Below, one piece after another: positions 1 to 64,000 of a DNA stretch of 64,000 nucleotides. The stretch is from Thermoplasmata archaeon (GTDB lineage Archaea > Thermoplasmatota > Thermoplasmata > Lutacidiplasmatales > UBA184), in the NCBI GenBank assembly GCA_035502455.1, contig DATJUI010000019.1, forward strand, positions 13,378 through 77,377, in the 5' to 3' direction. Numbering within the stretch: the stretch's first letter is position 1; each line of letters begins with the position of its first letter. A program made the position numbers and the translations under genes. The notes under the pieces were generated by a model. It was given only the letters and a program-made list of their open reading frames with translations, was not told the DNA's origin and did no database searches.

Positions 1-957
1 TTGCCTGTCCGATCTGCTTCGACTTCTTCTGGTAAAACCGCTTGACCGCCGTCTCCTGGCGGGCGAGCTGCATCCCCATCACGGCGTTGCAGAGGAACCG
101 CTTCAGCACCAGGTCCCCGGGCTTCACCCGACGGTGCCAGCTCACATGGTCCCCGGAATTGTCGGCGCGGGGCACCAGCCCCGCGTACGAGGCGAGCTCG
201 CGCTTCGTGGGGAACCGTCGAATGTCGCCGATCTCGGCGACCAGCGCCACCGCGGTGTAGTAGTCGACCCCGGGGATCGTCATCAGCAGACGGACGTCCT
301 CGCGCTCCACTGCGAGCTGGGCGAGCTCGCGCTGGAGATCGTTCTCCTGGCTCGCGAGGTAGCTCAACTGGCGGAGCGAGCGGGCGAGGACCGCCCGCTC
401 CTCCGCGCCCAGCGGAAGGGCGGTCAGCGTGCGCAGCCCCTTCACGGCGAACCAGTCGGTGACCCCCCGCATCTCGCCGTCGAGCAGGTTCCGCGTGACC
501 AGCGCGTGGACCTGATTCTTGACGAGCGCCGCCTTCCGCCCGAGGTCCTGGCGCTCGCGCACCACCGAGCGCATCCGATCGATCTCGGGTGGGGGCACGT
601 AGCACTCCGGGAGGAACCCGGCTTGGAAGAGGTGCGCCAAGATCTCACTGTCCCGTTGGTCGATCTTCACCGAGCTCTTCGCGATGAGCCCGACGTCCCT
701 CGGCGAGGCCATGTGGAGCTGCCACCCCTCCTCCTTCAGCAGGTGGGCGACGGCCTTGCCCGCCGTGCTCGCCTCGAGCACGATCGGGACCGACGCATCG
801 ACCTCCGCTCGGAGCGCGACGAGCGCGCCCCGGGTGGTCGAGAAGGTCCACGCTCTCTTCGGCTTTCCGTCCGGGCTCAGATACGTTGCGGTCGTGGTCG
901 ACTTGTGGACATCGAGCCCGAGACATGGGCTCGGAGTCCATTCTCTCTCCTCGTTCA
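1..957 (-). mobile_element. IS110-family transposase, partial; C-terminus runs off window start, likely GTG start near 957
   Basis: Minus-strand translation gives ...CLGLDVHKSTTTATYLSPDGK... (N-terminal DEDD domain) and ...TIPGVDYYTAVALVAEIGDIRRFPTKRELASYAGLVPRADNSGD... (Transposase_20 helix-hairpin-helix motif), both hallmarks of IS110/IS1111 transposases. This frame is not in the supplied ORF track; read directly from sequence. Confidence 0.75.
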
Positions 958-1270
958 CCTTCGTCTTCCCTCCGTTGGGTCGTGGAACTCGGGCACGGGT
1001 CTCGACAACCTCCCGTACGTGCACACGGTCTTCGTGGACCGGGGCACAGATGGACCCGTCGTGAGGGCGGCCACACTTCCTAGCGCACTCGACGTGCAAA
1101 GGGGTTGACGGCCGCCCGGGCCCGAGCTCACGTGGGCCCCCAGGCGTAGCAGCGGGATGAACCCGCTTTCAGGTCCACTTCCTCGTCCCGGAGGCGACCC
1201 CTCCGGGGCCCGTTCGTTCGTTCCCTCGCCGGGCCGGGGGGAGAAATAGCGGGACGGACTGTCGATTCCC

Positions 1271-1627
1271 GTGGCGCTCTGGGAGGACCGCCCCGACGCT
1301 TGGCACGAGGTCGCGCCGGGGGTCCGGCGCCGCATCCTCACGCACGACCCCACGGTGATGATGGTCCTCTACGAGATCGCGCCCGGCACCACGTTCCCGA
1401 TGCACGCCCACCCGCACCTCCAGACGGGCGTCGTCCTCGAGGGAGGCGGGTCGTTCTCGATCGGCGGCGACGCCCGGCCCGTGCGCAAGGGGTCGTCGTA
1501 CCTCGTCCCCGGCGGCGTCCCGCACGAGCTGCGCACGGCCGCCGACGCGACCACGATCGTGCTCGACGTCTTCGTCCCGCCGCGGGAGGACTTCCTCGGC
1601 GAGGCGCTCCCACCCGACCGTCCGTAG
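1271..1627 (+). CDS. cupin domain protein
   Basis: 118 aa; His-containing cupin motifs (FPMHAHPHLQTGVVLEGGG ... GVPHEL); high GC3 codon usage. Confidence 0.7.
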   Translation: MALWEDRPDAWHEVAPGVRRRILTHDPTVMMVLYEIAPGTTFPMHAHPHLQTGVVLEGGGSFSIGGDARPVRKGSSYLVPGGVPHELRTAADATTIVLDVFVPPREDFLGEALPPDRP

Positions 1628-1631
1628 CCGG

Positions 1632-2426
1632 TCAGCCGACCGACCGCAGCGCGCCGCCGTCGACGGGGACCATCGCCCCCGAGACGTAGCTCGAGAGCTC
1701 GCTCCCGAGGAAGACGACCACCCGGCCGAGCTCCTCCGTCGTCCCGAGCCGGCCGAGCGGGATGTCGCGGACGAGCTCCCCGAGCACCGCGTCCGGCGAC
1801 GTCCCGCGACGGCGGGCCGCGTCCGCCACGACCTCCTCGATCCGGTCCGTCCGGGTGTAGCCCGGCAGGATGCCGTTCACCCGGATCCGCCGGGGGCCGA
1901 GCTCGCGGGCGAGCGTCCGCACGAGGCCGGCGACGGCGATCCGGCAGACGCTCGAGGTCGCGATGTTGGCGATCGGTTCGCGGATCGCGGTCGACGTGAG
2001 GAACACCATCCGGCCGCCGTGCCCGGAGCGCCCCATCGCCTCGGCCGCCCGGCGGGCGAGGTACGCGGGGCTCACCACGAGCAGCTCCGCCGCCGCGCTC
2101 CAGTCGTCGTACGACTGCTCGAGGAAGACGCCCGGCCGCGGCGACCCCGTGACGTAGACGAGCGTGTCGAGACCGCCGAGCCGGGCCACCGTGCCGTCGA
2201 CCAGACGGTCGAGCTCCGCCCGCCGCCGAAGGTCGGCGACGATCCCGTCGACCTCGCCGAGCGTGCGGAGCTCCGCCACCGCGCGGTCGAGCCGCTCCCG
2301 GTTCGAGGAGTTGACGACCACCCGCGCCCCCTCGGCGAGGAACGCCCGAGCGGCCCCGAGCCCGATCCCCCGGCTGGCCGCGGTGACGAGCACCCGGGCG
2401 CCGCGGAGCCCCGGGTCGAGCGTCAT
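1632..2426 (-). CDS. SDR-family short-chain dehydrogenase/reductase
   Basis: Internal start MTLDPGLRGARVLVTAASRGIGLGAA (TGxxxGIG Rossmann motif); track ORF extended upstream by a spurious Arg-rich stretch; 4-nt overlap with downstream cyclase gene. Confidence 0.8.
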   Translation of the reverse strand: MTLDPGLRGARVLVTAASRGIGLGAARAFLAEGARVVVNSSNRERLDRAVAELRTLGEVDGIVADLRRRAELDRLVDGTVARLGGLDTLVYVTGSPRPGVFLEQSYDDWSAAAELLVVSPAYLARRAAEAMGRSGHGGRMVFLTSTAIREPIANIATSSVCRIAVAGLVRTLARELGPRRIRVNGILPGYTRTDRIEEVVADAARRRGTSPDAVLGELVRDIPLGRLGTTEELGRVVVFLGSELSSYVSGAMVPVDGGALRSVG

Positions 2427-3094
2427 GCGGTCCCGCCCCGGGCGATCGCGAGCACCCGCGCCATCCCGCCGCTCCCGCCCGCGATCTTGAGGGGGGCCAC
2501 GACCACGGTGTACTCCCGACCCTCCTCGAGCTCGTCCAAGTGATCGAGCGCTTCCACGAGCCAGATGTCGTGCCGCAGCAGCGCCTTGTGCGCGGCGTAC
2601 TCCGTGTTCGCGTACGGGTCGATGCCGAGCGTGTCGGTGCCGACCCCCTTGAGCCCCCGGAGTGCGAGCCATTCCGCGGCGTCCACGCTGAGCCCGGGGA
2701 AGTCGTAGAGATACCGGCGCGTCGGGCCCCGCACCCGGCTCCAGTCGGTGCGCAGCAGCACGATCTCGGGCGTGCCCCGGGCCGGCCAGTGGCGCTCGAG
2801 CGCGGGACGCGGGATCAGCGTGCCTTCGAGCTCGGCGCGCAGGTCGAGGACGACGCCGGTGCCGACGAGCCGCTCGGGCGGGATCCGGTCCACGGTCCGC
2901 CCATCCTCCAGGAAGTGGTACGGCGCGTCGACGTGGGTCCCCGTGTGGGTCAGGCAGTCGATCCGCTCCATCGAATAGCCGTCGCGGGGGACGAGCGCGA
3001 CGGGCGCGAACGAGGGGGCGGGCGACGTCGGCCAGGTCGCCATGTTCGTCTCGAGCAGCGCCGTCAAGTCGTGCACGCGCGGGGAGCCGGCCAT
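2423..3094 (-). CDS. cyclase-family protein (kynurenine formamidase-like)
   Basis: HTGTHVDAPYHF metal-binding motif typical of the cyclase/arylformamidase family; translationally coupled to the SDR gene. Confidence 0.75.
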   Translation of the reverse strand: MAGSPRVHDLTALLETNMATWPTSPAPSFAPVALVPRDGYSMERIDCLTHTGTHVDAPYHFLEDGRTVDRIPPERLVGTGVVLDLRAELEGTLIPRPALERHWPARGTPEIVLLRTDWSRVRGPTRRYLYDFPGLSVDAAEWLALRGLKGVGTDTLGIDPYANTEYAAHKALLRHDIWLVEALDHLDELEEGREYTVVVAPLKIAGGSGGMARVLAIARGGTA

Positions 3095-3137
3095 CGGGCC
3101 GGGAAGGTCGGACCGCTACTAAAGCGGCCGAGGCCGC

Positions 3138-4307
3138 TCAGCCCCGCTGGGCGCCGTGGCGCTCGAGGAACCGCCGCAGGCGGCGGATCCCCTCCTCGAG
3201 CGTGTCCAAGGAGCTCGTGAACGACAGGCGGACGTGCCGCTCCCCGGCCGGACCGAACGCGACGCCCGGGACGAGCGCGAGGCGCTCCTCCTCGAGGAGC
3301 CGCGTACAGAAGTCGACCGACGACAGCGCGAGGTCGTAGCGCGGGAACGCGTAGAACGCCCCCTCGGGCGGCACGCACGAGATCCCGGGCAGATCGTCCA
3401 GCCGGGCGAGCAGGTGATCGCGACGCTCGCGGAACGCCTCGCGAAAGCGCGCCTCGTCGGCCGCCCCGTGGGCGAGCGCCCAGACGCACGCGCGCTGGAC
3501 GAACGGCGGGACGCAGGTCAGCGTGTGCTCGACCACCTTCACCACGCGCGCCCGGATCGCGGGGGGCGCGGCGAGGTAGCCGGCCCGCCAGCCCGTCATC
3601 GCGTACAGCTTCGAGAAGCTCCCGATGGTGACCACCGGGACCTCGGGCGGCGCGAGCGCGGCCGGGGAGACGTGGGTGCCGTCGTAGACCAGGGACTCGT
3701 ACGTCTCGTCGCTGACGACCGTGAGCCCCTTGCGGGCCGCGATCTCGAGCGCGTCCTTGATCTCCCCCCGACGGAGCAACCGGCCCGTCGGGTTCGCCGG
3801 GGAGACCAGCAGGAGGAGCTTCGCGCGCGGCGTGATCGCGTCGAACAGCGCGTTCGGGTCGAACGCGAAGTTCTCGCGCGACGGGAAGTAGACCGGTTTC
3901 GCCCCGATCAGCCGGATCGGCTGCTCGAACAGGTAGGTCGGATCGGGCAGCAGCACCTCGTCGCCGGGGCCGACCGTGGCGAGCAGCGTCGCGTAGATCG
4001 CGAACTTGGCGGGGAGCACGACCACGTCCTCGGGCCCGACCGGGATGCGGTGGCGCTCGCCGAGGCGCTGGGCGATCGCCGCCCGCAGCTCGGGGAGACC
4101 GGCCGCCGGGGCGTAGCGGGTCCATCCCTCGTTCATCGCCGCGTACGCCGCGTCCCGGATGCCGGCGGGGGTGTCGAAGTCCGGCTCGCCGATGTGCAGG
4201 CCGACTACCGGTTCGCCCTGCGCCCGCAGCCGGAAGATCCGCTCGATCAACGCGAGGATCGGGGACTCGCCGATCTCGTCGACGGTCACGGGCGCTCCAT
4301 CCCGCAC
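3138..4307 (-). CDS. PLP-dependent aminotransferase class I/II (aspartate aminotransferase-like)
   Basis: 389 aa; SFSKLYAMTGWRAGY PLP-lysine motif; LVSPANPTG motif. Confidence 0.85.
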   Translation of the reverse strand: MRDGAPVTVDEIGESPILALIERIFRLRAQGEPVVGLHIGEPDFDTPAGIRDAAYAAMNEGWTRYAPAAGLPELRAAIAQRLGERHRIPVGPEDVVVLPAKFAIYATLLATVGPGDEVLLPDPTYLFEQPIRLIGAKPVYFPSRENFAFDPNALFDAITPRAKLLLLVSPANPTGRLLRRGEIKDALEIAARKGLTVVSDETYESLVYDGTHVSPAALAPPEVPVVTIGSFSKLYAMTGWRAGYLAAPPAIRARVVKVVEHTLTCVPPFVQRACVWALAHGAADEARFREAFRERRDHLLARLDDLPGISCVPPEGAFYAFPRYDLALSSVDFCTRLLEEERLALVPGVAFGPAGERHVRLSFTSSLDTLEEGIRRLRRFLERHGAQRG

Positions 4308-4353
4308 GGAGGATAAGCCCGGCGACGGCCCGGAGGCGCCCCGCCCGTGCGGG

Positions 4354-4914
4354 TCAGCGGGCGCGCCGCGCGGCCCGCAGCGCGGCCCCGACCTTGCGCA
4401 TCGCGCGCGCGCGATGCGAGATCGCGTTCTTCGCCGCGGCCGGCGCTTCGCCGAACGTCCGATCCCAGCCGTTCGGCACGAAGATCGGGTCGTAGCCGAA
4501 CCCGTGGCGTCCGCGGGGCCGGTCCGCGATCGAGCCGTGCACCTCGCCCCGGAACGTCCAGCGGCGACGTCCGCGCCGCAGCCCGGCGACGGTGGCGAAG
4601 TACGCGCCGCGCGGCCGGTGGGCCAGCAGCTCGAAGATCGGGCCGAACCGCCAGACGCGCAGGAAGTGGGCGGAGTAGACGCCGGGGAAGCCGCGCAGCG
4701 ACGGGATGAACAGCCCGGAGTCCTCGATCAGTACGTAGCCCTCCACGTCGTCCACCGCATCGAGCTTGGCCGCCACCACCTCCTCGAGGCGGTCGGCCTG
4801 CGGCTCGGGCAGCGTCCGCGGCGCCCAGCGCGTCGCGACGCCGAACTCGGCGAGGACGTCGCGGACCTCCCGGAACTTCCCGGGGTTGCTGCTCACGAAC
4901 GTGACGGTCGTCAC
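4354..4914 (-). CDS. non-canonical purine NTP pyrophosphatase (Ham1/RdgB/ITPase family)
   Basis: FVSSNPGKFREV ... GFGYDPIFVP motifs characteristic of ITPases. Confidence 0.8.
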   Translation of the reverse strand: MTTVTFVSSNPGKFREVRDVLAEFGVATRWAPRTLPEPQADRLEEVVAAKLDAVDDVEGYVLIEDSGLFIPSLRGFPGVYSAHFLRVWRFGPIFELLAHRPRGAYFATVAGLRRGRRRWTFRGEVHGSIADRPRGRHGFGYDPIFVPNGWDRTFGEAPAAAKNAISHRARAMRKVGAALRAARRAR

Positions 4915-4926
4915 CGGACGGGCCCC

Positions 4927-5463
4927 CTACCAGGGGTACTCGTCGTAGGCGATGATCTCGTCCGGGCTCTTGCGCCCGTCGCCGTCGCCCTTCGCCGAAC
5001 CGTTCGACGCGACGGGGTAGCCGATCGGGACGATCGCGATCGGGTGGATCCCCTCGGGCACGTGCAGCACCGTACGGACCTTCTCGTCGTTGAAGTCGAT
5101 GATCCAGTTCGTGCCCAGCCCCTCGGCGGTGGCCGCCAGCTGGAGGTGGTCGATCGCGACGGCCACGTCGAGCGGATAGGCCGAGATGTAGCCCCCGATG
5201 GTCACCGCGATGTCCTCCTCGACGGCGAAGGCGACGATCGCCGCGGGGGCCTCGGCGATGAGCCGCCCGCGGCTCGACGCCTGCGCCAACAGCCGCTTGC
5301 GCTCGTCGTCCTGGACGACCACGAACCGCCACGGCTGGAGGTTGTGCTGGCTCGGGGCGAGTCGCGCGGCCCCGAGGATCGCCTTCAGCTTCTCGGGCGG
5401 CACCGGTCGCGGCTGGTACTGCGCGCAGGGCCGGAACGAGCGAATCGCGTCGAGAACGTCCAT
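4927..5463 (-). CDS. nitroreductase-family protein
   Basis: Internal start MDVLDAIRSFRP...; PSQHNLQPWRFVVV nitroreductase motif; track ORF has a spurious N-terminal extension. Confidence 0.65.
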   Translation of the reverse strand: MDVLDAIRSFRPCAQYQPRPVPPEKLKAILGAARLAPSQHNLQPWRFVVVQDDERKRLLAQASSRGRLIAEAPAAIVAFAVEEDIAVTIGGYISAYPLDVAVAIDHLQLAATAEGLGTNWIIDFNDEKVRTVLHVPEGIHPIAIVPIGYPVASNGSAKGDGDGRKSPDEIIAYDEYPW

Positions 5464-5718
5464 GACGACCGACCGAGAAGAAAGGGGCGATGGTACGGGG
5501 TGGCCTCGGGAGCCTACCCCTCCGTGCACGCAGGGCGCATCCGACGTTGCGAGGGGGGCGCCCGTTAAAAGCATTTGCGACAGCCGACGCGCCCGACGCG
5601 CGCGGTCGCCTCCGCGGGCGGCCGGCCCGAGGGCGAGCCGCGGTCCCAGGTCCCGCCAGACGGTCGCGGTCTCGTGGTGCGCCCCCGCCGCGGTCGAGAT
5701 CCAACCGGTGCCGACCCG

Positions 5719-6297
5719 CTACCCCCCGATCGCTTCGCAGAGACGGCGGGCGGGTTTGTCGGACAGCACCCCCACGACCGCCGACGCGGCCCCGATCGCG
5801 CCCAGGTCGTGGGCGAGCGACCCCGCGAGGGGGCGCCCGAGGCCGCGGCCCCGGTAGGGACGCCGCAAGCAGATCGCGCCGATCTCCCCGCGGGCCCCCA
5901 CGTGCGGCGGTCGGGCGTCGCCGCCCCGGACGAAGCCGACGATCCCGTCGGACCGGGTGTCGGCCACGAGCGTCGCCTCGTCGTCGCCCGACGTCAGGTG
6001 GCGCGCCCATCGCTCGGTCCGTTGGGGGAGCTCCCGGGACAGCCGCTCCAAGTAGGCGGGGTCCCCGATGCCCCGGTAGGCGGCCCGCCGGATCGGGATG
6101 CGGACGTCGGCCAGCGCCCCCGCGTCGGCGGCGGCCGCCCGCCGGATCCGGACCTCCGTCCCCGCCGACAGCCGACCGCCGGACGTCCCGACCCCACGCG
6201 GGACCGGCAGTCCGCCTATAGTGTTAAATATGGCGGACAGGGCTCGGGGAGCGCTGCTGACAAGCGTCCGACAAACGGGCGGGCGTCGGCGACGCAC
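5719..6297 (-). CDS. GNAT-family N-acetyltransferase (start uncertain)
   Basis: C-terminal half has the acetyl-CoA binding pattern (ICLRRPYRGRGLGRPLAGSL); no ATG/GTG/TTG between the called GTG and the core, so the long form was kept. Confidence 0.55.
   Translation of the reverse strand: MRRRRPPVCRTLVSSAPRALSAIFNTIGGLPVPRGVGTSGGRLSAGTEVRIRRAAAADAGALADVRIPIRRAAYRGIGDPAYLERLSRELPQRTERWARHLTSGDDEATLVADTRSDGIVGFVRGGDARPPHVGARGEIGAICLRRPYRGRGLGRPLAGSLAHDLGAIGAASAVVGVLSDKPARRLCEAIGG
6222..6230 (+). promoter_or_regulatory. TATA-box-like element (gttaaatat) about 100 nt upstream of smc; SD-like aggaagg lies 8 nt before the smc ATG
   Basis: AT-rich octamer in an otherwise about 70 % GC context; lies inside the called GNAT ORF. 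Confidence 0.3.
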
Positions 6298-6332
6298 GAC
6301 GGACCACGAAACCCCACAGGAAGGCGCGCGCG

Positions 6333-9300
6333 ATGTATCTGAAGCGGGTGAAGCTGAGGAACTTCAAGTCGTTCTCCGGCGCGACCGAGATCCCGTTCCA
6401 GCCCGGGTTCACCGGGGTCGCGGGACCGAACGGGATGGGCAAGTCGAACATCTCGGACGCCATCCTGTTCGTGCTCGGCCCGACCAGCTCGAAGGCGCTG
6501 CGGGCCGAGCGGCTCACGCACCTGTTCTTCAACGGGGGCGCCTCGAAGAAGCCGGCGACCGAGTGCGAGGTCTCCCTCGTCTTCGACAACGGGGACCGGC
6601 TGCTGCCCGTCGACACCCCCGAGGTCGAGATCACCCGGTACGTGAAGCTCGCCCCGTCCGACCCGGACGGCTACTACTCGTACTTCTACGTCAACGGCAA
6701 GCGGACGACCCAGACCGACATCGACAACGTCCTCTCCCACGCGCGCCTCTCGGGCGACGGCTACAACCTCGTCCAGCAGGGGGACGTCAACAAGGTCGTG
6801 ACGATGGGCCCGATCCCCCGCCGGGGACTGGTCGAGCGGCTGGCCGGGATCAGCCACTACGACGAGGAGCTCGACCGGGCCGCCGCGAAGCGGACCGATC
6901 TCGAGCAGAACCTCGACCGGATCGGCACCCTCCTCTCCGAGATCAAGAGCCGCATCGGCGCCCTCGAGGGGCAGCGGCTGCAGGCGATCCAGTACCAGCA
7001 GCTCCAGGACCAGAAGCGACGGTCCGAGGCTCGCCTCGCGAGGGCCGGTCACAAGCTCGCCGAGCAGGAGCTCGCGACGTGTACGAAGCAGGTCGAGGCC
7101 GTCCGGACCGAGCTCGCCCGTCTCGACACCGAGCGGGCGACGCTCGCCGCACGCGAGGCCGAGCTCGCGGCGCAGATCGACGCGATCGACCGGGAGGTCG
7201 CCGAGGCCGGCGGCCAGGCCGCGGTGAAGTTCAAGGCCGAGCTCGACGAGAAGAAGATGGCGTACGCCCGGCTCGATCAGAGCGTGGGCCACCTGACGGA
7301 GGCGCTCGAGGCGCTCGACGCCCAGGTCGCCGAGCTGGGAAAGTCCCTCGGGGCCGACCGGCGCCAGCACGACGCCCTGAACCGTCAGGAGGTCGGGCTC
7401 GCCGAGGAGCTCGCGGCGCTGGAGAAGAGCGCCGAGGCGCAGTCGCGCGAGATGCAGGGCGCGGCCGGGACCCCCGGGCGCTCGCAGGAGAAGCTCGCCG
7501 GGGCCCGCAAGCAGCAGCTCGAGCTCGAGCGGCAGCTCGACGCGAAGCAGAAGGCGTGGCAAGCCGCGATCCAGGCCCGCGAGGCCGCCAGCGCGGCGGT
7601 CCAGGCGGCCGAACGGGACCAGGCCCAGGCCGAGGACGACGTGCGGGAGCGCGAGGTCGAGGCGAAGGACCTCGAGCTTCGCATCCGGGAGGCCGCCCCC
7701 TCGAAGGGCACGACCCCCGCGTCGACCGGCGACCTCCAGAAGGAGCTGTTCCAGCTCAAGACCAAGGAGAAGGCGCTCACCGCCGAGGCGGACCGCCTCG
7801 GCGCCGAGGTCACCGAGCTCAACCGTCGCTACCTCACGCTCGATGCGCGTCTCAAGGCCCGCGCGGAGTCCGGCGGACGCCCCAACGCCCTCGCGGCGGT
7901 CGATTTCCTGCTCTCCCAGCGGAACCTAGGCAAGGTCCACGGCATCCGGGGCACGGTCGAGGAGCTCGCCGAGTTCGAGCCGAAGGTGAAGACCGCCCTC
8001 CAGGTCGCCGGAGGCAACCGGTTCCAGGCGCTGGTCGTCGAGACCGATCAGGTCGCGGAGGAGTGCATCCGGCGGCTCCGGGACGAGAAGCGGGGCCGTG
8101 CGACGTTCCTTCCCCTCAACAAGATGCTGCCCGGCCGGCCGCACGGCAAGTCGTTGCTGGTGGCGAAGTCGGACGGCGCGGAGGGGTTCGCGATCGACCT
8201 GGTGCGGTTCGACGAGGCCCTGCGCCCCGCGTTCTGGTACGTCTTCGGCGAGACGGTCGTGATGAGCGACCTCGCGCGCGCCCGAGCCCAGATGGGCGGC
8301 GTCCGCCTCGTCACGCTCTCGGGCGACCTCATCGAGGCGACCGGCGCGATCTCGGGCGGCTATCTCGACCCGTCCGGTGGTCGGGGCGCCGACAGTGCGG
8401 TGGAACTGAAGCGCGTCGGCGACGAGCTCCGCGAGAAGAGCGGGGCCGAGTCGGCGGCCCGCACCGAACTCGCGAAGACCGCGGAACGGATCCGGGTCGT
8501 CGCCGAGGAGCTCGCCACCCGATCGATCCAGGACCAGGCCCACCAGTCGACGCGGGCCGTGCTCGACAAGGACCTCGCGGCCGCCCGCCAACGCCTCTCC
8601 GACGCCCGCGCCCGCGTGACCGCGGGCACGCAGGCGGAGGGCAAGGCCCGCGGCGCGCTCGCGACGGCCGAGGCGGGGGTCGCGAAGCTGACCGGCGAGA
8701 TCGCGACGATCAAGACGTCGATCCAGCAGGCCCAGGAGCAGTACCTCGGCCTGCTCCCCGAGGCGCTCTCGTCCCGGCTGCGCACGCTGCAGGAAGCGAG
8801 CCAGAAGACCGCCGACGCGCGCGTCCGGGTGAACGGCGAGCTCGAGTCGGTCCGGGCCTCGATCGCCGCGCTCGCGACGAACCTCTCCGCGCGCACCGCC
8901 GAGCTCGACTCCGCGAACCGGGCGGTGGCCGCGAAGCGCAAGGAGCTCGCGGCGACGCAGAGGTCGCTCGCCGCGGCCCGCGAGTCGCTCGACGCGCTCA
9001 AGGCCGTGGAGGCGAAGCAGGGCGAGGCCCAGAAGGGGCTCGCGGAGAAGAAGCGCGCGATCGACGCGGAGCGGCTCAAGGTCACGGGGCGCCTCGGCGA
9101 GGTCCAGGCGAACCTCACCACCCGCCAGGGGATGCTCACTTCCGAGGAGACCCGACGGGCCCTGGCGGAGCAGCACCTGAACGAGCTTCGGGAGGCGCTG
9201 CGGCAGTACCCGGATCCGGAGCCGGACGAAAAGCCGGCGTCGATCGAGGAGCTGAAGCGATCGATCGCGACGTACGAGCAGCAGCTCGCGGCGATGGGCG

Positions 9301-9956
9301 CCGTGAACCTGAAGGCCGTCGAGGAGTACGACGCCGAGAAAGGACGCCTCGACGAGTTCGCCCACGAGGTCGACCGGCTCACGACCGAGAAGACCGAGCT
9401 CACCGGGCTCGTCGCGGAGATCGAGACGAAGAAGCGCGAGAAGCTGCGCGAGGTCGTCGGCCAGGTCGGCACGCACTTCAAGGAGATCTACGGCGAGCTG
9501 TCGGCGGGCGGCGAGGGCGAGATCGAGCTCGAGAACCCGGACGATCCGCTCGCGGGAGGGCTCCTGATCCGCGCCCAACCGGTCGGCAAGACCGTCGCGC
9601 GGCTCGAGCAGCTGTCCGGGGGCGAGAAGTCGCTCGCCAGCCTCGCGTTCATCTTCTCGCTGCAGCGGTACGACCCGAGCCCGCTCTACGTCTTTGACGA
9701 GGTCGACATGTCGCTGGACGGGCTCAACGCGGAGTACGTCGGGCGGATGCTCCGGCGGAACTCCGAGCGCGCGCAGTTCGTCGTGATCTCGCTGCGCAAG
9801 GTGACCCTCAAGTTCGCCCAGCATCTGTTCGGCGTCACGATGCGCGGAGACGGCTGCTCCCGCGCGGTCGGGATCCACCTCGACGACATCCACGACGTGG
9901 AGAGCCGGGACGGGGCCCGGTCGCCCGACGGTCCGATGCCGATGGAGGCCCGGTGA
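6333..9956 (+). CDS. smc: chromosome segregation protein SMC
   Basis: 1207 aa; N-terminal Walker A (FTGVAGPNGMGKSNISDAILFVLG), long coiled-coil arms, hinge, C-terminal signature LSGGEKSLASLAFIFSLQRY and Walker B LYVFDEVD. Confidence 0.95.
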   Translation: MYLKRVKLRNFKSFSGATEIPFQPGFTGVAGPNGMGKSNISDAILFVLGPTSSKALRAERLTHLFFNGGASKKPATECEVSLVFDNGDRLLPVDTPEVEITRYVKLAPSDPDGYYSYFYVNGKRTTQTDIDNVLSHARLSGDGYNLVQQGDVNKVVTMGPIPRRGLVERLAGISHYDEELDRAAAKRTDLEQNLDRIGTLLSEIKSRIGALEGQRLQAIQYQQLQDQKRRSEARLARAGHKLAEQELATCTKQVEAVRTELARLDTERATLAAREAELAAQIDAIDREVAEAGGQAAVKFKAELDEKKMAYARLDQSVGHLTEALEALDAQVAELGKSLGADRRQHDALNRQEVGLAEELAALEKSAEAQSREMQGAAGTPGRSQEKLAGARKQQLELERQLDAKQKAWQAAIQAREAASAAVQAAERDQAQAEDDVREREVEAKDLELRIREAAPSKGTTPASTGDLQKELFQLKTKEKALTAEADRLGAEVTELNRRYLTLDARLKARAESGGRPNALAAVDFLLSQRNLGKVHGIRGTVEELAEFEPKVKTALQVAGGNRFQALVVETDQVAEECIRRLRDEKRGRATFLPLNKMLPGRPHGKSLLVAKSDGAEGFAIDLVRFDEALRPAFWYVFGETVVMSDLARARAQMGGVRLVTLSGDLIEATGAISGGYLDPSGGRGADSAVELKRVGDELREKSGAESAARTELAKTAERIRVVAEELATRSIQDQAHQSTRAVLDKDLAAARQRLSDARARVTAGTQAEGKARGALATAEAGVAKLTGEIATIKTSIQQAQEQYLGLLPEALSSRLRTLQEASQKTADARVRVNGELESVRASIAALATNLSARTAELDSANRAVAAKRKELAATQRSLAAARESLDALKAVEAKQGEAQKGLAEKKRAIDAERLKVTGRLGEVQANLTTRQGMLTSEETRRALAEQHLNELREALRQYPDPEPDEKPASIEELKRSIATYEQQLAAMGAVNLKAVEEYDAEKGRLDEFAHEVDRLTTEKTELTGLVAEIETKKREKLREVVGQVGTHFKEIYGELSAGGEGEIELENPDDPLAGGLLIRAQPVGKTVARLEQLSGGEKSLASLAFIFSLQRYDPSPLYVFDEVDMSLDGLNAEYVGRMLRRNSERAQFVVISLRKVTLKFAQHLFGVTMRGDGCSRAVGIHLDDIHDVESRDGARSPDGPMPMEAR

Positions 9957-10912
9957 CGATCGCCGAGTCGGAGGCCCGCGAGCTCGTCGCGCCGGCCGCG
10001 ATCCCCCGCGAAGCGGCCGAGAAGGTGCTGCGCTACCTCGTCTTCCACCGCTCGCTCCTCGGCGAGACCGAGGACGCCTCCCAGCTCCTCGAGCGGTACC
10101 TCGGCCTCGTCGAGAACCTCAAGGAAGGGGTCCACCTCGTGATCCCCGACCCGTTCCAGCGGGCGATGGCGCTCCTGTTCGAGCTCGTCATGGAGGAGGA
10201 GTTCGATCCGTGGGAGATCGACCTCGTGAAGTTCACCCAGTCGTACCTCGAGCGCGTCCGCACCGACGGCGCGGTGAACTTCGCGATCGCCGGGCGGCTC
10301 ATCTACATGGCGTGGAGCATCCTCTACCTCCAATCGGAGGAGCTGCTGAGGGCCCGGGCCGAGCCCGAGGTCACGGCGCCCGCCGACGGTACGGTCGACG
10401 CGGCCCCGGACGACGGGTACCTGCCGCTGATGGAGACGCCCGAGGCGGTCGACGTCACGTCGCAGGTGCTGGGCACCGCGGACGCCCCGCCCCTCCTCGA
10501 GATGGTCCGTCACCCCGAGACCCGGCCGGTCTCGCTCCTCGAGCTCGTCCGCGCGTTCGGGGAGGCCGAGGAGGACGCCCGTCGGACGATCAAGATCCAG
10601 GAGCTGCGCGAGCGACTCCGCGAGGAGCAGCGGGCGCCGCCCGAGGTCCTCGTCCACGGGGACATCCCCGAGGTCGATCTCGCCGACACGTGGGAGGCCG
10701 CGCGGCGGCACCCGATCGGCGAGCCGTTCCCGCTCCTCTCGCTCTGGAACCCGCGCTCCGGCCGCGACCGGCTCGTCGCCGTGTTCCTCGCCGCGCTGTT
10801 CCTCGCCCGCGAGCGGTCGATCGAGCTGCGGCAGGAGCGCCTCGCGGAGTCGCCGGTCGAGGTCGTCCGGACGGCGGACGAACGGCGGCGCGTCGTCGAG
10901 GAGGCGCCCTGA
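9953..10912 (+). CDS. scpA: segregation and condensation protein A (kleisin)
   Basis: 319 aa; 4-nt overlap with smc; ScpA-like N-terminal region (FDPWEIDLVKFTQSYLE) and C-terminal winged helix. Confidence 0.85.
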   Translation: MTIAESEARELVAPAAIPREAAEKVLRYLVFHRSLLGETEDASQLLERYLGLVENLKEGVHLVIPDPFQRAMALLFELVMEEEFDPWEIDLVKFTQSYLERVRTDGAVNFAIAGRLIYMAWSILYLQSEELLRARAEPEVTAPADGTVDAAPDDGYLPLMETPEAVDVTSQVLGTADAPPLLEMVRHPETRPVSLLELVRAFGEAEEDARRTIKIQELRERLREEQRAPPEVLVHGDIPEVDLADTWEAARRHPIGEPFPLLSLWNPRSGRDRLVAVFLAALFLARERSIELRQERLAESPVEVVRTADERRRVVEEAP

Positions 10913-10916
10913 TCCC

Positions 10917-11552
10917 ATGCCGTCGAAGCTGGACGACCTCGTCTTCCGCGTCGAAGCGATCCTGTTCGCCGCCGGCCGGCCGATGAGCGTGAAGGAGCTC
11001 ACCGCGGCGCTGGGCCTCGACGACTACCGACCGGTCCAGCATGCCGTGCGGACGCTCGAGCAGACGTACGACCACCGCCAGTCGGCGCTCGAGGTCCGAC
11101 GGGTCGGCGACCGCTACGCGCTCCAGCTCCGCGAGCCGTACGTCCCCACGGTCCACGCCGTCACCCCCGTCGAGATGGCGCCGCGGACGCTGAAGGCGCT
11201 CACGGTCATCGCCTACCACCAGCCGATCCTCCAGAGCGTCCTCGTCCGGATGATCGGGGACGTCGCCTACGAGGAGGTCCAGCATCTGCGCGGCCTCGGG
11301 CTCGTCAGCACCGAGCCGAAGGGCTCGACCCTCGAGCTCGCGACGACCCGTCGGTTCGCCGAGTACTTCGGCATCGCCTCGACGCGCCCCGAGGAGATCC
11401 GCCGCTTCCTCGAGCAGAAGCTCGGGGTCCCGCCGGCGCCAGCCCCGGCCCCGGCGGAACCGGGCCCCGCCGGGCCGCCGGCCGATCCCCCCGCGCCCGA
11501 CGACGCCTCCCCGCCGCTCGAGGCGGCCCCGCCCCCCGCGCCGGCGGCCTAG
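10917..11552 (+). CDS. scpB: segregation and condensation protein B
   Basis: 211 aa; ScpB-like tandem winged-helix region (VEAILFAAGRPMSVKELTAALG...); Pro/Ala-rich tail; completes the smc-scpA-scpB operon. Confidence 0.85.
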   Translation: MPSKLDDLVFRVEAILFAAGRPMSVKELTAALGLDDYRPVQHAVRTLEQTYDHRQSALEVRRVGDRYALQLREPYVPTVHAVTPVEMAPRTLKALTVIAYHQPILQSVLVRMIGDVAYEEVQHLRGLGLVSTEPKGSTLELATTRRFAEYFGIASTRPEEIRRFLEQKLGVPPAPAPAPAEPGPAGPPADPPAPDDASPPLEAAPPPAPAA

Positions 11553-13906
11553 AGCGCGCCGCACTGGGGGCAGCGCACCGGCTCCGCCGGCCGGGCCGTC
11601 CCGCAGTACGGGCACTGGAACGTCGCGCCGGCGCTCCCGGGCGGGGCGGCCGGAGGGAGCGGCGGCGCCGCCGGCGGCGGGGACGGGGCGTGCGCCCCCC
11701 ACGGGACGGCGGCGGGCTTCGGCCGGCTCGGACGGACCAGCACGAGGACGAGGACCACGGCGACGGCGACCCCGACGCCGAAGATGATCTCGACCGTGGC
11801 CCACGGGAACGACGACCCGCCCGAGCTCGGGGGGATGCCGGGCGTGGGCCCCGTGTACACGTAGCCGGTGATCGTGCCGTTGTACAGCATGGCGAGCAGC
11901 GGCACCGCTTCGAGCGTCCCCCAGCCCGTGGTCGGGTCCCAGCCGGCGGCCGCCGCGAAGACGTAGTTGTTCCCCTCCACGACGTCGAGGAACGGGCTCG
12001 TCGGCACGCTCGGGTGGGCGGCGTAGAAGCTCGCCGACGCGTAGAGGGCCGGGTCGAGGTACCCGAGCGGGCGGAACGTGGCCAGCGAGTTGTCGCTGCG
12101 GACGGCGACCTCGTCGGCCACCAGGCCCGCGAAGGTCGGGGCGGCGATGCTCGTCCCCTCGAGGAGCTCGCCGAAGATCGCGCCCGTCGCGTTCGCAAAG
12201 ACGGTGACGATCGTCGTGTTCGCCGGGAACGCCACGTCCGGCTCGGCGCGATCGAGCACCCCGAGGCCCTGGGTCGCGGCCGCGCTCGCGATCGCCGGCT
12301 GGGCCGCCGAGTGGAACTGCCACGACGGCTCCGCGTAGACGGTGCTGAGGCCGCCTTCGCTGCCCGCGTACTCCCCCGGGCCGCCGAGCGTGTCGTACCA
12401 GGTCACCACGTTGCGGATGCCCGTGATGTTCCCGTCGAACTCGACGACGAAGCCGCCGGTCTCGTTGTACCACCCGGCCGGGACGCCGGACAGCGTGAGG
12501 GAGACGCCGCCGACGGCGATCGCCCCGCTCGTGTTGAACGCCGCGCTCGCCGGCCAGGACGGCCACGGGCCGGTCGCGCGGCCGGTGAGGCTGTCGGGCG
12601 CGTTGCCCTGGTCGCCGCTCGCGACCGAGATCGTCACGCCCGTCGCGGCCGCCTTGGCGAGCCCGGCGTCCCAGATCGCGTCGGTCGTGTCGGGCAGTCC
12701 GAAGGAGGCGCTGACGGCCGCGAGGCCGGCGGCCCCGTACGAGTAGTTGAGCGCGGCGCCGAGCTCGTACCCGAAGTCGTCCGCGATGTCCCCGAGCGTC
12801 GCGGAGCCAGTGACGAGGCTGCCCGAGAAGTAGAAATTGTAGAGTGGGGCGCCCGGCGCAAGGCTGCCCGCCATCTCGAGATCGAGGCAGTTCTCGACCT
12901 GGTCGAGGGTGCTGTCGTTGAGCCCGGTGTACGGGCCGGGCGGCGGAGGGGTGAGGCCGTCGAGGGTCACGGGGACCCCCGTCACGTTCGACACGGGCCA
13001 CCCCGGCCCGAGCGTGTGCTCGAGGTACCAGTCGACGACCGTCGGATCGAACGGCGCGAGGTCCGTGCCCGTCGACTCGTTCCAGCCGCTCGCGAGCAGC
13101 GTGGCGACCGCGACGTGCGTGGGGTACGTGGCGTTGAGGACGTCGCCGCCGGCCAGCAGTTCGCTCGCGCCCAGCGCCTCGGTGAAGTCGGAGCCCAGGA
13201 ACCACTGGGCGCCCGAGGTGTTGCCCTCGATGTACGCGGGGGCTGTCGCGGGATCGGTGAGCGGGACCGGCGCGGACGCCGTCATCTCGTACGAGAGCGC
13301 GGGGTCCGCGGCGTTCGAGAGGCCGCCGATCCCGGTCACGATCTTCGCGAGCGCGCTCGGCAGCGTGACGGCACCGACCGAGGTGTAGAGCGGCGAGGCG
13401 CCCGACGCGCCGAGGTCGTCGAGCTCGACCCCGAACATCGACTCCACCTCGCCCGCCGGGACGACCGCGCGGACGCCGAGATCGCCCGGCACGACCTCGA
13501 GGTCGGTCGCTCCGTGCCCGCTCAGGAAGGAAGACGCCTCCGCGACCGAGCTCGGGGGCGGGGCGAACTCGGCGTCGTACTCCGCCGAGGTAAGATAGTG
13601 GCCGTACTGCGGCGAGGCGGGATCCTCGATCGCCGCAAGGAACGCGGAGAGCCCACCCGGATCGGCCCCGGCGAGCGTCAGGGTGAGGCCGATGGGGGTG
13701 TCGGCGGCCAGGGCGAGCGGGTGGACGCCGGCCGGGACCGGCTGGGCGTCCGTGAGCGGTTCGGACGCGGCACCGGTCTCGGCGGCCGTCGGGCCGGGCC
13801 CGGCGGCCGCCGCTCCGACCGGATGCACGCTCGCGCACGCGCTCGCCACGACCAGGAACCCGGCGAGCACCGCGAGCGTCGCCCGTCGGGGGAGCATCGC
13901 CCGCAC
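11549..13906 (-). CDS. S53-family (sedolisin/kumamolisin-like) serine peptidase with signal peptide, C-terminal TM helix and terminal zinc ribbon
   Basis: 785 aa; signal peptide MRAMLPRRATLAVLAGFLVVASACAS; pro-kumamolisin activation domain; SGDQG and GTSIAAPTFAG catalytic motifs; more than 10 N-x-S/T sequons; TM segment IIFGVGVAVAVVLVLVLV; C-terminal CPYCG...CPQCG. Confidence 0.8.
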   Translation of the reverse strand: MRAMLPRRATLAVLAGFLVVASACASVHPVGAAAAGPGPTAAETGAASEPLTDAQPVPAGVHPLALAADTPIGLTLTLAGADPGGLSAFLAAIEDPASPQYGHYLTSAEYDAEFAPPPSSVAEASSFLSGHGATDLEVVPGDLGVRAVVPAGEVESMFGVELDDLGASGASPLYTSVGAVTLPSALAKIVTGIGGLSNAADPALSYEMTASAPVPLTDPATAPAYIEGNTSGAQWFLGSDFTEALGASELLAGGDVLNATYPTHVAVATLLASGWNESTGTDLAPFDPTVVDWYLEHTLGPGWPVSNVTGVPVTLDGLTPPPPGPYTGLNDSTLDQVENCLDLEMAGSLAPGAPLYNFYFSGSLVTGSATLGDIADDFGYELGAALNYSYGAAGLAAVSASFGLPDTTDAIWDAGLAKAAATGVTISVASGDQGNAPDSLTGRATGPWPSWPASAAFNTSGAIAVGGVSLTLSGVPAGWYNETGGFVVEFDGNITGIRNVVTWYDTLGGPGEYAGSEGGLSTVYAEPSWQFHSAAQPAIASAAATQGLGVLDRAEPDVAFPANTTIVTVFANATGAIFGELLEGTSIAAPTFAGLVADEVAVRSDNSLATFRPLGYLDPALYASASFYAAHPSVPTSPFLDVVEGNNYVFAAAAGWDPTTGWGTLEAVPLLAMLYNGTITGYVYTGPTPGIPPSSGGSSFPWATVEIIFGVGVAVAVVLVLVLVRPSRPKPAAVPWGAHAPSPPPAAPPLPPAAPPGSAGATFQCPYCGTARPAEPVRCPQCGAL

Positions 13907-13986
13907 CCACCCGCGCGCTCCTAATCAGGCGAGCGGTCGGACCGGGTCGAGCAATCCTTTAGCGGCGACCGGGTTAGCCCGCCGCG

Positions 13987-14412
13987 ATGGCCCCGCCGGA
14001 GCCGAGCGCCCCGCCCGAGTGCGTCTTCTGCCGGATCGCGGAGCACCGGGCGCCGGCGCACGTGCTGTACGAGGACGACGCCACGATGGCGTTCCTCGAC
14101 ATTTTCCCGTTCACGCGCGGCCACGCCCTCGTGATCCCGAAGCGCCACGGCGCCCGGATCACCGACCTTCCGCTCGAGGACCAGACCCGCCTCGTGCAGA
14201 CGCTCGATACGATCTGCCGCCGGTCGGAGCGGCTCACGGACGACTACAACGTCGCGCTCAACGCGGGGGCCCGGGCCGGCCAGATCGTCTTCCACGTGCA
14301 CTTCCATGTGATCCCCCGGTACGGGGAGGCGAACCCGTTCCATCCGAACGTCCGCAACCGCCTCGCGGACGATGACGCGCGGGCGCTCGTCGCGACGCTC
14401 TCCGCGCCCTGA
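13987..14412 (+). CDS. HIT-family (histidine triad) nucleotide hydrolase
   Basis: 141 aa; HVHFHVIP histidine-triad motif. Confidence 0.85.
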   Translation: MAPPEPSAPPECVFCRIAEHRAPAHVLYEDDATMAFLDIFPFTRGHALVIPKRHGARITDLPLEDQTRLVQTLDTICRRSERLTDDYNVALNAGARAGQIVFHVHFHVIPRYGEANPFHPNVRNRLADDDARALVATLSAP

Positions 14413-14418
14413 GGCCGG

Positions 14419-15279
14419 ATGGAGCCCGAGCCTCGAAGCCCCGCGGTGGCCGGGACGTTCTACGCCGAGGACGGTTCGGCGCTCGCCCGCCAGATCGAGG
14501 CGTGCTTCCTCTCGGATCGGGGCCCCGGTGCGCTGCCCACCCGCCAGCGCAGCCGGACGCGTCGGCTCCGCGCGGTCGTCGTGCCCCACGCCGGCTACGA
14601 GTACTCCGGACCGATCGCCGCGCTCGCGTACGCGCGGATCGCCGCCGAGGCCCCGCCCGAGGCGGTCGTGATCCTGGGCGTCGACCACTACGGCCTCGGC
14701 CGGGGTCCCGCGCTCTCCGATCGGCCGTGGGCGACGCCCTTGGGACCGGTCGCGGTCGACCACGGGCTCGTCGAGCGGTTGCGCGTCCCGCCGATCGCCG
14801 TCGACGAGGCGGCCCACGCCCGGGAGCATTCGATCGAGGTCCAGCTGCCGTTCCTCGACTATGTCCTGCCGCATCCCCGGTTCGTCGCCCTCCAGGTGCC
14901 GTTCGCCCCGATCGAGGAGCTCCGACGGGTGGGCGAGGCGGTCGCGCGGGCCGTCGAGGGCCGGGACGTCCTGCTCGTCGCCTCCACGGACCTCTCCCAT
15001 TACGTGCCCGCACCCACGGCCGACCGCCTCGACCATCTCGCGCTCGCGGCGATCGAGGCCCGCGATCCGGTCGGCCTCTACCGCACGGTCGTGGAGCAGG
15101 AGATCTCGATGTGCGGGATCGCCCCCACGACCGCGCTCCTGTTCGCCACGGCCGCGCAACCGCTCGAGGTCACCCTGCTGCGCTGGGGCCACTCGGGCGA
15201 GGCCGCGCCGATGCGCGAGGTCGTGGGGTACGCCGCGCTCGCGCTCGCCCGACCGGCGGACGCCGCGACCGCCCCTTAA
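14419..15279 (+). CDS. MEMO1-family protein (AmmeMemoRadiSam system protein B)
   Basis: 286 aa; VVPHAGYEYSG and DLSHY motifs typical of MEMO1/extradiol dioxygenase class III-like fold. Confidence 0.8.
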   Translation: MEPEPRSPAVAGTFYAEDGSALARQIEACFLSDRGPGALPTRQRSRTRRLRAVVVPHAGYEYSGPIAALAYARIAAEAPPEAVVILGVDHYGLGRGPALSDRPWATPLGPVAVDHGLVERLRVPPIAVDEAAHAREHSIEVQLPFLDYVLPHPRFVALQVPFAPIEELRRVGEAVARAVEGRDVLLVASTDLSHYVPAPTADRLDHLALAAIEARDPVGLYRTVVEQEISMCGIAPTTALLFATAAQPLEVTLLRWGHSGEAAPMREVVGYAALALARPADAATAP

Positions 15280-15313
15280 ATAGGTCGGCCGACTCCGCGC
15301 CGCCGGCCGGCGC

Positions 15314-15907
15314 ATGATCCTCTCCGACACCAAGATCCGCGAGGCGCTGGCGAGCGGTCGGATCGTCATCCGCCCGTTCCGCCCGGACTGCCTCGGGACG
15401 AACTCCTACGACGTGCACCTCGGCCCCTACCTCGCGGTCTACGCCTCGGCGGCCCTCGACGCCCGGACCGCCAACCGCGTCCGCGAGTTCCGCATCCCGG
15501 CGGGCGGCTTCGTGCTCGTGCCCGGGCAGCTGTATCTCGGCGTCACCGAGGAGTACACGGAGACCCACGGCTACGTCCCGTTCCTCGAGGGTAAGTCGAG
15601 CGTCGGCCGGCTCGGGATCGACATCCACTCGACCGCGGGCAAGGGGGACGAGGGCTTCTGCAACTACTGGACCCTCGAGATGAGCGTGAAGCTCCCGGTG
15701 CGGATCTACGCCGGCATGCCCGTGGGGCAGCTCATCTACTTCGAGATCTCGGGCGCGGTGAAGCGCAGCTACTCCGCGAAGTCGTCGGCCAAGTACCGGA
15801 CCGTCTCGCCGCATCCGACGCCGTCGCGGATGTTCCTCAATTTCGCGCGGGCCCCGCGCGCGGCGGGGCGGCCTAGGCGTCGGACCGCGGCTCGCCGGGG
15901 CGCGTGA
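15314..15907 (+). CDS. dcd: dCTP deaminase
   Basis: MILSDTKIRE ... GKSSVGRLGIDIH ... LIYFE motifs of dCTP deaminase/dUTPase superfamily; ttaaatag TATA-like element about 30 nt upstream (15277-15284), consistent with a leaderless transcript. Confidence 0.85.
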   Translation: MILSDTKIREALASGRIVIRPFRPDCLGTNSYDVHLGPYLAVYASAALDARTANRVREFRIPAGGFVLVPGQLYLGVTEEYTETHGYVPFLEGKSSVGRLGIDIHSTAGKGDEGFCNYWTLEMSVKLPVRIYAGMPVGQLIYFEISGAVKRSYSAKSSAKYRTVSPHPTPSRMFLNFARAPRAAGRPRRRTAARRGA

Positions 15908-18809
15908 GATAGAACGCGGGGCGGCCGGGCCGGGCCCGGTCGCGTCGTCCGGTCGGGTCGTCCTCGGCGGCGGCCTCCTCGGGAACGACCCGGACCACGC
16001 GGAAGCCGAACCGGCGCGCGAGGTACCCCTCGGCGGTCGCGAGGACCGCGGCCTCGTCCACGGCGGGGCCCACCTCCCGGCTCTCGCCGCGGAGCAGCTT
16101 CGCGACGCGCTCGACGTACCGCGGCAGTTGCGCCCGATGCGCGAGCACGTCGGGGTGCCCCTGGGCGCGCTCCATCAGGGCTCGGATCGTCGGCGTCTCC
16201 CCGCGGTCGAGCGCGTCGCGGATCCAGCGCTCCACCTCCGCCTTCCACGGGGGGGCGACGAAGAAGACGACCGCATCCGGCGCCGGCTCGGACTTCTCGC
16301 GCGTCGGCCGAAGGACGGCGCGCAGATCGTCCTCCACCCGGTCGAGGAACGCCTCGCGGGCCTCGGCGACCGGGGACCGCGCGAACTCGTCGGCCTCGGG
16401 CATCCGCGCCTCGGCGACGAGCCCCTCGAACCAGCCGCCGTTGAGCTCCTCCGCGACGTGCGGCGTGAACGGGGCGATGAGCCGGACCGCGACGCGGCCG
16501 AGGGTATCCGTCGCCGATCCTCCTGCCGCGCCCCCGCGGGCGAGGTACCGGCGCAGGAGCGCGGGCAGCTCGGCGAACGCGATCTCGGCGGCGTCCCGGA
16601 ACTCCCACGCCGCGAACGCCGCGTGGTACCGGGCGACGAGATCGTGCAGGCGGGAGGTGAGCCAGGCATCGAGCTCGGGCGGGCCGGCCCCGTCGCCCGG
16701 GCACCCCGCGATCAGCCGCTCCATCTCGCGGAGCCGCTCCGCGGCGGCCTCGACCGCCTCCTCGCTCCACTCGAGGTCCTGCGCCGGCGCCGCCGCCACG
16801 ACCTGGGCGAGCCGGAGCGGATCCGGACCCCACTGACCGAGCGCATCGTCGATCGCGGGGATCCGCTGGCGGCGCCCGGTCGAGTGCCCGCCCTTCGCCG
16901 CGACGTCCTTCTTCGAGAGCTTGCCGCCCTGCTCGTTCGTGATCCACCCGTGCTCGAACACGCCCCGGGGCTGGAGCTCGTCCGGCAGGAGCTTCGCGTG
17001 GGTGTAGAGGAAGACCGGGAAGTGGACCCGCTTGTGCTCCTTCGCGGCGATGTTGACGTCGAGCGGGTACCAATAGAGGAACTCCTCCCGGACCGTCGCC
17101 GCGAGCCCGGGATCGACGGTCGGCTCGCCCGGGCCCCGGCCGAGAAAGACGGCGTCGAAGAACGGGTCCGTGAGCTGCTCGGTCCTAAGCCGCCCGTCGG
17201 CGACGAACCGGCGCACGACGAAGTACGCCATGTAGAACGTCGAGTCGGCGATGGGCTCGACGATCCACGCCGGGTCGAGCGGAAACGGCGTCCCGAGCCA
17301 CGGTCCCTTGCGCGCGCAGGGGCGGTCACCGAACCAGTCGATGATCCCGGGGAGGTCCCGGGCGTAGTCGGCCGGCACGGTCGTCACGCGGGCGGTCACG
17401 GCCCGCGTGCGGGCCTTCCAGGCCGGATCGCTGTAGCGGAGGAACCACTGGTCCGGGATGCGCCGGATGACGACCTCGTGGCCGTTGCGGCAGACGACCG
17501 GCTTCGAGAACTCCCGAAGCTCGAAGCTCCCGCCCCGTTCGAGAAGGCGCGCGGCGACCGTCACGCGGGCCTCGCGGACCGGGACGCCGTCGAGGCCGGC
17601 GACGCGCATCACCCCGCGGCTGAACTCGAGCCGATAGAGCCGTTCGGTCGCCTCGTCGATCGGCGCGGGGCCCGACCCCCCGGCTGCGCCGACCGCGCGG
17701 AGCGCCCGCTCGGCGGGGGTGCCTTCGCCCGCCTCGAGGGCCGCCTCGGAGGCGGCGAGCCCGCCCGTGCGGTCGAGATCGAGCAGGACCGGCGGCGTTC
17801 CGATCCGCGCCCGATCGTCCGGCGGCAGCTCGGCGACGGCCGCCGCGTCCGCCGGCGCGTGGGCCGGCACCGACATCACCACCCCCGTGCCGACGCGGGG
17901 ATCGACCAGCGCGCTCGGCAGCACGGGAACGACGACGTCCCGGAACGGGACCCGGACGCCGCGGCCGAGGAGGCCCGCGACGGGCACGGGATGGCCGAGG
18001 CGACCGCCGTGCTGCTCCACGAGCCGCTCGCCGCCGGCCCGGGCCACGAGGAACTCGTCGCTGCCCCGGTGCCAGACCACGAGCTCGCCGGCGGGCGGCA
18101 GCCAGAGGTTGGTGACGCCGAAGACGGTCTCGGGGCGCAGGGTCGCGGCGAGGAGCGTACGGCCGTCGTCCAGGCGGAACGGCACCGTGGTGTACGCCAC
18201 CACCTCCGCGTCCCCGCCCTGCGAGAGGTCCGTCTCCGCGGCGTCGACCGCGACGGGGCCGCAGACCGGACAGACCGACGCGAAGTAGGCGCCCTGGACG
18301 ACCTCCCCCTCGCGGGCGAGGGTCGTGATCTGCCAGCGCACGAACGCACGATAGTCGTCGTCGATCGTCGTGACGTACGAGTCGGGATCGACGAGCACGC
18401 CGAGGCGGCGAAGGACGCGCAGGTACTCGCGGCCGAGGAAGCGGGCCGCGTACTCGGGTTGCTCGAGACGCTTTCGCTCGGCCGGGGAGACCCCGTGGTC
18501 GTCGAGCTGGGCGATCGTGCCGGGGTCGCCCGACTCGACCTTGCGGGCCCAGGCGACCGCCGGAAGACCCGAGGCGTGGACCCCGAACGGGAAGAAGACC
18601 TGCACCCCGCGCATGCGGTGGTAGCGGTGGAGCGGGTCCGCGTACGCGTACCCCCGCAGATGCCCCACGTGGAGGAAGCCGCTCGTCCCCGGGTACGCGA
18701 CCAGCGCATAGAACTTCCCGCGCCCCGGGACGCGCCGGGCGCGGGCGAGGCCGGCCCGGTCCCAGGCCTCCTGCCAAAAGGTCGCCCGGTCCGGCTCCAT
18801 CGGCGCCAT
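15873..18809 (-). CDS. leuS: leucyl-tRNA synthetase, archaeal type
   Basis: 978 aa; class I HIGH (SGFLHVGHLRGY) and KMSKS-like (KLSKK) motifs; archaeal/eukaryal LeuRS domain order. Confidence 0.95.
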   Translation of the reverse strand: MAPMEPDRATFWQEAWDRAGLARARRVPGRGKFYALVAYPGTSGFLHVGHLRGYAYADPLHRYHRMRGVQVFFPFGVHASGLPAVAWARKVESGDPGTIAQLDDHGVSPAERKRLEQPEYAARFLGREYLRVLRRLGVLVDPDSYVTTIDDDYRAFVRWQITTLAREGEVVQGAYFASVCPVCGPVAVDAAETDLSQGGDAEVVAYTTVPFRLDDGRTLLAATLRPETVFGVTNLWLPPAGELVVWHRGSDEFLVARAGGERLVEQHGGRLGHPVPVAGLLGRGVRVPFRDVVVPVLPSALVDPRVGTGVVMSVPAHAPADAAAVAELPPDDRARIGTPPVLLDLDRTGGLAASEAALEAGEGTPAERALRAVGAAGGSGPAPIDEATERLYRLEFSRGVMRVAGLDGVPVREARVTVAARLLERGGSFELREFSKPVVCRNGHEVVIRRIPDQWFLRYSDPAWKARTRAVTARVTTVPADYARDLPGIIDWFGDRPCARKGPWLGTPFPLDPAWIVEPIADSTFYMAYFVVRRFVADGRLRTEQLTDPFFDAVFLGRGPGEPTVDPGLAATVREEFLYWYPLDVNIAAKEHKRVHFPVFLYTHAKLLPDELQPRGVFEHGWITNEQGGKLSKKDVAAKGGHSTGRRQRIPAIDDALGQWGPDPLRLAQVVAAAPAQDLEWSEEAVEAAAERLREMERLIAGCPGDGAGPPELDAWLTSRLHDLVARYHAAFAAWEFRDAAEIAFAELPALLRRYLARGGAAGGSATDTLGRVAVRLIAPFTPHVAEELNGGWFEGLVAEARMPEADEFARSPVAEAREAFLDRVEDDLRAVLRPTREKSEPAPDAVVFFVAPPWKAEVERWIRDALDRGETPTIRALMERAQGHPDVLAHRAQLPRYVERVAKLLRGESREVGPAVDEAAVLATAEGYLARRFGFRVVRVVPEEAAAEDDPTGRRDRARPGRPAFYLTRPGEPRSDA

Positions 18810-18832
18810 CGAGCGGCCGGCGCTCTTAACCC

Positions 18833-19537
18833 GTGTGGGCGAGCCGCGGCCGGCCGCACCGGACGGGCCGGGCTCGAACTAAAGTCCTCGACCCATCTTT
18901 GCGCACCGTGCGGATCATCGAAGTGTTCCACTCCGTGCAGGGGGAGGGTCCGCTCTCGGGGGTCCGCACGACGTTCGTGCGCACGGCGCGGTGCAACCTG
19001 CGCTGCCGCTGGTGCGATACGACGTATTCGTTCGGGCCGGGTCGGGAGCGGTCGCTCGCGTCGATCGAGCGGACGATCGCCCGGAACCGGACGCGCCACG
19101 TCTGCCTCACGGGCGGCGAGCCGCTCCTCCAGCGCGAGTCGCTCGCGCTCGTGCGCCGTCTCGCCCGCAAGGGGCTCTCCACCGTGATCGAGACCGGCGG
19201 CTCGCTCGACGTACGGCCGTACCTCGACGTGCCGAACGTGATCCTGAGCGTGGACGTGAAGTGCCCCGCGTCCGGGATGGAACGACGGAACCGCTGGGCG
19301 AACCTCCCGTTGCTCCGGGCCCAGGACGTGCTCAAGTTCGTCATCCAGGACCGTCCCGACTACCTGTACGCGCGCCGGGTCGTGCGGGGGTATCGGGGAC
19401 CGGCGCAGATCGTCTTTCAGCCGGTCTGGGGGACCGACGCCGGCCGCCTCGCGGACTGGGTGCTCGCGGATCGCCTCGACGTCCGCGTGATGCTGCAGGA
19501 GCACAAGCTCCTCTGGGGCGACGTCCGCGGCCGGTAG
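18833..19537 (+). CDS. queE: 7-carboxy-7-deazaguanine synthase (radical SAM); true start may be GTG near 18908
   Basis: IEVFHSVQGEGPLSGVRTTFVRTARCNLRCRWCDT matches QueE N-terminal motifs; called start leaves only 24 nt to divergent leuS. Confidence 0.8.
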   Translation: MWASRGRPHRTGRARTKVLDPSLRTVRIIEVFHSVQGEGPLSGVRTTFVRTARCNLRCRWCDTTYSFGPGRERSLASIERTIARNRTRHVCLTGGEPLLQRESLALVRRLARKGLSTVIETGGSLDVRPYLDVPNVILSVDVKCPASGMERRNRWANLPLLRAQDVLKFVIQDRPDYLYARRVVRGYRGPAQIVFQPVWGTDAGRLADWVLADRLDVRVMLQEHKLLWGDVRGR

Positions 19538-19602
19538 GCGCGCGCCGACTCCCGCCGGGGATAGGCTAATGAGCCGCCGGCCCTCGTCCGCCGCCTCGGG
19601 GC

Positions 19603-20712
19603 ATGGGCGCGCCGGATCCGTCGAACCCGCACCGGCTGCCGGGCTACGAGGTGCCGTTCGGCAAGGCGCGCGGGATGGTGTTCCCGCGGATCGTCCTGGT
19701 CGGCCACGGGGTGCTCGAAGAGCTGGCAGGGACCTGCCACCAGTTCGATTTCCCCTCGCAGGGGGCGGTCGTCACCGGACCGACCACGGCGAAGCTGGCC
19801 GGGGACCGGGCCGCGGCGCTGCTCGGTCAGGACGGGTATCGGGTCTCGACGATCATCGCGCACGACGCGACCGAGTCCGAGGTCGCCCGCGTCGCCGGTC
19901 TCGCCCGCGACGCCGGAGCCCGGTTCCTCGTCGGGGCAGGCGGCGGGAGCAAGATCGACATCACCAAGGTCGTCGCCTCGCGGCTCAAGATCCCCTTCGT
20001 GAGCCTCCCGACCTCCGCCGCGCACGACGGGATCTCCTCCCCCCGGGCGTCCCTGCACGGAGGGCCGACCCCGACCAGCATCGAAGCGGCGGTCCCCGTC
20101 GGCGTGATCGCGGACACGGAGCTCCTCGTCCGCGCGCCGTTCCGCCTGCTCGCCTCGGGGTGCGCGGACGTCATCTCGAACAGCACGGCCATCCTCGACT
20201 GGAAGCTCGCGGTCCGCCTCCGCAACGAGGAGTACTCGTCGACCGCGGCGACGCTCAGCGAGTACGCGGCCCGGGAGATCATCGACCACGCGGACGCGAT
20301 CAAGCCGAACCTCGAGGAGTCGGTCTGGCTCGCGATCCGCCCGATCCTGGTCGCGGGGATCGCCATGAGCGTCGCCGGGTCGTCGCGGCCGTGTTCGGGG
20401 AGCGAGCACCTGTTCAGCCACGCGCTCGACCGGATCGCGCGCACCCCGGGGCTGCACGGCGACCAGTGCGGCGTGGGGGCGATCATGATGATGCACCTCC
20501 ACGGCGGCGACTGGCAGCGGCTCAAGGCCGCGCTCATGACGATCGGGGCGCCGACGACCGCCGACGAGCTCGGCGTGAGCCGCGAGGAGATCGTGAGCGC
20601 GCTCGTGCTCGCGCACTCGATCCGTCCCGACCGCTACACGATCCTCGGCGACAACGGCCTCACGCGCGAGGCGGCCGAGCGCCTGGCCGGCGTCACCGGG
20701 GTGATCGGCTGA
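19603..20712 (+). CDS. egsA: NAD(P)-dependent glycerol-1-phosphate dehydrogenase
   Basis: 369 aa iron-containing alcohol dehydrogenase fold with G1PDH-specific N-terminus (MVFPRIVLVGHGVLEEL); archaeal lipid-biosynthesis marker. Confidence 0.9.
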   Translation: MGAPDPSNPHRLPGYEVPFGKARGMVFPRIVLVGHGVLEELAGTCHQFDFPSQGAVVTGPTTAKLAGDRAAALLGQDGYRVSTIIAHDATESEVARVAGLARDAGARFLVGAGGGSKIDITKVVASRLKIPFVSLPTSAAHDGISSPRASLHGGPTPTSIEAAVPVGVIADTELLVRAPFRLLASGCADVISNSTAILDWKLAVRLRNEEYSSTAATLSEYAAREIIDHADAIKPNLEESVWLAIRPILVAGIAMSVAGSSRPCSGSEHLFSHALDRIARTPGLHGDQCGVGAIMMMHLHGGDWQRLKAALMTIGAPTTADELGVSREEIVSALVLAHSIRPDRYTILGDNGLTREAAERLAGVTGVIG

Positions 20713-20713
20713 G

Positions 20714-21142
20714 ATGGCGGAGATCACCCTGCTCGCGATCGGCGAGGCGCGCGAAGGGTTCGAGTTCGTCTACCAGGGCGGCGCGCCGGTCTGCCGGACC
20801 TGCCCGTACCGGCACGCCTGCCTCACGCTCGACGCCGGCCGGCGCTACGCCGTCACCAAGGTCCGGCCGATCACGCACCCGTGCGCGTTGCAGGAGAGCG
20901 ACGCCCACGTCGTCGAGGTCCGTCCGGTCCCCCGGCCCCTCGTCCTCGACGCGCGGACCGCGATCGTCGGGAGCCAGGTCGAGGTCGCCCGCTACCCCTG
21001 CCGCCGCCTCGACTGCCCGAACTGGTCGATCTGCGCCGGCCCCTCGGTCCCGACGCGGCAGCGGTTTCGGATCGAGTCGATCGGCGACGGGACGGCCGAG
21101 TGCCGGATCGGCCGAACGTTGAAGCGCGTGGAGGCCGTCTAG
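20714..21142 (+). CDS. UPF0179-family archaeal protein
   Basis: 142 aa with conserved Cys pairs (CRTCPYRHAC ... CRRLDCPNWSIC) typical of the archaea-specific UPF0179 family; starts 2 nt after egsA stop. Confidence 0.55.
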   Translation: MAEITLLAIGEAREGFEFVYQGGAPVCRTCPYRHACLTLDAGRRYAVTKVRPITHPCALQESDAHVVEVRPVPRPLVLDARTAIVGSQVEVARYPCRRLDCPNWSICAGPSVPTRQRFRIESIGDGTAECRIGRTLKRVEAV

Positions 21143-21152
21143 CCCGCCATGC

Positions 21153-21261
21153 GGGGCTGTGGGGTAGCTTCGGGCGCGAGGAACGCGCCTCGGCCCGCTC
21201 TACTGGTCCATCCTTCGGGCTTTGGGAGCCCGGGACCCCGATTCAAATTCGGGCAGCCCCA
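21153..21261 (+). tRNA. tRNA-Pro (anticodon TGG) with putative about 34-nt intron in the D-loop
   Basis: 7-bp acceptor stem ggggctg/cagcccc; T-arm cccga-ttcaaat-tcggg; anticodon arm cgggc-tTtGGga-gcccg (anticodon 21223-21225); A14/G15 present; gene is 109 nt, so it needs an intron after about position 16. Confidence 0.6.
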
Positions 21262-21309
21262 TCGGCGCGGCTAGGGGGACCGGTGCCCGACCCCGGATTC
21301 TCCGTCACG

Positions 21310-22080
21310 ATGACCGTGCGGAACAACGTCGACACGATCCGCACGTGCCTCGACTCGCTCCTCCCCCAGGTGAAGGGGGACGGCGAGATCGTCGTCGTCG
21401 ACGCCCGCTCGAACGACGGGACCTGGGAGGCGCTTCGGGAGATCTCCGCCGCGCATCCCGAGCTCCGCGTCTTCTCGGAGCCGGCGAATCGGGGCGAAGG
21501 GCGGAACCGGGCGGCTGCCGAGGCCCGGTACCCGTACCTCCTCACCCACGTCGACGGGGACAATCGCTACGCGCCCGGCGCCCTCGCGGCCGCGGCCCGG
21601 GCGATCGCCGCCGCTCGGGTCGACCTCCTGCTCGTGGAAGGGGTCCAGGACCCGAACCCCGCGTGCACGCGGTGCTACGCCTGGACGCGGGCCGGGTTCG
21701 TGCGCGTGGGCGGGTACCCCCCGACGCAGTACGAGGAAGACATCGGCGTCCTGCTCCGCGCCCTCCGCGCGGGGATCGCGATCGGGCGGCTCCACCTTCC
21801 GCGGGTCGGCGACGACCTGAAGCCACGCCCCGACACGACGGCGTACCGCCGCCCGGCGTACGAGCGGGGGCCGGCTCTGGTGCGCGCGGCCCGGATGTTC
21901 CGGCGGGTCGGCTACACGTACCGGGAGTACGTGCGCTTTCTGTGGCTGACACGCCACGGCGGGGTGCGGTTCGCGCTGGGGAGCGTGCTCGGAGCGTACG
22001 GTTACCTCTCCCCGCGCGGCCGCGCGCTCGACGAGCGTCGGCCGCCCTCGGCCGGCGCCTCGCACGAAGGCGCCCGCTGA
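21310..22080 (+). CDS. glycosyltransferase family 2
   Basis: In-frame ATG inside a longer spurious ORF; SVTMTVRNNVDTIRTCLDSLLPQ ... IVVVDARSNDGT, classic GT2 N-terminal motifs. Confidence 0.7.
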   Translation: MTVRNNVDTIRTCLDSLLPQVKGDGEIVVVDARSNDGTWEALREISAAHPELRVFSEPANRGEGRNRAAAEARYPYLLTHVDGDNRYAPGALAAAARAIAAARVDLLLVEGVQDPNPACTRCYAWTRAGFVRVGGYPPTQYEEDIGVLLRALRAGIAIGRLHLPRVGDDLKPRPDTTAYRRPAYERGPALVRAARMFRRVGYTYREYVRFLWLTRHGGVRFALGSVLGAYGYLSPRGRALDERRPPSAGASHEGAR

Positions 22081-22143
22081 CCGGACCGCCGGCCCGGAGC
22101 GCGCGCAAGGCCGGAAGCGGCTACCCCGTCGTGGCGGTTCGGC

Positions 22144-22683
22144 GTGCCGTCCACGACGGGACAGCCCCCGCCGCCCGCGGAGTACGCGATCGCCCTCTCG
22201 GGGTCGCCCGCCGCGTGCGGCTCGGTCGTGATCGGCACGGGGTCCGGGGTCGACTCCGGGGGCAGCGTTCAGGTGCCGTCGGGCAACTGCCTCGTCGCCG
22301 CGCCGACCTGCGTGGGCGATCTCTTCGACAGCGGGGCGGCGACGGGCGGCGTCGCGGTGGGGACCGCCCTGATGCGGTACGCCTCGGCGGCCCTCCACGT
22401 GACCGGCTCCGGCTCGCTGGAAGCGATCTTCGCGCCGGCGGCCGCCTCGAGCGGGGGCGGCGCTTCGCCGTTCTTCTCGACGGCTACGCTCCTCGGGATC
22501 GGCCCCGGGCTCGCCGTCGGCGCGGCGGCGACGGCCGGGGGGTCGCTCGCGCTCCGCTACCGGGGACGGCCGGGGGGGACCGGACAAGCAGAAGTAGGCG
22601 CACGAGGTCGACGCGCGGCGCCCGCCTCCGCGAGGCCGGCCGGGCGGACGGGCGGGACCCGAACGTGGGGGATCGGAGCGTAG
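22144..22683 (+). CDS. hypothetical Gly/Ala/Ser-rich protein (uncertain)
   Basis: ORF with high GC3 between two GT2 genes; low-complexity; no recognisable domain. Confidence 0.3.
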   Translation: MPSTTGQPPPPAEYAIALSGSPAACGSVVIGTGSGVDSGGSVQVPSGNCLVAAPTCVGDLFDSGAATGGVAVGTALMRYASAALHVTGSGSLEAIFAPAAASSGGGASPFFSTATLLGIGPGLAVGAAATAGGSLALRYRGRPGGTGQAEVGARGRRAAPASARPAGRTGGTRTWGIGA

Positions 22684-23663
22684 CGGCGGTGGTCACGGCG
22701 CACGATCGGCGCCCGTACCTGGCCGGGGCGATCGACTCCGCGGTCCGCGCGGGGGCGGACGAGGTGATCGTCGTCCGAAATTTCTCGGAACCGATCGCGG
22801 GCGCTCCGAGAGTGACCGCCGATCTGCTCTGCCCCGACGCCGAGACGAACGTGAAGGAGGCGGCCGGCCTCGCGGCCGCCCGCTCGGACGTGGTGGCGTT
22901 CCTCGACGACGATGACCTCTGGACCCCCATGAAGGTGACCCGGCTTCGGGCCTGGTTCGCGCGTCCGGATCGCCCGGTCTACGCGAACCACGCCTTTCTT
23001 CCGATCGATGCGGCGGGCCAGCCCGTGCGGGCCGACCACCCCGAGATCTCGGGAAAGTCGGACGCGGCGGTCGATGAGTGGGACCGCGCCGACTTCGGGC
23101 GCTTCGTGACCTCGACCTGGCGAGGGAACAACTCGTCCACAGCCGTCGCCCGCGACTGGGCGCTCGGCTGGTTGCCGACCTTCCGCCGGGCGGGCTGGGG
23201 CGCCGACCTCTCCTGGCTGGTCGGGGCGGTCCTCAGCGGACGCCCGCTCTTCGTGTCGCCGGAGGCGCTAACCCACCTGCGACTGCACGCGGACAACATG
23301 TCGCATCAGCGGTCCGTGTCCGCGGGCGAGTTCCGGGCCCGCCACCGGCAGACCTGCGAGCGGTTCGCGCGCTCGATGGAGGTCCTGCGGGAGGCGTCCG
23401 CGGGGGTCCCGGACGCACCGCCCTCGATGACCCGCTACCTCGCGGGCAAGGCCCGCGGCTACCGGTTCCTCGCGGAGCTCGAGGACGGCGCGGGGGCCCG
23501 GGCGGCCGCCCGATCGGTGCTGCGCGCCCCGGCGGAGGTCGACACGGGCGCGCTGCGCGCGGCGCGCGTGGCCCGACTCTCACCGGGGGTCGCGCGCTGG
23601 CTGCTCTACCGGGCGAGCCGGCGCCGGTGGCGACTGGCGCCGGCGGGACCGTCAGCGGTTTAA
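22664..23663 (+). CDS. glycosyltransferase family 2 (second copy)
   Basis: GTG start; VAAVVTAHDRRPYLAGAIDSAVRAGADEVIVV ... FLDDDDLW (DxD) GT2 motifs; embedded in an 813-aa artefact ORF. Confidence 0.65.
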
Positions 23664-23685
23664 CGCGAGGCCCCTCGGGAGGTCG

Positions 23686-24648
23686 ATGGCGCGCATCGGG
23701 GTGACCGGCGCCACGGGGTTCATCGGCGGAGCCCTCGTGCCGGCGCTGGCCGCGGCGGGGTTCTCCCTCGTGCTGGTCGACGACCGATCGGGGCCGATGG
23801 TCGTCGAGCACCCCGCGCATCCGGCCGAGGCGATCCGGTTCGACTCCCCCCGGGCCCTCGAGCTCCTCGCGGGTTGCGATGCGGTGCTCCACCTCGCGGC
23901 CGTCTCGGGGGTCATGCCGTGCGCGCGGGACCCGGCGGGGACGCGGCGGGTCAACGTCGACGCGACCCGCGAGCTCCTCGAGCGGTGCGGGGCCCGCGGC
24001 GTCCCGGTCGCCTTCGCGAGCAGCTTCGCCGTCGTGGGGAAGCCCGAGCGGCTCCCCGTGAACGGGGCGACCCCGGCGCGGCCGACGCACGAGTACGCCC
24101 GCCAGAAGGCCGAGGGGGAGGCGCTGGTCGCGGCCGCGAGCCGGCGGTTCGGCACGGCAAACGCGATCCTGCGGATGAGCAACGTCTTCGGGAGCTACCG
24201 GGTCGGCGGTCGTGCGATCGCGAAGGGCAACGTGATCGCCGTCTTCCTCGCGCAGGCGGCGACCGGGGTGCTCTCCGTCAACGCGCCGGGCACCCAGCGG
24301 CGCGACTTCATCCACCTCGACGACGTCGTCGCCCACTGGGTCGCGGTCGCGGATCTCCTTTCGCGGTCCCCGCCCCCGGGAGCGCCGACGTTCGTCGTCG
24401 GGAGCGGAGAGGCCCACTCCGTCCTCGAGATCGCCGCCGAGGTCGCCCGGGACTGGACCGAGGCCCACCCGCACGACCCGGTCCCCGAGATCCGGATCGT
24501 GCCCAATCCGCGGGAGGGGGTCGAGCTCGTCGACCCGGAGTTCGCCGTCGATCGCCGGGAGACCGAGGAGCGGCTCGGGGTCCGATGCCGCCGCCACGTG
24601 GCGGAGACGATCCGGGGCGAGCTCGGGCTCCCCGCCGCCCCGGCGTAG
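23686..24648 (+). CDS. NAD-dependent epimerase/dehydratase (UDP-sugar 4-epimerase family)
   Basis: GVTGATGFIGGALV Rossmann motif; YxxxK region (YARQK). Confidence 0.85.
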   Translation: MARIGVTGATGFIGGALVPALAAAGFSLVLVDDRSGPMVVEHPAHPAEAIRFDSPRALELLAGCDAVLHLAAVSGVMPCARDPAGTRRVNVDATRELLERCGARGVPVAFASSFAVVGKPERLPVNGATPARPTHEYARQKAEGEALVAAASRRFGTANAILRMSNVFGSYRVGGRAIAKGNVIAVFLAQAATGVLSVNAPGTQRRDFIHLDDVVAHWVAVADLLSRSPPPGAPTFVVGSGEAHSVLEIAAEVARDWTEAHPHDPVPEIRIVPNPREGVELVDPEFAVDRRETEERLGVRCRRHVAETIRGELGLPAAPA

Positions 24649-24771
24649 ACGACCCCGGGTGGCCCGTGGGGCGCGCCGGGTCCGGGTCCCGAACCGCGAG
24701 CTCCCACCGGGGCGGCCGATGCCCCCACGGAGCGCAACGCTGATGGGGGACGCCCCGTCTGCCGGGCGCGC

Positions 24772-25584
24772 ATGAGCGACGACGACGCCCGCGAAGGCCC
24801 GGGCCGCGCGCCGCTCGCGGTGCACGCCGCCGAGCTCCGTTGCGAACCGTGCGCGGCGGTGACCCCGCACCGGATCCTCCGGCTGGCCCGCGGCCGAGGA
24901 GGCGGCCCGGTGCGCGGACTCGCCCGCTGCCGCAGTTGCGGGTTCACGCACCCGTTCGAGTCCGAGGTCCCCCGCACCGAGCTCACGACCGTGATCCTGT
25001 CGGACGGCCCGCGCTCGACCCGACATCGGCTCCTCCTCGCGTCGGGGACGCGCCTCGTGGTCGGCGGTCGCATCCCGGGGGCGCCGGGACCCTGGACGGT
25101 GCGCCGGCTCGAGGACCCCGACGGACGTTCCGCCTCCGAGGCGCGGGTGGGGAAGATCGCCGCGGTGTGGGCCGTCCCGACCGGCGACCGCGCGGTCCCC
25201 TTCTCGCTCGTCATCGGCCGGATCACGCGCGCCGGACGGCTCCCGCTCGCCCCCGACACCCCGCTCGAGGTCGGAGCGCCCGTCCGCCTGCCCGAAGGGC
25301 CGGCGACGATCGTCGGGCTGCGGGCGCGCCAGCGGACCTGGCGGAAGGAGGGGGATCGGTTCGCGGCCGAGGAGGTGCAGCGGATCTACGCCCGGCGGAC
25401 GTCGATCCCTCCGGCCGGGAGGAGCGACTGGAGGAGCGAACGCGGCACCCCGAGCTCGCGCGCGAGCGCGACCTCGCGTTCCGCCCGAGCGCGCTCGTCG
25501 CCGGGCACGAGGACCGCCCGGACCTCGCCGAGGGCCCGCACCGACGCCACCGGCGCGGCGGTCCACCGCAACGCCCCTTCGTAG
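24772..25584 (+). CDS. hypothetical protein with N-terminal zinc ribbon
   Basis: CEPC...CRSCGF Cys4 motif then a beta-rich domain; 3' end overlaps convergent NFACT gene by about 200 nt. Confidence 0.5.
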   Translation: MSDDDAREGPGRAPLAVHAAELRCEPCAAVTPHRILRLARGRGGGPVRGLARCRSCGFTHPFESEVPRTELTTVILSDGPRSTRHRLLLASGTRLVVGGRIPGAPGPWTVRRLEDPDGRSASEARVGKIAAVWAVPTGDRAVPFSLVIGRITRAGRLPLAPDTPLEVGAPVRLPEGPATIVGLRARQRTWRKEGDRFAAEEVQRIYARRTSIPPAGRSDWRSERGTPSSRASATSRSARARSSPGTRTARTSPRARTDATGAAVHRNAPS

Positions 25585-27419
25585 TCGATCGGCCCGAGCG
25601 CGAGCTCGAGCGGCAGGTCCTTCAGCACGTTCTTCGTTCCGTGGATCACCCACGCGCCCCGGGAGACGAACTCCCCGCTCGCCGCCGCCTTCGACACCTG
25701 GTCCGGACGGACCCAGAACGCCGAGGCCGAGGCGAGGCCGGCCCGCCACGCCTTCGAGAAGCAGACCGCCCACTGCGCGGCCTCCGCGAGCGTGGCCGGC
25801 CCGATGCTCCCCGTCTCGGGGGGGCGCTTGACGACGACGCTCGCCGCGCCGTGGAGGTCGGCGTGGAGGTAGACGTCGCCGTCTTTGAGGTGCCGACGGA
25901 CGACGAGATCGTTCGACGAGGCGTCGCGACCGGCCACCGCGACGACCCGCTCGGAGCTGACGAACCACCGGTACCGCTCGAACCACATCGGGCGGCGCGC
26001 CCGGGACGCGGCGGCCGGTTCCGCCGGACCGACCGCCGCCGGGGGCCGCGCGATCTCGAGCTCAGCGCGCGACTGGGCGAGCGCCTCGGTCGCCCCGGCG
26101 AGCTTCTGCCCGACCCGCTTCGCCTCCTCGTACAGCGCCTGCGCCGACTCGCGCGGGGAGACGCCGCGCTTCAGCTCGACGGTCCGAGCGCCGAGGACCG
26201 CCCGGACGGTCGGCCCGGGGGGACCCTCGGCCGCCGCGAGCGCCGCCTCCGCCTCGGGATAGTGGGCGTAGATCGTCTCCGCCCGCGCCTTCGTATCGTC
26301 GATCTCCGCCGACAGGGCGGCGACCGCCGCCTCCTGCTGTGCGATCTGACGCTCGAGCTCGCGCCGCCGGGCCGCCCGCTGCGCGTCGGCCGGGCTCACG
26401 GGCGTCGGCACGAGGGTGCGGAAGTACGCGTAGGCGGCCTCCGAGAAGGTCGGCGAGCCCTCCTCGCGGACGCCGTCGACCCCCTCCCAACGGGCGGAGT
26501 GGTACGGCGTCGCGTCCAGGAGGTCGTCGCCCCGGAGGACCCGGTGACCGGTCGGGCGGTCCCCGATCTCGGCGCGCAGGGCGGCGATCGCGCCGGCCAG
26601 CGCCGCCGCGACCTCGTCGGGGGCCCGCGTCGCCGGCTCGGACCCGTCGCGCCGGGCCCGCGCGACGAGCTCCTCGGCGACGGGACCCCCGAACGAGAGC
26701 CGCGCCGCGACGGTGCTCGTGAGGTCGGTCCGGGACCGGGCGAGGACCGCCGCGATGCCCGCGGCATCGACGGCCCACGGGTCGGTCCGCTCGGGCGGGC
26801 GCGAGAACGGCGCGCCGACCCGCACGAGCCGGTGCGCCCAGCGGCGCGCCGTGGCGACGGCGACGAGGCGCCCCTCGCGGGCCACCGTGAGGTTCCCCGT
26901 GCCGAACATCTCGAGGGCGACGAGCGACGGCGCGGGGTCGTCGGAGCGGCCGAACGTCAGCTCGAGGTACCGCTCGCCTCGCGGCTCGGCGACCGACTTG
27001 AGCGCCGCCCCGGCGAGCAGCCGCCGCAGGTCCCGCGCGAACGGCGAGAGCTCCTCGCGGTGGTCGAGCGGGCCCGCCAGGAGCGCGGCGAACCGGCCGG
27101 GCACCAGGAGGAGCTCGCGCCGTCCGTCCTTCGCGGATCGGAGGGTCAACGACCAGCCCCCGTCCGCCGCGTCGAACGCCTTGTCGACGCGCACCGGCCC
27201 GAGGGCTCGCAGCTCCCGGGCAACGGCGAGGGTGTCGAGCGAGGTGAACCGGTCCTTGGGTGACGGCGCTGCCGGCAACGATCCCGCCCCCGAGGAGACG
27301 ACGGGGCACGACCCATTAAGAGTTCGGCGTGCTCCCGCGGGCCGTGCCGCCGGAGCTCCCCCGCGACGCGCGGGGTTGGCGGGAGCGTGCCCGATCGTTC
27401 GCGGAACGCACGGTCGCAC
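25386..27419 (-). CDS. NFACT-family ribosome quality control protein (Rqc2/NEMF/FbpA homologue); start uncertain
   Basis: N-terminal NFACT-N (SLDTLAVARELRAL...), coiled coil, and DUF814/NFACT-R (RWFVSSERVVAVAGRDASSNDLVVRRHLKDGDVYLHADLHGA). Confidence 0.8.
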   Translation of the reverse strand: MRPCVPRTIGHAPANPARRGGAPAARPAGARRTLNGSCPVVSSGAGSLPAAPSPKDRFTSLDTLAVARELRALGPVRVDKAFDAADGGWSLTLRSAKDGRRELLLVPGRFAALLAGPLDHREELSPFARDLRRLLAGAALKSVAEPRGERYLELTFGRSDDPAPSLVALEMFGTGNLTVAREGRLVAVATARRWAHRLVRVGAPFSRPPERTDPWAVDAAGIAAVLARSRTDLTSTVAARLSFGGPVAEELVARARRDGSEPATRAPDEVAAALAGAIAALRAEIGDRPTGHRVLRGDDLLDATPYHSARWEGVDGVREEGSPTFSEAAYAYFRTLVPTPVSPADAQRAARRRELERQIAQQEAAVAALSAEIDDTKARAETIYAHYPEAEAALAAAEGPPGPTVRAVLGARTVELKRGVSPRESAQALYEEAKRVGQKLAGATEALAQSRAELEIARPPAAVGPAEPAAASRARRPMWFERYRWFVSSERVVAVAGRDASSNDLVVRRHLKDGDVYLHADLHGAASVVVKRPPETGSIGPATLAEAAQWAVCFSKAWRAGLASASAFWVRPDQVSKAAASGEFVSRGAWVIHGTKNVLKDLPLELALGPIDYEGALRWTAAPVASVRALGEVRAVLVPGDERARAEREVALARELGVPRSLLQSLLPAGGIDVRRA

Positions 27420-28480
27420 CGCAGAGCGCGGCGATCGACCGGACCGACCGGGTCCCGGACGAGATCGTCGCGCAGCTCGCCCGGGAACGGTTCCTCGGTC
27501 TCGGGATCCCCGCGGCGTGGGACGGGGCGGGCGGCGACGCGCGGTCGACGGTCGCGGTCCTCGAGGAGCTGGCGTACGCCAGCGCGGCCGTCGCCGTCCT
27601 CGTCGCGGTCCACCTCTCCGTCTGCGCCGCCCCGATCCTCGCCTGGGGGACCGACACGCAGCGCTCCCGCTACCTGCGGCCGCTGGCGCGGGGAGCGACG
27701 ATCGGCGCGTTCGGCCTCACGGAGCCCGGCGCCGGCTCCGACGCCGCCGCGATCACGACGCGGTACGAGCCCGTCGCGGACGGCTACCGGCTCCGGGGCA
27801 CCAAGATGTTCACGTCCAACGCCGCGTCGGCGGGGGTCATCCTCGTCTTCGCGACCCGGGACCCCGCCCGGGGGCACGCGGGCATCTCCGCCTTCGTCGT
27901 CCCGCCGGGGACGCCCGGTTTCTCGGTGGCGCAGCGCCTCGACAAGCTCGGGCTGCGGGGCAGCGAGACGACCGAGCTCGTGCTGGACGGCGTGCCGGTG
28001 CCGCCCGACGCCCTCCTCGGCCCGGAGGGGGCGGGGCTCAAGGTCGCGCTCGGCGCCCTCGCCGGCGGACGGGTCGGGATCGCCGGCTGCGCGCTCGGCG
28101 TCGCCCGGGCGGCGTACGACGCCCTGTGCGCGGCCGCCGCTCGGACGCCCACCGACGCCCATCGTTCCGAGGTCGCGCGGGCGTACGCCCGCCTGGCGGC
28201 GGCGCGGGCGTTGGTCGAGCGGGCGGCCGAGGTAAAGGACGCGGGGGCGCCGTTCGTGCGGGAGGCGTCGGTAGCGAAGCTCGTCGCTTCGGAAGCGGCG
28301 TTCGCGATCGCCTCGGCCGGGGTCGACGTCGCGGGGCCGGCCGGCACCCGGGCGGGCGCGACGGCGGAGCGGCTCTTCCGCGACGCCCGGGTGTTCCCGA
28401 TCGTCGAGGGGACGACCGAGATCCAGGAGCTCCTCCTGGGCCGGGAGCTGCTCGGCGACCGTCGCGCGGAGAACCCTTAG
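27329..28480 (+). CDS. acyl-CoA dehydrogenase
   Basis: 383 aa; GLTEPGAGSDAAA and FPIVEGTTEIQ motifs of the ACAD family; cattaagag TATA-like element just upstream. Confidence 0.85.
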   Translation: MLPRAVPPELPRDARGWRERARSFAERTVAPQSAAIDRTDRVPDEIVAQLARERFLGLGIPAAWDGAGGDARSTVAVLEELAYASAAVAVLVAVHLSVCAAPILAWGTDTQRSRYLRPLARGATIGAFGLTEPGAGSDAAAITTRYEPVADGYRLRGTKMFTSNAASAGVILVFATRDPARGHAGISAFVVPPGTPGFSVAQRLDKLGLRGSETTELVLDGVPVPPDALLGPEGAGLKVALGALAGGRVGIAGCALGVARAAYDALCAAAARTPTDAHRSEVARAYARLAAARALVERAAEVKDAGAPFVREASVAKLVASEAAFAIASAGVDVAGPAGTRAGATAERLFRDARVFPIVEGTTEIQELLLGRELLGDRRAENP

Positions 28481-28504
28481 GTATCGGGCCCGGCTCCGTG
28501 GGCC

Positions 28505-30787
28505 GTGCCGAACCCGGACCGGGCCCGTCGACCGCCCGCCTCGGCCGAGGGCGTGGCGGTCGCCGCGACGGCGATCGATCCCGCGTGGCGCGCCGTCCTC
28601 GAGAAGGAGGGCATCACGCGGCTCTACCCGCCGCAGGCGGAGGCGGTCGGACCCGTGCTGGCCGGGGAGAGCCTCGTCCTCGCCTGCCCGACCGCGAGCG
28701 GGAAGTCGCTCGTCGCCTACCTCGCGCTCCTGCGGGCCGCGCGCGAGGGCCGTACCGGCCTCTACATGGTCCCGCTGCGGGCGCTCGCCCACGAGAAGGC
28801 CGAGGAGCTCGAGCGGTTCGCGGAGGTCGGCCTCACGGTCGGGATCTCGATCGGGGACTACGACCTGCCCAACGAGCGGTTGGAGCGGCTCGACGCGCTC
28901 GTCGCGACGAGCGAGAAGGCCGACGGGCTGCTCCGCCGCCGCAGCCCGTGGCTGGACCGGCTCGGCGTCGTCGTCGCCGACGAGGTCCACCTGATGCGCG
29001 ATCCGGACCGGGGGCCGACGCTCGAGGTCACGCTGACCCGCCTGCGCCGGGCGTACCCCGACCTTCAGATCGTGGCGCTGTCGGCGACCGTCGGGAACTC
29101 GGAGGACGTCGCCGAGTGGCTGGGCGCCCGGCACGTGAAGAGCGAGTTCCGGCCCGTCCCGCTCAAGCTCGGGGTGTACTTCGACGGGCGGGTGACGTTC
29201 ACCGACCTCTCGACGCGTCCGATCGCCGGTCCCGGCGAGGCCGTGCCGCGGCTGGTCCGCAGCGTCGTCCAGGAGGGCGGCCAGGCGCTCGTCTTCGTCA
29301 ACAGCCGGCGCGCGAGCGAGCAGCTCGCGGAGGCGCTCGGCGCGACGGTGCGACCGCTGCTCGACCCCGAGGCCCGCGCCCGCGTGAAGGCCGCCGCCGA
29401 CGAGCTCGCGACGGTCTCGGACGAGGAGACCGAGGGGATCCGGCGGCTGTCGGGACTGCTCCCGAGCGGGGTCGCCTTCCACAACGCGTCGCTCACGAAC
29501 CCGGAGCGCCGCGTCGTGGAACGCGCGTTCCGCGACCGGGGGCTGAAGGCGCTCGTCGCGACGCCGACCCTCGCCGCCGGGATCAATCTGCCGGCCCGGC
29601 GGGTCATCGTGCGGGATACCTCGCGCTACGACGACGCGCTCGGGCTGCAGGCGCCGATCCCGGCGCTCGAGGTCCACCAGATGCTGGGACGTGCCGGCCG
29701 GCCCCGGTTCGACACGGTCGGCGAGGCGCTGCTGATCGCCCGGACCGAGGACGACGAGGAGCGGCTCATGGACGGCTATCTGTCGGCGCCGCCGGAACCG
29801 ATCGAGAGCCGACTGGCAGCCGATCCCGCGCTGCGGATGCACGTCCTCGCGCTCGTGGCGAGCGGGGCCGTCGCGACCGAGGCCGAGCTCGCGTCGTTCT
29901 TCGCGTCGACGTTCTACGGCCACACCCTGCGGGCCGAGGAGCTCGACCCCCGGATCGCGCGCGTCCGCCGGTTCCTCGAGGCGCACGAGCTGCTCGAGCG
30001 CGGCCCGCAGCTGCGCGCGACGCGGTTCGGGGCGCTCACGAGCGAGCTGTACCTCGACCCGACGAGCGCGATCGTCCTCCGCCAGGTGCTCGAGCGGGCA
30101 CCGATCGGGGTCGGACCGTTCCCGCTCCTCGCCGCCATCGCCGCGACGCCGGACCTCCCGTCGCTGTTCCTCCGGCGGGGCGAGGAGTCCGACCTCCTCG
30201 CCCGCTACACCGACGAGGCGGAGGAGCTGCTCGTGAAGCCCGAGGAGCCGCCGATGGAGCTCGACTTGGACGGGTTCCTCGCGACGCTCAAGACGGCCTC
30301 GGTGCTCGAGGCGTGGATCGCCGAAACCCCGATCCTCGAGATCACCGGCCGCTTCCAGCTCGGGGCGGGCGATCTGCGGACGAAGGTCGAGGACGCGGAT
30401 TGGCTGCTGTTCGCCGCCGGCCGGCTCGCCCACGCGTTCCATCGGCGGCTCGCCCGGCCGTTCGACGACCTCGCGCTGCGCGTCCGCTACGGGGTCACCG
30501 AGGAGCTGCTCGACCTCGTCCGTCTCCGGGGGATCGGACGCGTGCGGGCGCGCATGCTCTACCGGGCCGGCTTTCCCGACCGCGAGGCGCTGCGGCAGGC
30601 ACCGTTCGCCCGGATCGAGCAGGCGTTGCGCTCGTCGGCCCTCGCCGAGATGGTCACGCGACAGTTGGGCCGCACCCGGACGGCCCGGGCGGATCCGCCG
30701 GCTCCCGACCGGCCCCCGTCCACCCCGGGTCCGGTCCGCCGGAGCGGACGCACGCTCGAGGAGTACCCCACGGACCCGGAGCCGTGA
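28505..30787 (+). CDS. hel308: ATP-dependent DNA helicase Hel308 (Ski2-like)
   Basis: 760 aa; Walker A PTASGKS, DEVH box, helicase C, and Hel308-type winged helix/ratchet/HhH C-terminal domains. Confidence 0.9.
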   Translation: MPNPDRARRPPASAEGVAVAATAIDPAWRAVLEKEGITRLYPPQAEAVGPVLAGESLVLACPTASGKSLVAYLALLRAAREGRTGLYMVPLRALAHEKAEELERFAEVGLTVGISIGDYDLPNERLERLDALVATSEKADGLLRRRSPWLDRLGVVVADEVHLMRDPDRGPTLEVTLTRLRRAYPDLQIVALSATVGNSEDVAEWLGARHVKSEFRPVPLKLGVYFDGRVTFTDLSTRPIAGPGEAVPRLVRSVVQEGGQALVFVNSRRASEQLAEALGATVRPLLDPEARARVKAAADELATVSDEETEGIRRLSGLLPSGVAFHNASLTNPERRVVERAFRDRGLKALVATPTLAAGINLPARRVIVRDTSRYDDALGLQAPIPALEVHQMLGRAGRPRFDTVGEALLIARTEDDEERLMDGYLSAPPEPIESRLAADPALRMHVLALVASGAVATEAELASFFASTFYGHTLRAEELDPRIARVRRFLEAHELLERGPQLRATRFGALTSELYLDPTSAIVLRQVLERAPIGVGPFPLLAAIAATPDLPSLFLRRGEESDLLARYTDEAEELLVKPEEPPMELDLDGFLATLKTASVLEAWIAETPILEITGRFQLGAGDLRTKVEDADWLLFAAGRLAHAFHRRLARPFDDLALRVRYGVTEELLDLVRLRGIGRVRARMLYRAGFPDREALRQAPFARIEQALRSSALAEMVTRQLGRTRTARADPPAPDRPPSTPGPVRRSGRTLEEYPTDPEP

Positions 30788-31859
30788 CCCACTCCTCGAT
30801 CGGCTGGAGCAGACGGACGACCGAGAGCGTCCCGCCGGTTCCGCCGGGCCGCACCTCGCGCCGCACGTAGCCGGCCCGCTCGAGCGCCACGATCCGGCGC
30901 CAGAGCGTCGTCGCGGGCAGCGGCCGACGCCCGAGCTCGCGGGCCAGCCGCGCCTCCAACTGCTTCACGTCGGCGAGACGGGCGCGGTCCGCGCGGGTCG
31001 CGTCCCCGATCGCCCGCACCACGTGGGTCTCGATCGAGACCGCGAACGGCGTCGGGCGCGGGAATCTCGGGTCCGCGCGGGCCGCGGCGCCCACCAGCCG
31101 CCGGCGCACGAGATCGATCGCGCGGGTCGCGCCTCCCCCGTCCTCGAGGCTGCGGGCGACCGCGTTCGCCACCCAGTCGTCCGGCGGGGGGCCGCCGATC
31201 GCGCGCTGGAACCGATCGCGCACGATCGCGGTCAGCATCGCCTCGTCGTACGGGCGCAGCGAGACGAACGGGCGGACGGGGAACGGGGGATGGACCGCGC
31301 GCTCCGCCGCGCCCAGCCCCTCGGGGGTCCCGGCGAGGACGACCCACGTCGGCGGCAGGCCGAACTCCCCCTCGGGCAGAAATCGGTCGGGCGCGCCGAG
31401 CGCCCGCAGCAGCGGCCCGAGATCCGGCCCTCCGACCTGCACGTCGTCGAGCACGAGGACGGTCGGCCGCCGCTCGCGGCGGACCCGGCGCAGGAATCCC
31501 GCGAGGATCTCGTTGACCGGAAATCCGTGGCCGGCGAACCCTTCGTCCAGCCGCTGCAGGAGCGCCGTGGCCACGCCGTGCGCCCCGCGCAGTCGCGCGG
31601 TGCGGAGGGCGAGGGTGCGGGGCGGTGCGTCCGGTCCGGCCGCGCGGATGCGCTCGACGGTCTCGCGCGCCGCCCGCCGGGCGAGGGCGGACGTGCCCGA
31701 CCCGCTCGGACCGGCGACGGCCACGGCCCACGGCGGTGGGGCGCAGGGTCGGGGCGCGTCGAGCCGTCGGACCGTCTCGGCGAGCTCCCGGGCGCGGCCG
31801 GGCAGCACCGGCGGAAGCCAGTCGTGGGCGAGCACCTCGGGATGCGCGGAGGTTTCCAT
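30654..31859 (-). CDS. Orc1/Cdc6-like AAA+ protein with C-terminal winged helix; degenerate Walker A
   Basis: 401 aa; P-loop-like GPSGSGTS lacks the conserved Lys; Walker B VLVLDDV; C-terminal wH (TLWRRIVALERAGYVRR); overlaps hel308 3' end by 134 nt. Confidence 0.4.
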   Translation of the reverse strand: METSAHPEVLAHDWLPPVLPGRARELAETVRRLDAPRPCAPPPWAVAVAGPSGSGTSALARRAARETVERIRAAGPDAPPRTLALRTARLRGAHGVATALLQRLDEGFAGHGFPVNEILAGFLRRVRRERRPTVLVLDDVQVGGPDLGPLLRALGAPDRFLPEGEFGLPPTWVVLAGTPEGLGAAERAVHPPFPVRPFVSLRPYDEAMLTAIVRDRFQRAIGGPPPDDWVANAVARSLEDGGGATRAIDLVRRRLVGAAARADPRFPRPTPFAVSIETHVVRAIGDATRADRARLADVKQLEARLARELGRRPLPATTLWRRIVALERAGYVRREVRPGGTGGTLSVVRLLQPIEEWVTAPGPWGTPRACVRSGGPDPGWTGAGREPADPPGPSGCGPTVA

Positions 31860-31952
31860 GGGACGATGTATATCTTCGATGTATAAGAATTCTTATGACT
31901 CGCCCGGACGGTCGGTGAAAGTTGCTATCTGCCGTCGCCGCTCGGCTCGACG

Positions 31953-32891
31953 ATGGCCGAGAGCCCGACCTCGACCGGTCGTCCGCTGCGGTGGCTCGCG
32001 GCGAAGCTCGTCGCCACGACCCTGGCGGCCGGTGCCATCTACGTCTTCTTCACGATCTTCAACCACCGGTTCCTCGGTTCGTTCACCGAACCCGAGATCC
32101 TGCTGCTGGAAGCGGTGGCGGTGATCGTCATCGCCTACGCGATCGCGCGCTCGGTCACCACCGCCTCGTCGGAGATCCTCGCCCGGCGAGGGCTCCTCAG
32201 CCACGGGCACGTCGTCCGGCTGTTCGCGAACCTGGTGATCGCGATCGTCGCGGTCGTCGCGCTGTTCAACCTGGCGGGGGTCCCGGCGGAGTCGATCTTC
32301 CTCGGAAGTGCCCTCGCGGGCATCGTCCTCGGCCTGGCCGCGCAGACCGTGCTCTCGAACGTCTTCGCCGGCCTCCTGCTCGTCTTCGCCGACCCGTTCC
32401 GCCCGGGGGACCGGGTCAGCTTCGTCTCGTCGTCGTACCCCGTGATCTGGCCGACGTATCCGCACGAGATCACGACCCCCGCGTACTCGGGGACGATCGA
32501 GGACGTCGGCCTCGTCTACACCGTCCTGCGCCTCGATTCGGGGCTCCAGGCGCGGCTCCCCAACGCGGTCGTGCTCGGCTCGCTGGTCCTCCAGCCCCGC
32601 TCGCCGGCCGGGACCGTCCACCGGGTCCGGGTCACGGTGCCGATCGCCGTCTCCACGACGGTGATCGAGGGGGCGCTGCCCGAGATCCAGCGGGCGTTCC
32701 CGAAGCCGAGCCCCCTCGATCCGGCGGCGCGCTTCGAGGTCGCGGACGTGACGCCGGCGTCGTGGGACGGGGTGTTCGTCCTGACGGCGACCGAAGTGCA
32801 GGACGGACGCGTGCGCGACGGCGTCCTGCGCATCGTGCTGCCCCGCATCGCCGCGGCGCTGAGGAGCCCCGGCGCGCCCGCCACTCCTTAA
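31953..32891 (+). CDS. mechanosensitive ion channel (MscS family)
   Basis: 312 aa; three N-terminal TM helices then the MscS beta domain (VGLVYTVLRLDSG...RLPNAVVL). Confidence 0.8.
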   Translation: MAESPTSTGRPLRWLAAKLVATTLAAGAIYVFFTIFNHRFLGSFTEPEILLLEAVAVIVIAYAIARSVTTASSEILARRGLLSHGHVVRLFANLVIAIVAVVALFNLAGVPAESIFLGSALAGIVLGLAAQTVLSNVFAGLLLVFADPFRPGDRVSFVSSSYPVIWPTYPHEITTPAYSGTIEDVGLVYTVLRLDSGLQARLPNAVVLGSLVLQPRSPAGTVHRVRVTVPIAVSTTVIEGALPEIQRAFPKPSPLDPAARFEVADVTPASWDGVFVLTATEVQDGRVRDGVLRIVLPRIAAALRSPGAPATP

Positions 32892-32931
32892 ATCGGCCCG
32901 ACGCTCGGCGGCAGGGCAGCGGGGATCGTCG

Positions 32932-34041
32932 ATGAGCTATCGGGTGACGCTGATCCCGGGCGACGGGATCGGCCCGGAGGTGACGGACGCCGCCCGCGCG
33001 GTCGCGGCCGCGACGGGGGTCGCGATCGACTGGGAGGTCGTGGAGGCCGGCGAGCGCGCGATCGCCGCGAGCGGCACCCCGCTCCCGGACGCCGTGCTCG
33101 ACTCCGTGCGTCGCAATCGCGTCGCGCTCAAGGGCCCCATCACGACGCCGATCGGCAGCGGGTTCCGCTCCGTCAACGTCGCGCTCCGCCAGCAGCTCGA
33201 TCTCTACGCCTCGGTCCGCCCCGCCCGGGCGATCGCCGGCGAGGGGACCCGCTTTCCCGAGACGAACCTCGTCGTGGTCCGGGAGGCGACCGAGGGCCTC
33301 TACTCCGGCGTCGAGCACTGGGTCGATCGGGACCACACCGCGGCCGAGACGGTGAACGTGATCACCCGCAAGGCGTCGGACCGGATCATCCGGTTCGCGT
33401 TCGAGCTCGCCCGACGCGACCACCGCCGCCACGTGACGGCGGTCCACAAGGCGAACATCATGAAGACGACCGGCGCGCTGTTCCAGACGGCGTTCCGGGA
33501 GCTCGCGCCGAAGTATCCCGATATCCTCGCGGACGAGCGCCTGATCGACAACATGTGCATGCAGCTCGTGAAGAAGCCCGAGGAGTACGACGTCCTCGTC
33601 ACGACGAACCTGTTCGGCGACATCCTCTCCGACCTCTGCGCGGGCCTCGCGGGCGGCCTCGGGGTCGCGCCCGGGGCGCTCTACGGGGAGGGGCTCGCCG
33701 TGTTCGAGCCGGTCCACGGCTCCGCGCCGAAGTACGCGGGCCAGGACAAGGCGGACCCGGTGGCGGAGATCCTCTGCCTCGAGCTCCTGCTCCGCCATCT
33801 CGGGGAGCGGGCGGCCGCCGACCGCGTGTTCCGCGCCGTCTGGGAGACGATCCAGGAGAAGAAGGTCGTGACCTACGACCTCGCCCTGCCGGGCTACACC
33901 CAGCGGCCGGTCCCTCCGTCGTCGTGCAGCGCGATGGCCCGGGAGATCGCCCGCAAGGTCCCGCTCGTCGACCTCTCGACCCCGCTGCCGGCGCCGCCCG
34001 TGCACGAGGCCGGCCGGATCGACTCGCAGCTCGTCAGCTGA
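32932..34041 (+). CDS. isocitrate/isopropylmalate dehydrogenase-family enzyme (probably NAD(P)-isocitrate dehydrogenase)
   Basis: 369 aa; IPGDGIGPEV, LKGPITTPIGSGFRSVNVALRQQLDLYASVRPAR, KANIMKTTGALF motifs; cttaaatc TATA-like element about 45 nt upstream. Confidence 0.85.
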   Translation: MSYRVTLIPGDGIGPEVTDAARAVAAATGVAIDWEVVEAGERAIAASGTPLPDAVLDSVRRNRVALKGPITTPIGSGFRSVNVALRQQLDLYASVRPARAIAGEGTRFPETNLVVVREATEGLYSGVEHWVDRDHTAAETVNVITRKASDRIIRFAFELARRDHRRHVTAVHKANIMKTTGALFQTAFRELAPKYPDILADERLIDNMCMQLVKKPEEYDVLVTTNLFGDILSDLCAGLAGGLGVAPGALYGEGLAVFEPVHGSAPKYAGQDKADPVAEILCLELLLRHLGERAAADRVFRAVWETIQEKKVVTYDLALPGYTQRPVPPSSCSAMAREIARKVPLVDLSTPLPAPPVHEAGRIDSQLVS

Positions 34042-34096
34042 TCCGCTACGGCTCCGGGCGTACCCTTAAGGCTCGGCGGCCTCGCTCCCCTCGGCC

Positions 34097-34648
34097 GTGT
34101 CGAGCCCCCGACCCGTACGGATCGCCCGCCCCGCGCCGACGACCGAGGCGCGGCCGCGGCGCGCGCGCCGTCGGGCCGACCCCGAGTCGGACGCACCCGG
34201 TTGGCGGCCGAACACCGCCGGCTCGCAACGGGCGGTGCACCTCGCGGAGCTGTTCGTCGGCGCGATCGTGGTGCTGTACGCGGTCCTCGCGGTGCTCGAC
34301 CGCACCGGGCCGGACGGCTCGACCCCGGGGGCCACGGTCGGCCTCCTGATCTTCACCTTTCTCGCGGTCGTCCTCGGTCTCTGCGGCGTCGTCTTCGCGC
34401 TCAGCCAGGCGCCGCGCGGCGTGGAGGTGACGGCGGACGCGACGGTCGTCGTCGGGCGGTTCGGACGGCGGACGGAGTACCCGCCGCTCGCGCGGCTCAA
34501 GGCGAGGGAGGTCCGTCGGTTCGCCCCCGGGATCCTCGCCCGCGCCCCGGTGCTGCTCGTCGAGCTTCGGACCGCGAGCGGCCGCCCTTCGAACGTCCTG
34601 CTCGAGGACGGCCTGATCCCGGTCGCGGGTCGCCCGTCCGACGACTGA
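34097..34648 (+). CDS. hypothetical membrane protein
   Basis: Two predicted TM helices (VGAIVVLYAVLAVL; LLIFTFLAVVLGLCGVVFAL) then a soluble domain. Confidence 0.45.
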   Translation: MSSPRPVRIARPAPTTEARPRRARRRADPESDAPGWRPNTAGSQRAVHLAELFVGAIVVLYAVLAVLDRTGPDGSTPGATVGLLIFTFLAVVLGLCGVVFALSQAPRGVEVTADATVVVGRFGRRTEYPPLARLKAREVRRFAPGILARAPVLLVELRTASGRPSNVLLEDGLIPVAGRPSDD

Positions 34649-34654
34649 ACGGCG

Positions 34655-35060
34655 CTATTCGAGCAGGTCCTCGAGCTCGCTCGCCACGAGGGTGAGCAGC
34701 TGGTCGAGCGACCGGTTCTTGAGCTCGGTGATGTGGCCGACGTCCGTCTCGAGGCGCGCGAGGAAGTCCTCCCCGTCGCGGACGAACGACAGGGAGAGCA
34801 CGTGACGCCGTCCGTCCGGCGACGGGACCTCGAGGGCCGCGGTCGGGGCCTTCGGCGCCGCACTCGCCTTCGCGGCCGGGGGCGTCCGGCCCTTCGGCGC
34901 CGCCTTCGCGGTGACCTTCGGGGCCGGCTTGCCCCCGCGCGAACCGGCCGTCGGTCGCGCGGCGGGCACTGCCCGGCGCGACGCCGCAGGTCGCTTCGAC
35001 GCGGGCTTCGCCTTCGGCTTCTGACGGTGGGAGCTCGGCAACCGGGTCGCCTCGAGTCGG
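34655..35060 (-). CDS. small Lys/Ala/Pro-rich protein with conserved C-terminal domain; leaderless, TTG start inferred
   Basis: Minus-strand frame ...SSHRQKPKAKPASKRPAASRRAVPAARPTAGSRGGKPAPKVTAKAAPKGRTPPAAKASAAPKAPTAALEVPSPDGRRHVLSLSFVRDGEDFLARLETDVGHITELKNRSLDQLLTLVASELEDLLE; a perfect TATA box lies about 20-25 nt upstream of the TTG. Confidence 0.45.
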
Positions 35061-35070
35061 GCGCACCAAG

Positions 35071-35086
35071 CCCCCCTATTTATGCG
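35071..35086 (-). promoter_or_regulatory. archaeal TATA box (minus strand reads gcataaataggggg)
   Basis: Isolated A/T octamer ataaatag in GC-rich intergenic DNA, positioned for a leaderless transcript of the 34655-35060 gene. Confidence 0.4.
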
Positions 35087-35170
35087 TTCGCGGGGCGACG
35101 GCGCGCCCGAGCGGCCCGCGCGGGTCCGGGCGCACGCCTTTAGCCCGAACGCCCCCCTACCGCTCCGCGC

Positions 35171-37009
35171 ATGGGCGCCGCGAGCCGACCGCCCCAGGGG
35201 GCCCGACCCGCCGCGCCGGAGGCGATCCGCCCCGAGATCCTGCTGCTCCTCGCCGGGCTGTCGCTGCTGCTCGTCTTCCTCGCGCTCGAGCCGTACCTGT
35301 CGTACGCCGTGTTCGGTTCGGACTCGGGCGAGTACTACCGGCTCACGGCGACGCTGTTGTCGACGGGCACGCTCCCCCACGGGGCGGCGTACGGCGGGTG
35401 GGGCACCGCGTACCCCGACTTCCCCGGCATCTACCTGCTCGCCGGCGCGAGCGCGGGGGCGCTCGGCATCGGGGCGTTCGACGCGCTCACCGTCGTCGTC
35501 CCGGTCGTCGCCGTCCTCTCGGTGTTCCCGCTGTTCCTCCTGTTCCGCCGGCTCTATCCCCACGACACCGTCGCGCTGCTCGCCGCCGCGATCGCATCGA
35601 TCGCCATGCCGCGCCTCTTCTCGATCGCCCACCCGGCGCCGCTCGCGCTGGGCGACTTCCTGTGCGTGGCCTCCCTCTGGATGCTCGTCGAGAGCCGACG
35701 GGACGTGCGGTGGCTGGTCCCGCTGTCGCTCACGGGCGGGGCGTTGATCGTCACGCACCACCTCTCCTCGTACTTCTTCGTCGTGAGCGCCCTCGGCGGC
35801 CTCTTCTTCCTCGAGATGTGGCGGCCGGGGCTCTGGAGTCGCCGCTTCCCGACGCGGGAGCTCGCGTGGCTCGGCGGGTTCGTCACGGCGACCTTCGTCT
35901 TCTGGTTCTACGGGACGACCTCGTTCGTCACCAAGGTGATCCTCGAGGGGCTGCCGTACCCGTCGTACGTCGGGTTCGTCGGATTCGAGGCGATCGCCCT
36001 CGGGGTGATCGGCGCGGCCGCCCTGCTGATCCGCTGGCGGCGCGCCCGGTACCGCCCGCGACCCGCGCGCGTGCGGCTGCCGACCGACCGCAGCCTGGTC
36101 CGGGACCTCACGGCGATCGCCGTCGTCGTCTTCGTGCTCGTCGGGGTGATCGTCTTCGTCCCGATCCCCGGCACGACGCAGACCACGACGCCCGCGACGA
36201 TCCTGTGGTTCGCCCCGCTCCTCGCGCTCGGCGTCTTCGCCGCCGGGAGCCGCCGGACGCCCTCGGTCGCGCGCCTGGGGCCGTTCGCCCTCACCTGGCT
36301 GGGGGGTCTCGGCCTGTCGGCCGGCCTCATGCTCGCCCTCTCGGCCATCGCCGGGACGGGCGGTCAGTACGAGACGCTCGCGAGCTTCGCGTCGACCCTC
36401 TCCCCCGAGCGGACGGTCGAGTACCTGTTCCTGCCCCTCGGCCTCCTGTTCGCGATCGGCCTCGCCCGCCTCGTCACCCGGGCCGGCGACGCGGGCGGAC
36501 GCCGCGCGTTCGTCGCGGCGGCGACCGGGGTCGTGGTGCTGCTCGCGGTGAACGCCGCGATCGTCTACCCGCCGCAAGCCCAGTTCGGCGGCTTCGAGGA
36601 GGGGCTCACCCGCGGCGACGCGGCGCTGTGGATGTGGGTCGGGATCGCGGCCCCGACGACCTGGGTCGTCGCGAGCGACCACCGGCTGAGCTCCATGGTG
36701 TTCGGCTTCGACGGCAATCCGGCCACGTGGGTCACGACCCCCGCGCTGTTCACCGGCACGAACGCCTCGCAGGCGTACGCCGAATTACGGAGCGTCGGGG
36801 CGCCCAACCCGGCCGACCCGCATCCGGTCGACCTCGTAGCGATCGACGCGGTGATGTACACGGGCGTTGCGCTCAACCCGTCGGACGCGGCGCCGCCGCT
36901 CACCGCCCAGGCGATCGCGTGGTTCGGAACGATGCCGTTCGTCCCGCTCTACGAGAGCGGCCTCTACGTCGTCTACCTCGTCGTGGGGCCGGCCGTCCCC
37001 GCGGGATAG
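35171..37009 (+). CDS. large polytopic membrane protein, possible GT-C-type glycosyltransferase or oligosaccharyltransferase-like
   Basis: 612 aa; at least 12 predicted TM helices and a C-terminal soluble domain; adjacent to the GT2/epimerase genes. Confidence 0.55.
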   Translation: MGAASRPPQGARPAAPEAIRPEILLLLAGLSLLLVFLALEPYLSYAVFGSDSGEYYRLTATLLSTGTLPHGAAYGGWGTAYPDFPGIYLLAGASAGALGIGAFDALTVVVPVVAVLSVFPLFLLFRRLYPHDTVALLAAAIASIAMPRLFSIAHPAPLALGDFLCVASLWMLVESRRDVRWLVPLSLTGGALIVTHHLSSYFFVVSALGGLFFLEMWRPGLWSRRFPTRELAWLGGFVTATFVFWFYGTTSFVTKVILEGLPYPSYVGFVGFEAIALGVIGAAALLIRWRRARYRPRPARVRLPTDRSLVRDLTAIAVVVFVLVGVIVFVPIPGTTQTTTPATILWFAPLLALGVFAAGSRRTPSVARLGPFALTWLGGLGLSAGLMLALSAIAGTGGQYETLASFASTLSPERTVEYLFLPLGLLFAIGLARLVTRAGDAGGRRAFVAAATGVVVLLAVNAAIVYPPQAQFGGFEEGLTRGDAALWMWVGIAAPTTWVVASDHRLSSMVFGFDGNPATWVTTPALFTGTNASQAYAELRSVGAPNPADPHPVDLVAIDAVMYTGVALNPSDAAPPLTAQAIAWFGTMPFVPLYESGLYVVYLVVGPAVPAG

Positions 37010-37716
37010 GGGACCATCGACCCGTCGCTCCCCCAGAGCAGCACGGGCGTCGTCCCGTCCCGGGCGAGGACGGCGAGCAGCGCGTTCGCCCATCGGAGCT
37101 TCGCGAGCTTGCGGGCGGCGCGGGCCGGGTCGGCCTCGACGACCCGGTCGAACGCGAAGCCCCAGAGCAGGATGCGGCGGGCGCCGACCTCGTCCGCGAG
37201 GTACGCCGCCCGGTCCCCGTCGGTGAACCCGCCCACGTCGAGGAGGCCCTCGCGCGGCGGGCCCGCCCACGACCCCGCGAGCGCGCCGTCGAACGCCGGG
37301 ACCCACTCCTCGAGCGCCGGCACGTTGTCGCCGTGCGCGTGCACGACGACGAGGCTGCCGTGCCGGTTGGCGGAGATCTCGGCCGGGACCGACCCGTCCA
37401 GGTCCGTCGTGATGACCGACGGGACCAGTCCGGCCCGGACGAGCGCCGCCGTCGCGCCGTCGGCGGCGACGAGCGCGGGCTCGGGCTCGGTCGCCGGGAG
37501 CCGCCACAGCGGCGGCGGGTCGACGCCCGGGGCGTCCCCGACGACGATCGTGTCGCGCCCCCGAAGCCGCTCGGCGACCCGCTCGAGGGCCCGCGCCCGG
37601 GCGGCCGGTGGGAGTAGCTCGACCAGGCGACGGGCGGCGCCCTCCTCGCGGCTCCAGGGGAAGCCGAACTCCGTCCGCAGCCGTTCGTACCACGGAGCCC
37701 ACGCCGCGTAGCGCAC
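36973..37716 (-). CDS. MptE-like 6-hydroxymethyl-7,8-dihydropterin pyrophosphokinase (DUF115)
   Basis: GTG start; VITTDLDG ... [11 protein letters not shown] motifs typical of archaeal MptE; track embeds it in a 705-aa artefact ORF. Confidence 0.65.
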
Positions 37717-37741
37717 GGAGGCGGCGACACCGCCGTAACGC

Positions 37742-37750
37742 TTTATAATA
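37742..37750. promoter_or_regulatory. near-palindromic TATA box (tttataata) shared by divergent mptE-like and ftsZ genes; SD-like aggag 10 nt before the ftsZ ATG
   Basis: Sits 26 nt from the mptE GTG (leaderless geometry) and 36 nt from the ftsZ ATG. Confidence 0.4.
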
Positions 37751-37785
37751 GAGTCCCTGCTCCCGCCGTCAGGAGAAGCCCACCG

Positions 37786-38910
37786 ATGCGGCCGCTCGCG
37801 CAGGAGATCCTCTCGCACCTTCCGACGGACAGCAAGCGCGGGGCCGAGAGCCCCGCCCCGCCGTCGAACGACGACAGCGAGCTCGAAGCGATCCTCGCCT
37901 CGCTCAAGACCAACATCAAGGTGGTCGGGTGCGGCGGCGGCGGCTGCAACACGATCAACCGGCTGTCCGAGGAGGGCCTGCAGGGCGCCGAGATGGTCGC
38001 GTGCAACACCGACGCGCAGCACCTCCTCGCGATCCACGCCCCGAAGAAGATCCTGCTCGGCCGGCGCCTGACCCGCGGGCTCGGGGCCGGCGCGCTCCCC
38101 CAGGTCGGCGAACAGGCCGCTCGCGAGGCCGAGGACGAGCTCAAGAAGGCGCTCGCGAGCTCCGACATGGTGTTCATCACCCTGGGCCTCGGCGGGGGCA
38201 CCGGGACCGGCTCCGCGCCGGTCGTCGCCCAGTGCGCGAAGGACGCCAACGGCGGCAACCCGCTCACGATCGCCGTCTGCACGCTCCCGTTCGCCTCCGA
38301 GGGGATGGTCCGGCAGGAGAACGCGATGTGGGGCCTCGAGCGCCTGCGCTCCGTCGTCGACACGGTGATCACCATCCCGAACGACCGGCTGCTCGAGCTG
38401 GTCCCCCGCCTCCCGATCCAGACGGCGTTCAAGGTCGCCGACTCGGTCCTCGCCCGGGCGATCCGCGGGATCGCCGAGATCATCACCCGTCCCGGGCTCG
38501 TCAACCTCGACTTCAACGACCTGAGGACGATCATGAAGGGCGGCGGCGTCGCCCTCATCGGGATCGGGGAGTCCGAGTCCGACAACCGGGCGGAGGACGC
38601 GGTCCTCGAGGCGATCAACTCGCCGCTCCTCCATGTCGACATCGCCGGCGCCACGGGGGCGCTCATCAACGTTACCGGCGGTCCGGACATGACGGTGAGC
38701 GAGGCCCAGAAGGCGGCCGAGGTCGTCCAGAAGACGGTCTCCCCGACGGCCCGCATCATCTGGGGCGCGGCGGTCGATCCGACGATGCAGAGCACCATCC
38801 GGGTGATGCTGGTGGTGACCGGAGTTAAATCCCCCCAGATTTTCGGGGGCGCGCCGCCCGGGTCCGTCCCGGCCCGGAAGTCGGGGCCGGACCTCGATGT
38901 GGTCCACTAG
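37786..38910 (+). CDS. ftsZ: cell division GTPase FtsZ
   Basis: 374 aa; tubulin signature GGGTGTG ([15 protein letters not shown]) and T7 loop NxDxxD-type region. Confidence 0.95.
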
Positions 38911-38917
38911 GTAGCGG

Positions 38918-39163
38918 ATGGCGTTCCTCGATCGCGCGCGCAAGGTGCAGGACCAGTTCGACGGCCGGCTCCGTACCTTCGGCCACGGCAAGTACGGCCG
39001 CATCCTTCGGATGGCCCGCCGTCCGACCTCCGAAGAGTACGTGAAGGTCCTCGAGGTGACGTGGCTCGGCGCGATCCTGATCGGGCTCACCGGGTTCGCG
39101 ATCTACATCTTCTTCACGCAGGTCGCGCCCTGGCTCTGGGCCAATTACCTCGCCGGGCTGTAG
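38918..39163 (+). CDS. secE: preprotein translocase subunit SecE (Sec61 gamma)
   Basis: 81 aa; ARRPTSEEYVKVL then a single TM helix (LGAILIGLTGFAIYIFF). Confidence 0.8.
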   Translation: MAFLDRARKVQDQFDGRLRTFGHGKYGRILRMARRPTSEEYVKVLEVTWLGAILIGLTGFAIYIFFTQVAPWLWANYLAGL

Positions 39164-39184
39164 CCCGGTCGCACCGAGGGATAG

Positions 39185-40177
39185 ATGGACGAGGAAGGGA
39201 AGGACGACGGCATCGGTCTCCTGTCGGGTGCTCCGGCCGCCGCCGCCGCGGCGAAGCCCGCGGCCGCCGCGCCCGCGCCGAGCGCCCCGGCGCCCGTCGT
39301 CGTCCCGGCACCGAAGCCCGAGACGCCGACCGCGCTCACGCTCAAGGCGGCGGACGACACCGTCCGCCCCGTGACCGCCGGCACCGTGACGACGCTCTCG
39401 GCCGTGCTCTCGAGCCGGTCGGCGGAGCCGACGACCGCGACCGTCACGATCGAGGTCGGCTACACGTCGACCTACCCCGGCGAGGGGGCCGAGTGGCCGG
39501 TCCGCTGGCTGCCGCCGGGGAAGCGGCAGTCGGTCGAGCTGTTCCCGCGCAAGGAGACCCACTCGCTCGCGCTGGCGCCGAACGTCGGCGTGCCGCTCTC
39601 CTTCGAGATCGAGGCGCCGGTCGGGGTCCGCTACGGGGACAAGGTCGAGGTCCGCCTCGCGGCGAGCGGCGCGGACGGCGGCGCGCCGGTCAAGCTCACG
39701 CTCGCGTGCGTGGCGCGCCAGGCGGTCCTCGCGATCAAGACGTCGCGGGGCTACGAGCGCGAGGTCGCGGACACGCTGCTCGCCCGCGCGGAGGAAAAGC
39801 CGGACGTCGTCTTCGCGATGCTCGTCCCGGGCTCGCTGCGCGGCTACGTCTTCGCCGAGGGGATGAGCTTCGAGGGCGTGCGCGAGATGCTGAAGGGGAT
39901 CCGCAAGGCCCGCGGCCTCGTGGAGGGCGAGACGACCCTCAAGGAGGTCGAGCCGCTCCTGGTCCCGAAGGTCACCGTCGAAGGGTTCGTCGAGGGCGCG
40001 ATCGTCGAGCTCATCAGCGGGCCGTTCAAGGGCGAGAAGGCCCGGGTCAAGAAGATCGACCAGGCCAAGGAGGAGATCACGGTGGAGCTCATCGAGGCGG
40101 TCGTGCCGATCCCGGTGACGGTGCGCGGCGACCACGTGCGGATGCTCGAGAAGGGAGGCGGCAAGAGTGGCGGATGA
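39185..40177 (+). CDS. spt5: transcription elongation factor Spt5 (NusG homologue) with in-frame about 170-aa N-terminal extension
   Basis: C-terminal 150 aa = NGN (AVLAIKTSRGYEREVADTLLARA) + KOW (GEKARVKKIDQAKEEITVELIEAVVPIPVTVRGDHVRML); N-terminal region = acidic start, Ala/Pro linker, beta-rich domain; no stop between them. Confidence 0.8.
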   Translation: MDEEGKDDGIGLLSGAPAAAAAAKPAAAAPAPSAPAPVVVPAPKPETPTALTLKAADDTVRPVTAGTVTTLSAVLSSRSAEPTTATVTIEVGYTSTYPGEGAEWPVRWLPPGKRQSVELFPRKETHSLALAPNVGVPLSFEIEAPVGVRYGDKVEVRLAASGADGGAPVKLTLACVARQAVLAIKTSRGYEREVADTLLARAEEKPDVVFAMLVPGSLRGYVFAEGMSFEGVREMLKGIRKARGLVEGETTLKEVEPLLVPKVTVEGFVEGAIVELISGPFKGEKARVKKIDQAKEEITVELIEAVVPIPVTVRGDHVRMLEKGGGKSGG

Positions 40178-40634
40178 GGTGAGCGTCCTCGTCGAGGGCG
40201 GCAAGGCGTCCGCCGGACCGCCGCTCGGGCCCGCGCTCGGGCCGCTCGGGGTGAACGTGGGCCAGGTCGTCGCCCAGATCAACGAGCAGACGAAGCAGTT
40301 CGCCGGGATGCGCGTACCGGTCGTCGTGAAGGTCGACCCGGCGACGCGCGCCTTCACGCTCACCGTCGGCCGGCCCCCGGTCGCGGCGCTCCTCCTCAAG
40401 GAGGCGAAGAAGGAGAAGGGCTCGGGCAAGCCGAAGACCGAGGTCGCCGGCGACGTGACCCTGGCCGCGGTCGCCCGGATCGCCGAGGCGAAGGGGGACG
40501 ACCTGTTCGGCCGATCGGCCGAGGAGAAGGTCAACCAGGTGATCGGCACCTGCGTCTCGCTCGGCCTCACGGTCGACGGCGAGGACCCCCGCGTCGTCCT
40601 CCAGCGACGCCTCGCGGAGCGGGGCGCCCGATGA
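40167..40634 (+). CDS. rpl11: 50S ribosomal protein L11
   Basis: 155 aa; GGKASAGPPLGPALGPLGVNVGQVV motif; 11-nt overlap with spt5. Confidence 0.9.
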   Translation: MADEVSVLVEGGKASAGPPLGPALGPLGVNVGQVVAQINEQTKQFAGMRVPVVVKVDPATRAFTLTVGRPPVAALLLKEAKKEKGSGKPKTEVAGDVTLAAVARIAEAKGDDLFGRSAEEKVNQVIGTCVSLGLTVDGEDPRVVLQRRLAERGAR

Positions 40635-40927
40635 TGGGCGGTCCGGGCGGTCCGCCCCCCGACCTCAGCAACGCGGAGATCGTCGACTACGAGGCCATCG
40701 AGGGCGACGGCAAGGTCCGCCTGAAGCTCAAGGACGGCTCGGTGGTCGAGATCCGGCTCGAGATCATGAACATCCTTCGGGCCGGGAACGACCCGAGCAC
40801 GGGGCTCCCGATCTACGTCGTGCAGTCCGCGCCGCTCGTGCGCCTCGTGGAGACGCCGAAGGAGCTGCGCAAGGCGCCCCTGCGGCCGGGCCCGAAGGAC
40901 CCGAAGGCGATCCCGGGGTTCGGCTGA
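40631..40927 (+). CDS. hypothetical small protein, translationally coupled to rpl11
   Basis: 98 aa; 4-nt overlap with rpl11 stop; occupies the slot where L1/L10/L12 normally follow. Confidence 0.5.
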   Translation: MMGGPGGPPPDLSNAEIVDYEAIEGDGKVRLKLKDGSVVEIRLEIMNILRAGNDPSTGLPIYVVQSAPLVRLVETPKELRKAPLRPGPKDPKAIPGFG

Positions 40928-40966
40928 CGCCGACAAACCCTTTAGGCCCCCCTCGCTGCCGCGTCC

Positions 40967-41284
40967 GTGGTCGACCTCCAGGAGACCCCCGCGGTCCCGC
41001 CGTTCGACCCCGGCGGCGACCCACGCCTCGGGCTGTTCGTCGCGGGCGGGATCCTGATCGCCCTCGGCTGGGGGCTCGCGGTCGCCGCGAACCTCCTCCT
41101 CCACGCCGCGGCCGGGGCGGGCGGGATGCCCGTCCTCTGGTTCCGCGTCTCCGCGACCCTCGGCGAGTACGCCTGGGGCGCCTTCGGGCTCGGCATCGTC
41201 ACCGGCGCGGTCGGCGTCGGGCTCCTCCTGGTCGGCCGCGCCACCCCACGGGGCCCGTTCGTGCTGCCCGGCGTCACCTACTGA
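40967..41284 (+). CDS. hypothetical membrane protein
   Basis: 105 aa; three hydrophobic helices; tttagg TATA-like element about 25 nt upstream. Confidence 0.4.
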   Translation: MVDLQETPAVPPFDPGGDPRLGLFVAGGILIALGWGLAVAANLLLHAAAGAGGMPVLWFRVSATLGEYAWGAFGLGIVTGAVGVGLLLVGRATPRGPFVLPGVTY

Positions 41285-41305
41285 GCGGTCGGAACGGCGG
41301 GCACC

Positions 41306-41521
41306 CTACTGGGTGCGGCCGGGAACGGCCGGTCCGCGGTGGACCTTGCGCGACGGCGGTCCGCGGTGCTCGATCGGGCTCTTCGTCCGGCGGGTCGACG
41401 ACTCGCAGTCGAGGCACATCCGCTCCTCGGGATCGAGGCACGAGCGGCAGACCGTCCGGCCGCAGACCGTGCAACCCAGCGAGGCCGGAGCCCCGCACCG
41501 CGCGCACTGCCCGACGAGCAC
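41306..41521 (-). CDS. small zinc-ribbon protein
   Basis: 71 aa; CARCG...CTVCG...CRSC...CLDC Cys pairs. Confidence 0.4.
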   Translation of the reverse strand: MLVGQCARCGAPASLGCTVCGRTVCRSCLDPEERMCLDCESSTRRTKSPIEHRGPPSRKVHRGPAVPGRTQ

Positions 41522-41547
41522 CTGAGGTTCCTCCCGGACGGAACCGG

Positions 41548-42165
41548 TCAGGCGAGCACCCCGCTCGCCTTAAGCCCTTCGACAAACCCTTCCGCGTAGC
41601 TCGCCCGGGCCACGTACCGGGCGGCCCGCCGGGCGCGCGGGCTCCCCGAGGCGAAGCTGACGCCGAACCCCGCCGCCCGCAGCATGGCGGCGTCGTTGTC
41701 GCCGTCGCCGAGGGCGACGCACTCCGCCAGGGAGAGGCCCCGTCGCGCGAGGGCGTGCTCGAGCGCGGGCCGCTTGCCGGCGCCCCGCGCGAGAAGGTGG
41801 ATCGCGAACCCCGTCGCCTCGACCGTGATCGGGTACCCCGAGAGGACCCGCGCGATCCGGCCCACGCCGACCGTCGGCTCGAGCGCGACCTCGGTCGTGC
41901 GCCAGCGGTCCGTGAACAGTCGGCGGACGGGCAGTCCGGCGGCGACGAGCGCCCGGTACCCGCGCAACGCGACCGCGCGGTCGGCGAGCTTCTCGACCCG
42001 CGGGCGCCGGTCGGTCCCGAGGTCGTAGACGATCCCGCCGTTCTCGGCGACGACCGGACCGCTCAGGCCGAGCGAGCGCTGGAGGGCGAGCGCGATCGGC
42101 AGCACGTTGCCGGTCGCGAGGACGACGGGGAGGCCCCGGTCCTCGAGCCGACGGACGACGGCCAC
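41548..42165 (-). CDS. HAD-superfamily phosphatase (archaeal phosphoglycolate phosphatase/Cof-like)
   Basis: ALGDGDNDAAML HAD motif III/IV; N-terminus possibly truncated in the call. Confidence 0.7.
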   Translation of the reverse strand: MAVVRRLEDRGLPVVLATGNVLPIALALQRSLGLSGPVVAENGGIVYDLGTDRRPRVEKLADRAVALRGYRALVAAGLPVRRLFTDRWRTTEVALEPTVGVGRIARVLSGYPITVEATGFAIHLLARGAGKRPALEHALARRGLSLAECVALGDGDNDAAMLRAAGFGVSFASGSPRARRAARYVARASYAEGFVEGLKASGVLA

Positions 42166-42259
42166 CGCGGCCGGGTCGAGCCGTCGCGACGCGTCGGTGA
42201 GCGTGCCGTCGACGTCGGTGACGACCGCGCGGTACGGCGGGGGGCCGACGGGCGTGGCC

Positions 42260-44122
42260 CTACCCTCCCCCGGCCTGCGACGCGATCGCGGCCCGGAGCA
42301 CGCGGGCGACCTCCTGGCCGTCCCGCCGGCCGCGGACCTCCTTCATGACGTCCCCCATGAGCGGCGCGAAGGCAGCGGCGCCGCGCGCCCGGACGAGCGG
42401 AAGGTTCCGCTCCACGACCCGGGCGACGAGCGCCGCGAGCTCGTCGGCGGAGAGGCCCGCGAGACCGCTGCGGGCGAGCGCGGCCTCCAGCGTCGGCGCG
42501 CCGGCGGCGAGCGCGGCGAGGACGGTCGGGATCCCCTCCTTCGCGAACCGTCCGGCCTCGGCCGCCGCGAGCAGGGCGTCGAGCGCGTCTTCCGACGGGT
42601 CGAACTGGACGACCCCCTCCGGAAGGACGAGGCCGGGGAGATCCTGAGTGAGCAGGCGGGCGACCAGCGTCGGCGACCGCCCCCGGTGCGCCAGCGCCTC
42701 GAACAGCTCGAGCCGATCGGACGACTGGAGCTGGCGGACGAGCTCGGGCGCGAGGCGGTAGGTGGCGGCGACCCGCGCCCGCTGCGTCGCGGGGCGCTCG
42801 GGGAGGGATCGGGCGAGCCGGGCGAGCCGTTCGGCCTCGACCACGAGGGGGGGGATGTCAGTCTCCGGGTACATCCGGTCGCGCCCCGGCAGCGGGCGGG
42901 AGTAGCGGCTCCGGCCGTCCGGCAGCGGGTCGCGGGTCTCGCCGGGGATGCCGAGCCGGGCCGCGTCCGCCCGGCGCGCCACGCGGGCGATCGCGCGGCG
43001 GGCCCGCGTCGCATCGACATCGGTGAGCAGCACGAACCCGTCGCCGGGCCCGAGGCCGAGGTCGGCCCGGACCCCGGCCACGCGGGCGCCGTCGATCCCG
43101 TACGCCGGAAGCTCGTCGGAATGCACGAGACCCCGCAGCCCGAGGACCCGCACCTGCTCCGCGAGCTCCCGCCCGAGCCGCTCCTCGCTCCCGGGCGGCG
43201 AACGCAATAGGTCCGCGAACCCCCGCAGGCGCAGGGCGAGGACCCGCCCCGGGCCCCGGCCCCGCGCCCCGAGGGGGCCCGAGTCGAGATCGGCGAACCG
43301 CGCAGTGAGGTCGACCGGGTCGTCGGCCACCGGCGGGGCCCCGCGTCGCGCGAGCTCGTCGCGGACGGCGAGCAGGATCCGCTGCCGCTCGGCCTCGCCC
43401 TCCACGTACTGCTGGATCCGGTTGAGCTCCTGGACGCCCTTGAGCTCGATCCGGTGCCCGCCCTCGATCGAGACGTTGAGGTCCTCGCGGATCGTCCCCA
43501 GGCCCCGCTTCACGCGATGCGTGGCGCGGAGGAGCGCCCCCAGCTCCTCGGCGACCGCCCGGGCCTCGGGCCCCGTCGTGATCTCGGGACCGGTGGCAAT
43601 CTCGACGAGCGGGATGCCGAGCCGATCGAGGCGGTAGACGACCTCCGTCTCGGACCCGCCGGACCTCCGCGCGGCGTCCTCCTCGAGGCAGATCGACAGG
43701 ACCGAGTAGCGCCGGCCGTCGACCTCGAGGTGGCCGTCGACCGCGACGAGCGCGGTCCGCTGGAACCCGGCCGTGTTCGAACCGTCGACGACGATCTTGC
43801 GCATCACCTCGATCTCGTCGACCGGTCGGGCGTCGAGGAGGAGCGCGAGGGTGAGCGCGACGTCGAGCGCGTCGTGGTTGATCGGATGCGGCGGCTCCTC
43901 GTCCAGGTCGACGAGGCAGTCGGACGGCCCGGACTCGTACCGGTAGACGAGACCGCGCGACGCCTGGAACGCCGCGGCCGGGTCGACCGCGAGATTCTCG
44001 CCGCTCGCCGCGCGCAGCCGACGGACGAACGACCGATCGACCTCGTCGGTGAGCTCGCTCGGACAGGCGCAGAACAGCTTGCCGGTCGCCAGCTGCTGGT
44101 GGACCTCGAGGCCGGCCTTCAC
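42260..44122 (-). CDS. gatE: Glu-tRNA(Gln) amidotransferase subunit E
   Basis: GTG start VKAGLEVHQQLATGKLFCACPSE... inside a 1048-aa artefact ORF; GatE-specific insertion and C-terminal GatB/YqeY-like domain. Confidence 0.9.
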   Translation of the reverse strand: MKAGLEVHQQLATGKLFCACPSELTDEVDRSFVRRLRAASGENLAVDPAAAFQASRGLVYRYESGPSDCLVDLDEEPPHPINHDALDVALTLALLLDARPVDEIEVMRKIVVDGSNTAGFQRTALVAVDGHLEVDGRRYSVLSICLEEDAARRSGGSETEVVYRLDRLGIPLVEIATGPEITTGPEARAVAEELGALLRATHRVKRGLGTIREDLNVSIEGGHRIELKGVQELNRIQQYVEGEAERQRILLAVRDELARRGAPPVADDPVDLTARFADLDSGPLGARGRGPGRVLALRLRGFADLLRSPPGSEERLGRELAEQVRVLGLRGLVHSDELPAYGIDGARVAGVRADLGLGPGDGFVLLTDVDATRARRAIARVARRADAARLGIPGETRDPLPDGRSRYSRPLPGRDRMYPETDIPPLVVEAERLARLARSLPERPATQRARVAATYRLAPELVRQLQSSDRLELFEALAHRGRSPTLVARLLTQDLPGLVLPEGVVQFDPSEDALDALLAAAEAGRFAKEGIPTVLAALAAGAPTLEAALARSGLAGLSADELAALVARVVERNLPLVRARGAAAFAPLMGDVMKEVRGRRDGQEVARVLRAAIASQAGGG

Positions 44123-45432
44123 GGCGCGGCCTCGGGCGCGTGCCGGTCGTGGAACTCGCCCGCCCGGTCGGTCCGTAGCAGCTCCTCGACCCGCTTCGGG
44201 TCCGCCGCGTGGCCGAGCGCCCAGCACAGCTTGGCGTAGGCCGTCTCGGGGAGGAGATCGCCGAGGTACAAGACCCCCGAGCGCAGCAGCTCGCGGCCGG
44301 TCGCGTAGACGTACGGGTCCGCGTTCCCGGCGAGGCACTGGGTCGTCATGGCGACGACCATCCCGCGGGCGGTCGCCGACCGGATCCAGGTGAGATGGTT
44401 CGAGCCGACGTGGCCGAGTCCCGTGCCCGCGAGCACGATCCCGCGCAGACCGCGCGAGAACGCTTCCGCGCGGTCCGCGGTGAGCCCGGGATAGAACCAG
44501 AGCAGGCCGGCGCGGGCATCGAGCGGTCCGTCCAGGCGCGCCGGGCCGGCGGCGGGCGGCCGCACCGGCTGCTCCCACCGGATCGAGCCGTCGACCACGT
44601 AGCCCAGCGGGGGCCCGTTGCGGCTCTGGAACGCATCGCGACGGCTCGAGTGCATCTTCCGCACCCAGGTCGCGCGGTGGATCGCGAGCCGGTCGTCGGA
44701 CGGCCCCGCGTGCATGACGACCACCACCTCGCCGCACCCGCGCTCGCGCGCGACCGCGACCGCCCCACCGAGGTTCGTGGCCCCGTCGGACGACGGCCGA
44801 TCGGGCGACCGCTGGGCCCCCGCCACCACGACCGGTCCGGGGAGGTCGACGAGCAGGAAGCTGAGGGCGGCGGCGGTGAAGCCGAGGGTGTCGGTGCCGT
44901 GCGCGATCACGACGCCGCGGGCCCCCGCCCCGAACGCCTCGACGACCTTCGAGGCGATCGCGACCCAATCCTCGGGGGCCAGGTCCTCGCTGAGCCGATC
45001 GAAGACGGGGACGATGCGGACCGGACCGTCGCGCTCGAGATCGGGGAAGAACGCGAGGATCCCCGACTCGTCCTTCACGGGTCGCACGCCACCGGTCTCG
45101 TAGTCGACCCGCGAGGCGATCGTGCCCCCGGTCGTCAGCAGCGCGACCGGCGCCCCCCCGACGGGGGATGACGGTCGGTCCGACGTCCCGGCGGACCGCC
45201 CCTCGTCGGCGGGACCGTCCTCCATCAGGCGGAAGCCGAACGAGGGTCCGATCCGGATCCCCACGTTGTAGCCGCTCTCCAGCTTGAGCGGCAGGATCCG
45301 ATCGCCCGACAGCTCGTGCCGGGGCACGATGGTCCCCGTCCACGTGCGGGCCCCGTCCGTGATCTCGACCCGACGGCCCATCGGCAGGGAGCGCAGGGCG
45401 TCCCACGGGTCCTTCGGTTCCGCTCCCGACAT
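44119..45432 (-). CDS. gatD: Glu-tRNA(Gln) amidotransferase subunit D (asparaginase-like)
   Basis: 437 aa; LLTTGGTIAS asparaginase threonine motif; 4-nt overlap with gatE. Confidence 0.9.
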   Translation of the reverse strand: MSGAEPKDPWDALRSLPMGRRVEITDGARTWTGTIVPRHELSGDRILPLKLESGYNVGIRIGPSFGFRLMEDGPADEGRSAGTSDRPSSPVGGAPVALLTTGGTIASRVDYETGGVRPVKDESGILAFFPDLERDGPVRIVPVFDRLSEDLAPEDWVAIASKVVEAFGAGARGVVIAHGTDTLGFTAAALSFLLVDLPGPVVVAGAQRSPDRPSSDGATNLGGAVAVARERGCGEVVVVMHAGPSDDRLAIHRATWVRKMHSSRRDAFQSRNGPPLGYVVDGSIRWEQPVRPPAAGPARLDGPLDARAGLLWFYPGLTADRAEAFSRGLRGIVLAGTGLGHVGSNHLTWIRSATARGMVVAMTTQCLAGNADPYVYATGRELLRSGVLYLGDLLPETAYAKLCWALGHAADPKRVEELLRTDRAGEFHDRHAPEAAP

Positions 45433-45555
45433 CGATCCGTTCCGGCGCGCCGTCGGACCCGGGAGCGGGTACGGCTAATAAGCGTCCACGACCGCTCGGT
45501 CCGGCCGGCCCCGGTCTTTTATACCGGACCCTCCTCGGCGCGCCGGGAACGCGCG

Positions 45556-45663
45556 AAGATCCGGATGCCCGTGTGGGGTAGCTTCGAGGTCGGGGTCGTC
45601 CCCCGCCTCGCTGCAGTGGATTATCCTAGAGGCCTGCGGAGCCTCAGACCTGGGTTCGAATCC
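45556..45663 (+). tRNA. tRNA-Arg (anticodon GCG) with putative about 33-nt intron in the D-loop
   Basis: 7-bp acceptor gcccgtg/cacgggc; T-arm ctggg-ttcgaat-cccag; anticodon arm gaggc-cTGCGga-gcctc (U33; anticodon 45625-45627); A14/G15; extra about 33 nt after position about 16, same place as in tRNA-Pro. Confidence 0.65.
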
Positions 45664-45795
45664 CAGCACGGGCGAGTTCCTCTCCCCAGCCGAGAGGCTT
45701 GGGGTCGGGGCGGTGCCTCGGCCCCGTTCGGAAGTGACCGAAGTTCCCCTAACGGTCCTACCCGAGCCTCACCATAGAACCGTCGGTCGAAGACC
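45645..45795 (+). repeat. repeat copy 1: tRNA-Arg 3' end plus about 130 nt of downstream flank (attL-like)
   Basis: Diverged homologue at 49404-49555; 15-nt exact core atcccagcacgggcg repeated at 47183-47197. Confidence 0.55.
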
Positions 45796-45801
45796 AAACT
45801 G

Positions 45802-46278
45802 CTACTTTCGGGCCCGGCCACCGGGACCGGGGCGCCTGTGCGTCCCTCGTCCACGAGGAGGTGGCCGTCTTGAGGATGTGGGCTCTCTTCCGAGACGTAT
45901 CCAGATTCCGTCGGGATCCTTGACCATCGCTGCCCATCCCCCAGTGGATTCCGGGGTGAACCGCGTGGCTCTACCTCCGTTTCGCAGGAGTTTCCGGTAC
46001 GCTCTATCGAGAGTGTAAGCCGGAGACGCACCGAGCGAGACGTCGATGTGATCCAGCTCGTCTCCCTTGCGGTACTTGGACGAGAACATGGAGCTTCGGG
46101 GATACCAGTTGAGTTCGAGGAGACGACGCGAGGTGGGATCCTGGAGGAGAGCGGTCACTCCGCCCCCCCAGCTACGACAATCATCCCTCCGGATCACGCG
46201 AAGTCCTAGTGCTCTCGTGTAGAACCTCACCGAACGCGGGAGATTCCCCACACGAATGCCGACACACTCGAGCCGCAT
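45802..46278 (-). CDS. VOC-family (glyoxalase/bleomycin-resistance fold) protein
   Basis: MRLECVGIRVGNLPRSVRFYTRALGL ... DPDGIWIRL beta-alpha-beta-beta-beta signature; C-terminal 30 aa probably read-through into the repeat. Confidence 0.6.
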   Translation of the reverse strand: MRLECVGIRVGNLPRSVRFYTRALGLRVIRRDDCRSWGGGVTALLQDPTSRRLLELNWYPRSSMFSSKYRKGDELDHIDVSLGASPAYTLDRAYRKLLRNGGRATRFTPESTGGWAAMVKDPDGIWIRLGREPTSSRRPPPRGRGTHRRPGPGGRARK

Positions 46279-46481
46279 CCTGAAGCATAGCGATCGAGGC
46301 TACTTAGGACCGAACCCAGTAGTTTCGACGCGCCCCCAGAGGTGCCGACCGAGACGCTAGATGGGTCCGCTGCGTACGGCCCCCAGCGAACTTTTCGCTG
46401 AGGGATTCGAACAAACGGCGATTCGACCACTAGCACGGGTGCTCTCCGAGCCGGCTCGATGAGCTATGTTCCCGACACGAC

Positions 46482-46508
46482 TATATTGATGTAGTGTATT
46501 GATGTGTA
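46482..46508 (+). promoter_or_regulatory. putative vapBC promoter/operator: two attgatgt direct repeats plus ctatatt TATA-like element
   Basis: attgatgt at 46485-46492 and 46498-46505, 5-15 nt upstream of vapB; RHH antitoxins typically autoregulate via repeats like this. Confidence 0.35.
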
Positions 46509-46511
46509 ACT

Positions 46512-46757
46512 GTGTCCGCAAAGACGGTGGCGTTGGACCCGGAGGCCTATGATATGCTGCGGCGCCAACGGCGAAGCGGCGAGACCTTTAGCGATGCGGT
46601 CAAGCGCCTTTCCGGCAAGCGCCGGTCGATCCTGGACTTTGCCGGGATATGGAAGGACATCCCCGACGAAGACCTCGAGAGGCTCCGCTCCTTCCTCGCA
46701 GAAGGACGGCGTCGGGACCGCGCGCGAATCGAGCGCCTGTTCCAGAAGGGGGGCTGA
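46512..46757 (+). CDS. vapB: type II antitoxin VapB (ribbon-helix-helix/COG4423-like)
   Basis: 81 aa; precedes the PIN gene with a 3-nt gap. Confidence 0.65.
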   Translation: MSAKTVALDPEAYDMLRRQRRSGETFSDAVKRLSGKRRSILDFAGIWKDIPDEDLERLRSFLAEGRRRDRARIERLFQKGG

Positions 46758-46760
46758 ACG

Positions 46761-47147
46761 GTGCGCTGCTTCGATTCAACTTTCCTTATCGATTACGTCC
46801 GGGGCGACGCGGACGCGGTCGGGAAAGTGAGAGAGCTCGTGGAGTTGGGTGAACGTCTCACGACCCCGTCCGCGGCTGCGGCCGAGGTCCTCGTCGGAGC
46901 TCACTTCCGGGGGCGGGGAGAACTCTCGCGAACTCTGGAATTCCTCGACCGCCTAGAGATCCTTCCCTTCGACATCGCCGAGGCAACCGAAGCCGGCAGG
47001 ATCGGTGCCGAGGCGCTTCGGCGGGGCGCCCCCATAGCGGGCAACGACCTGTTGGTCGCAGCGACCGCGCGACATCGCGGAGGGATACTCGTGAGCCGGG
47101 ACGGAGTCTTCTCGCAAGTGCCGGGCCTGGCGGTGGAAACGTACTGA
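46761..47147 (+). CDS. vapC: type II toxin VapC (PIN-domain ribonuclease)
   Basis: 128 aa; acidic PIN residues at conserved positions (CFDSTFLIDY ... AEV ... GNDLLVAATA ... SRDG). Confidence 0.8.
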   Translation: MRCFDSTFLIDYVRGDADAVGKVRELVELGERLTTPSAAAAEVLVGAHFRGRGELSRTLEFLDRLEILPFDIAEATEAGRIGAEALRRGAPIAGNDLLVAATARHRGGILVSRDGVFSQVPGLAVETY

Positions 47148-47182
47148 CGGATGGAGGGGATTCGTTACGGGGGCCGTAACGG

Positions 47183-47197
47183 ATCCCAGCACGGGCG
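47183..47197 (+). repeat. repeat copy 2: 15-nt exact match to the tRNA-Arg 3' end (atcccagcacgggcg) with about 45 nt of degenerate flank
   Basis: Identical to 45648-45662; follows vapC by 36 nt. Confidence 0.5.
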
Positions 47198-47486
47198 CCT
47201 TCCTCGGACCCGTGAGGAGCGGCGTGAGATTCGAGCACGATGAGACTCGGGCCCCCCCCGCGTCCAAGTGCGGGGTCTCGGCTGCTGGAGTCGAGGTGCC
47301 GTCGAGGTCGCCCGCTGACCCATGTGGGTGAGACGAACGTCTCGAAGTGCTCCCGATGAAGGTTCGCACCCGTGCAGCCTTGCCTCCTCCGCGGGACGTT
47401 ACCCCCGGTTTCAGATTCTGGGGAACCGCGGGTCAAGGAGGTCGAATGGCAGCCATTCAGCGAATCCGCTCGTCTTGCGGCGGGGG

Positions 47487-48320
47487 CTAGGTCTTCGGCT
47501 GGGCTCGCCCGACTGCGAAGGGACAAGCGAATCCCCAAATGATGATGACTACTAATGATCCCAGAATAAGAGGGAAGACGAATCTCGGTATCGAGTTCCC
47601 CGTAAAGATCCAAGCTGTCGCGGCTCCGCCGATAAAGCCTACGGTTCCTCCAATAAACCCTACGATCGCCATCCAATTTGGAAATACGCGGCTGTTCCAG
47701 AAGGCGACACTGAAGAGCGACACGCCCAAACCGAGGGCCGAGAAACCGAGGACCTCCCAACCATCCGTGATGTTGTACCAAAGCGCGGCCTCGTACGCAG
47801 CCGTCGCCGATGACGGAGCCGTGGTCGTCGATATGGCGTTGAGCGCGCTGTAGCTCGCGGCATTCGACACGGCCAACACGAATGCGCCGAAGAGGAACAC
47901 GAGCATGGAGGCCCATACCAGACCTCGACTTTGGGACTTGAGCGCCCCGCCGAGATACGTCGCGAAGGGCGTAACTCCCAAGGCGAAGACCAGGACCCAC
48001 AAATCGCTGAATGCGGTCGCGGCCTTGTTCGAATTGAACACGGCAAGCTGGTTCGACGGTGTCGAAGGTTCGGGTATGGTGACGAGTCCGGCGATGGTGA
48101 TTGCCGAGATCAGACCCGCCAAGATGGCGGCGATGAGAAAACCAGTCGGTCGGCCGGCGTCCGTGGGTATCGAGGTGTTTTCGGTTTCCGGAGGCTCGGG
48201 CAACATCGCGGCGACCGGGTTCTGAGGGATAAACGTTCCGAAGTCGCAAACCCTCTCTTTCGCCGAGCGGGGCGAGGAGTCGGGACCCGCCAGCGCCTGT
48301 CCGCCCAACGCCGGTCTCAA
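47487..48320 (-). CDS. hypothetical polytopic membrane protein (start possibly the internal Met at 48206)
   Basis: About 6 predicted TM helices; about 55-58 % GC, lower than the genome background. Confidence 0.55.
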   Translation of the reverse strand: MRPALGGQALAGPDSSPRSAKERVCDFGTFIPQNPVAAMLPEPPETENTSIPTDAGRPTGFLIAAILAGLISAITIAGLVTIPEPSTPSNQLAVFNSNKAATAFSDLWVLVFALGVTPFATYLGGALKSQSRGLVWASMLVFLFGAFVLAVSNAASYSALNAISTTTAPSSATAAYEAALWYNITDGWEVLGFSALGLGVSLFSVAFWNSRVFPNWMAIVGFIGGTVGFIGGAATAWIFTGNSIPRFVFPLILGSLVVIIIWGFACPFAVGRAQPKT

Positions 48321-48672
48321 GATCTCGGGCGGCCGGCCCGCTGCGCGGCGTCCGTGTCCGAGGCGCTTGTGCTCGGTCCTGAGCCCCTCGACTCGACCCG
48401 GGATTGAGGGAGGTGTCGATCACAAATCCACAAGTGAGGTCATGGACCGGTTCCACGACCTCACGGCGGGTACGTGCTCCCGCGTCCCGAGCGGGCGCGG
48501 TGGAGTCGAATACGTAGCTGCTCGAATCCCAGTAGGGGCGCCTACCCTATCTCTGCCCGCGAGCGTGGACACGAAGGTAGAGAGACCTACGACACCTCGC
48601 GCCCCCACGGACTCGCACGGGGAGTCGCGCGTCGCCGGGAGTTGGGATGTCGCACCCCGGCTCCAAGACCGG

Positions 48673-49290
48673 TCAGGCGGGCTTCTTGGCGATGACAAAA
48701 TCCATCGCATGGCGGTGGGGAACGCCACTCGAGTTGCAATCGAACTCTACCTCCCCCGAGTCCAGGATCTGCCAGTCCCCGTAGTACCCGAGCAGCTCGC
48801 CGGGGCGATAGGGGTGCTCCGCGGGATCCATTTCGGGCGGAGGATCGAGATAGGGCTTGGGAACAAAGGCGTTCACCGCATGAATGCCTCCCCGAACGGT
48901 GTGGGCTTGGAAGTGAGCAAAACGGGCCGGTCGGGCGCCCCGCGGGAGATTGTTGAGGACCCCGGAACTGAAGACCACATCGAATCGACGGCTCAGTTGG
49001 TACGATCGGATGTCGCCGATGCGAAAGCGCACCGCTAGACCGAGACGAGCGGCCCTTCGCTCCCCCTTGACCAGCCCGACGCGAGAGACGTCGACGCCAA
49101 GAACTCGAAACCCGTGACGGGCGAAGTGAATCGAATCTCGCCCCTCACCCGAGCCGAGATCGAGCAGCGTCGGCGACTTCGCCGGAAGGGTCCGGGCGAC
49201 TCGAACGACCTCGCGTGCCAGTCCGGTCGGCCTCGTCCCCCAGTACCAGCCCGGCCGTGAGTACCGCTGGTCGTAACTCGGTTCCCGCAT
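48673..49290 (-). CDS. class I SAM-dependent methyltransferase (TehB/thiopurine-MTase-like)
   Basis: LLDLGSGEGRDSIHFARHGFRVLGVDVS motif I plus post-I acidic residue; WYWG N-terminal motif. Confidence 0.75.
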   Translation of the reverse strand: MREPSYDQRYSRPGWYWGTRPTGLAREVVRVARTLPAKSPTLLDLGSGEGRDSIHFARHGFRVLGVDVSRVGLVKGERRAARLGLAVRFRIGDIRSYQLSRRFDVVFSSGVLNNLPRGARPARFAHFQAHTVRGGIHAVNAFVPKPYLDPPPEMDPAEHPYRPGELLGYYGDWQILDSGEVEFDCNSSGVPHRHAMDFVIAKKPA

Positions 49291-49403
49291 CGGTTACGTT
49301 CGCCCCCGACGGGCTATGTGTCGCGAGACTTGGGATTAGGCTATCTTGGGACTCACGACTCGTCGTCGCGGCCCGGGGGAGCGGCTCAGGACGGGGATTC
49401 TAG

Positions 49404-49555
49404 CCATCGGCGGCCGAATCGCAGCACGGGCGAGTTTCTCCCTCCACCCGAGAGGTTCGGGATCGGGTCGCTGCGCCTGTCCCGCTCGGAAGGGATCGAT
49501 GCCTCCCGCACAGTCCCACCCGGACCTCCGCATAGAGCCGTCGGGGAAAGCCCGA
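49404..49555 (+). repeat. repeat copy 3: tRNA-Arg T-loop/acceptor 3' fragment plus about 130 nt of flank, about 75 % identical to copy 1
   Basis: cgaatcGcagcacgggcgagtt (one mismatch to tRNA) then co-linear similarity to 45663-45795. Confidence 0.55.
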
Positions 49556-49664
49556 ACCGGCCTCCCCGGGCATGGGGAGTCGGATCGACGATCCGTGCCA
49601 CGCGGTGACGGCCGCCGTCCCTCGCCGCATTGGCCTCCACCCGGACGGGGGTCCGCACGCGCGT

Positions 49665-50723
49665 TCAATGCTTCGCGTAGTACTCCGCCACCGCGCGGAA
49701 CGACTCATTGGGCTCCCAGGGCATGTCGGGGTAGGTCGCCCCATGACCCCGTTCCAGGTAGCGAGCGAGGCTCGGGGAGGCCGTGTCCACGTCGAACCGT
49801 GGCTCCTCGTCGTAGGGCGTAATCTGCGATTGAAAGGTGCTAACGAAGCCGCCCAAGACGCCGGCTCGCTCGATCCGGTCCAATTGGGCGACCAGCTTCT
49901 GGGCCTGGGACTTTTCGTCTCGGACGAGGGGTGTCTTCAGCCGGGGGCGCACGAATCGGCCGATGAGGGGGAGTTGATGCAGGAGCTGAGAGCGGACATC
50001 GATCGGCGAGGGTTTGAGACCCGCGGAGTCCAGGAACCCATCGGCGCCCGGACCGTCGTCCGCCGTGGAGAATCCGAACTCCGTGATGACGACCGGCTTG
50101 CCCGTGGCGATGGCCGGACGGAGCATCTCGGTCCAGCGGTCCGCGATGCGGGCGGTAAGGTAGTGGTCCACCCCGACGAAGTCGAAAGCAGACCAGTCGA
50201 CTCCCTCCCAGACGAGCGACGCGTAGGTGAGTCGTCCGCGATACTCGCGTTGGACGGCCTTCACGAGTCGGGTGAGTAGCTCGTTCAGCGGGCGATTGTG
50301 CCGCCCACTCTTCACGGTGGGAAAGAACTGCGGGCTCCGGACCCGGGCTCTCATGGTCCGGCCGGGAATGACTCCCTCGTTGAACAGCGTGGCTTCCATC
50401 GCTACGCCGAGCACCACCCGGTCCGGAGCCTCCTTGCGAAGCGGCTCGAGCGCCCTGGCCGCCCGGATCAGGTAGCTCGCTGAGGTCTGGGGGCTACGGT
50501 CCCAGCACTGGGGAAAGATCCAGGTCTCGAGCCCTTCCGCGAGGGCCGCCCTGCCCGCGATCACCAGTCGTGCGGGATCCTTGCCGACGATTCGCACCGC
50601 GGTACAGTGCAGGTCGCGCCGGATGATCCCGAGCTCGTGGCGGACGTTCTCCGCCCGGAAATCCGGTCGCCAGTTCATCCCGTAGACGACGCCGGCGTCG
50701 TAGCAGACACCCTTCAGCTTCAC
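49665..50723 (-). CDS. TIM-barrel glycoside hydrolase-like protein (GH-A clan-like, ITEFG nucleophile motif)
   Basis: 352 aa; VVITEFGFS resembles the clan GH-A catalytic nucleophile strand; family not assignable by eye. Confidence 0.55.
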   Translation of the reverse strand: MKLKGVCYDAGVVYGMNWRPDFRAENVRHELGIIRRDLHCTAVRIVGKDPARLVIAGRAALAEGLETWIFPQCWDRSPQTSASYLIRAARALEPLRKEAPDRVVLGVAMEATLFNEGVIPGRTMRARVRSPQFFPTVKSGRHNRPLNELLTRLVKAVQREYRGRLTYASLVWEGVDWSAFDFVGVDHYLTARIADRWTEMLRPAIATGKPVVITEFGFSTADDGPGADGFLDSAGLKPSPIDVRSQLLHQLPLIGRFVRPRLKTPLVRDEKSQAQKLVAQLDRIERAGVLGGFVSTFQSQITPYDEEPRFDVDTASPSLARYLERGHGATYPDMPWEPNESFRAVAEYYAKH

Positions 50724-50918
50724 GCGCGCGGCGCTCCGTCGACCCGGCGCTCCCGTAAATCATCGTCGCGGAGTTGGACGCGGGCGCCGGTGGAGACGAT
50801 CGGACTCGAACTGAGTCGTCCGGCCGAAACGCGCCGATCGAGAGTCTCGGTCGGACCCCCGTACGGGTGCGTGGAAACTACGGAACCCGAGCTCGGCGGG
50901 ACGTTCGACCCACTGGGG

Positions 50919-51653
50919 CTACGTGGGGTCCTTGAGCCCGAGCAGCAACCCCCGGCCCGGAGTTAGGCCTCGCCGCAGGAAGCGGGCGGTCAGTCCGGCC
51001 TCCTCCATGAGTCGCACCAGCCGGCTTCGGGGTACGAGGAGGCCGATGTCCACCTCCTCGAGATGCTCCACGCGGCGCCCCGTTCTTCCGATGAGGTAGT
51101 GATAGTGGACCGCCGAGCGTCCCCCCCGCCGCGAAGAGAACGCCATGCGGGCGACCGTGACCGAGGGGCTCGTCCGAGTCAGCAGGTGAACGTACCCCGA
51201 GCGGAAGTCCGAGGGATCGATCCACGGCTCCACGATGACGACGCCGCCCGGCTGCAGGTGACGGGCGAAGTTCGAGAACGTCGCGGCGAGCTCCCGTTCG
51301 GTCTTGAGGTGACCGATCGCACTGTAGAGGCAGCTTACCACGTCAAAAGTCTCGTCGAGACGAAAGCTCCGCATGTCCCCGGGAATCAGCCGGACCCGGG
51401 GCAGACGACGCCGCGCCACCCGGAGCATCTCGCGACTCACGTCAACGCCCGTGACCGTGTAGTCACGCCGGAGGAAGCTCAGATGTCGTCCAGTACCGCA
51501 CGCCACATCCAGCCACGCCCGTCCTCGAGAACGGCCGAACTGGCGAGCGAGCGATTCGAGAACGCGGGCTTCCGAACGGTAGTCCTTCCCTCCCACCAGA
51601 TCGTCGTAGTAGAGCGCCAGTCGATGGAACATGAGGGGCTTGACTCGGGCCAT
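50919..51653 (-). CDS. TylM1/DesVI-family dTDP-aminosugar N,N-dimethyltransferase-like methyltransferase
   Basis: Co-linear similarity to TylM1 along the whole length: LALYYDDL, WLDVACGTGRHLSFL (vs LLDVACGTGMHLRHL), GDMRSFRLDETFDVVSCLYSAIGHL (vs GDMRDFSLGRRFSAVTCMFSSIGHL), GGVVIVEPWIDPSDFRSGYV (vs DGVVVVEPWWFPENFTPGYV), HYHYL (vs HYLV). Confidence 0.8.
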   Translation of the reverse strand: MARVKPLMFHRLALYYDDLVGGKDYRSEARVLESLARQFGRSRGRAWLDVACGTGRHLSFLRRDYTVTGVDVSREMLRVARRRLPRVRLIPGDMRSFRLDETFDVVSCLYSAIGHLKTERELAATFSNFARHLQPGGVVIVEPWIDPSDFRSGYVHLLTRTSPSVTVARMAFSSRRGGRSAVHYHYLIGRTGRRVEHLEEVDIGLLVPRSRLVRLMEEAGLTARFLRRGLTPGRGLLLGLKDPT

Positions 51654-52123
51654 ATCGAGCTCCCTCGACCGCTTCGGGCCCCTACGTGAACCCCTGGGTC
51701 ATGAATAAGAACGGGGTGCCACCGACGACCGGCTGGCTTCCCAACCTGGGAGTGCCGCCGTCCCGCCGGCTCTACCCGCATGCCGGATCGGATCCGGCCG
51801 AGATCGTGGGCCGGATGCCGGCTCTCGCCGTGCGCCCTCCTCTCGAGAGCGCGCTCGAGAGGCGGAGGGAGCTCGATCGTCGACCGGGGGGCGGGGACGC
51901 TCGACCTCGGACCCGCCGCACGCGTCTCTCATTCACCCATCGATCCCTCGTCAGGACCTCACGGGCGCCGGCCGCGATCGAACTCCGCTTCCGGAAGCTT
52001 CCCCCAATTTCTCGTCGATGCGGCGATGCTACGTTGCAAGTACGCGGTGGGCCACGGGGACGAGCCCTACGCGCCCGGTCCTGCCGAGGTCGAGGGGGTC
52101 CGGTCACGGGGGGGCGCTGCCCA

Positions 52124-52615
52124 TCAGGAGTTCAGGGCGGTGTCCCTGCGACGGGGGGTCGGAGCGTCGTCACCCCTTCCCGCTTGCGAAGTCCGTTCGT
52201 CCAAGCGCTTGAGGAGGTCCCGGAGCTGGAGGAGGTCTTGGGTCTCCCAGCCATCGAAAACCCCCTGGTGGTGGGCCAGCCGCTTGTGGACATGACTGTG
52301 GACGTGCAAGCCAACGCGAGTCGTCTGCACACGTACAAGACGGCGGTCCTCCCGGTCGCGGTGGCGACGTACGAGGTGGTCGCGCTCCATCTGGTCAATG
52401 ATCCCGGTCACGTGAGCCGGGCTGACGCCCAGAAACTGGGCGAGTTCACTCTGGGTGATCCCGCCGGGGGTCTGAGCGGCGTGGAGGGTCAGGTGGTGCA
52501 ACATCGGGAGCTGGGAGTGCAAGTGCGGACCGAACCGGGGGACCGCCCGGCGGAACACCCGACGGAGCAATCCCAGCGTCTCCTCGATCAGCTCGTCCCG
52601 ATCCGACTCGATCAT
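52124..52615 (-). CDS. MarR-family transcriptional regulator
   Basis: 163 aa winged HTH (ITQSELAQFLGVSPAHVTGIIDQMERDHLVRRHRDREDRRLVRVQTT). Confidence 0.8.
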   Translation of the reverse strand: MIESDRDELIEETLGLLRRVFRRAVPRFGPHLHSQLPMLHHLTLHAAQTPGGITQSELAQFLGVSPAHVTGIIDQMERDHLVRRHRDREDRRLVRVQTTRVGLHVHSHVHKRLAHHQGVFDGWETQDLLQLRDLLKRLDERTSQAGRGDDAPTPRRRDTALNS

Positions 52616-52660
52616 CCCGTCGTTCCCTCATCGCCCCGAAGGGCATAGAACCTTCGCCTC

Positions 52661-52705
52661 CAAATCATTCAATCAAAAATGTTTTAATACTGAATGAATA
52701 TAGAG
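52661..52705. promoter_or_regulatory. AT-rich divergent promoter/operator between marR and the ABC exporter; inverted repeat cattca...tgaatg and TATA-like aatatag
   Basis: Sequence tcattcaatcaaaaatgttttaatactgaatgaatatag; the ABC ATPase ATG is about 10 nt downstream. Confidence 0.4.
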
Positions 52706-52710
52706 GACGC

Positions 52711-53802
52711 ATGGCCGCAGCCGCCCGCCCTGCGAGCACCGTCCCCCGTGTCACCTACGGACCGTCCCGTTCCGACGCGATGATCGAGGTCCAGGATCTC
52801 GTCAAGGTCTACGGCGGCGGTCGCGGCCCGACCGCCGAGCCCGAGGTCCGAGCGGTCGACGGCATCAGCTTCTCGGTCTCCGAGGGAGAGTTCTTCGGGT
52901 TCCTCGGCCCGAACGGTTCGGGCAAGACCACGACGATGAAGATTCTCACGACCCTGCTCGGCCGGACGAGCGGACGGGTTCGGGTCGCGGGCTTCGACAT
53001 CGACCACGATGGGGCCCGGATGCGGAAGCAGATCGGCTACACCGGGCAGTCGATCGGGGTGGACGGGGATCTCACCGGCCGGGAGAACCTCATGCTGATG
53101 GGCCGACTGTACCACTTGCCCGGTCCTCTGGTCCGGGACCGAGTGGAAGACCTGCTCCGGCTCTTGCAGCTAACCGAAGCGGCCGATCGTCCCGCGTTCA
53201 CGTACTCGGGAGGGATGCGACGCCGGCTCGACCTCGGCTCGGCGCTCGTCCACCGGCCGAAGCTCCTGTTCCTTGATGAACCGACCACCGGATTGGACCC
53301 TCAGACCCGCAACGCCCTGTGGGAGTACCTCCGAGAGCTCCACGTCCGGGACGGGGTCACGATCTTCCTCACGACGCAGTACATGGAGGAGGCCGACCGG
53401 CTCTGCGAGCGCGTCGCGATCATCGACCACGGCCGTATCGTCGCGCAGGGAACGCCGGCGCAGCTCAAAGCCGAAATCGGGGCGGACAGCGTCACGATTC
53501 GCCTCCCGCTCGACGAGCGGCTCGAGGCGCGGAGACGGGAGGCGCTCGAGCTCGTCCGAACGGTCCCGGAAGTGGTCGGCGCTGCGCCCTTTGAGTTCGG
53601 GGTGACCGTCCAGGCCCGAAACGGAGGGGCGGCTCTCGTCGAGATCCTGCGGCGCCTCGAGTCGGGTCATGTCCCGGTGAAGGAAGTGGCGGTCTCGCCC
53701 CCGACCCTCGACCAGGTCTTCCTCCAGCACACGGGTCGCGAGATGCGCGCGGAGGAAGTGAGGCCGATGACCCGCATGGCCCGCCGCGGGATGGGACGGT
53801 AG
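52711..53802 (+). CDS. ABC transporter ATP-binding protein, DrrA-like (ABC-2 exporter ATPase)
   Basis: Walker A GPNGSGKTT, signature YSGGMRRRL, Walker B LLFLDEPTTGLD; DrrA-type C-terminal extension. Confidence 0.85.
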   Translation: MAAAARPASTVPRVTYGPSRSDAMIEVQDLVKVYGGGRGPTAEPEVRAVDGISFSVSEGEFFGFLGPNGSGKTTTMKILTTLLGRTSGRVRVAGFDIDHDGARMRKQIGYTGQSIGVDGDLTGRENLMLMGRLYHLPGPLVRDRVEDLLRLLQLTEAADRPAFTYSGGMRRRLDLGSALVHRPKLLFLDEPTTGLDPQTRNALWEYLRELHVRDGVTIFLTTQYMEEADRLCERVAIIDHGRIVAQGTPAQLKAEIGADSVTIRLPLDERLEARRREALELVRTVPEVVGAAPFEFGVTVQARNGGAALVEILRRLESGHVPVKEVAVSPPTLDQVFLQHTGREMRAEEVRPMTRMARRGMGR

Positions 53803-53803
53803 C

Positions 53804-54670
53804 ATGGCGACAGGGACCGGCCACCGCTACGAGCTCCCCGAGCTCTCGGTACCCTCGCCCGGATTCGGCTCCTTCTTCTCGGATATCGCGTGGGTCTGCT
53901 ACCGGAGTTTGAGGAAGCTCTCCCGCAACCCACTTCTCCTGATGTTCACGTTGATCATGCCGCTCATCTGGCTCGGGATGTTCAGCCAGACCTTCGGAAC
54001 GGTGTTCTCGAGGGCGGAGAGCGCCCCCGGTACCGCTCCCCTGCCGTACGACTACATCGCGGTTCTCTTGCCCGGGATTGCCATCATGACCGCGATCCAG
54101 GCGGCGTCACAGTCCGGGTTTGTGATGGTCTCGGACATCGAAACGGGCTTCATGGACAAGTTCTTCGTCGCTCCGATTCGCCGCAGTTCGGTCCTGGTCG
54201 GAAAGCTCCTCGGCGACGCCATCCGGATGGCGGGACAGGCGATCATCGTGCTCGGGATCGCCTACGTCTTCACGCTCGCCTTCGGCTGGAAGATCCCATT
54301 CGCGACGGGCATCCTGGGGGGCCTCCTGATCGTCCTGCTCGCCGCGCTCTTCGGGGTCGCGTTCTCGGGCCTGTCGAACTCGGTCGCGCTGTTCACGAAG
54401 AACACCGAGACGACGATGATGGTGGCGTTCACGCTCACCTTCCCGCTGCTCTTCCTCTCGACGGCGATGGTACCGCTCAGTCTCCTTCCGGGGTGGGTCC
54501 AGACGTTCTCGATGTTCAACCCGGTGAGCTACGTCGCCACCGCCTCGCGCGCGATGATCCTCACGGGCTTCAACTGGCCCGAGGTCGGCCAAGCGTTCGC
54601 AGCGATCGCGATTGTCGGAGTGCTGCTCAACGCGCTCGCGGTGTACGCGTTCCGGCGACAGGGCCGCTAG
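53804..54670 (+). CDS. ABC-2 family transporter permease (DrrB-like)
   Basis: 288 aa, 6 TM helices; starts 2 nt after the ATPase stop. Confidence 0.8.
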   Translation: MATGTGHRYELPELSVPSPGFGSFFSDIAWVCYRSLRKLSRNPLLLMFTLIMPLIWLGMFSQTFGTVFSRAESAPGTAPLPYDYIAVLLPGIAIMTAIQAASQSGFVMVSDIETGFMDKFFVAPIRRSSVLVGKLLGDAIRMAGQAIIVLGIAYVFTLAFGWKIPFATGILGGLLIVLLAALFGVAFSGLSNSVALFTKNTETTMMVAFTLTFPLLFLSTAMVPLSLLPGWVQTFSMFNPVSYVATASRAMILTGFNWPEVGQAFAAIAIVGVLLNALAVYAFRRQGR

Positions 54671-54677
54671 GGTGGAG

Positions 54678-55091
54678 ATGTCGACCGATCCGGAGCTCAC
54701 GCCCGGGGGAGGTCCCATCCAGCGCGGGACCGAGGCACCGTCCGACGAGCTCCCGGTGGGCTCGCGGAACGCGCCGAAGGCGCGCCGAGCCGCTCGCGAC
54801 CCGAAGCGACCGGGCGAACGATGCCGTGCGGCCCCGGGTCACTGGATCCCGGTCGTTGATCGGGCCCAGTGCGAGGGCAAAGCCGAATGCGTCGACGTTT
54901 GTCCGTACGCGGTCTTCCAGATCGGAACCCTCACGGACGAAGAGTATCGATCGCTGAGCTACCTGGGACGGGCCCGGGCGCGCCACCACCAGTTCCAGAC
55001 CTCTCGCACGCCCCGTGCCGCGGAGTGTCGGGCATGCGGGCTCTGCGTGGTCGCGTGCCCCGAGGATGCGCTGAAGCTGATCCGAAGCTGA
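54678..55091 (+). CDS. 4Fe-4S ferredoxin-domain protein with disordered N-terminus
   Basis: Two cluster-binding cysteine motifs, CEGKAECVDVCP and CRACGLCVVACP. Confidence 0.6.
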   Translation: MSTDPELTPGGGPIQRGTEAPSDELPVGSRNAPKARRAARDPKRPGERCRAAPGHWIPVVDRAQCEGKAECVDVCPYAVFQIGTLTDEEYRSLSYLGRARARHHQFQTSRTPRAAECRACGLCVVACPEDALKLIRS

Positions 55092-55408
55092 CGCGGGCGG
55101 GGTCCGACGCGAAGGGAACCCTCCTCCGGTTCGGCCAGCTCTACGGGCCGGGGACCTACTCTGAGTCAAGGCAACCGGCCCCCCCGCGGATCCACGTAGA
55201 CTCGGCGGCGCGTCGAACGTATGCGGCGCTGGGATCACCCCCGGGAGTCGTCACACTCGTGGACGAGTGAGCCACGACCGAGCGGGACCTCCAGCCGTTG
55301 AGACGGGGGTCGGCCCTTCGGTCATCGCCCGTCGGTTCCTTTCCCTGCTGGACCGGCGAGAAGGGCGGCGGAGTTCGGTCGCGCCCCGAAACCGGTCCGT
55401 CGGCGCCG

Positions 55409-55786
55409 TTACCTCGCCTTTCCGGCCCGATGTCTGCGGTCGGCGTCCCGCACGAGCTTCTTGATCAGCGGAATCGGAATCGGCTCGCCGAGCGGGAAGC
55501 GAAGCGCGGAGTTCGCGTTCTGGTATCTGGCAATCTCCTCCGCGTGAGGTGCTAGGTCCTTGGGTCGAAGGAAGAGCCCGATGCTCGCCCGCTGCAGCCC
55601 AAAGTAGCAGAGCCGTCGTTCGATCCCGGCTTCTCCCTGGTAGCTGTAGAACGGCATTCCGTAGCTGATGCTCTCGTCGGCCCCGGGGGCGGCCTCTCGG
55701 ATGGCCGCTCGGAGCTGCTTCAGCACGCTCCGCGTTCCGACCGGGGCCGATCGGATGTATTGATCGACGCTCTTCGCGGGGGGCAC
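55409..55786 (-). CDS. DUF1801 (YdhG-like) domain protein
   Basis: 125 aa; DQYIRSAPVGTRSVLKQLRAAIREAAPGADESISYGMPFY matches the DUF1801 N-terminal pattern. Confidence 0.6.
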   Translation of the reverse strand: MPPAKSVDQYIRSAPVGTRSVLKQLRAAIREAAPGADESISYGMPFYSYQGEAGIERRLCYFGLQRASIGLFLRPKDLAPHAEEIARYQNANSALRFPLGEPIPIPLIKKLVRDADRRHRAGKAR

Positions 55787-56206
55787 CGGGTTCCGAGGCC
55801 CGTTAGCGCTTATGAGAGCTTTCGCGCCCGGCCGGGCGCCCGCTCGGGCCGGTCAACGGCCGGAGCCACTCTCGGTCCCACCCCGGGCCGACCGGACACG
55901 ACGGCCCGCTGAGGCCCACCGCGGCGTGCCTCGACTCCCGCGATCCCGGAGCCCCGGGCCGGCGGCCGCGCGGGGGGCGTTTACCCCTTCGGAGGCCCCA
56001 GTTCCGGGTCGTGGAACCGCGGGGCGAGACGGGGCTGCCGGCGCGTAGGAGAGCCCGGCCGCGATGTTCCGGCTCGACGGCCCGGGCGCACCGGGCTTAT
56101 GGGGCGCGAGCGGATGTGGACGGAGGAGCCATGGCCGCCTTCTCCCGCCCGCCCCGCCTGCTTCGCACGGCGCGGCGGGTGGCCGAAGGGCTCCGGGGGG
56201 GCCGCG

Positions 56207-57274
56207 ATGGCGGTCGTTAAGCCGGTCGTCCTGCGGAGCCTGAACCGCGCCCTGCGCAACCTCGCCGGCGAGAAGAGCCCGGTCATCGCGGGGCACAAGC
56301 TGCTCTACCGGTGCAACCTCGAATGCAAGATGTGCCCGTTCTGGCGGCGGGAGGACGAGCAGCTGCTCGGGCTCGCGGACGAGATCCGGATGATGGAGGC
56401 CCTCGCGCGGGCGGGCGTCTCGTTCCTGGGCTTCGAGGGCGGCGAACCGCTCCTGCGGCGCGATGTCGGCGAGATCGTGGCCGAGGCCCACACCCGGTTC
56501 CATACCTCCCTCGTCACGAACGGTTGGCTCCTCGAGCACCGGTTGCCCGAGATCGCCCCGCACCTCGACCTGCTGTTCGTGTCGCTCGACGGCATCGGGG
56601 CGACGCACGACCGGCTGCGGGGGATCCCTCGGTCGTTCGACCGGGCGGTCAGCGGCATGAAGGCGTCGCGATCCGAGGTGCCGACGGTCATCAGCCACAC
56701 CGTGACCCGCGAGAACGCCGACCAGGCGGAGCAGGTCGTCGAGCTCGCCGAGCGCCTCGACGTGGGGATCACGGTCCAGATCGCGTACGACTACCGGACC
56801 GCCGACGCGATGTCGCCGAAGCCCGAGCAGCTCCGCCCGGTCATCGAACGGCTCCGCGACCTGCGCAAGAGCGGGGCGCCCCTCCTCGAATCGGTCGACT
56901 ACTTCGACGCGATCCTCGGGTCCTGGTACGGCGAGAAGCCGTGGCGGTGCAAGCCGTGGCTGACGGTGAACGTCGACCCGCAGGGACGTCTCGTCCTCCC
57001 CTGCTACGTCCTCCAGGAGTACGAGGGTTCCCTACCGGTCTGGGACGTCGACGTGCGCGCCCTCTGGAACTCGTTCGACTGGGCCCCGTACGAGTCGTGC
57101 AACAAGTGCGCGCTCGCCTGCTACCTCGAGCCGTCGCTGTTCCGGTGGACCGACTTCGCGAGCCTCAAGGACCGGGTGGTGGACGCCTCCGTCCACTATC
57201 TGCGGCGCACCACCCGCACATCGACCCGCATGCCCTCGAGCTCGCTCGTCCAGATCGAGGCCGCCGCCGACTGA
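56207..57274 (+). CDS. radical SAM enzyme with SPASM/twitch-like C-terminal Cys cluster
   Basis: Internal ATG MAVVKP...; CNLECKMC (CxxxCxxC), GFEGGEPLL, C-terminal CKPW...PCY...CNKCALACY; track ORF has a spurious upstream extension. Confidence 0.75.
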   Translation: MAVVKPVVLRSLNRALRNLAGEKSPVIAGHKLLYRCNLECKMCPFWRREDEQLLGLADEIRMMEALARAGVSFLGFEGGEPLLRRDVGEIVAEAHTRFHTSLVTNGWLLEHRLPEIAPHLDLLFVSLDGIGATHDRLRGIPRSFDRAVSGMKASRSEVPTVISHTVTRENADQAEQVVELAERLDVGITVQIAYDYRTADAMSPKPEQLRPVIERLRDLRKSGAPLLESVDYFDAILGSWYGEKPWRCKPWLTVNVDPQGRLVLPCYVLQEYEGSLPVWDVDVRALWNSFDWAPYESCNKCALACYLEPSLFRWTDFASLKDRVVDASVHYLRRTTRTSTRMPSSSLVQIEAAAD

Positions 57275-57327
57275 CCCCGCGGGGCGCGCCGGCTCCCCCC
57301 TCGCCGGACGGGTCCGCCCGGCGAGGC

Positions 57328-58182
57328 TCAGGAGGCGCGCGGCCCCCGGGCGCGGCCGGGGCGCGCCCGCGCGGCGATGCCCACGACCTCGGGAGGGACG
57401 GCGAGCTCGGAGTCGTCGAGGTAGACGGACGGCGCGCCCCGGGGCCGCTCGATCCGCCGGTCGAACGCGAGGAACTCGTTGCCGTCCGGGTCCGAGAAGC
57501 GGATCGTGCGCTCCCCCCACGGCTCGACCTCGACGCCGTGCGTGATCTGGGCGTGGGCATGGCGCAGCCGGAGCTCGAGCGCCTCCACGCTGTCGGTCTG
57601 GAAGACGATCCCCTTCGAGGCGCCGAGGCGCGCGAGCGCCTCGGAGTATTCCGGCTCCCCCCACTCCGGGCGGGGCGCGATCAGCGAGAGGGCGACCGCG
57701 CCGGGCCCCAGCGCGAGCTCGACGTACTGCGTGTCGACGTCGTGGCGGACCACGTCGAGGCCCAGCACGTCCCGGTACCAGTCGATCGCCCGGGCCTGGT
57801 CCCGGACCACCACGGGCACCCGCTGGACCTGGGTGAGCCGTCCGGAGCCGCGGGCGGGCGGCGGCTCGATGACCACGCCGGAACCGGCCCGGGCAGGGCT
57901 CCACGCCAGCACCTGGTACTCCGAGCCGGGGAGCTCGCGCAACGGATCCTTGCGGAGCAGGCGCGTCGCCTCGGCCGCATCGGTCGCCCGGAACACGAGC
58001 AGGTCGCCGTCCGGCTGGACGAGCGGGCCGTGGGCCACGAGCCGCCCGACGCGATCGAACTCGTCGAGGTAGCTGCGGATCACGCTCGGGCGGGGGACGC
58101 TCTCGAGCGAGTCGGCCCCGAACCGGACGAGACGGACGAACAGCCGCTTCGGCTTCTGCCGTCGCCGCGTCCCGGGAACCAT
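57328..58182 (-). CDS. YciI-like (dimeric alpha/beta barrel) plus VOC/glyoxalase fusion protein
   Basis: 284-aa C-terminal part of a 1319-aa artefact ORF; FVRLVRF...LDEFDRVGRLVAHGPL (YciI-like) then VVVRDQARAIDWYRDVLGL...RFSDPDGNEFLAF (VOC). Confidence 0.6.
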   Translation of the reverse strand: MVPGTRRRQKPKRLFVRLVRFGADSLESVPRPSVIRSYLDEFDRVGRLVAHGPLVQPDGDLLVFRATDAAEATRLLRKDPLRELPGSEYQVLAWSPARAGSGVVIEPPPARGSGRLTQVQRVPVVVRDQARAIDWYRDVLGLDVVRHDVDTQYVELALGPGAVALSLIAPRPEWGEPEYSEALARLGASKGIVFQTDSVEALELRLRHAHAQITHGVEVEPWGERTIRFSDPDGNEFLAFDRRIERPRGAPSVYLDDSELAVPPEVVGIAARARPGRARGPRAS

Positions 58183-58293
58183 CGTGCCGATAGGCCGACC
58201 GGCCACTCGGATTTGTACTCTTCCCGCGACCGGGACCCGGTCGGCCGGCCCCCGTCGCGCAAAATACGCGCGCGGGGTCCGCCTCTCCCGACC

Positions 58294-59082
58294 ATGCCGA
58301 CTCTCGAAGTCCCCCGCGCGTTCGACCGGATCTCTCCCCAGTACGACGCGACGCGCGAGCCGCTCGAGCCGGCGGCCCTCGACCGACTCGGCGCGACGCT
58401 GCGGGACCGGGGGGTCCACCGACTGCTCGAGGTCGGGGTCGGGACCGGCCGGATCGCGGGTCCGCTCGCCGCGAAGGGGATCCGGGTCACCGGGATCGAC
58501 GCGTCGACGGGGATGCTCGCGCAGGCGCGGCAGAAGGGCGTGGTGCGCCTCGTCCGGGGGACCGCGTACCGGCTCCCGTTCGCCGACGGGGCGTTCGACG
58601 GGGCGCTGTTCGTCCACGTGATCCACCTGCTCGAGGAACCGCGGGCGGCGATCGCCGAGGCGCTCCGGGTCGGCCCGCGCGGGGCGTTCGCGCTGGTCCG
58701 GCCGCTCGGCGACGGGACGGGCGAACGCCGGCCCGGTCCGGGGCGCGAGGCGCGGCGGGTCTTCTTCCGGATCCTGGGCGAGCGGGGGTACCCGGTGCCG
58801 CTGCGCCGCGAGGGGGCCGGGGGGCCCTCGGTCCGGGAGGCGAAGGTGCTCGCCGAGCTCCCGCCGGACCGCCTCGAGACGCTCGCGGAGGTCACCGTGG
58901 AGAGCTCGGTCGGGGCGAGCCTTAAGATGTTCGCGCTCGGCGCGAGCCGGCACACGCTCGACATACCCCGCGACGTGCTCCAGGCCGCGGCCGACGCCGC
59001 GCTCGCGGAGGTCGGCGACCGGCCGTTCTCCTACCGCCGGGTCGAGGCGCTGGCCCAGTGGACCCGCCGGCCGGCCCCCTAG
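58294..59082 (+). CDS. class I SAM-dependent methyltransferase
   Basis: LLEVGVGTGRIAGPLAAKGIRVTGIDAS motif I; inside a 923-aa artefact ORF. Confidence 0.75.
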   Translation: MPTLEVPRAFDRISPQYDATREPLEPAALDRLGATLRDRGVHRLLEVGVGTGRIAGPLAAKGIRVTGIDASTGMLAQARQKGVVRLVRGTAYRLPFADGAFDGALFVHVIHLLEEPRAAIAEALRVGPRGAFALVRPLGDGTGERRPGPGREARRVFFRILGERGYPVPLRREGAGGPSVREAKVLAELPPDRLETLAEVTVESSVGASLKMFALGASRHTLDIPRDVLQAAADAALAEVGDRPFSYRRVEALAQWTRRPAP

Positions 59083-61769
59083 GGCGACCGGCCGGTCGCG
59101 AAGCGGTGCTCCATCACGTACGGCAGGACGCCGCCGGCCCGATAGTACCCGAGCTCGGTCGTCGAGTGGATCTCGCACCGCGCGACGAAGCGGACGGCGC
59201 TGCCGTCGTCCCGCCGCGCCTCCACCTCGACCTCGCCCCGCGGGGCGAGCGCTCCGCCCGGCACGCGGAGCTCGAACGCCTCGCGCCCGGTGAGCCCGAG
59301 GGCCTTCCAGCCGCGGCCGGCCGGGAAGGTGAGGGGGAGCACCCCCATCTCGACCAGGTTCGACCGGTGGATCCGCTCGAACGTCTCGCAGATCACCGCC
59401 CCCACGCCGAGCAGCCGCGGGCCTTTCGCGGCCCAGTCCCGCGAGCTCCCCTGCCCGTAGCCCTTCCCCGCGAGGACGATCAGGGGGACGCCGTCGCGCG
59501 CGTACCGCTGCGCGGCCTCGAAGATCGACGCCGGGGCGCCGTCCGGCAGGTGGACCGTCACGCCGCCCTCCCGGGGCACGGCGAGCTCGTTCTTGAGGCG
59601 CACGTTCCCGAAGGTGCCGCGGACCATCACCTCGTGATGGCCGCGCCGCGTCCCGTAGGTGTTGAACTCCGCCGGCGGGACGCCGCGCGCGATCAGCCAC
59701 TGGCCCGCGGGCGAGCTCTCGGGGATCTCCCCCGCCGGGGAGATGTGGTCCGTGGAGACCCGGTCCCCGAGCACCACGAGCGCCCGGGCCCCGGCGACCA
59801 GCCGCCCGTCCACCGGCCGCCACGGCGGCGGCAGCGACAGGTACGGGGCTTCCGCGAGGTAGGTCGACGCGGGGTCCCACGGGTAGTTCGCGCCGCTCGG
59901 GACGTCGAGCGATTCCCAGTGGACGTCCCCGACCTCGATCGCCCGGTACTTCTCCGTGTACATCGAGGGATCGAGGCTCTTCGCCACGATCCCCTGGATC
60001 TCGCCCGGGCTCGGCCAGAGGTCCTTGAGGTAGATCGGCCGGCCGTCCCGGCCCTTCCCCAGCGGCTGGTGGGTGAGGTCGACGTCCATCCGGCCCGCGA
60101 GCGCGTAGGCCACGACGAGCATCGGGGAGGCGAGGTAGGCGGTCCGGGTGTCGTTGTTGATCCGCGCGTCGAAGTTGCGGTTGCCGCTGAGCACCGCGGC
60201 GACCACGAGGTCGCGGTCGCGGACCTGCTGCGACACCGCCGGGATGAGCGGGCCGGAGTTGCCGATGCAGGTCGTGCATCCGAACCCGACGACCGCGAAG
60301 CCGAGCTGGGCGAGCGGGTCCAAGAGGCCGGCGCGCTCGAGGTACGCGGTGACGACCTTCGACCCCGGCGCCAGCGAGGTCTTCACGTGCGGCGGGACGG
60401 AGAGCCCGAGCGCGAGCGCCCTCTGCGCGATGAGGCCCGCGCCGACCATCACGGACGGGTTCGAGGTGTTCGTGCAGCTGGTGATCGCCGCGATGACCAC
60501 CGCGCCGTCGTCGATCGCCGGGGCGACGGGCGGCGCCGTCGCCGCCTTCGCCGGGTGCCCGGCGCGGTACGCGGCGACCGCCTTCTGGAACGACAGCGGC
60601 GCGTCGCCGAGCGCGACCGACTCGTCCGGGTTGCGGGGGCCGGCGACCGTCGGCACCACGCGGCCGAGGTCGATGGAGAGCGTCGAGTCGTAGTCGATCG
60701 CACCCGGGGCCGGGGAGCCCCACAGCCCCTGGGCGCGCGCGTACGCCTCGACCCGCGCGATCTGCGCGGGGTCGCGCCCGGTCGCGGCGAGATAGGCGAG
60801 CGTCGCCGCGTCGATCGGGAAGTACGCGGCGGTCGCCCCGTACTCCGGGCACATGTTGGAGATCGTCGCCCGGTCCGGCACGGAGAGGTGGGCGACGCCC
60901 GGACCGAAGAACTCCACGAACTGATCGACGACCCCCTGCTCGCGGAGCCGCCGGGTGACGGTCAGCACGAGGTCGGTCGCGGTCGCCCCCTCGGGGAGCA
61001 CGCCCGTGAGCTCGACGCCGACGACGACCGGGCGCGGCAGGAAGTACGGCTCGCCGAGCATCACCGCCTCGGCCTCGATGCCGCCGACCCCCCACCCCAG
61101 CACGGAGACGCCGTTCACCATCGTCGTGTGGGAGTCCGTGCCGATGAGGGTGTCCGGAAACGCGACGGGGCCCCCGTCGCCGTCGCGGCGGGTGACGACG
61201 GTCGCCAGGTACTCGAGGTTCACCTGGTGGCAGATCCCGTTGCCCGGCGGGACGATCCGAAGGTGCCGGTAGGCGCCCTTCGCCCACCGCAGGAAGCGGT
61301 ACCGCTCGTGGTTGCGCTCGTACTCCCGGTCGAGGTTGATCATCAGCGAGCGGGGCGAGCCGAAGCTGTCGACCTGTACGGAGTGGTCGACGATCAGATC
61401 GACCGGGATCGAGGGATTGACGCGCTCGGCCGGGAGTCCCCGGGTCACCGCCGCGCTGCGGAGGATCGAAAGGTCGACGATCACGGGGACGCCCGTGAAG
61501 TCCTGGAGCAGCACCCGCTCGGGGTAGTACGCGAACTCGGTCCCCTCCGGGATCGACTGCCCGTTCGCGAGCGCGACGATCGCCGCCGCGTCGCCGTGCG
61601 CCGGATCGAAGTGGCGGACGACGTTCTCGAGGATCACCCGGACGGTCCGCGGACGGCGGGAGAAGCGGACAGGGTCGACGCCCGCCAGCCGCTCGGGGCG
61701 AAAGATCGTCACGGCGTCGTTCCCGAGCGCGAGTCGGTCGGCGGCGCCGAGGGGATCGGAGCGGGTCAT
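59079..61769 (-). CDS. acnA: aconitate hydratase A
   Basis: 896 aa; aconitase domains 1-4 with Fe-S ligand cysteines (ITSCTNTSNP; GFGCTTCIGNSG). Confidence 0.9.
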   Translation of the reverse strand: MTRSDPLGAADRLALGNDAVTIFRPERLAGVDPVRFSRRPRTVRVILENVVRHFDPAHGDAAAIVALANGQSIPEGTEFAYYPERVLLQDFTGVPVIVDLSILRSAAVTRGLPAERVNPSIPVDLIVDHSVQVDSFGSPRSLMINLDREYERNHERYRFLRWAKGAYRHLRIVPPGNGICHQVNLEYLATVVTRRDGDGGPVAFPDTLIGTDSHTTMVNGVSVLGWGVGGIEAEAVMLGEPYFLPRPVVVGVELTGVLPEGATATDLVLTVTRRLREQGVVDQFVEFFGPGVAHLSVPDRATISNMCPEYGATAAYFPIDAATLAYLAATGRDPAQIARVEAYARAQGLWGSPAPGAIDYDSTLSIDLGRVVPTVAGPRNPDESVALGDAPLSFQKAVAAYRAGHPAKAATAPPVAPAIDDGAVVIAAITSCTNTSNPSVMVGAGLIAQRALALGLSVPPHVKTSLAPGSKVVTAYLERAGLLDPLAQLGFAVVGFGCTTCIGNSGPLIPAVSQQVRDRDLVVAAVLSGNRNFDARINNDTRTAYLASPMLVVAYALAGRMDVDLTHQPLGKGRDGRPIYLKDLWPSPGEIQGIVAKSLDPSMYTEKYRAIEVGDVHWESLDVPSGANYPWDPASTYLAEAPYLSLPPPWRPVDGRLVAGARALVVLGDRVSTDHISPAGEIPESSPAGQWLIARGVPPAEFNTYGTRRGHHEVMVRGTFGNVRLKNELAVPREGGVTVHLPDGAPASIFEAAQRYARDGVPLIVLAGKGYGQGSSRDWAAKGPRLLGVGAVICETFERIHRSNLVEMGVLPLTFPAGRGWKALGLTGREAFELRVPGGALAPRGEVEVEARRDDGSAVRFVARCEIHSTTELGYYRAGGVLPYVMEHRFATGRSP

Positions 61770-61776
61770 GCCGGGG

Positions 61777-62784
61777 CTAGCGGGCGTCGGCTTTTGGGCT
61801 CTTTGGGCCCGCCTCGGCGACCGGCAACGCGTCCGCGGGGTCCCAGGCGACCTCGACCGGCGTGCCCACCGCGGGGATCGCGGCGGTCGGCGGGAGTCGA
61901 AGCTCCACCCGGTCGCCCGTCGCGAGGGCGACGACGGCGAGCGCTCCGGGCCCGGTCGATCCGGCCGCCCGCACGGTCCCGGGGCGGGAGGCGTCGCCGG
62001 CCCGCGCGAACCGGGTCGCCTCGGGCCGCACGGCGACCGTCCGGCCGTCGACGGCGAGCACGTTGTACCCGAGGAACCGCGCCGCCCGGGCGTCGGGGGG
62101 GCGGCCGAAGACCGTCGCGGGCGCGTCGGGCGCCGTCAACCGCCCGTCGAACAGGAGCCCGACCCGGTCGCCCAGGAACAGCCCCTCCTCCCGGTCGTGC
62201 GTCACGTGGACCGCGGTGACGTGGAGCGCCCCCAGGACCGACTTGAAGGCGCTTCGGAGCTCCGCCTTGAGCTCGACGTCGATCGACGCGAACGGCTCGT
62301 CGAGGAGGAGCACGCGCGGTCGGGCCGCCAGCGACCGAGCGAGCGCGACGCGCTGGCGCTCCCCGCCCGACAGGGCGTCGGGGTACCGGTCCTCGAACCC
62401 GGCGAGACCGAGCAGCGCCACGAGGCGCCCCACCTCGGCGTCGATCTCGCCGCCCGGCCGACGCTGGAGGAGCGGGGCGTACGCGATGTTCTCGTAGACG
62501 GTCCGGTGGGGGAACAGCGCCGGGTCCTGGAGCATGAGCCCGATCCCGCGCCGGTGGGCGGGGACGTCGCGCACCTCGCGGCCCTCGAGCCGGATCGACC
62601 CGGCCTCGGGCCGCTCCAGCCCCGCGAGGCACCGCAGCAGCGTCGTCTTGCCGCTCCCGTTCGGGCCCATCAGCGCGAGGAGCTCCCCCTCGGCGACCGC
62701 GAACGAGACCCGATCGACGACCGGTCGTCCGCCCCAGCAGGCCGTGAGCCCGTCGACCCGGAGGACCGGCTCAGAGCTCGACAC
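61777..62784 (-). CDS. ABC importer ATP-binding protein with C-terminal TOBE-like domain (Fe3+/thiamine/molybdate family)
   Basis: Walker A GPNGSGKTT, signature LSGGERQRVALARSL, Walker B LLLDEPFASID. Confidence 0.85.
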   Translation of the reverse strand: MSSSEPVLRVDGLTACWGGRPVVDRVSFAVAEGELLALMGPNGSGKTTLLRCLAGLERPEAGSIRLEGREVRDVPAHRRGIGLMLQDPALFPHRTVYENIAYAPLLQRRPGGEIDAEVGRLVALLGLAGFEDRYPDALSGGERQRVALARSLAARPRVLLLDEPFASIDVELKAELRSAFKSVLGALHVTAVHVTHDREEGLFLGDRVGLLFDGRLTAPDAPATVFGRPPDARAARFLGYNVLAVDGRTVAVRPEATRFARAGDASRPGTVRAAGSTGPGALAVVALATGDRVELRLPPTAAIPAVGTPVEVAWDPADALPVAEAGPKSPKADAR

Positions 62785-64000
62785 GCCGTCCTCCCACGAC
62801 GATCGCCGCGAAGACCGCGAGGCTCAGCAGCAGCAGGAGCCCGGCGGCCGCGTCGGCGACCGGGAACTGGCGCGCGGAGGTGAGCACGTAGAGGGCGATC
62901 GGCAACGTGGTCAGGGTCGGGGGGACGAGGAAGTTGGTCGCGGTGAACTCCCCGAGTCCGAAGGCGAAGGCGAACAGCCCGACGGTCACGAGCCCGTCGC
63001 GCACCCGCGGGAGGTCGGCGTCGAGGAAGGCGCTCCACCCGCCGGCGCCGAGCGTTCGGGCGGCCTCCCGCGCCGACGGCGAGAGCCCGCCGAGCGGGAT
63101 CGCGAGGCTCTGCAGGGCGAACGGCAGGGCGAGGATCGCCTGGCAGACGACCACGAGGATCCAGACCGTCGCCGCCGCGCTCGCGAGCGGTCGGTAGAAC
63201 GAGGCGAGCGCGAAGGCGAGGACGATCGGCGAGAGCAGCAGCGGGACGAACAGGAGCGTGCCGAGGCCCGCCGCGCGGTCGGGTCGGGGCGTCACCGCGT
63301 AGCCCCCGACCACGCCGAGGAGGAGGGCGATCAGCGCCGCGACGGTCGCGAAGAACAGCGTGTTGCCGACGGCCGCGAGGGCGCTGGTCCCGAGGTGGGC
63401 GGTCGTGGACGGCGAGAACAGCGCCTGCCACGCCGCGCCGGCCGCCTGGCCCCCGACCGGCGCCGCGGTGCGCCACAGCACCGCGGCGAGGAGCACCGCC
63501 TCGCCGCCGAGCACCGCGGCCGTCTCCGCCGCGAGCGCCCAGGCGATCGGGTCGTCCCGCGCGACCGGGCGGGCCCGCACGGCGGTCCGGCCGGGCGACC
63601 CCCGAAGCCGCCGGGCGAGGACCACGTAGATCACCGTCGGGACGAGCAGGACCGCGACCATCCACAGCGCGAGGGCCGCGGCGGCGTTCGGGTCGAGGAA
63701 CGTCTGGTCGAGCACGTAGACCTGGGCCTCGAGCGTGTAGCAGCGGCTCCCCGTGCCGCAGAGGAGGAGCGGCGGGGCGAACGAGAGGGCGGAGAAGACG
63801 AACGTGAGCATCCCCCCGGCCGCCGCGCCGACCCACGTGGGACCGGCCCAGACGTCGCGGTACCGACGCCACGGCGGCGCGCCGAGCGTCGCCGCCGCTT
63901 CCTCGAGATCGGCGGGGGCGCTCTCGCACCCGGCCGCCGTGAGCAGGATCACGATCGGGACGTTGAAGACGAGGTTGGCGGCGACGATCGCGGGGACCCC
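62771..64000 (-). CDS. ABC importer permease (two-domain FbpB/ThiP-like); N-terminus beyond window end
   Basis: EAA-loop motifs (EEAAATLGAPPWRRYRDV and EAARTLGAGGWSAFLDADLPRV); reading frame open to window edge; overlaps ATPase gene by 14 nt. Confidence 0.7.
   Translation of the reverse strand, partial: GVPAIVAANLVFNVPIVILLTAAGCESAPADLEEAAATLGAPPWRRYRDVWAGPTWVGAAAGGMLTFVFSALSFAPPLLLCGTGSRCYTLEAQVYVLDQTFLDPNAAAALALWMVAVLLVPTVIYVVLARRLRGSPGRTAVRARPVARDDPIAWALAAETAAVLGGEAVLLAAVLWRTAAPVGGQAAGAAWQALFSPSTTAHLGTSALAAVGNTLFFATVAALIALLLGVVGGYAVTPRPDRAAGLGTLLFVPLLLSPIVLAFALASFYRPLASAAATVWILVVVCQAILALPFALQSLAIPLGGLSPSAREAARTLGAGGWSAFLDADLPRVRDGLVTVGLFAFAFGLGEFTATNFLVPPTLTTLPIALYVLTSARQFPVADAAAGLLLLLSLAVFAAIVVGGRRVEL

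Follow-up and report, generated by a model that had tools for sequence, protein, structure and literature searches.

An integrase-less tandem array at a tRNA-Arg gene of a soil Thermoplasmata archaeon: probable cassettes mobilized by a recombinase from outside the array

Downstream of a tRNA-Arg(GCG) gene in a 64,000-nt stretch of DNA (hereafter the window) from an uncultured soil archaeon of the Thermoplasmata lies a recurrent, strain-variable and integrase-less cassette array that keeps conserved recombination sites and is tied to this one tRNA gene. Its modules resemble cassettes that a recombinase encoded outside the array would mobilize. The array is read from contig sequence; comparable arrays, differing in content and totalling ∼25 sites, are found at the same tRNA in at least seven related Thermoplasmata lineages from soil and peat, represented by metagenome contigs in which 10 kb beyond the tRNA are visible. 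Little is known about the exchange of accessory genes among uncultured archaea, and the integrated elements described from archaea are for the most part viruses or plasmids that encode an integrase themselves. The recurrence in at least seven lineages points to a cassette-exchange platform, its enzyme probably encoded elsewhere. This can be tested directly with what is now defined: the anchor, the sequences of the sites and, in named metagenomes, the strains that are polymorphic.

The anchor of the array (attB/attL) is the tRNA-Arg(GCG) gene at 45567–45674 on the + strand, found with ARAGORN allowing introns and with the Rfam tRNA model. It contains a non-canonical intron of ∼34–43 nt in the D-loop region. 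ARAGORN with option -i calls tRNA-Arg(gcg) with a D-loop intron at 45566–45675; in default mode it calls no tRNA gene in the window, and Rfam at the gathering threshold (29 bits) reports none, the gene reaching 26.8 bits. Such an anchor escapes default tRNA finders, so that standard island-detection pipelines will miss islands of this kind. The tRNA adjoins gatD in at least 14 related contigs, among which the intron sequence varies. The segment from T-loop C56 to discriminator G73 is the 18-nt core CGAATCCCAGCACGGGCG (45657–45674, + strand).

Gene order in the window from 34.0 to 45.7 kb is kept in 14 relatives, and this synteny ends exactly at the 3′ end of the tRNA. An earlier note on this DNA had proposed a low-GC island at 45556–52710, to be compared with related genomes; the same 7 kb was not found at the same place, and beyond the tRNA only a TehB gene (relative L002) and an arm plus vapBC (sister species B) are common to relatives. 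The claimed fall in GC is real, with other values than the 55–60% against 70% first given: 0.58–0.69 against 0.72–0.79 upstream, remaining low until about 55.75 kb. GC3 is 0.64–0.79 in modules C1–C4 (0.64–0.83 with C5) versus 0.90±0.06 in the backbone. Two features are as in an integrative element: the composition is atypical and the region absent from the same locus of related genomes, and an intact tRNA at one end is matched by a directly repeated copy of its 3′ part at the other.

Four sites, all on the strand of the tRNA, lie 3′ of it, each consisting of an 18-nt copy of the C56-to-discriminator segment preceded by an inverted GGATTCG motif (type A). The first, S1 (46403–46441), is degenerate, with GGATTCG, a spacer and a core with 5 mismatches, and was found by the composite-pattern scan; S2 (47158–47197, core with 1 mismatch in 18), S3 (48502–48540, 2 mismatches) and S4 (49395–49432, 1 mismatch) were found by both repeat and composite scans. 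Their cores, in direct orientation, begin at 46424, 47180, 48523 and 49415. The 15-mer ATCCCAGCACGGGCG, located at 45660 in the tRNA, recurs at 47183 (0 mismatches), 49418 (1) and 48526 (2), in agreement with the exact copy at 47183 and the one-mismatch copy near 49404–49424 noticed earlier. The ∼130 nt of co-linear similarity (∼75%) ascribed to the latter correspond to a repeat of 143 nt at 76% identity (45657–45799 versus 49415–49557), and the suspected fourth copy is S1, which fits the composite site and is kept in the sister species (L171rc at 18403). Chance similarity in a G+C-rich genome has a negligible probability and is refuted: 18-mers with 5 mismatches, taken singly (type ‘?’), are indeed common in the window, but the 15-mer has four matches against 0.29 expected, a count reached in 0 of 100 shuffles, and the 143-nt repeat, the recurrence of the pattern in relatives and the strain-level polymorphism of one module speak against it as well. 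The composite site GGATTCG-N11-17-core occurs four times in the window, always on the + strand and between 46.4 and 49.4 kb, against a simulated expectation of 0.54 and a maximum of 2.

Identity to the tRNA begins sharply at C56 in all ∼25 copies from the seven lineages, and the 2 nt preceding the core differ from the tRNA in every copy. Along the window array, core decay shows no steady increase with distance from the tRNA. S2 contains a strong hairpin (GGGGATTCGTTACGG GGG CCGTAACGGATCCC; fold z-score −2.5), and the last 40 nt of S3 match the right end of a sister-species module, M0, at 85% identity.

The sites divide the array into modules with, in order, a VOC protein, vapBC, a DUF4386 protein, a TehB-like methyltransferase, and an AcvX-like protein with a further methyltransferase. 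The VOC/glyoxalase-family protein of C1 (158 aa; 45802–46278, − strand; Pfam Glyoxalase, 3.2e-10) has a GC3 of 0.64 versus 0.90 for the backbone. C2 carries vapB (46512–46757, + strand; VAPB_antitox, 1.8e-10) and vapC/PIN (46761–47147, + strand; PIN, 2.4e-16), and C3 a DUF4386 membrane protein (47487–48308, − strand; 4e-11; GC3 0.72), with homologues of 66–74% identity in unrelated contexts. The TehB-like SAM methyltransferase of C4 (205 aa; 48673–49290, − strand; Pfam/NCBIfam TehB) has a 65%-identical homologue in L002, directly 3′ of the tRNA and behind the same 133–136-nt spacer. In C5, a 352-aa homologue of PDB 7y4h ‘AcvX’ (49665–50723, − strand; phmmer against PDB, 3.8e-57; GC3 0.83) is followed by a class-I SAM methyltransferase (50919–51653, − strand; Methyltransf_25, 2.4e-20; GC3 0.79). 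The partition by tRNA copies suggested earlier holds, except that the site at 48523 separates the membrane protein from TehB, and that MarR belongs to a separate MarR–drrA–drrB block. The affected region is also larger than first delimited, with the addition of a relBE-type remnant and this block. The remnant (51849–52043), comprising a promoter and the first 77 nt of an antitoxin gene and now non-coding, is 73% identical over 195 nt to M0 (L171rc 12118–12312; E=1.3e-27) and has no protein-level match in the window. The block, a neighbour of the array (52059–54804; Pfam MarR, ABC_tran and DrrA1-3_C), is 90.9% identical over 2746 nt to a contig of 62% GC (L194) with different flanks on both sides; to judge from this alignment, it too has been shared horizontally, and no tRNA-derived cores bound it.

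One module varies between strains of the sister species, the contigs of which all encode an identical GatD. L171 reads tRNA, M0 (4,034 nt), exact core, M1, exact core and arm; L172, L173 and L174 read tRNA, M1, exact core and arm; L175 stops with the final base of the core. M0, with exact cores at both bounds, is therefore present in one strain and absent from three. Its cargo is intact (a RelE-like pair, a PKD/Kelch protein and a TM-wHTH protein), as is that of M1 (a RelE-like pair and a CYTH protein), and these two modules, with their exact cores, are the most recently moved. Alternatively, homologous recombination between the 18-bp cores could have deleted M0 and so produced this polymorphism; next to the cores, the left ends of M0 and M1 are similar (∼650 nt at 75% identity), which would promote such an event. 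Between species, the vapBC cassette (46319–47210) is 89.9% identical to its counterpart (L171rc 18298–19188), against 79.3% for 11.6 kb of backbone, and its third-codon-position identity is 0.81–0.86 versus 0.61–0.76 in five backbone genes. The homology stops at the end of the S2 core, with different neighbours on both sides; the left boundary (46320) is not at a clear core. Since 892-nt backbone windows reach 91% (L11/Spt5), placing the ∼90% of vapBC within the top 5%, the argument for horizontal transfer rests on the synonymous sites of 189 codons.

The cores are accompanied by conserved non-coding sequences. A left arm of ∼125 nt occurs 3′ of the tRNA, at the left end of C1 (45675–45805, + strand), and again 3′ of the last site, S4, at the left end of C5 (49433–49559, + strand). 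The first copy is 76% identical to the second and 85% to a sister-species copy (L171rc 17018–17170), and an nhmmer profile matches only these three. The arm differs from the conserved flank of the tRNA in other relatives and shows no codon periodicity (11/14/10 differences by phase), with an amino-acid identity of ∼53% versus 76% at the nucleotide level. On the other side, cassettes with unrelated cargo share right-arm sequences, conserved over ∼20–35 nt across cassettes and species (type A at 13 sites, type B at 7). In type A, the dyad GGATTCG/CGAATCC encloses an inner part that varies in sequence and stays palindromic: 71.6% of cells are paired versus 64.5±2.0 in shuffles (1/500) and at most 52.8% in slid controls, in statistics that take in orthologous site pairs. 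Both members of pairs have changed: the inner stem shows GC in place of CG, and L171_19158 has C for T together with G for A. Type-B sites have no such dyad.

Could the repeats, rather than recombination scars, be intergenic duplicates of some functional signal acting in RNA or DNA, for example a tRNA-like terminator or processing element or a member of a structured ncRNA family? The fold of one site (L171_17023, also seen as L149) is a minihelix resembling acceptor and T-arm (z=−5), and a pyrimidine-rich tract follows every core. Against this, most sites form no minihelix, the arms have folding z-scores of only −1.4, −0.1 and −0.9, and Rfam gives no match at the gathering threshold in the window or L171 and, at an E-value threshold, no family beyond the tRNA itself, which counts against the structured ncRNA raised earlier. 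Moreover, sites occur only downstream of this tRNA and on its strand, the genes between them face both directions, and the sites coincide with insertion/deletion boundaries between strains. A signal of this type is thus very improbable.

No recombinase family appeared among the best 25 matches of a six-frame Pfam search of 45300–52750 (95 stop-to-stop frames of ≥50 aa), the remaining 11 families all having E>0.012; at this sensitivity, the earlier statement that no recombinase ORF is present is borne out. A regular expression for the RHRY-type C-terminal motif has no match in the window, and in the annotated parts of its 64 kb (0–27, 31–57 and 59–64 kb) no tyrosine recombinase was detected and, apart from an IS110 transposase at the window edge, no integrase or integrase fragment. 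In the related arrays, Pfam analysis of frames of ≥120 aa yields no integrase or fragment thereof among the best 25 families, at a sensitivity that a very weak or fragmented integrase could escape. The array departs from an integrative element in that no integrase gene or recognizable pseudogene was found inside.

These searches bear on a history of accretion and decay, in which successive viruses or plasmids with their own tyrosine integrase entered the tRNA, deletions removed the integrase and backbone genes, the modules are dead relics, and strains differ by homologous-recombination deletions between repeats. The history most often known for tRNA islands is one of tandem integration, which leaves behind degenerate remnants and partial tRNAs at scattered positions (10.1101/2020.12.28.424599, PMC5704250); several window cores are degenerate (2–5 mismatches), the relBE cassette is decayed to a fragment, and an IS (DDE_Tnp_1) is present in the L006 island. 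Yet ∼25 sites in seven lineages contain zero integrase fragments, in modules whose cores match at 18/18 positions intact cargo genes take up the entire length, right arms kept across cassettes and species are not expected of neutral relics, and modules are mostly of 0.8–4 kb with a single gene or operon each. Such a history is possible, at somewhat over one chance in four. The earlier claim of repeated insertion into the same tRNA is upheld by the C56 boundary, the synteny break, the seven lineages and the strain-level presence or absence of one module with exact cores at its bounds; its corollary, decay of recombinase genes, is not, given the lack of integrase fragments here and in related arrays and the intact non-recombinase genes that fill M0 and M1.

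The preferred reading, which we consider probable, is that the region from the tRNA to ∼52 kb is a tandem array produced by repeated site-specific recombination and that a recombinase encoded elsewhere moves the cassettes. The insertion step is demonstrated, at the level of sequence, by anatomy and comparative data. Each insertion targets the T-loop-to-3′-end segment of the tRNA gene, restores a complete tRNA and shifts the previous 3′ copy downstream, so that the copies partition the array. The site, at the right end of each module, spans ∼40–60 bp: the conserved right arm is followed by the 18-nt tRNA 3′ mimic and then by a trailer rich in pyrimidines (yTTTCCyCGG), which lies on the adjoining left end. 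Modules appear to carry cargo only (toxin–antitoxin pairs, small enzymes, a membrane protein, methyltransferases) and no recombinase, and would be cis/trans-mobilizable cassettes, like bacterial CIMEs or integron cassettes in CALINs. The recombinase may be chromosomal or reside on a helper element using the same tRNA site. Since the identity block sits in the T-loop, a sublocation typical of tyrosine integrases, an enzyme of this type is suggested. Given that recombination is possible between any pair of direct cores, whatever lies between two of them would be excisable and re-insertable in another genome, including former native flanks such as arm plus gene or spacer plus TehB. Mobilization in trans is what we infer, because no recombinase was identified and no circular or empty-site junction was observed.

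Integrons have an IntI adjacent to the array, and CALINs are defined by at least two attC sites <4 kb apart. In an integron-like version of events, an off-locus recombinase would read folded type-A hairpins in attC fashion with the tRNA as attI, making the locus an archaeal tRNA-anchored integron analogue. The type-A dyad with its palindromic inner part and two-sided pair changes fits this idea, and the integron resemblance proposed earlier survives in the small site-ended cassettes, many with toxin–antitoxin pairs, the newest module adjoining the anchor and the lack of integrase, as in CALINs (PMC9668308). It fails in that there is no IntI, that the sites, although <4 kb apart, are not attC (by inspection GGATTCG...CGAATCCCAGCACGGGCG rather than R″(RYYYAAC)-L″...L′-R′(GTTRRRY)), and that cassettes are not co-oriented promoterless single ORFs, with VOC, DUF4386, TehB and AcvX-like genes on the − strand, vapBC on the + strand, and some multi-gene modules of up to 6 kb in related arrays. 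Type-B sites without a dyad, a strong hairpin in only 2 of 10 sites folded, a stem of ∼14 bp that is short for two recombinase monomers, and dyad statistics that include orthologous pairs also weigh against it. Judged on its sites, the array is not an integron, and attC-like reading is improbable. A functional analogue, that is an independent tRNA-anchored cassette system of soil Thermoplasmata with an off-array recombinase, ∼40–60-bp dyad sites mimicking the T-arm and acceptor end of tRNA-Arg(GCG), insertion of single-gene cassettes at the tRNA and any inter-site DNA made exchangeable between species, may be advanced tentatively, as rather unlikely.

Among known systems, CALINs are attC clusters without integrase, also found in archaeal MAGs, with cassettes movable by IntI in trans (PMC9668308). 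The array resembles them in its small site-ended cassettes with dyad symmetry, its many toxin–antitoxin pairs and the presumed mobilization in trans with no integrase nearby; it differs in its tRNA-derived sites devoid of RYYYAAC/GTTRRRY boxes, in having a functional tRNA gene as anchor instead of attI by intI, and in either gene orientation and some multi-gene modules. Prochlorococcus tycheposon islands are tRNA-anchored and hypervariable, with partial tRNAs scattered inside; tycheposons encode their own recombinase, of the tyrosine or serine type, along with a replication module, and their remnants include integrase fragments (10.1101/2020.12.28.424599). Successive integration pushing older elements inward, partial tRNAs and niche-relevant cargo are common to both; no recombinase or integrase fragment was found in the array. 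In archaea, where tandem integration is covered in PMC8371274, SSV-type ‘suicidal’ capture in hyperthermophiles splits int into int(N)/int(C) over att sites (PMC7253208, PMC8371274). Archaeal tRNA-targeted integration and trapped elements bordered by tRNA-derived repeats are shared, but no int(N)/int(C) fragments cover cores or arms here, and split-integrase capture is rejected since the arms lack codon periodicity and Phage_integrase has no match. Finally, accretion of tandem elements at tRNA genes is known for CIMEs in Streptococcus ICE/IME biology (PMC5704250; Pavlovic 2004 and Bellanger 2011 as cited there); CIMEs keep attL and attR, have no integration or transfer genes and are thought to be moved by a helper integrase at distal att sites (PMC5704250). 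The present array is set apart from CIMEs by its archaeal host, much smaller modules of 0.8–4 kb with a single gene or operon, far more modules per array, two right-arm site types, and no helper element or decayed ICE backbone visible in the seven lineages. Like CIMEs, its elements retain att sites, carry only cargo and stand in tandem at the 3′ end of a tRNA gene, and C2–C4, M0 and M1 each have both att sites without integration or transfer genes.

The anchor of the island is a tRNA-Arg(GCG) gene, found by ARAGORN at 45566–45675 when introns are allowed, with an intron of ∼34–43 nt in the D-loop region. Its limits are set at 45567–45674, because conservation in relatives stops at G45674. Over the whole window, no tRNA is reported by default ARAGORN or by Rfam at the gathering threshold; the Rfam tRNA model scores 26.8 bits at the tRNA-Arg versus a threshold of 29. 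The intron is non-canonical and hides the gene from both searches, and in two relatives ARAGORN miscalls the intron-bearing tRNA-Arg as tRNA-Ser or tRNA-Pro. The intron-bearing gene is kept across relatives (contigs L001–L007, L143–L149 and L171–L197), the position of the intron being conserved and its sequence variable. The GatD gene lies 135 nt upstream, and by GatD the window is placed among uncultured soil and peat Thermoplasmata, with nearest relatives at 77–78% GatD identity. The gene order of 34.0–45.7 kb is kept in 14 related contigs, and this synteny breaks off precisely where the tRNA gene ends. Downstream of the tRNA, the only gene common to the window and these contigs is a TehB homologue in one of them (L002). 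The window lies on contig k141_3332862 of the ENA assembly ERZ27256462, and the whole island is also present, near-identical, in ERZ27256528; both assemblies contain the sister species (species B) as well.

The 15-mer at the tRNA 3′ end occurs on the plus strand at four places, 45660 (inside the tRNA), 47183, 48526 and 49418, versus 0.29 matches expected; no shuffle out of 100 had as many. Two of these recurrences had been read from the sequence and are recovered, the exact one at 47183 (no mismatch) and the one-mismatch copy at 49418; the copy at 48526, with two mismatches, was missing from that list. Common to all downstream copies is a composite site, GGATTCG followed by 11–17 nt and the 18-nt core CGAATCCCAGCACGGGCG, which copies the 3′ part of the tRNA as far as the discriminator. 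Four such sites, S1–S4, lie within 3 kb, all on the tRNA strand (+), at 46403–46441, 47158–47197, 48502–48540 and 49395–49432, versus a mean of 0.54 and a maximum of 2 in simulated sequences. Because of this excess, what had been listed as a possible fourth copy is real (S1). The claimed ∼130 nt of ∼75% similarity downstream of the tRNA extends in alignment to 143 nt with 76% identity (45657–45799 versus 49415–49557). The reported drop in GC is there (0.58–0.69 in the region versus 0.72–0.79 upstream), but it outlasts the island as first drawn, with recovery only at about 55.75 kb.

All copies begin to match the tRNA at T-loop C56; the two bases before that point always differ. Such a block of identity, reaching from the T loop as far as the 3′ end, classically marks integrase-mediated insertion, which must rebuild the tRNA; this integrase signature in tRNA genes is reportedly the sublocation II of Williams in 2002. 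Two conserved types of right arm lie upstream of the cores, sometimes both in one array. Type A (13 sites) combines an inverted GGATTCG with a variable palindromic spacer; type B (seven sites) reads ACGAATCGGnCnGAAAyGGAACCATAAGrGTA, its composite pattern being written as ACGAATCGGNCNGAAAYGGAACCATAAGRGTA-core. Nearly all cores, those in the tRNAs of array-bearing genomes among them, are followed by yTTTCCyCGG, presumably a trailer or terminator given to the tRNA by incoming DNA. The 14-bp dyad of type A is paired in 71.6% of cells, versus 64.5 ± 2.0% in shuffles (one of 500 matched the observed value) and at most 52.8% in slid controls, and its inner stem displays CG-to-GC exchanges. Conservation of the dyad is moderately supported, some of the sites being orthologous pairs and only two of 10 folding better than shuffles. 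A hairpin at all sites is rejected on the same folding result and on the lack of a dyad in type B. No free or viral copy of the site was found in IMG/VR, where the 15-mer gave chance matches only, the gapped arm pattern none, and the 18-mer a single match, by chance, within a bacterial phage integrase ORF. Upstream of vapB, species B carries two degenerate cores 42 nt apart (contig L171, reverse complement, 18403–18462; window 46424–46480), the second of which has decayed further in the window; the pair may represent scars of excised or deleted cassettes.

The four sites divide the region into single-gene or single-operon modules, C1–C5. By Pfam/NCBIfam, the genes are those for a VOC/glyoxalase protein (45802–46278, −), vapB and vapC (46512–47147, +), a DUF4386 membrane protein (47487–48308, −), a TehB-like methyltransferase (48673–49290, −) and a second methyltransferase (50919–51653, −), with MarR (52124–52615, −) and drrA and drrB (from 52711, +) further right. 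Between the two methyltransferases, a 352-aa protein (49665–50723, −) matches PDB 7y4h, deposited as ‘AcvX’, over its full length (E = 3.8e-57) and has no match in Pfam, NCBIfam or PHROG. Third-codon-position GC is 0.64–0.79 in C1–C4 and 0.79–0.83 in C5, versus 0.90 ± 0.06 in backbone genes. In public gene calls for the source contig (L167, L169 and L170), the VOC gene is absent and the TehB-like gene is reduced to the final 67 codons. The two ORFs are nonetheless intact with full-length family matches, and the miscalling is probably caused by atypical codon usage (third-position GC of 0.64 and 0.72). The DUF4386 gene is uninformative as a mobile cassette, with 66–74%-identical homologues in other contexts without cores. 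One homologue (66%) lies directly upstream of a tRNA-Arg(CCG) on another Thermoplasmata contig (L166, 4668–5627), with no core copies beside it, which may be coincidence.

Extra cores after the same tRNA, and on its strand, occur in six further lineages, with five in species B (L171), three in L176/L144, four in L186, four in L195 and one each in L146 and L006. None was found within 5–10 kb downstream of tRNA-Arg in L001/L182, L002 and L003. In array-bearing species, many metagenome contigs (L173, L175, L179–L181, L192 and L193) stop at the tRNA-Arg gene or no more than ∼300 nt away, L175 exactly on the last base of the core; such ends are assembly-graph behaviour where strains diverge right after the core. 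Tandem Lrp/AsnC-like paralogues of ∼350 aa (L176, 3751–4797 and 7190–8248; L186, 6719–7783; L195, 6726–7748) recur with a NosD/beta-helix protein beside the tRNA in these three lineages; they could be either the native flank in the sub-clade or an ancient module held in common.

Recent movement is indicated within species B, where six contigs from five samples encode an identical GatD protein and the array is polymorphic. In L171, the tRNA is followed by module M0 (4,034 nt), an exact core, module M1 (1,448 nt), an exact core and the arm, a conserved sequence of ∼125 nt; in L172, L173 and L174 the order is tRNA, M1, exact core and arm. Outside M0, the two versions are 98.4–98.9% identical, and they differ by exactly one module plus one core. 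M0 holds cargo only, namely a relBE-like pair, a PKD/Kelch surface protein and a TM-wHTH protein. The tRNA-proximal cores of L171 are exact and the distal ones degenerate (4, 4 and 2 mismatches), which is the pattern that new insertions at the tRNA would produce. Between species, the segment with vapBC, its upstream region and S2 (46319–47210) is 89.9% identical to L171 (reverse complement, 18298–19188), versus 79.3% over 11.6 kb of backbone, with the caveat that identity is as high as 91% in the most conserved 892-nt stretches of the backbone. Third-codon-position identity reaches 0.86 in vapB and 0.81 in vapC, versus 0.61–0.76 in gatD, gatE, L11, Spt5 and FtsZ. Homology of the vapBC cassette stops at the core end; the cassette lies between VOC and DUF4386 in the window and between SIP-like and DinB-like genes in species B.

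The 125-nt arm is non-coding and has three copies: arm 1, between the tRNA and VOC; arm 2, between S4 and the AcvX-like gene; and one in species B, between its third core and a SIP-like gene. No further copy was found in the DNA compared. A structured RNA is rejected for the arm, with no Rfam match and no significant fold (z-scores −1.4 to −0.1), and across the three sequences only two pairs change on both sides. As a conserved native flank of the tRNA the arm is likewise rejected, since 10 other relatives lack it at that place. Arm 2 and the species-B arm share 78% identity, near the backbone value of ∼79%, and the arm may have been the native flank in the common ancestor of the two species. 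Between arm 1 and the species-B arm identity is 85%, and C1 (arm plus VOC) is consistent with an ancestral-type flank brought in from a lineage closer to species B. The TehB homologue lies straight after the tRNA in L002, across a spacer of 136 nt, and after S3 in the window, across one of 133 nt; the same logic of an imported flank would fit TehB. If any two direct cores recombined, the DNA between them would become a transferable circle, and arrays could in this way make new cassettes from native flanks.

At the right end, 51849–52043 is a non-coding remnant with the promoter and 5′ end of an M0-type antitoxin gene. No terminal core is statistically defensible there, the candidates near 51940–51967, 52052–52062 and 52097–52115 being weak and indel-containing. 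Past the array, the low-GC zone continues as horizontally shared DNA of another kind, because MarR–drrAB (52059–54804) is 90.9% identical to another contig (L194, 62% GC), where the flanks differ on both sides and cores are lacking. Sequence comparison points to horizontal transfer of MarR–drrA–drrB as a regulator and ABC-exporter unit. The best DrrA homologue is 93% identical, versus 78% for the closest GatD. An IS110-family transposase (L194, 5389–6429, −) lies 1 kb from the L194 copy. Between the divergent MarR and drr genes, an AT-rich palindrome cattcaatcaaaaatgttttaatactgaatgaat (∼52655–52690) looks like a candidate MarR operator.

The absence of a recombinase ORF asserted in the earlier note is borne out by six-frame Pfam searches over the array in the window (frames ≥50 aa), which gave neither tyrosine nor serine recombinase, and a recombinase motif regex had no match across the window. 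Neither type was found in L144, L146 and L149 (six-frame Pfam, frames of at least 120 aa), among the main ORFs of L006, or in precomputed Pfam labels of genes called within 10 kb of the tRNA in L171–L197. In the rest of the window (27–31 kb and 57–59 kb being unannotated), Pfam gives only an IS110-family (DEDD) transposase at the window edge (2–1168, −; DEDD_Tnp_IS110 and Transposase_20). Candidates for hidden recombinases proved to be other proteins: tandem Lrp/AsnC-like regulators (∼350 aa, L144/L176 arrays), antitoxin and RelE-like toxin (77/107-aa pairs, M0 and M1), a CYTH protein (205-aa ORF, M1), the TM-wHTH protein and the AcvX homologue at 49665–50723. A split integrase of SSV type over the att sites is rejected, the arms having no codon periodicity, amino acid conservation or Pfam match. 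These searches bear on the main rival explanation, in which once-autonomous elements decayed and deletions occurred between repeats; it predicts integrase relics, none of which were found, and is regarded as the less likely reading.

The locus is a tandem array anchored on a tRNA and built by site-specific recombination; it recurs across the clade, varies from strain to strain, consists of foreign DNA and contains no recombinase gene. Its modules are probably still mobilisable, by a recombinase acting in trans or through a helper element, given that right arms are conserved whatever the cargo, that intact cargo-only modules are flanked by exact cores and that one cassette is common to two species. 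A limited literature search found no description of such arrays in Thermoplasmata. The two readings first offered, repeated integrations with recombinase decay and an integron-like cassette array, each hold in part; an integron is excluded, as there is no IntI, there are no attC boxes and gene orientation is mixed. Tycheposon islands (10.1101/2020.12.28.424599) and SSV-type capture (PMC7253208) leave integrase genes or fragments, whereas this array has none. In look it is similar to CALINs (PMC9668308), the attC-site clusters without integrase, and it works the same way as the accretion of CIMEs (cis-mobilisable elements; PMC5704250). The locus is best filed among tRNA-anchored accretion islands, as integrase-less cassette arrays with conserved tRNA-mimicking sites in soil Thermoplasmata.

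Follow-up and report, generated by a model that had tools for sequence, protein, structure and literature searches.

Does an archaeon of the Thermoplasmata carry an enzyme that dimethylates nucleotide-activated amino sugars, and was its gene acquired from high-GC bacteria? The question is raised by a methyltransferase gene within the 64-kb stretch of DNA analyzed here (the window), which a first-pass annotation had likened to TylM1 and DesVI, the N,N-dimethyltransferases of Streptomyces amino-sugar biosynthesis, whose functional family is listed under EC 2.1.1.234/235. Were that proposal correct, archaea would make dimethylamino sugars or hold pieces of an antibiotic pathway; the evidence presented below points elsewhere. 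The window itself is a regular chromosomal stretch from a Thermoplasmata archaeon of very high GC content, with genes for SMC, a class I aminoacyl-tRNA synthetase, a Hel308-type helicase, isocitrate dehydrogenase and FtsZ, together with Spt5, L11, GatD/GatE and aconitase. The features discussed in the text are collected in Table 1.

Table 1. Features of the methyltransferase gene and its surroundings (positions are those of the window)
Feature	Position	Strand	Remarks
Window methyltransferase gene	50919-51653	-	ORF with ATG start, 244 aa; class I SAM-dependent methyltransferase of TylM1/DesVI fold
Phe9	51627-51629	-	At the TylM1 Tyr14 position, by residue comparison
SAM-binding motif I, L48-D-V-A-C-G-T-G55	51489-51512	-	Invariant or nearly so family-wide, TylM1 included
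His115	51309-51311	-	Equals TylM1 His123 by alignment (TylM1 numbering checked); invariant in the archaeal clade
E142-P-W-I-D-P147	51213-51230	-	Clade signature; replaces [E/D]PWWFP of sugar-cluster enzymes
Beta cap, antiparallel, four strands, inserted in the Rossmann fold	51039-51191	-	Residues ~155-205 of the AlphaFold2 model
KijX/AcvX-family glycosidase homologue, TIM barrel	49665-50723	-	352 aa; 195 bp downstream of the methyltransferase gene
MarR	52124-52615	-	Pfam; divergent from the DrrA-type ATPase
DrrA-type ATPase	52711-53802	+	TIGR01188 drrA, 337 bits (cut-off 312)
ABC-2 permease	53804-54670	+	Pfam
Compositionally atypical segment including the methyltransferase gene	45802-56000	.	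GC3 0.64-0.90 (core 0.92-0.97)

The methyltransferase adopts the complete TylM1/DesVI fold

A phmmer search of the PDB matched residues 21-241 of the window methyltransferase to TylM1 (3pfg) at E=1.9e-46, followed by DesVI (3bxo, E=2.5e-44), CalS10 (E=4e-33) and KedS8 (5bsz, E=7e-29), while generic methyltransferases aligned only with the Rossmann part (residues ~9-142), with E values no lower than 5e-16. By BLASTP, identity to TylM1 residues 29-248 was 42.7% over 220 aa, and the family alignment that includes both proteins is essentially gapless. Searches against Pfam and NCBIfam returned generic methyltransferase domains only, with no family-specific model above its cut-off; the daptide methyltransferase model NF041820 scored 66 bits, compared with its cut-off of 175.

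Structural comparison extended this likeness to the three-dimensional level. The AlphaFold2 model, computed with 47 homologues in the input (pLDDT 89.8), combines a Rossmann core with a four-stranded cap sheet, whose strands were assigned by DSSP to residues 155-161, 165-176, 179-190 and 196-205. Foldseek aligned the model with TylM1 and DesVI at a TM score of 0.91 and an rmsd of 1.2-1.4 Å over ~233 columns; CalS10 and KedS8 followed with TM scores of 0.85-0.89, and all other structures remained at 0.81 or less, with an rmsd of at least 2.9 Å. The seven-stranded Rossmann sheet with an antiparallel four-stranded cap, by which the TylM1/DesVI family is recognized, is therefore present in the window methyltransferase, as are the SAM motifs and the active-site His of the family. 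These results confirm that the enzyme truly belongs to the TylM1/DesVI fold family, with a likeness that extends past the Rossmann core, and the full-length co-linearity with TylM1 claimed in the first-pass annotation is borne out by sequence and structure alike, at a level well above what chance would give.

The nearest relatives are archaeal and the gene is old in Thermoplasmata

Searching 5.8 billion proteins for homologues yielded 836 matches at E<1e-10; the best 120 of these 836 are 61-99% identical to the window methyltransferase, and all of those with an organism name belong to Thermoplasmata. Its nearest relatives are Thermoplasmata proteins within this range of identity, which fill more than 100 clusters; the names borne by the nearest 50%-identity clusters were not informative. 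When 1.84 billion cluster representatives were searched exhaustively, 414 clusters reached E<=1e-30, among which TylM1, at 162 bits, would rank about 65th. Identities in a scan of GTDB species were 47-69% for Thermoplasmata, 39-44% for other archaea and 32-44% for bacterial phyla, the latter including Chloroflexota, Latescibacterota, Bipolaricaulota, Actinomycetota MAGs, Streptomyces and others.

A neighbour-joining tree with bootstrapping (115 sequences, 233 columns) places the window methyltransferase in a Thermoplasmata clade (96-97% bootstrap), and all homologues from cultured actinomycetes join TylM1 in a separate clade (89%); the nodes between these two clades have bootstrap values of 28% or less. 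The bit scores of DesVI, CalS10 and KedS8 are 170-295 against TylM1 and the actinomycete loci, versus 104-155 against the window methyltransferase. Since these three enzymes are closer to the actinomycete loci, the actinomycete clade includes every characterized enzyme; both tree and bit scores place the window methyltransferase outside it. A bracketing of the archaeal clade by CalS10 and KedS8 was likewise considered and ruled out, as both group with the actinomycetes. The first-pass annotation had named, as an outcome that would speak against its proposal, that the best homologues prove to be generic archaeal methyltransferases resembling TylM1 in the Rossmann core alone. Half of this was found: the nearest homologues are indeed archaeal methyltransferases, yet the similarity to TylM1 reaches beyond the core.

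The composition and position of the gene bear on its origin. Its GC3 is 0.79, compared with 0.92-0.97 for the host core genes, and in this strain it sits in a variable segment of low GC3 among unrelated accessory genes. In relatives of 63-66% identity (loci L005-L008 and L095), the methyltransferase gene directly follows a block encoding a permease, an ABC ATPase, aconitase, a 262-aa methyltransferase and a glyoxalase, and has the same GC3 as its neighbours. The window contains this block too, at 57.3-64 kb, where a 5-kb gene set (a PTO1314-family radical SAM protein, DUF1801, a ferredoxin, the DrrA-type exporter and MarR) separates it from the methyltransferase gene. Because the chromosomal position beside the aconitase block is conserved in relatives, the gene is old in Thermoplasmata; the clade spans the Thermoplasmata, has long been inherited within the lineage and is vertically maintained. 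A GC3 below that of the host core counts against a high-GC bacterial donor and, if it reflects import from anywhere, points to exchange with a less GC-rich relative. Horizontal transfer from high-GC bacteria, as first proposed, is thus not supported, given the Thermoplasmata relatives, the well-supported clade of their own and the composition of the gene.

Deoxysugar genes accompany the actinomycete enzymes and not those of Thermoplasmata and nearby archaea

For the analysis of gene context, ORFs within +-8 kb of each homologue were clustered for 86 loci, and HMMs were built from the recurrent actinomycete neighbours. The resulting families, whose identities were confirmed by Pfam, comprise an EryCIII-like glycosyltransferase, a DegT/DnrJ/EryC1 aminotransferase and RmlA, as well as an RmlC-like epimerase, an NDP-hexose 2,3-dehydratase and an SDR ketoreductase. 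With these HMMs, deoxysugar genes were found within +-8 kb at 18 of 21 loci of cultured actinomycetes and at 1-2 of 49 loci of other bacteria, and at none of the 15 loci of Thermoplasmata and nearby archaea. Pfam tables of seven Thermoplasmata contexts likewise contained no NDP-sugar genes. A distant Euryarchaeota homologue of 32% identity (L079) does have RmlA and DegT nearby.

Within the 64-kb window, no genes for RmlA, RmlB, DegT or a glycosyltransferase were found. The only sugar-like gene, at 23686-24648 and thus 27 kb away, encodes a generic SDR that scored 51 bits versus the RmlB cut-off of 365 bits, and the one aminotransferase present is aspartate-type. The dTDP-sugar 3-aminotransferase and 4,6-dehydratase genes that the first-pass annotation had suggested looking for as sources of a substrate are accordingly absent from the window. 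The genomic association with NDP-sugar genes is lacking for the window methyltransferase, whose clade is found in no cluster of sugar or glycan genes.

Residues of the sugar-context enzymes are replaced in the archaeal clade

The archaeal clade was examined at those positions whose conservation among the sugar-context enzymes is 80% or more; the sugar signature referred to below ([E/D]PWWFP, the Ser-His pair of the cap, Tyr14 and Ser120 in TylM1 numbering) was derived by this comparison and not from the literature. TylM1 and the window methyltransferase have in common the SAM motifs, K23-D24-Y25, E28, R95, H115, H132, E142-P143-W144, R169 and R234, and D71 and D93-M94 are also conserved. As in other class I methyltransferases, motif I (L48-G55) is expected to bind SAM, and His115, through its TylM1 counterpart His123, is presumably the active-site residue beside the substrate amine. 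The cap contributes the invariant R169, and next to it the clade-specific A171-F172 at the position of S179-H180 in TylM1.

This last exchange is one of several at the signature positions: Trp153-Phe154 of TylM1 corresponds to Ile145-Asp146, Tyr14 to Phe9 and Ser120 to Ala112, such that the window methyltransferase carries EPWIDP, Ala-Phe, Phe9 and Ala112 in place of the residues found in sugar-context enzymes. Elsewhere, His98 is replaced by Ile90 (Val or Ile throughout the archaeal clade), Arg109 by Glu101, Val192 by Tyr184 and Phe244 by Leu237, in addition to a few core substitutions and two indels of one to two residues. The aromatic dyad after [E/D]PW, which also occurs in TylM1, DesVI and CalS10, was present at 18 of 19 sugar-context loci versus 3 of 64 others (Fisher p=3e-14, a value that ignores kinship among the sequences), and two of the three dyad-bearing loci without sugar context are members of the actinomycete clade. 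Conversely, EPW[ILV][DE]P was found in 107 of 116 Thermoplasmata sequences, and Ala and His at the Ser120 and His123 positions in 108 of 116. The Tyr14 position was set by spacing in L048, the closest relative of TylM1, in which a conserved Tyr lies 17 residues ahead of Lys31; it is occupied by Tyr in 17 of 18 sugar-context enzymes and by Phe in 38 of 41 members of the archaeal clade.

In TylM1 itself, the Y14F mutation reportedly cut catalytic efficiency about 30-fold, whereas the effect of S120A is said to be only modest. The archaeal clade naturally has both changes, Phe for Tyr14 and Ala for Ser120; structures of the Y14F, Y14paF and S120A mutants of TylM1 are available (PDB 6m81-6m83). 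Taken as sequence comparisons, the replacements are suggestive of a substrate pocket in the archaeal clade that differs from that of the nucleotide-sugar enzymes.

The neighbouring genes include a KijX/AcvX homologue and are not conserved partners

The first-pass annotation had described the neighbours of the methyltransferase gene as a GH-like TIM barrel and a MarR-controlled DrrAB-type exporter. The former can be named more precisely. Albeit without any Pfam or NCBIfam match, the 352-aa protein is homologous over residues 1-349 to AcvX (PDB 7y4h; phmmer E=3.8e-57, 36% identity) and aligns with the same structure in Foldseek at a TM score of 0.80-0.85, whereas generic glycosidases of clan GH-A trail by a wide margin. 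Some 700 homologues were found in Thermoplasmata, Bathyarchaeia, Nitrososphaeria and Chloroflexota. Among 50 homologues, the glutamates E110 and E215 never vary; they follow strands 103-106 and 211-216, and by analogy with clan GH-A topology, they would form the catalytic pair. Full-length homology, the TIM barrel and two conserved glutamates, one following beta4 and the other where beta7 ends, together assign this protein to the KijX/AcvX family. AcvX and KijX strip deoxysugars from lobophorins and kijanimicin, thereby conferring resistance, and their homologues are reported to be widespread, archaea included (PMC12710036). The TIM barrel is thus notable in itself, as a member of a family known for antibiotic deglycosylation. 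As for the exporter, its ATPase exceeds the drrA cut-off and the MarR gene is divergent from it; this part of the description is supported too.

None of these genes recurs beside the methyltransferase gene in other genomes, so the functional block once proposed for the methyltransferase, TIM barrel and MarR/ABC genes finds no support. The TIM barrel was rejected as a partner, as it occurs without the methyltransferase both between an ABC gene and aconitase (L091) and alone on a Bathyarchaeia contig (L092). MarR and DrrAB were rejected as well: the other contexts lack them and, when the window is set beside L005-L008 and L095, these genes (52124-54670) form an insertion between the methyltransferase gene and the glyoxalase/aconitase block. 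VOC genes occur near the methyltransferase gene at 8 of 16 archaeal loci and at 0 of 70 bacterial loci, and the one directly upstream of it in L005 and L008 has a 59% identical orthologue in the window at 45802-46278. A conserved VOC/glyoxalase-methyltransferase pair acting as a functional module was nevertheless ruled out, given that the neighbouring VOC genes belong to different subfamilies and that, in the reciprocal test, the methyltransferase adjoined one of four VOC158 homologues, this one being in the same aconitase-syntenic lineage. With neighbours that are not conserved partners and no sugar genes in the window, a glycan-tailoring module made up of the adjacent genes finds no footing either.

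A stand-alone methyltransferase and the alternatives

We favour, with modest confidence, the view that the window methyltransferase is a stand-alone N-methyltransferase of TylM1/DesVI architecture, belonging to an inherited clade found across Thermoplasmata, with an altered pocket and a non-classical amine substrate. By homology, it would bind SAM through motif I, the acidic Asp71 and the Asp93-Met94 pair, and the methyl group would pass directly to an amine positioned near His115. N-methylation is the chemistry predicted from its sequence, and two successive rounds, and hence dimethylation, are probable, as in TylM1 and DesVI. Since the pocket is unlike that of the nucleotide-sugar enzymes, the substrate would most likely be a small molecule with an amine group that does not belong to the classical dTDP-3-amino-deoxyhexoses. 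The gene is an ordinary methyltransferase gene and not a borrowed antibiotic-sugar gene. Several observations weigh against the favoured view. TylM1 and KedS8 (170 bits) are barely closer to each other than TylM1 is to the window methyltransferase (162 bits); 42.7% identity and a TM score of 0.91 represent a level at which the substrate class is often kept; and several residues of the cap and the N-terminal part, namely K23, D24, Y25, E28, R95, R169 and R234, are invariant and common to TylM1, and some of them may serve in nucleotide diphosphate binding. Sugar-nucleotide genes could also lie elsewhere in the genome.

These points lead to the alternative that the protein is a true nucleotide-amino-sugar N,N-dimethyltransferase, supplied by a thymidylyltransferase, a 4,6-dehydratase and an aminotransferase encoded elsewhere, whose product would place a dimethylamino sugar on an archaeal surface glycan. 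We regard it as unlikely. The four solved close homologues, which are the sole full-length matches in the PDB, all act on dTDP-amino sugars; His115, R169 and R234 are conserved; L079 provides an archaeal homologue in a sugar context; and the JGI pipeline names a member of the clade (P0095) dTDP-amino-sugar N,N-dimethyltransferase. Set against this are a sugar context at 0 of 15 clade loci, compared with 18 of 21 in actinomycetes, and none in the 64-kb window, a position outside the clade of characterized enzymes, and replacement of the Trp-Phe, Ser-His, Tyr14 and Ser120 signature, all of which speak against the amino-sugar function that the first-pass annotation had proposed. To our knowledge, no dimethylamino sugar has been reported from archaeal glycans.

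The remaining alternatives take the surroundings of the gene, or its resemblance to the Streptomyces enzymes, as the clue. The segment might be a strain-specific resistance or detoxification island directed at a glycosylated, amino-sugar-bearing antibiotic of soil bacteria such as actinomycetes, in which the KijX-like deglycosidase would strip sugars, the methyltransferase would act on the nitrogen of an exposed amino sugar, or of another amine, by N-methylation, and the MarR-controlled DrrA-type pump would export the product. Full-length homology of the TIM barrel to enzymes that inactivate lobophorin and kijanimicin (PMC12710036), an ATPase above the DrrA subfamily cut-off with a divergent MarR, TehB-like methyltransferase and VOC genes close by, and the atypical GC3 of the whole segment are consistent with such an island. 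The association is, however, confined to this strain, with the methyltransferase, KijX-like and exporter genes apart elsewhere; DrrA-type ABC-2 exporters and regulators of the MarR type are both very frequent; and the characterized TylM1-type enzymes use dTDP-sugars and not finished antibiotics. On balance, both the island and the roles sketched for its genes appear improbable to us. Recent acquisition from an antibiotic gene cluster of actinobacteria, which would leave the gene as a relic of a macrolide-sugar pathway, can draw on the sequence similarity to TylM1 and DesVI and on the compositionally atypical segment, but we consider it very improbable indeed: the window methyltransferase is not nested in the actinomycete clade, actinomycete homologues are 36-42% identical versus up to 99% for Thermoplasmata, the GC3 lies under that of the host and not over it, and the chromosomal position is conserved in distant Thermoplasmata. 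The relic once suggested for this gene is abandoned on these grounds.

The TylM1-like family is large (414 clusters at E<=1e-30), and most of its members, the archaeal clade included, stand alone without a link to sugar clusters. The name "dTDP-amino-sugar N,N-dimethyltransferase" is unjustified for such genes unless the WF/SH signature or a sugar context is present. One annotation pipeline already transfers this dTDP-amino-sugar name to a member of the archaeal clade. More speculatively, this clade, which is conserved among Thermoplasmata of soil and peat and has a remodelled pocket, might methylate a class of substrates that is new for the fold.

Comparison with known systems

The known methyltransferases closest to the window enzyme can be arranged by how much of the architecture they share. 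CypM (7wzg) and the daptide methyltransferase (NF041820), both peptide-amine N,N-dimethyltransferases, have the Rossmann core and N-terminal helix in common with the window methyltransferase, as does the archaeal methyltransferase PH1305 (1wzn). The similarity of these three covers the core only (residues ~9-170), with E values of 1e-12 to 1e-18, TM scores of 0.81 or less and an rmsd of at least 3 Å; CypM and the daptide enzymes further share amine N-methylation, the chemistry that we predict for the window methyltransferase. CalS10 (6uk5) and KedS8 (5bsz), which mono-N-methylate amino sugars in enediyne pathways and are encoded in actinomycete BGCs, have the same fold and align over the full length, but score 118 and 104 bits to the window methyltransferase versus 213 and 170 bits to TylM1. 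DesVI of Streptomyces venezuelae (3bxo), the dTDP-3-amino-3,4,6-trideoxyglucose N,N-dimethyltransferase, has the same two-domain architecture, with 38% identity and a TM score of 0.91; it carries EPWWFP and Ser-His as in TylM1 and belongs to the actinomycete clade, in which respects the window methyltransferase differs. The dTDP-3-amino-3,6-dideoxyglucose N,N-dimethyltransferase TylM1 of Streptomyces fradiae (PDB 3pfg/3pfh/4oqd) has a fold like that of the window methyltransferase, which keeps its His123 (His115), EPW, R177 (R169), R241 (R234) and SAM motifs. TylM1, however, is encoded in a deoxysugar/macrolide cluster, whereas its archaeal counterpart has no such context and belongs to a separate, well-supported clade.

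A probable variable accessory segment

Across a segment of about 10 kb (window positions ~45800-56000), GC3 falls to 0.64-0.90, versus 0.92-0.97 in core genes. Besides the VapBC pair and the TehB-like methyltransferase, this segment contains the VOC gene, a DUF4386 gene, the KijX-like and TylM1-like genes, MarR, the DrrA/B-type exporter genes, and genes for a ferredoxin and a DUF1801 protein. It looks like a variable accessory region separating GatD from the aconitase block. The public contig's gene table (L001) has no entry for the VOC gene; the product of this gene shares 59% identity with the VOC protein encoded directly upstream of the TylM1-like methyltransferase in the Thermoplasmata loci L005 and L008.

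Features of the window and of one homologous locus
Feature	Position	Strand	Evidence or remark
IS110-family transposase, window edge	2-1168	-	DEDD_Tnp_IS110 + Transposase_20
Sedolisin-type protease, large protein	11549-13924	-	pro-kumamolisin activation domain
VOC/glyoxalase-family gene	45802-46278	-	291 homologues
VapBC toxin-antitoxin pair	46512-47147		within low-GC3 segment
TehB-like methyltransferase	48673-49290		within low-GC3 segment
AcvX/KijX homologue, 352 aa	49665-50723	-	E=3.8e-57, 36% identity, TM 0.80-0.85, full-length
Radical SAM protein, PTO1314 family	56207-57274	+	TIGR03961, 512 bits vs cut-off 306
Distant homologue of the methyltransferase, Euryarchaeota MAG	L079:10001-10645		32% identity

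The radical SAM protein carries a C-terminal DUF3463 domain and bears a distant likeness to the hopanoid protein HpnH. The sedolisin-type protease is probably the "surface protease" that the first-pass annotation had in mind.

The KijX-like protein

The KijX-like protein had no match in Pfam or NCBIfam. AcvX and KijX are glycosidases whose deglycosylation inactivates lobophorin and kijanimicin (PMC12710036). Some 700 homologues are hosted by Thermoplasmata, Bathyarchaeia, Nitrososphaeria, and Chloroflexota. Some of these are labelled "abortive infection protein" by NCBI, a name that looks like a misnomer.

Genomic context of TylM1-like homologues

Among cluster representatives, the search for methyltransferase homologues recovered a 517-aa protein (P0122) that apparently carries two tandem TylM1-like domains (two stretches matched, E=3.5e-70). 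In five Anaerolineae/Chloroflexia loci (L019, L021, L022, L025, and L030), the homologue adjoins lactate-utilisation-type genes encoding CCG-domain and LUD/4Fe-4S proteins, and the local synteny around it includes no sugar genes. In the Euryarchaeota locus L079, RmlA and a DegT-type aminotransferase (both within 15556-18460) lie 5-7 kb from the distant homologue; this archaeal family member, unlike the Thermoplasmata clade, does have a sugar context.
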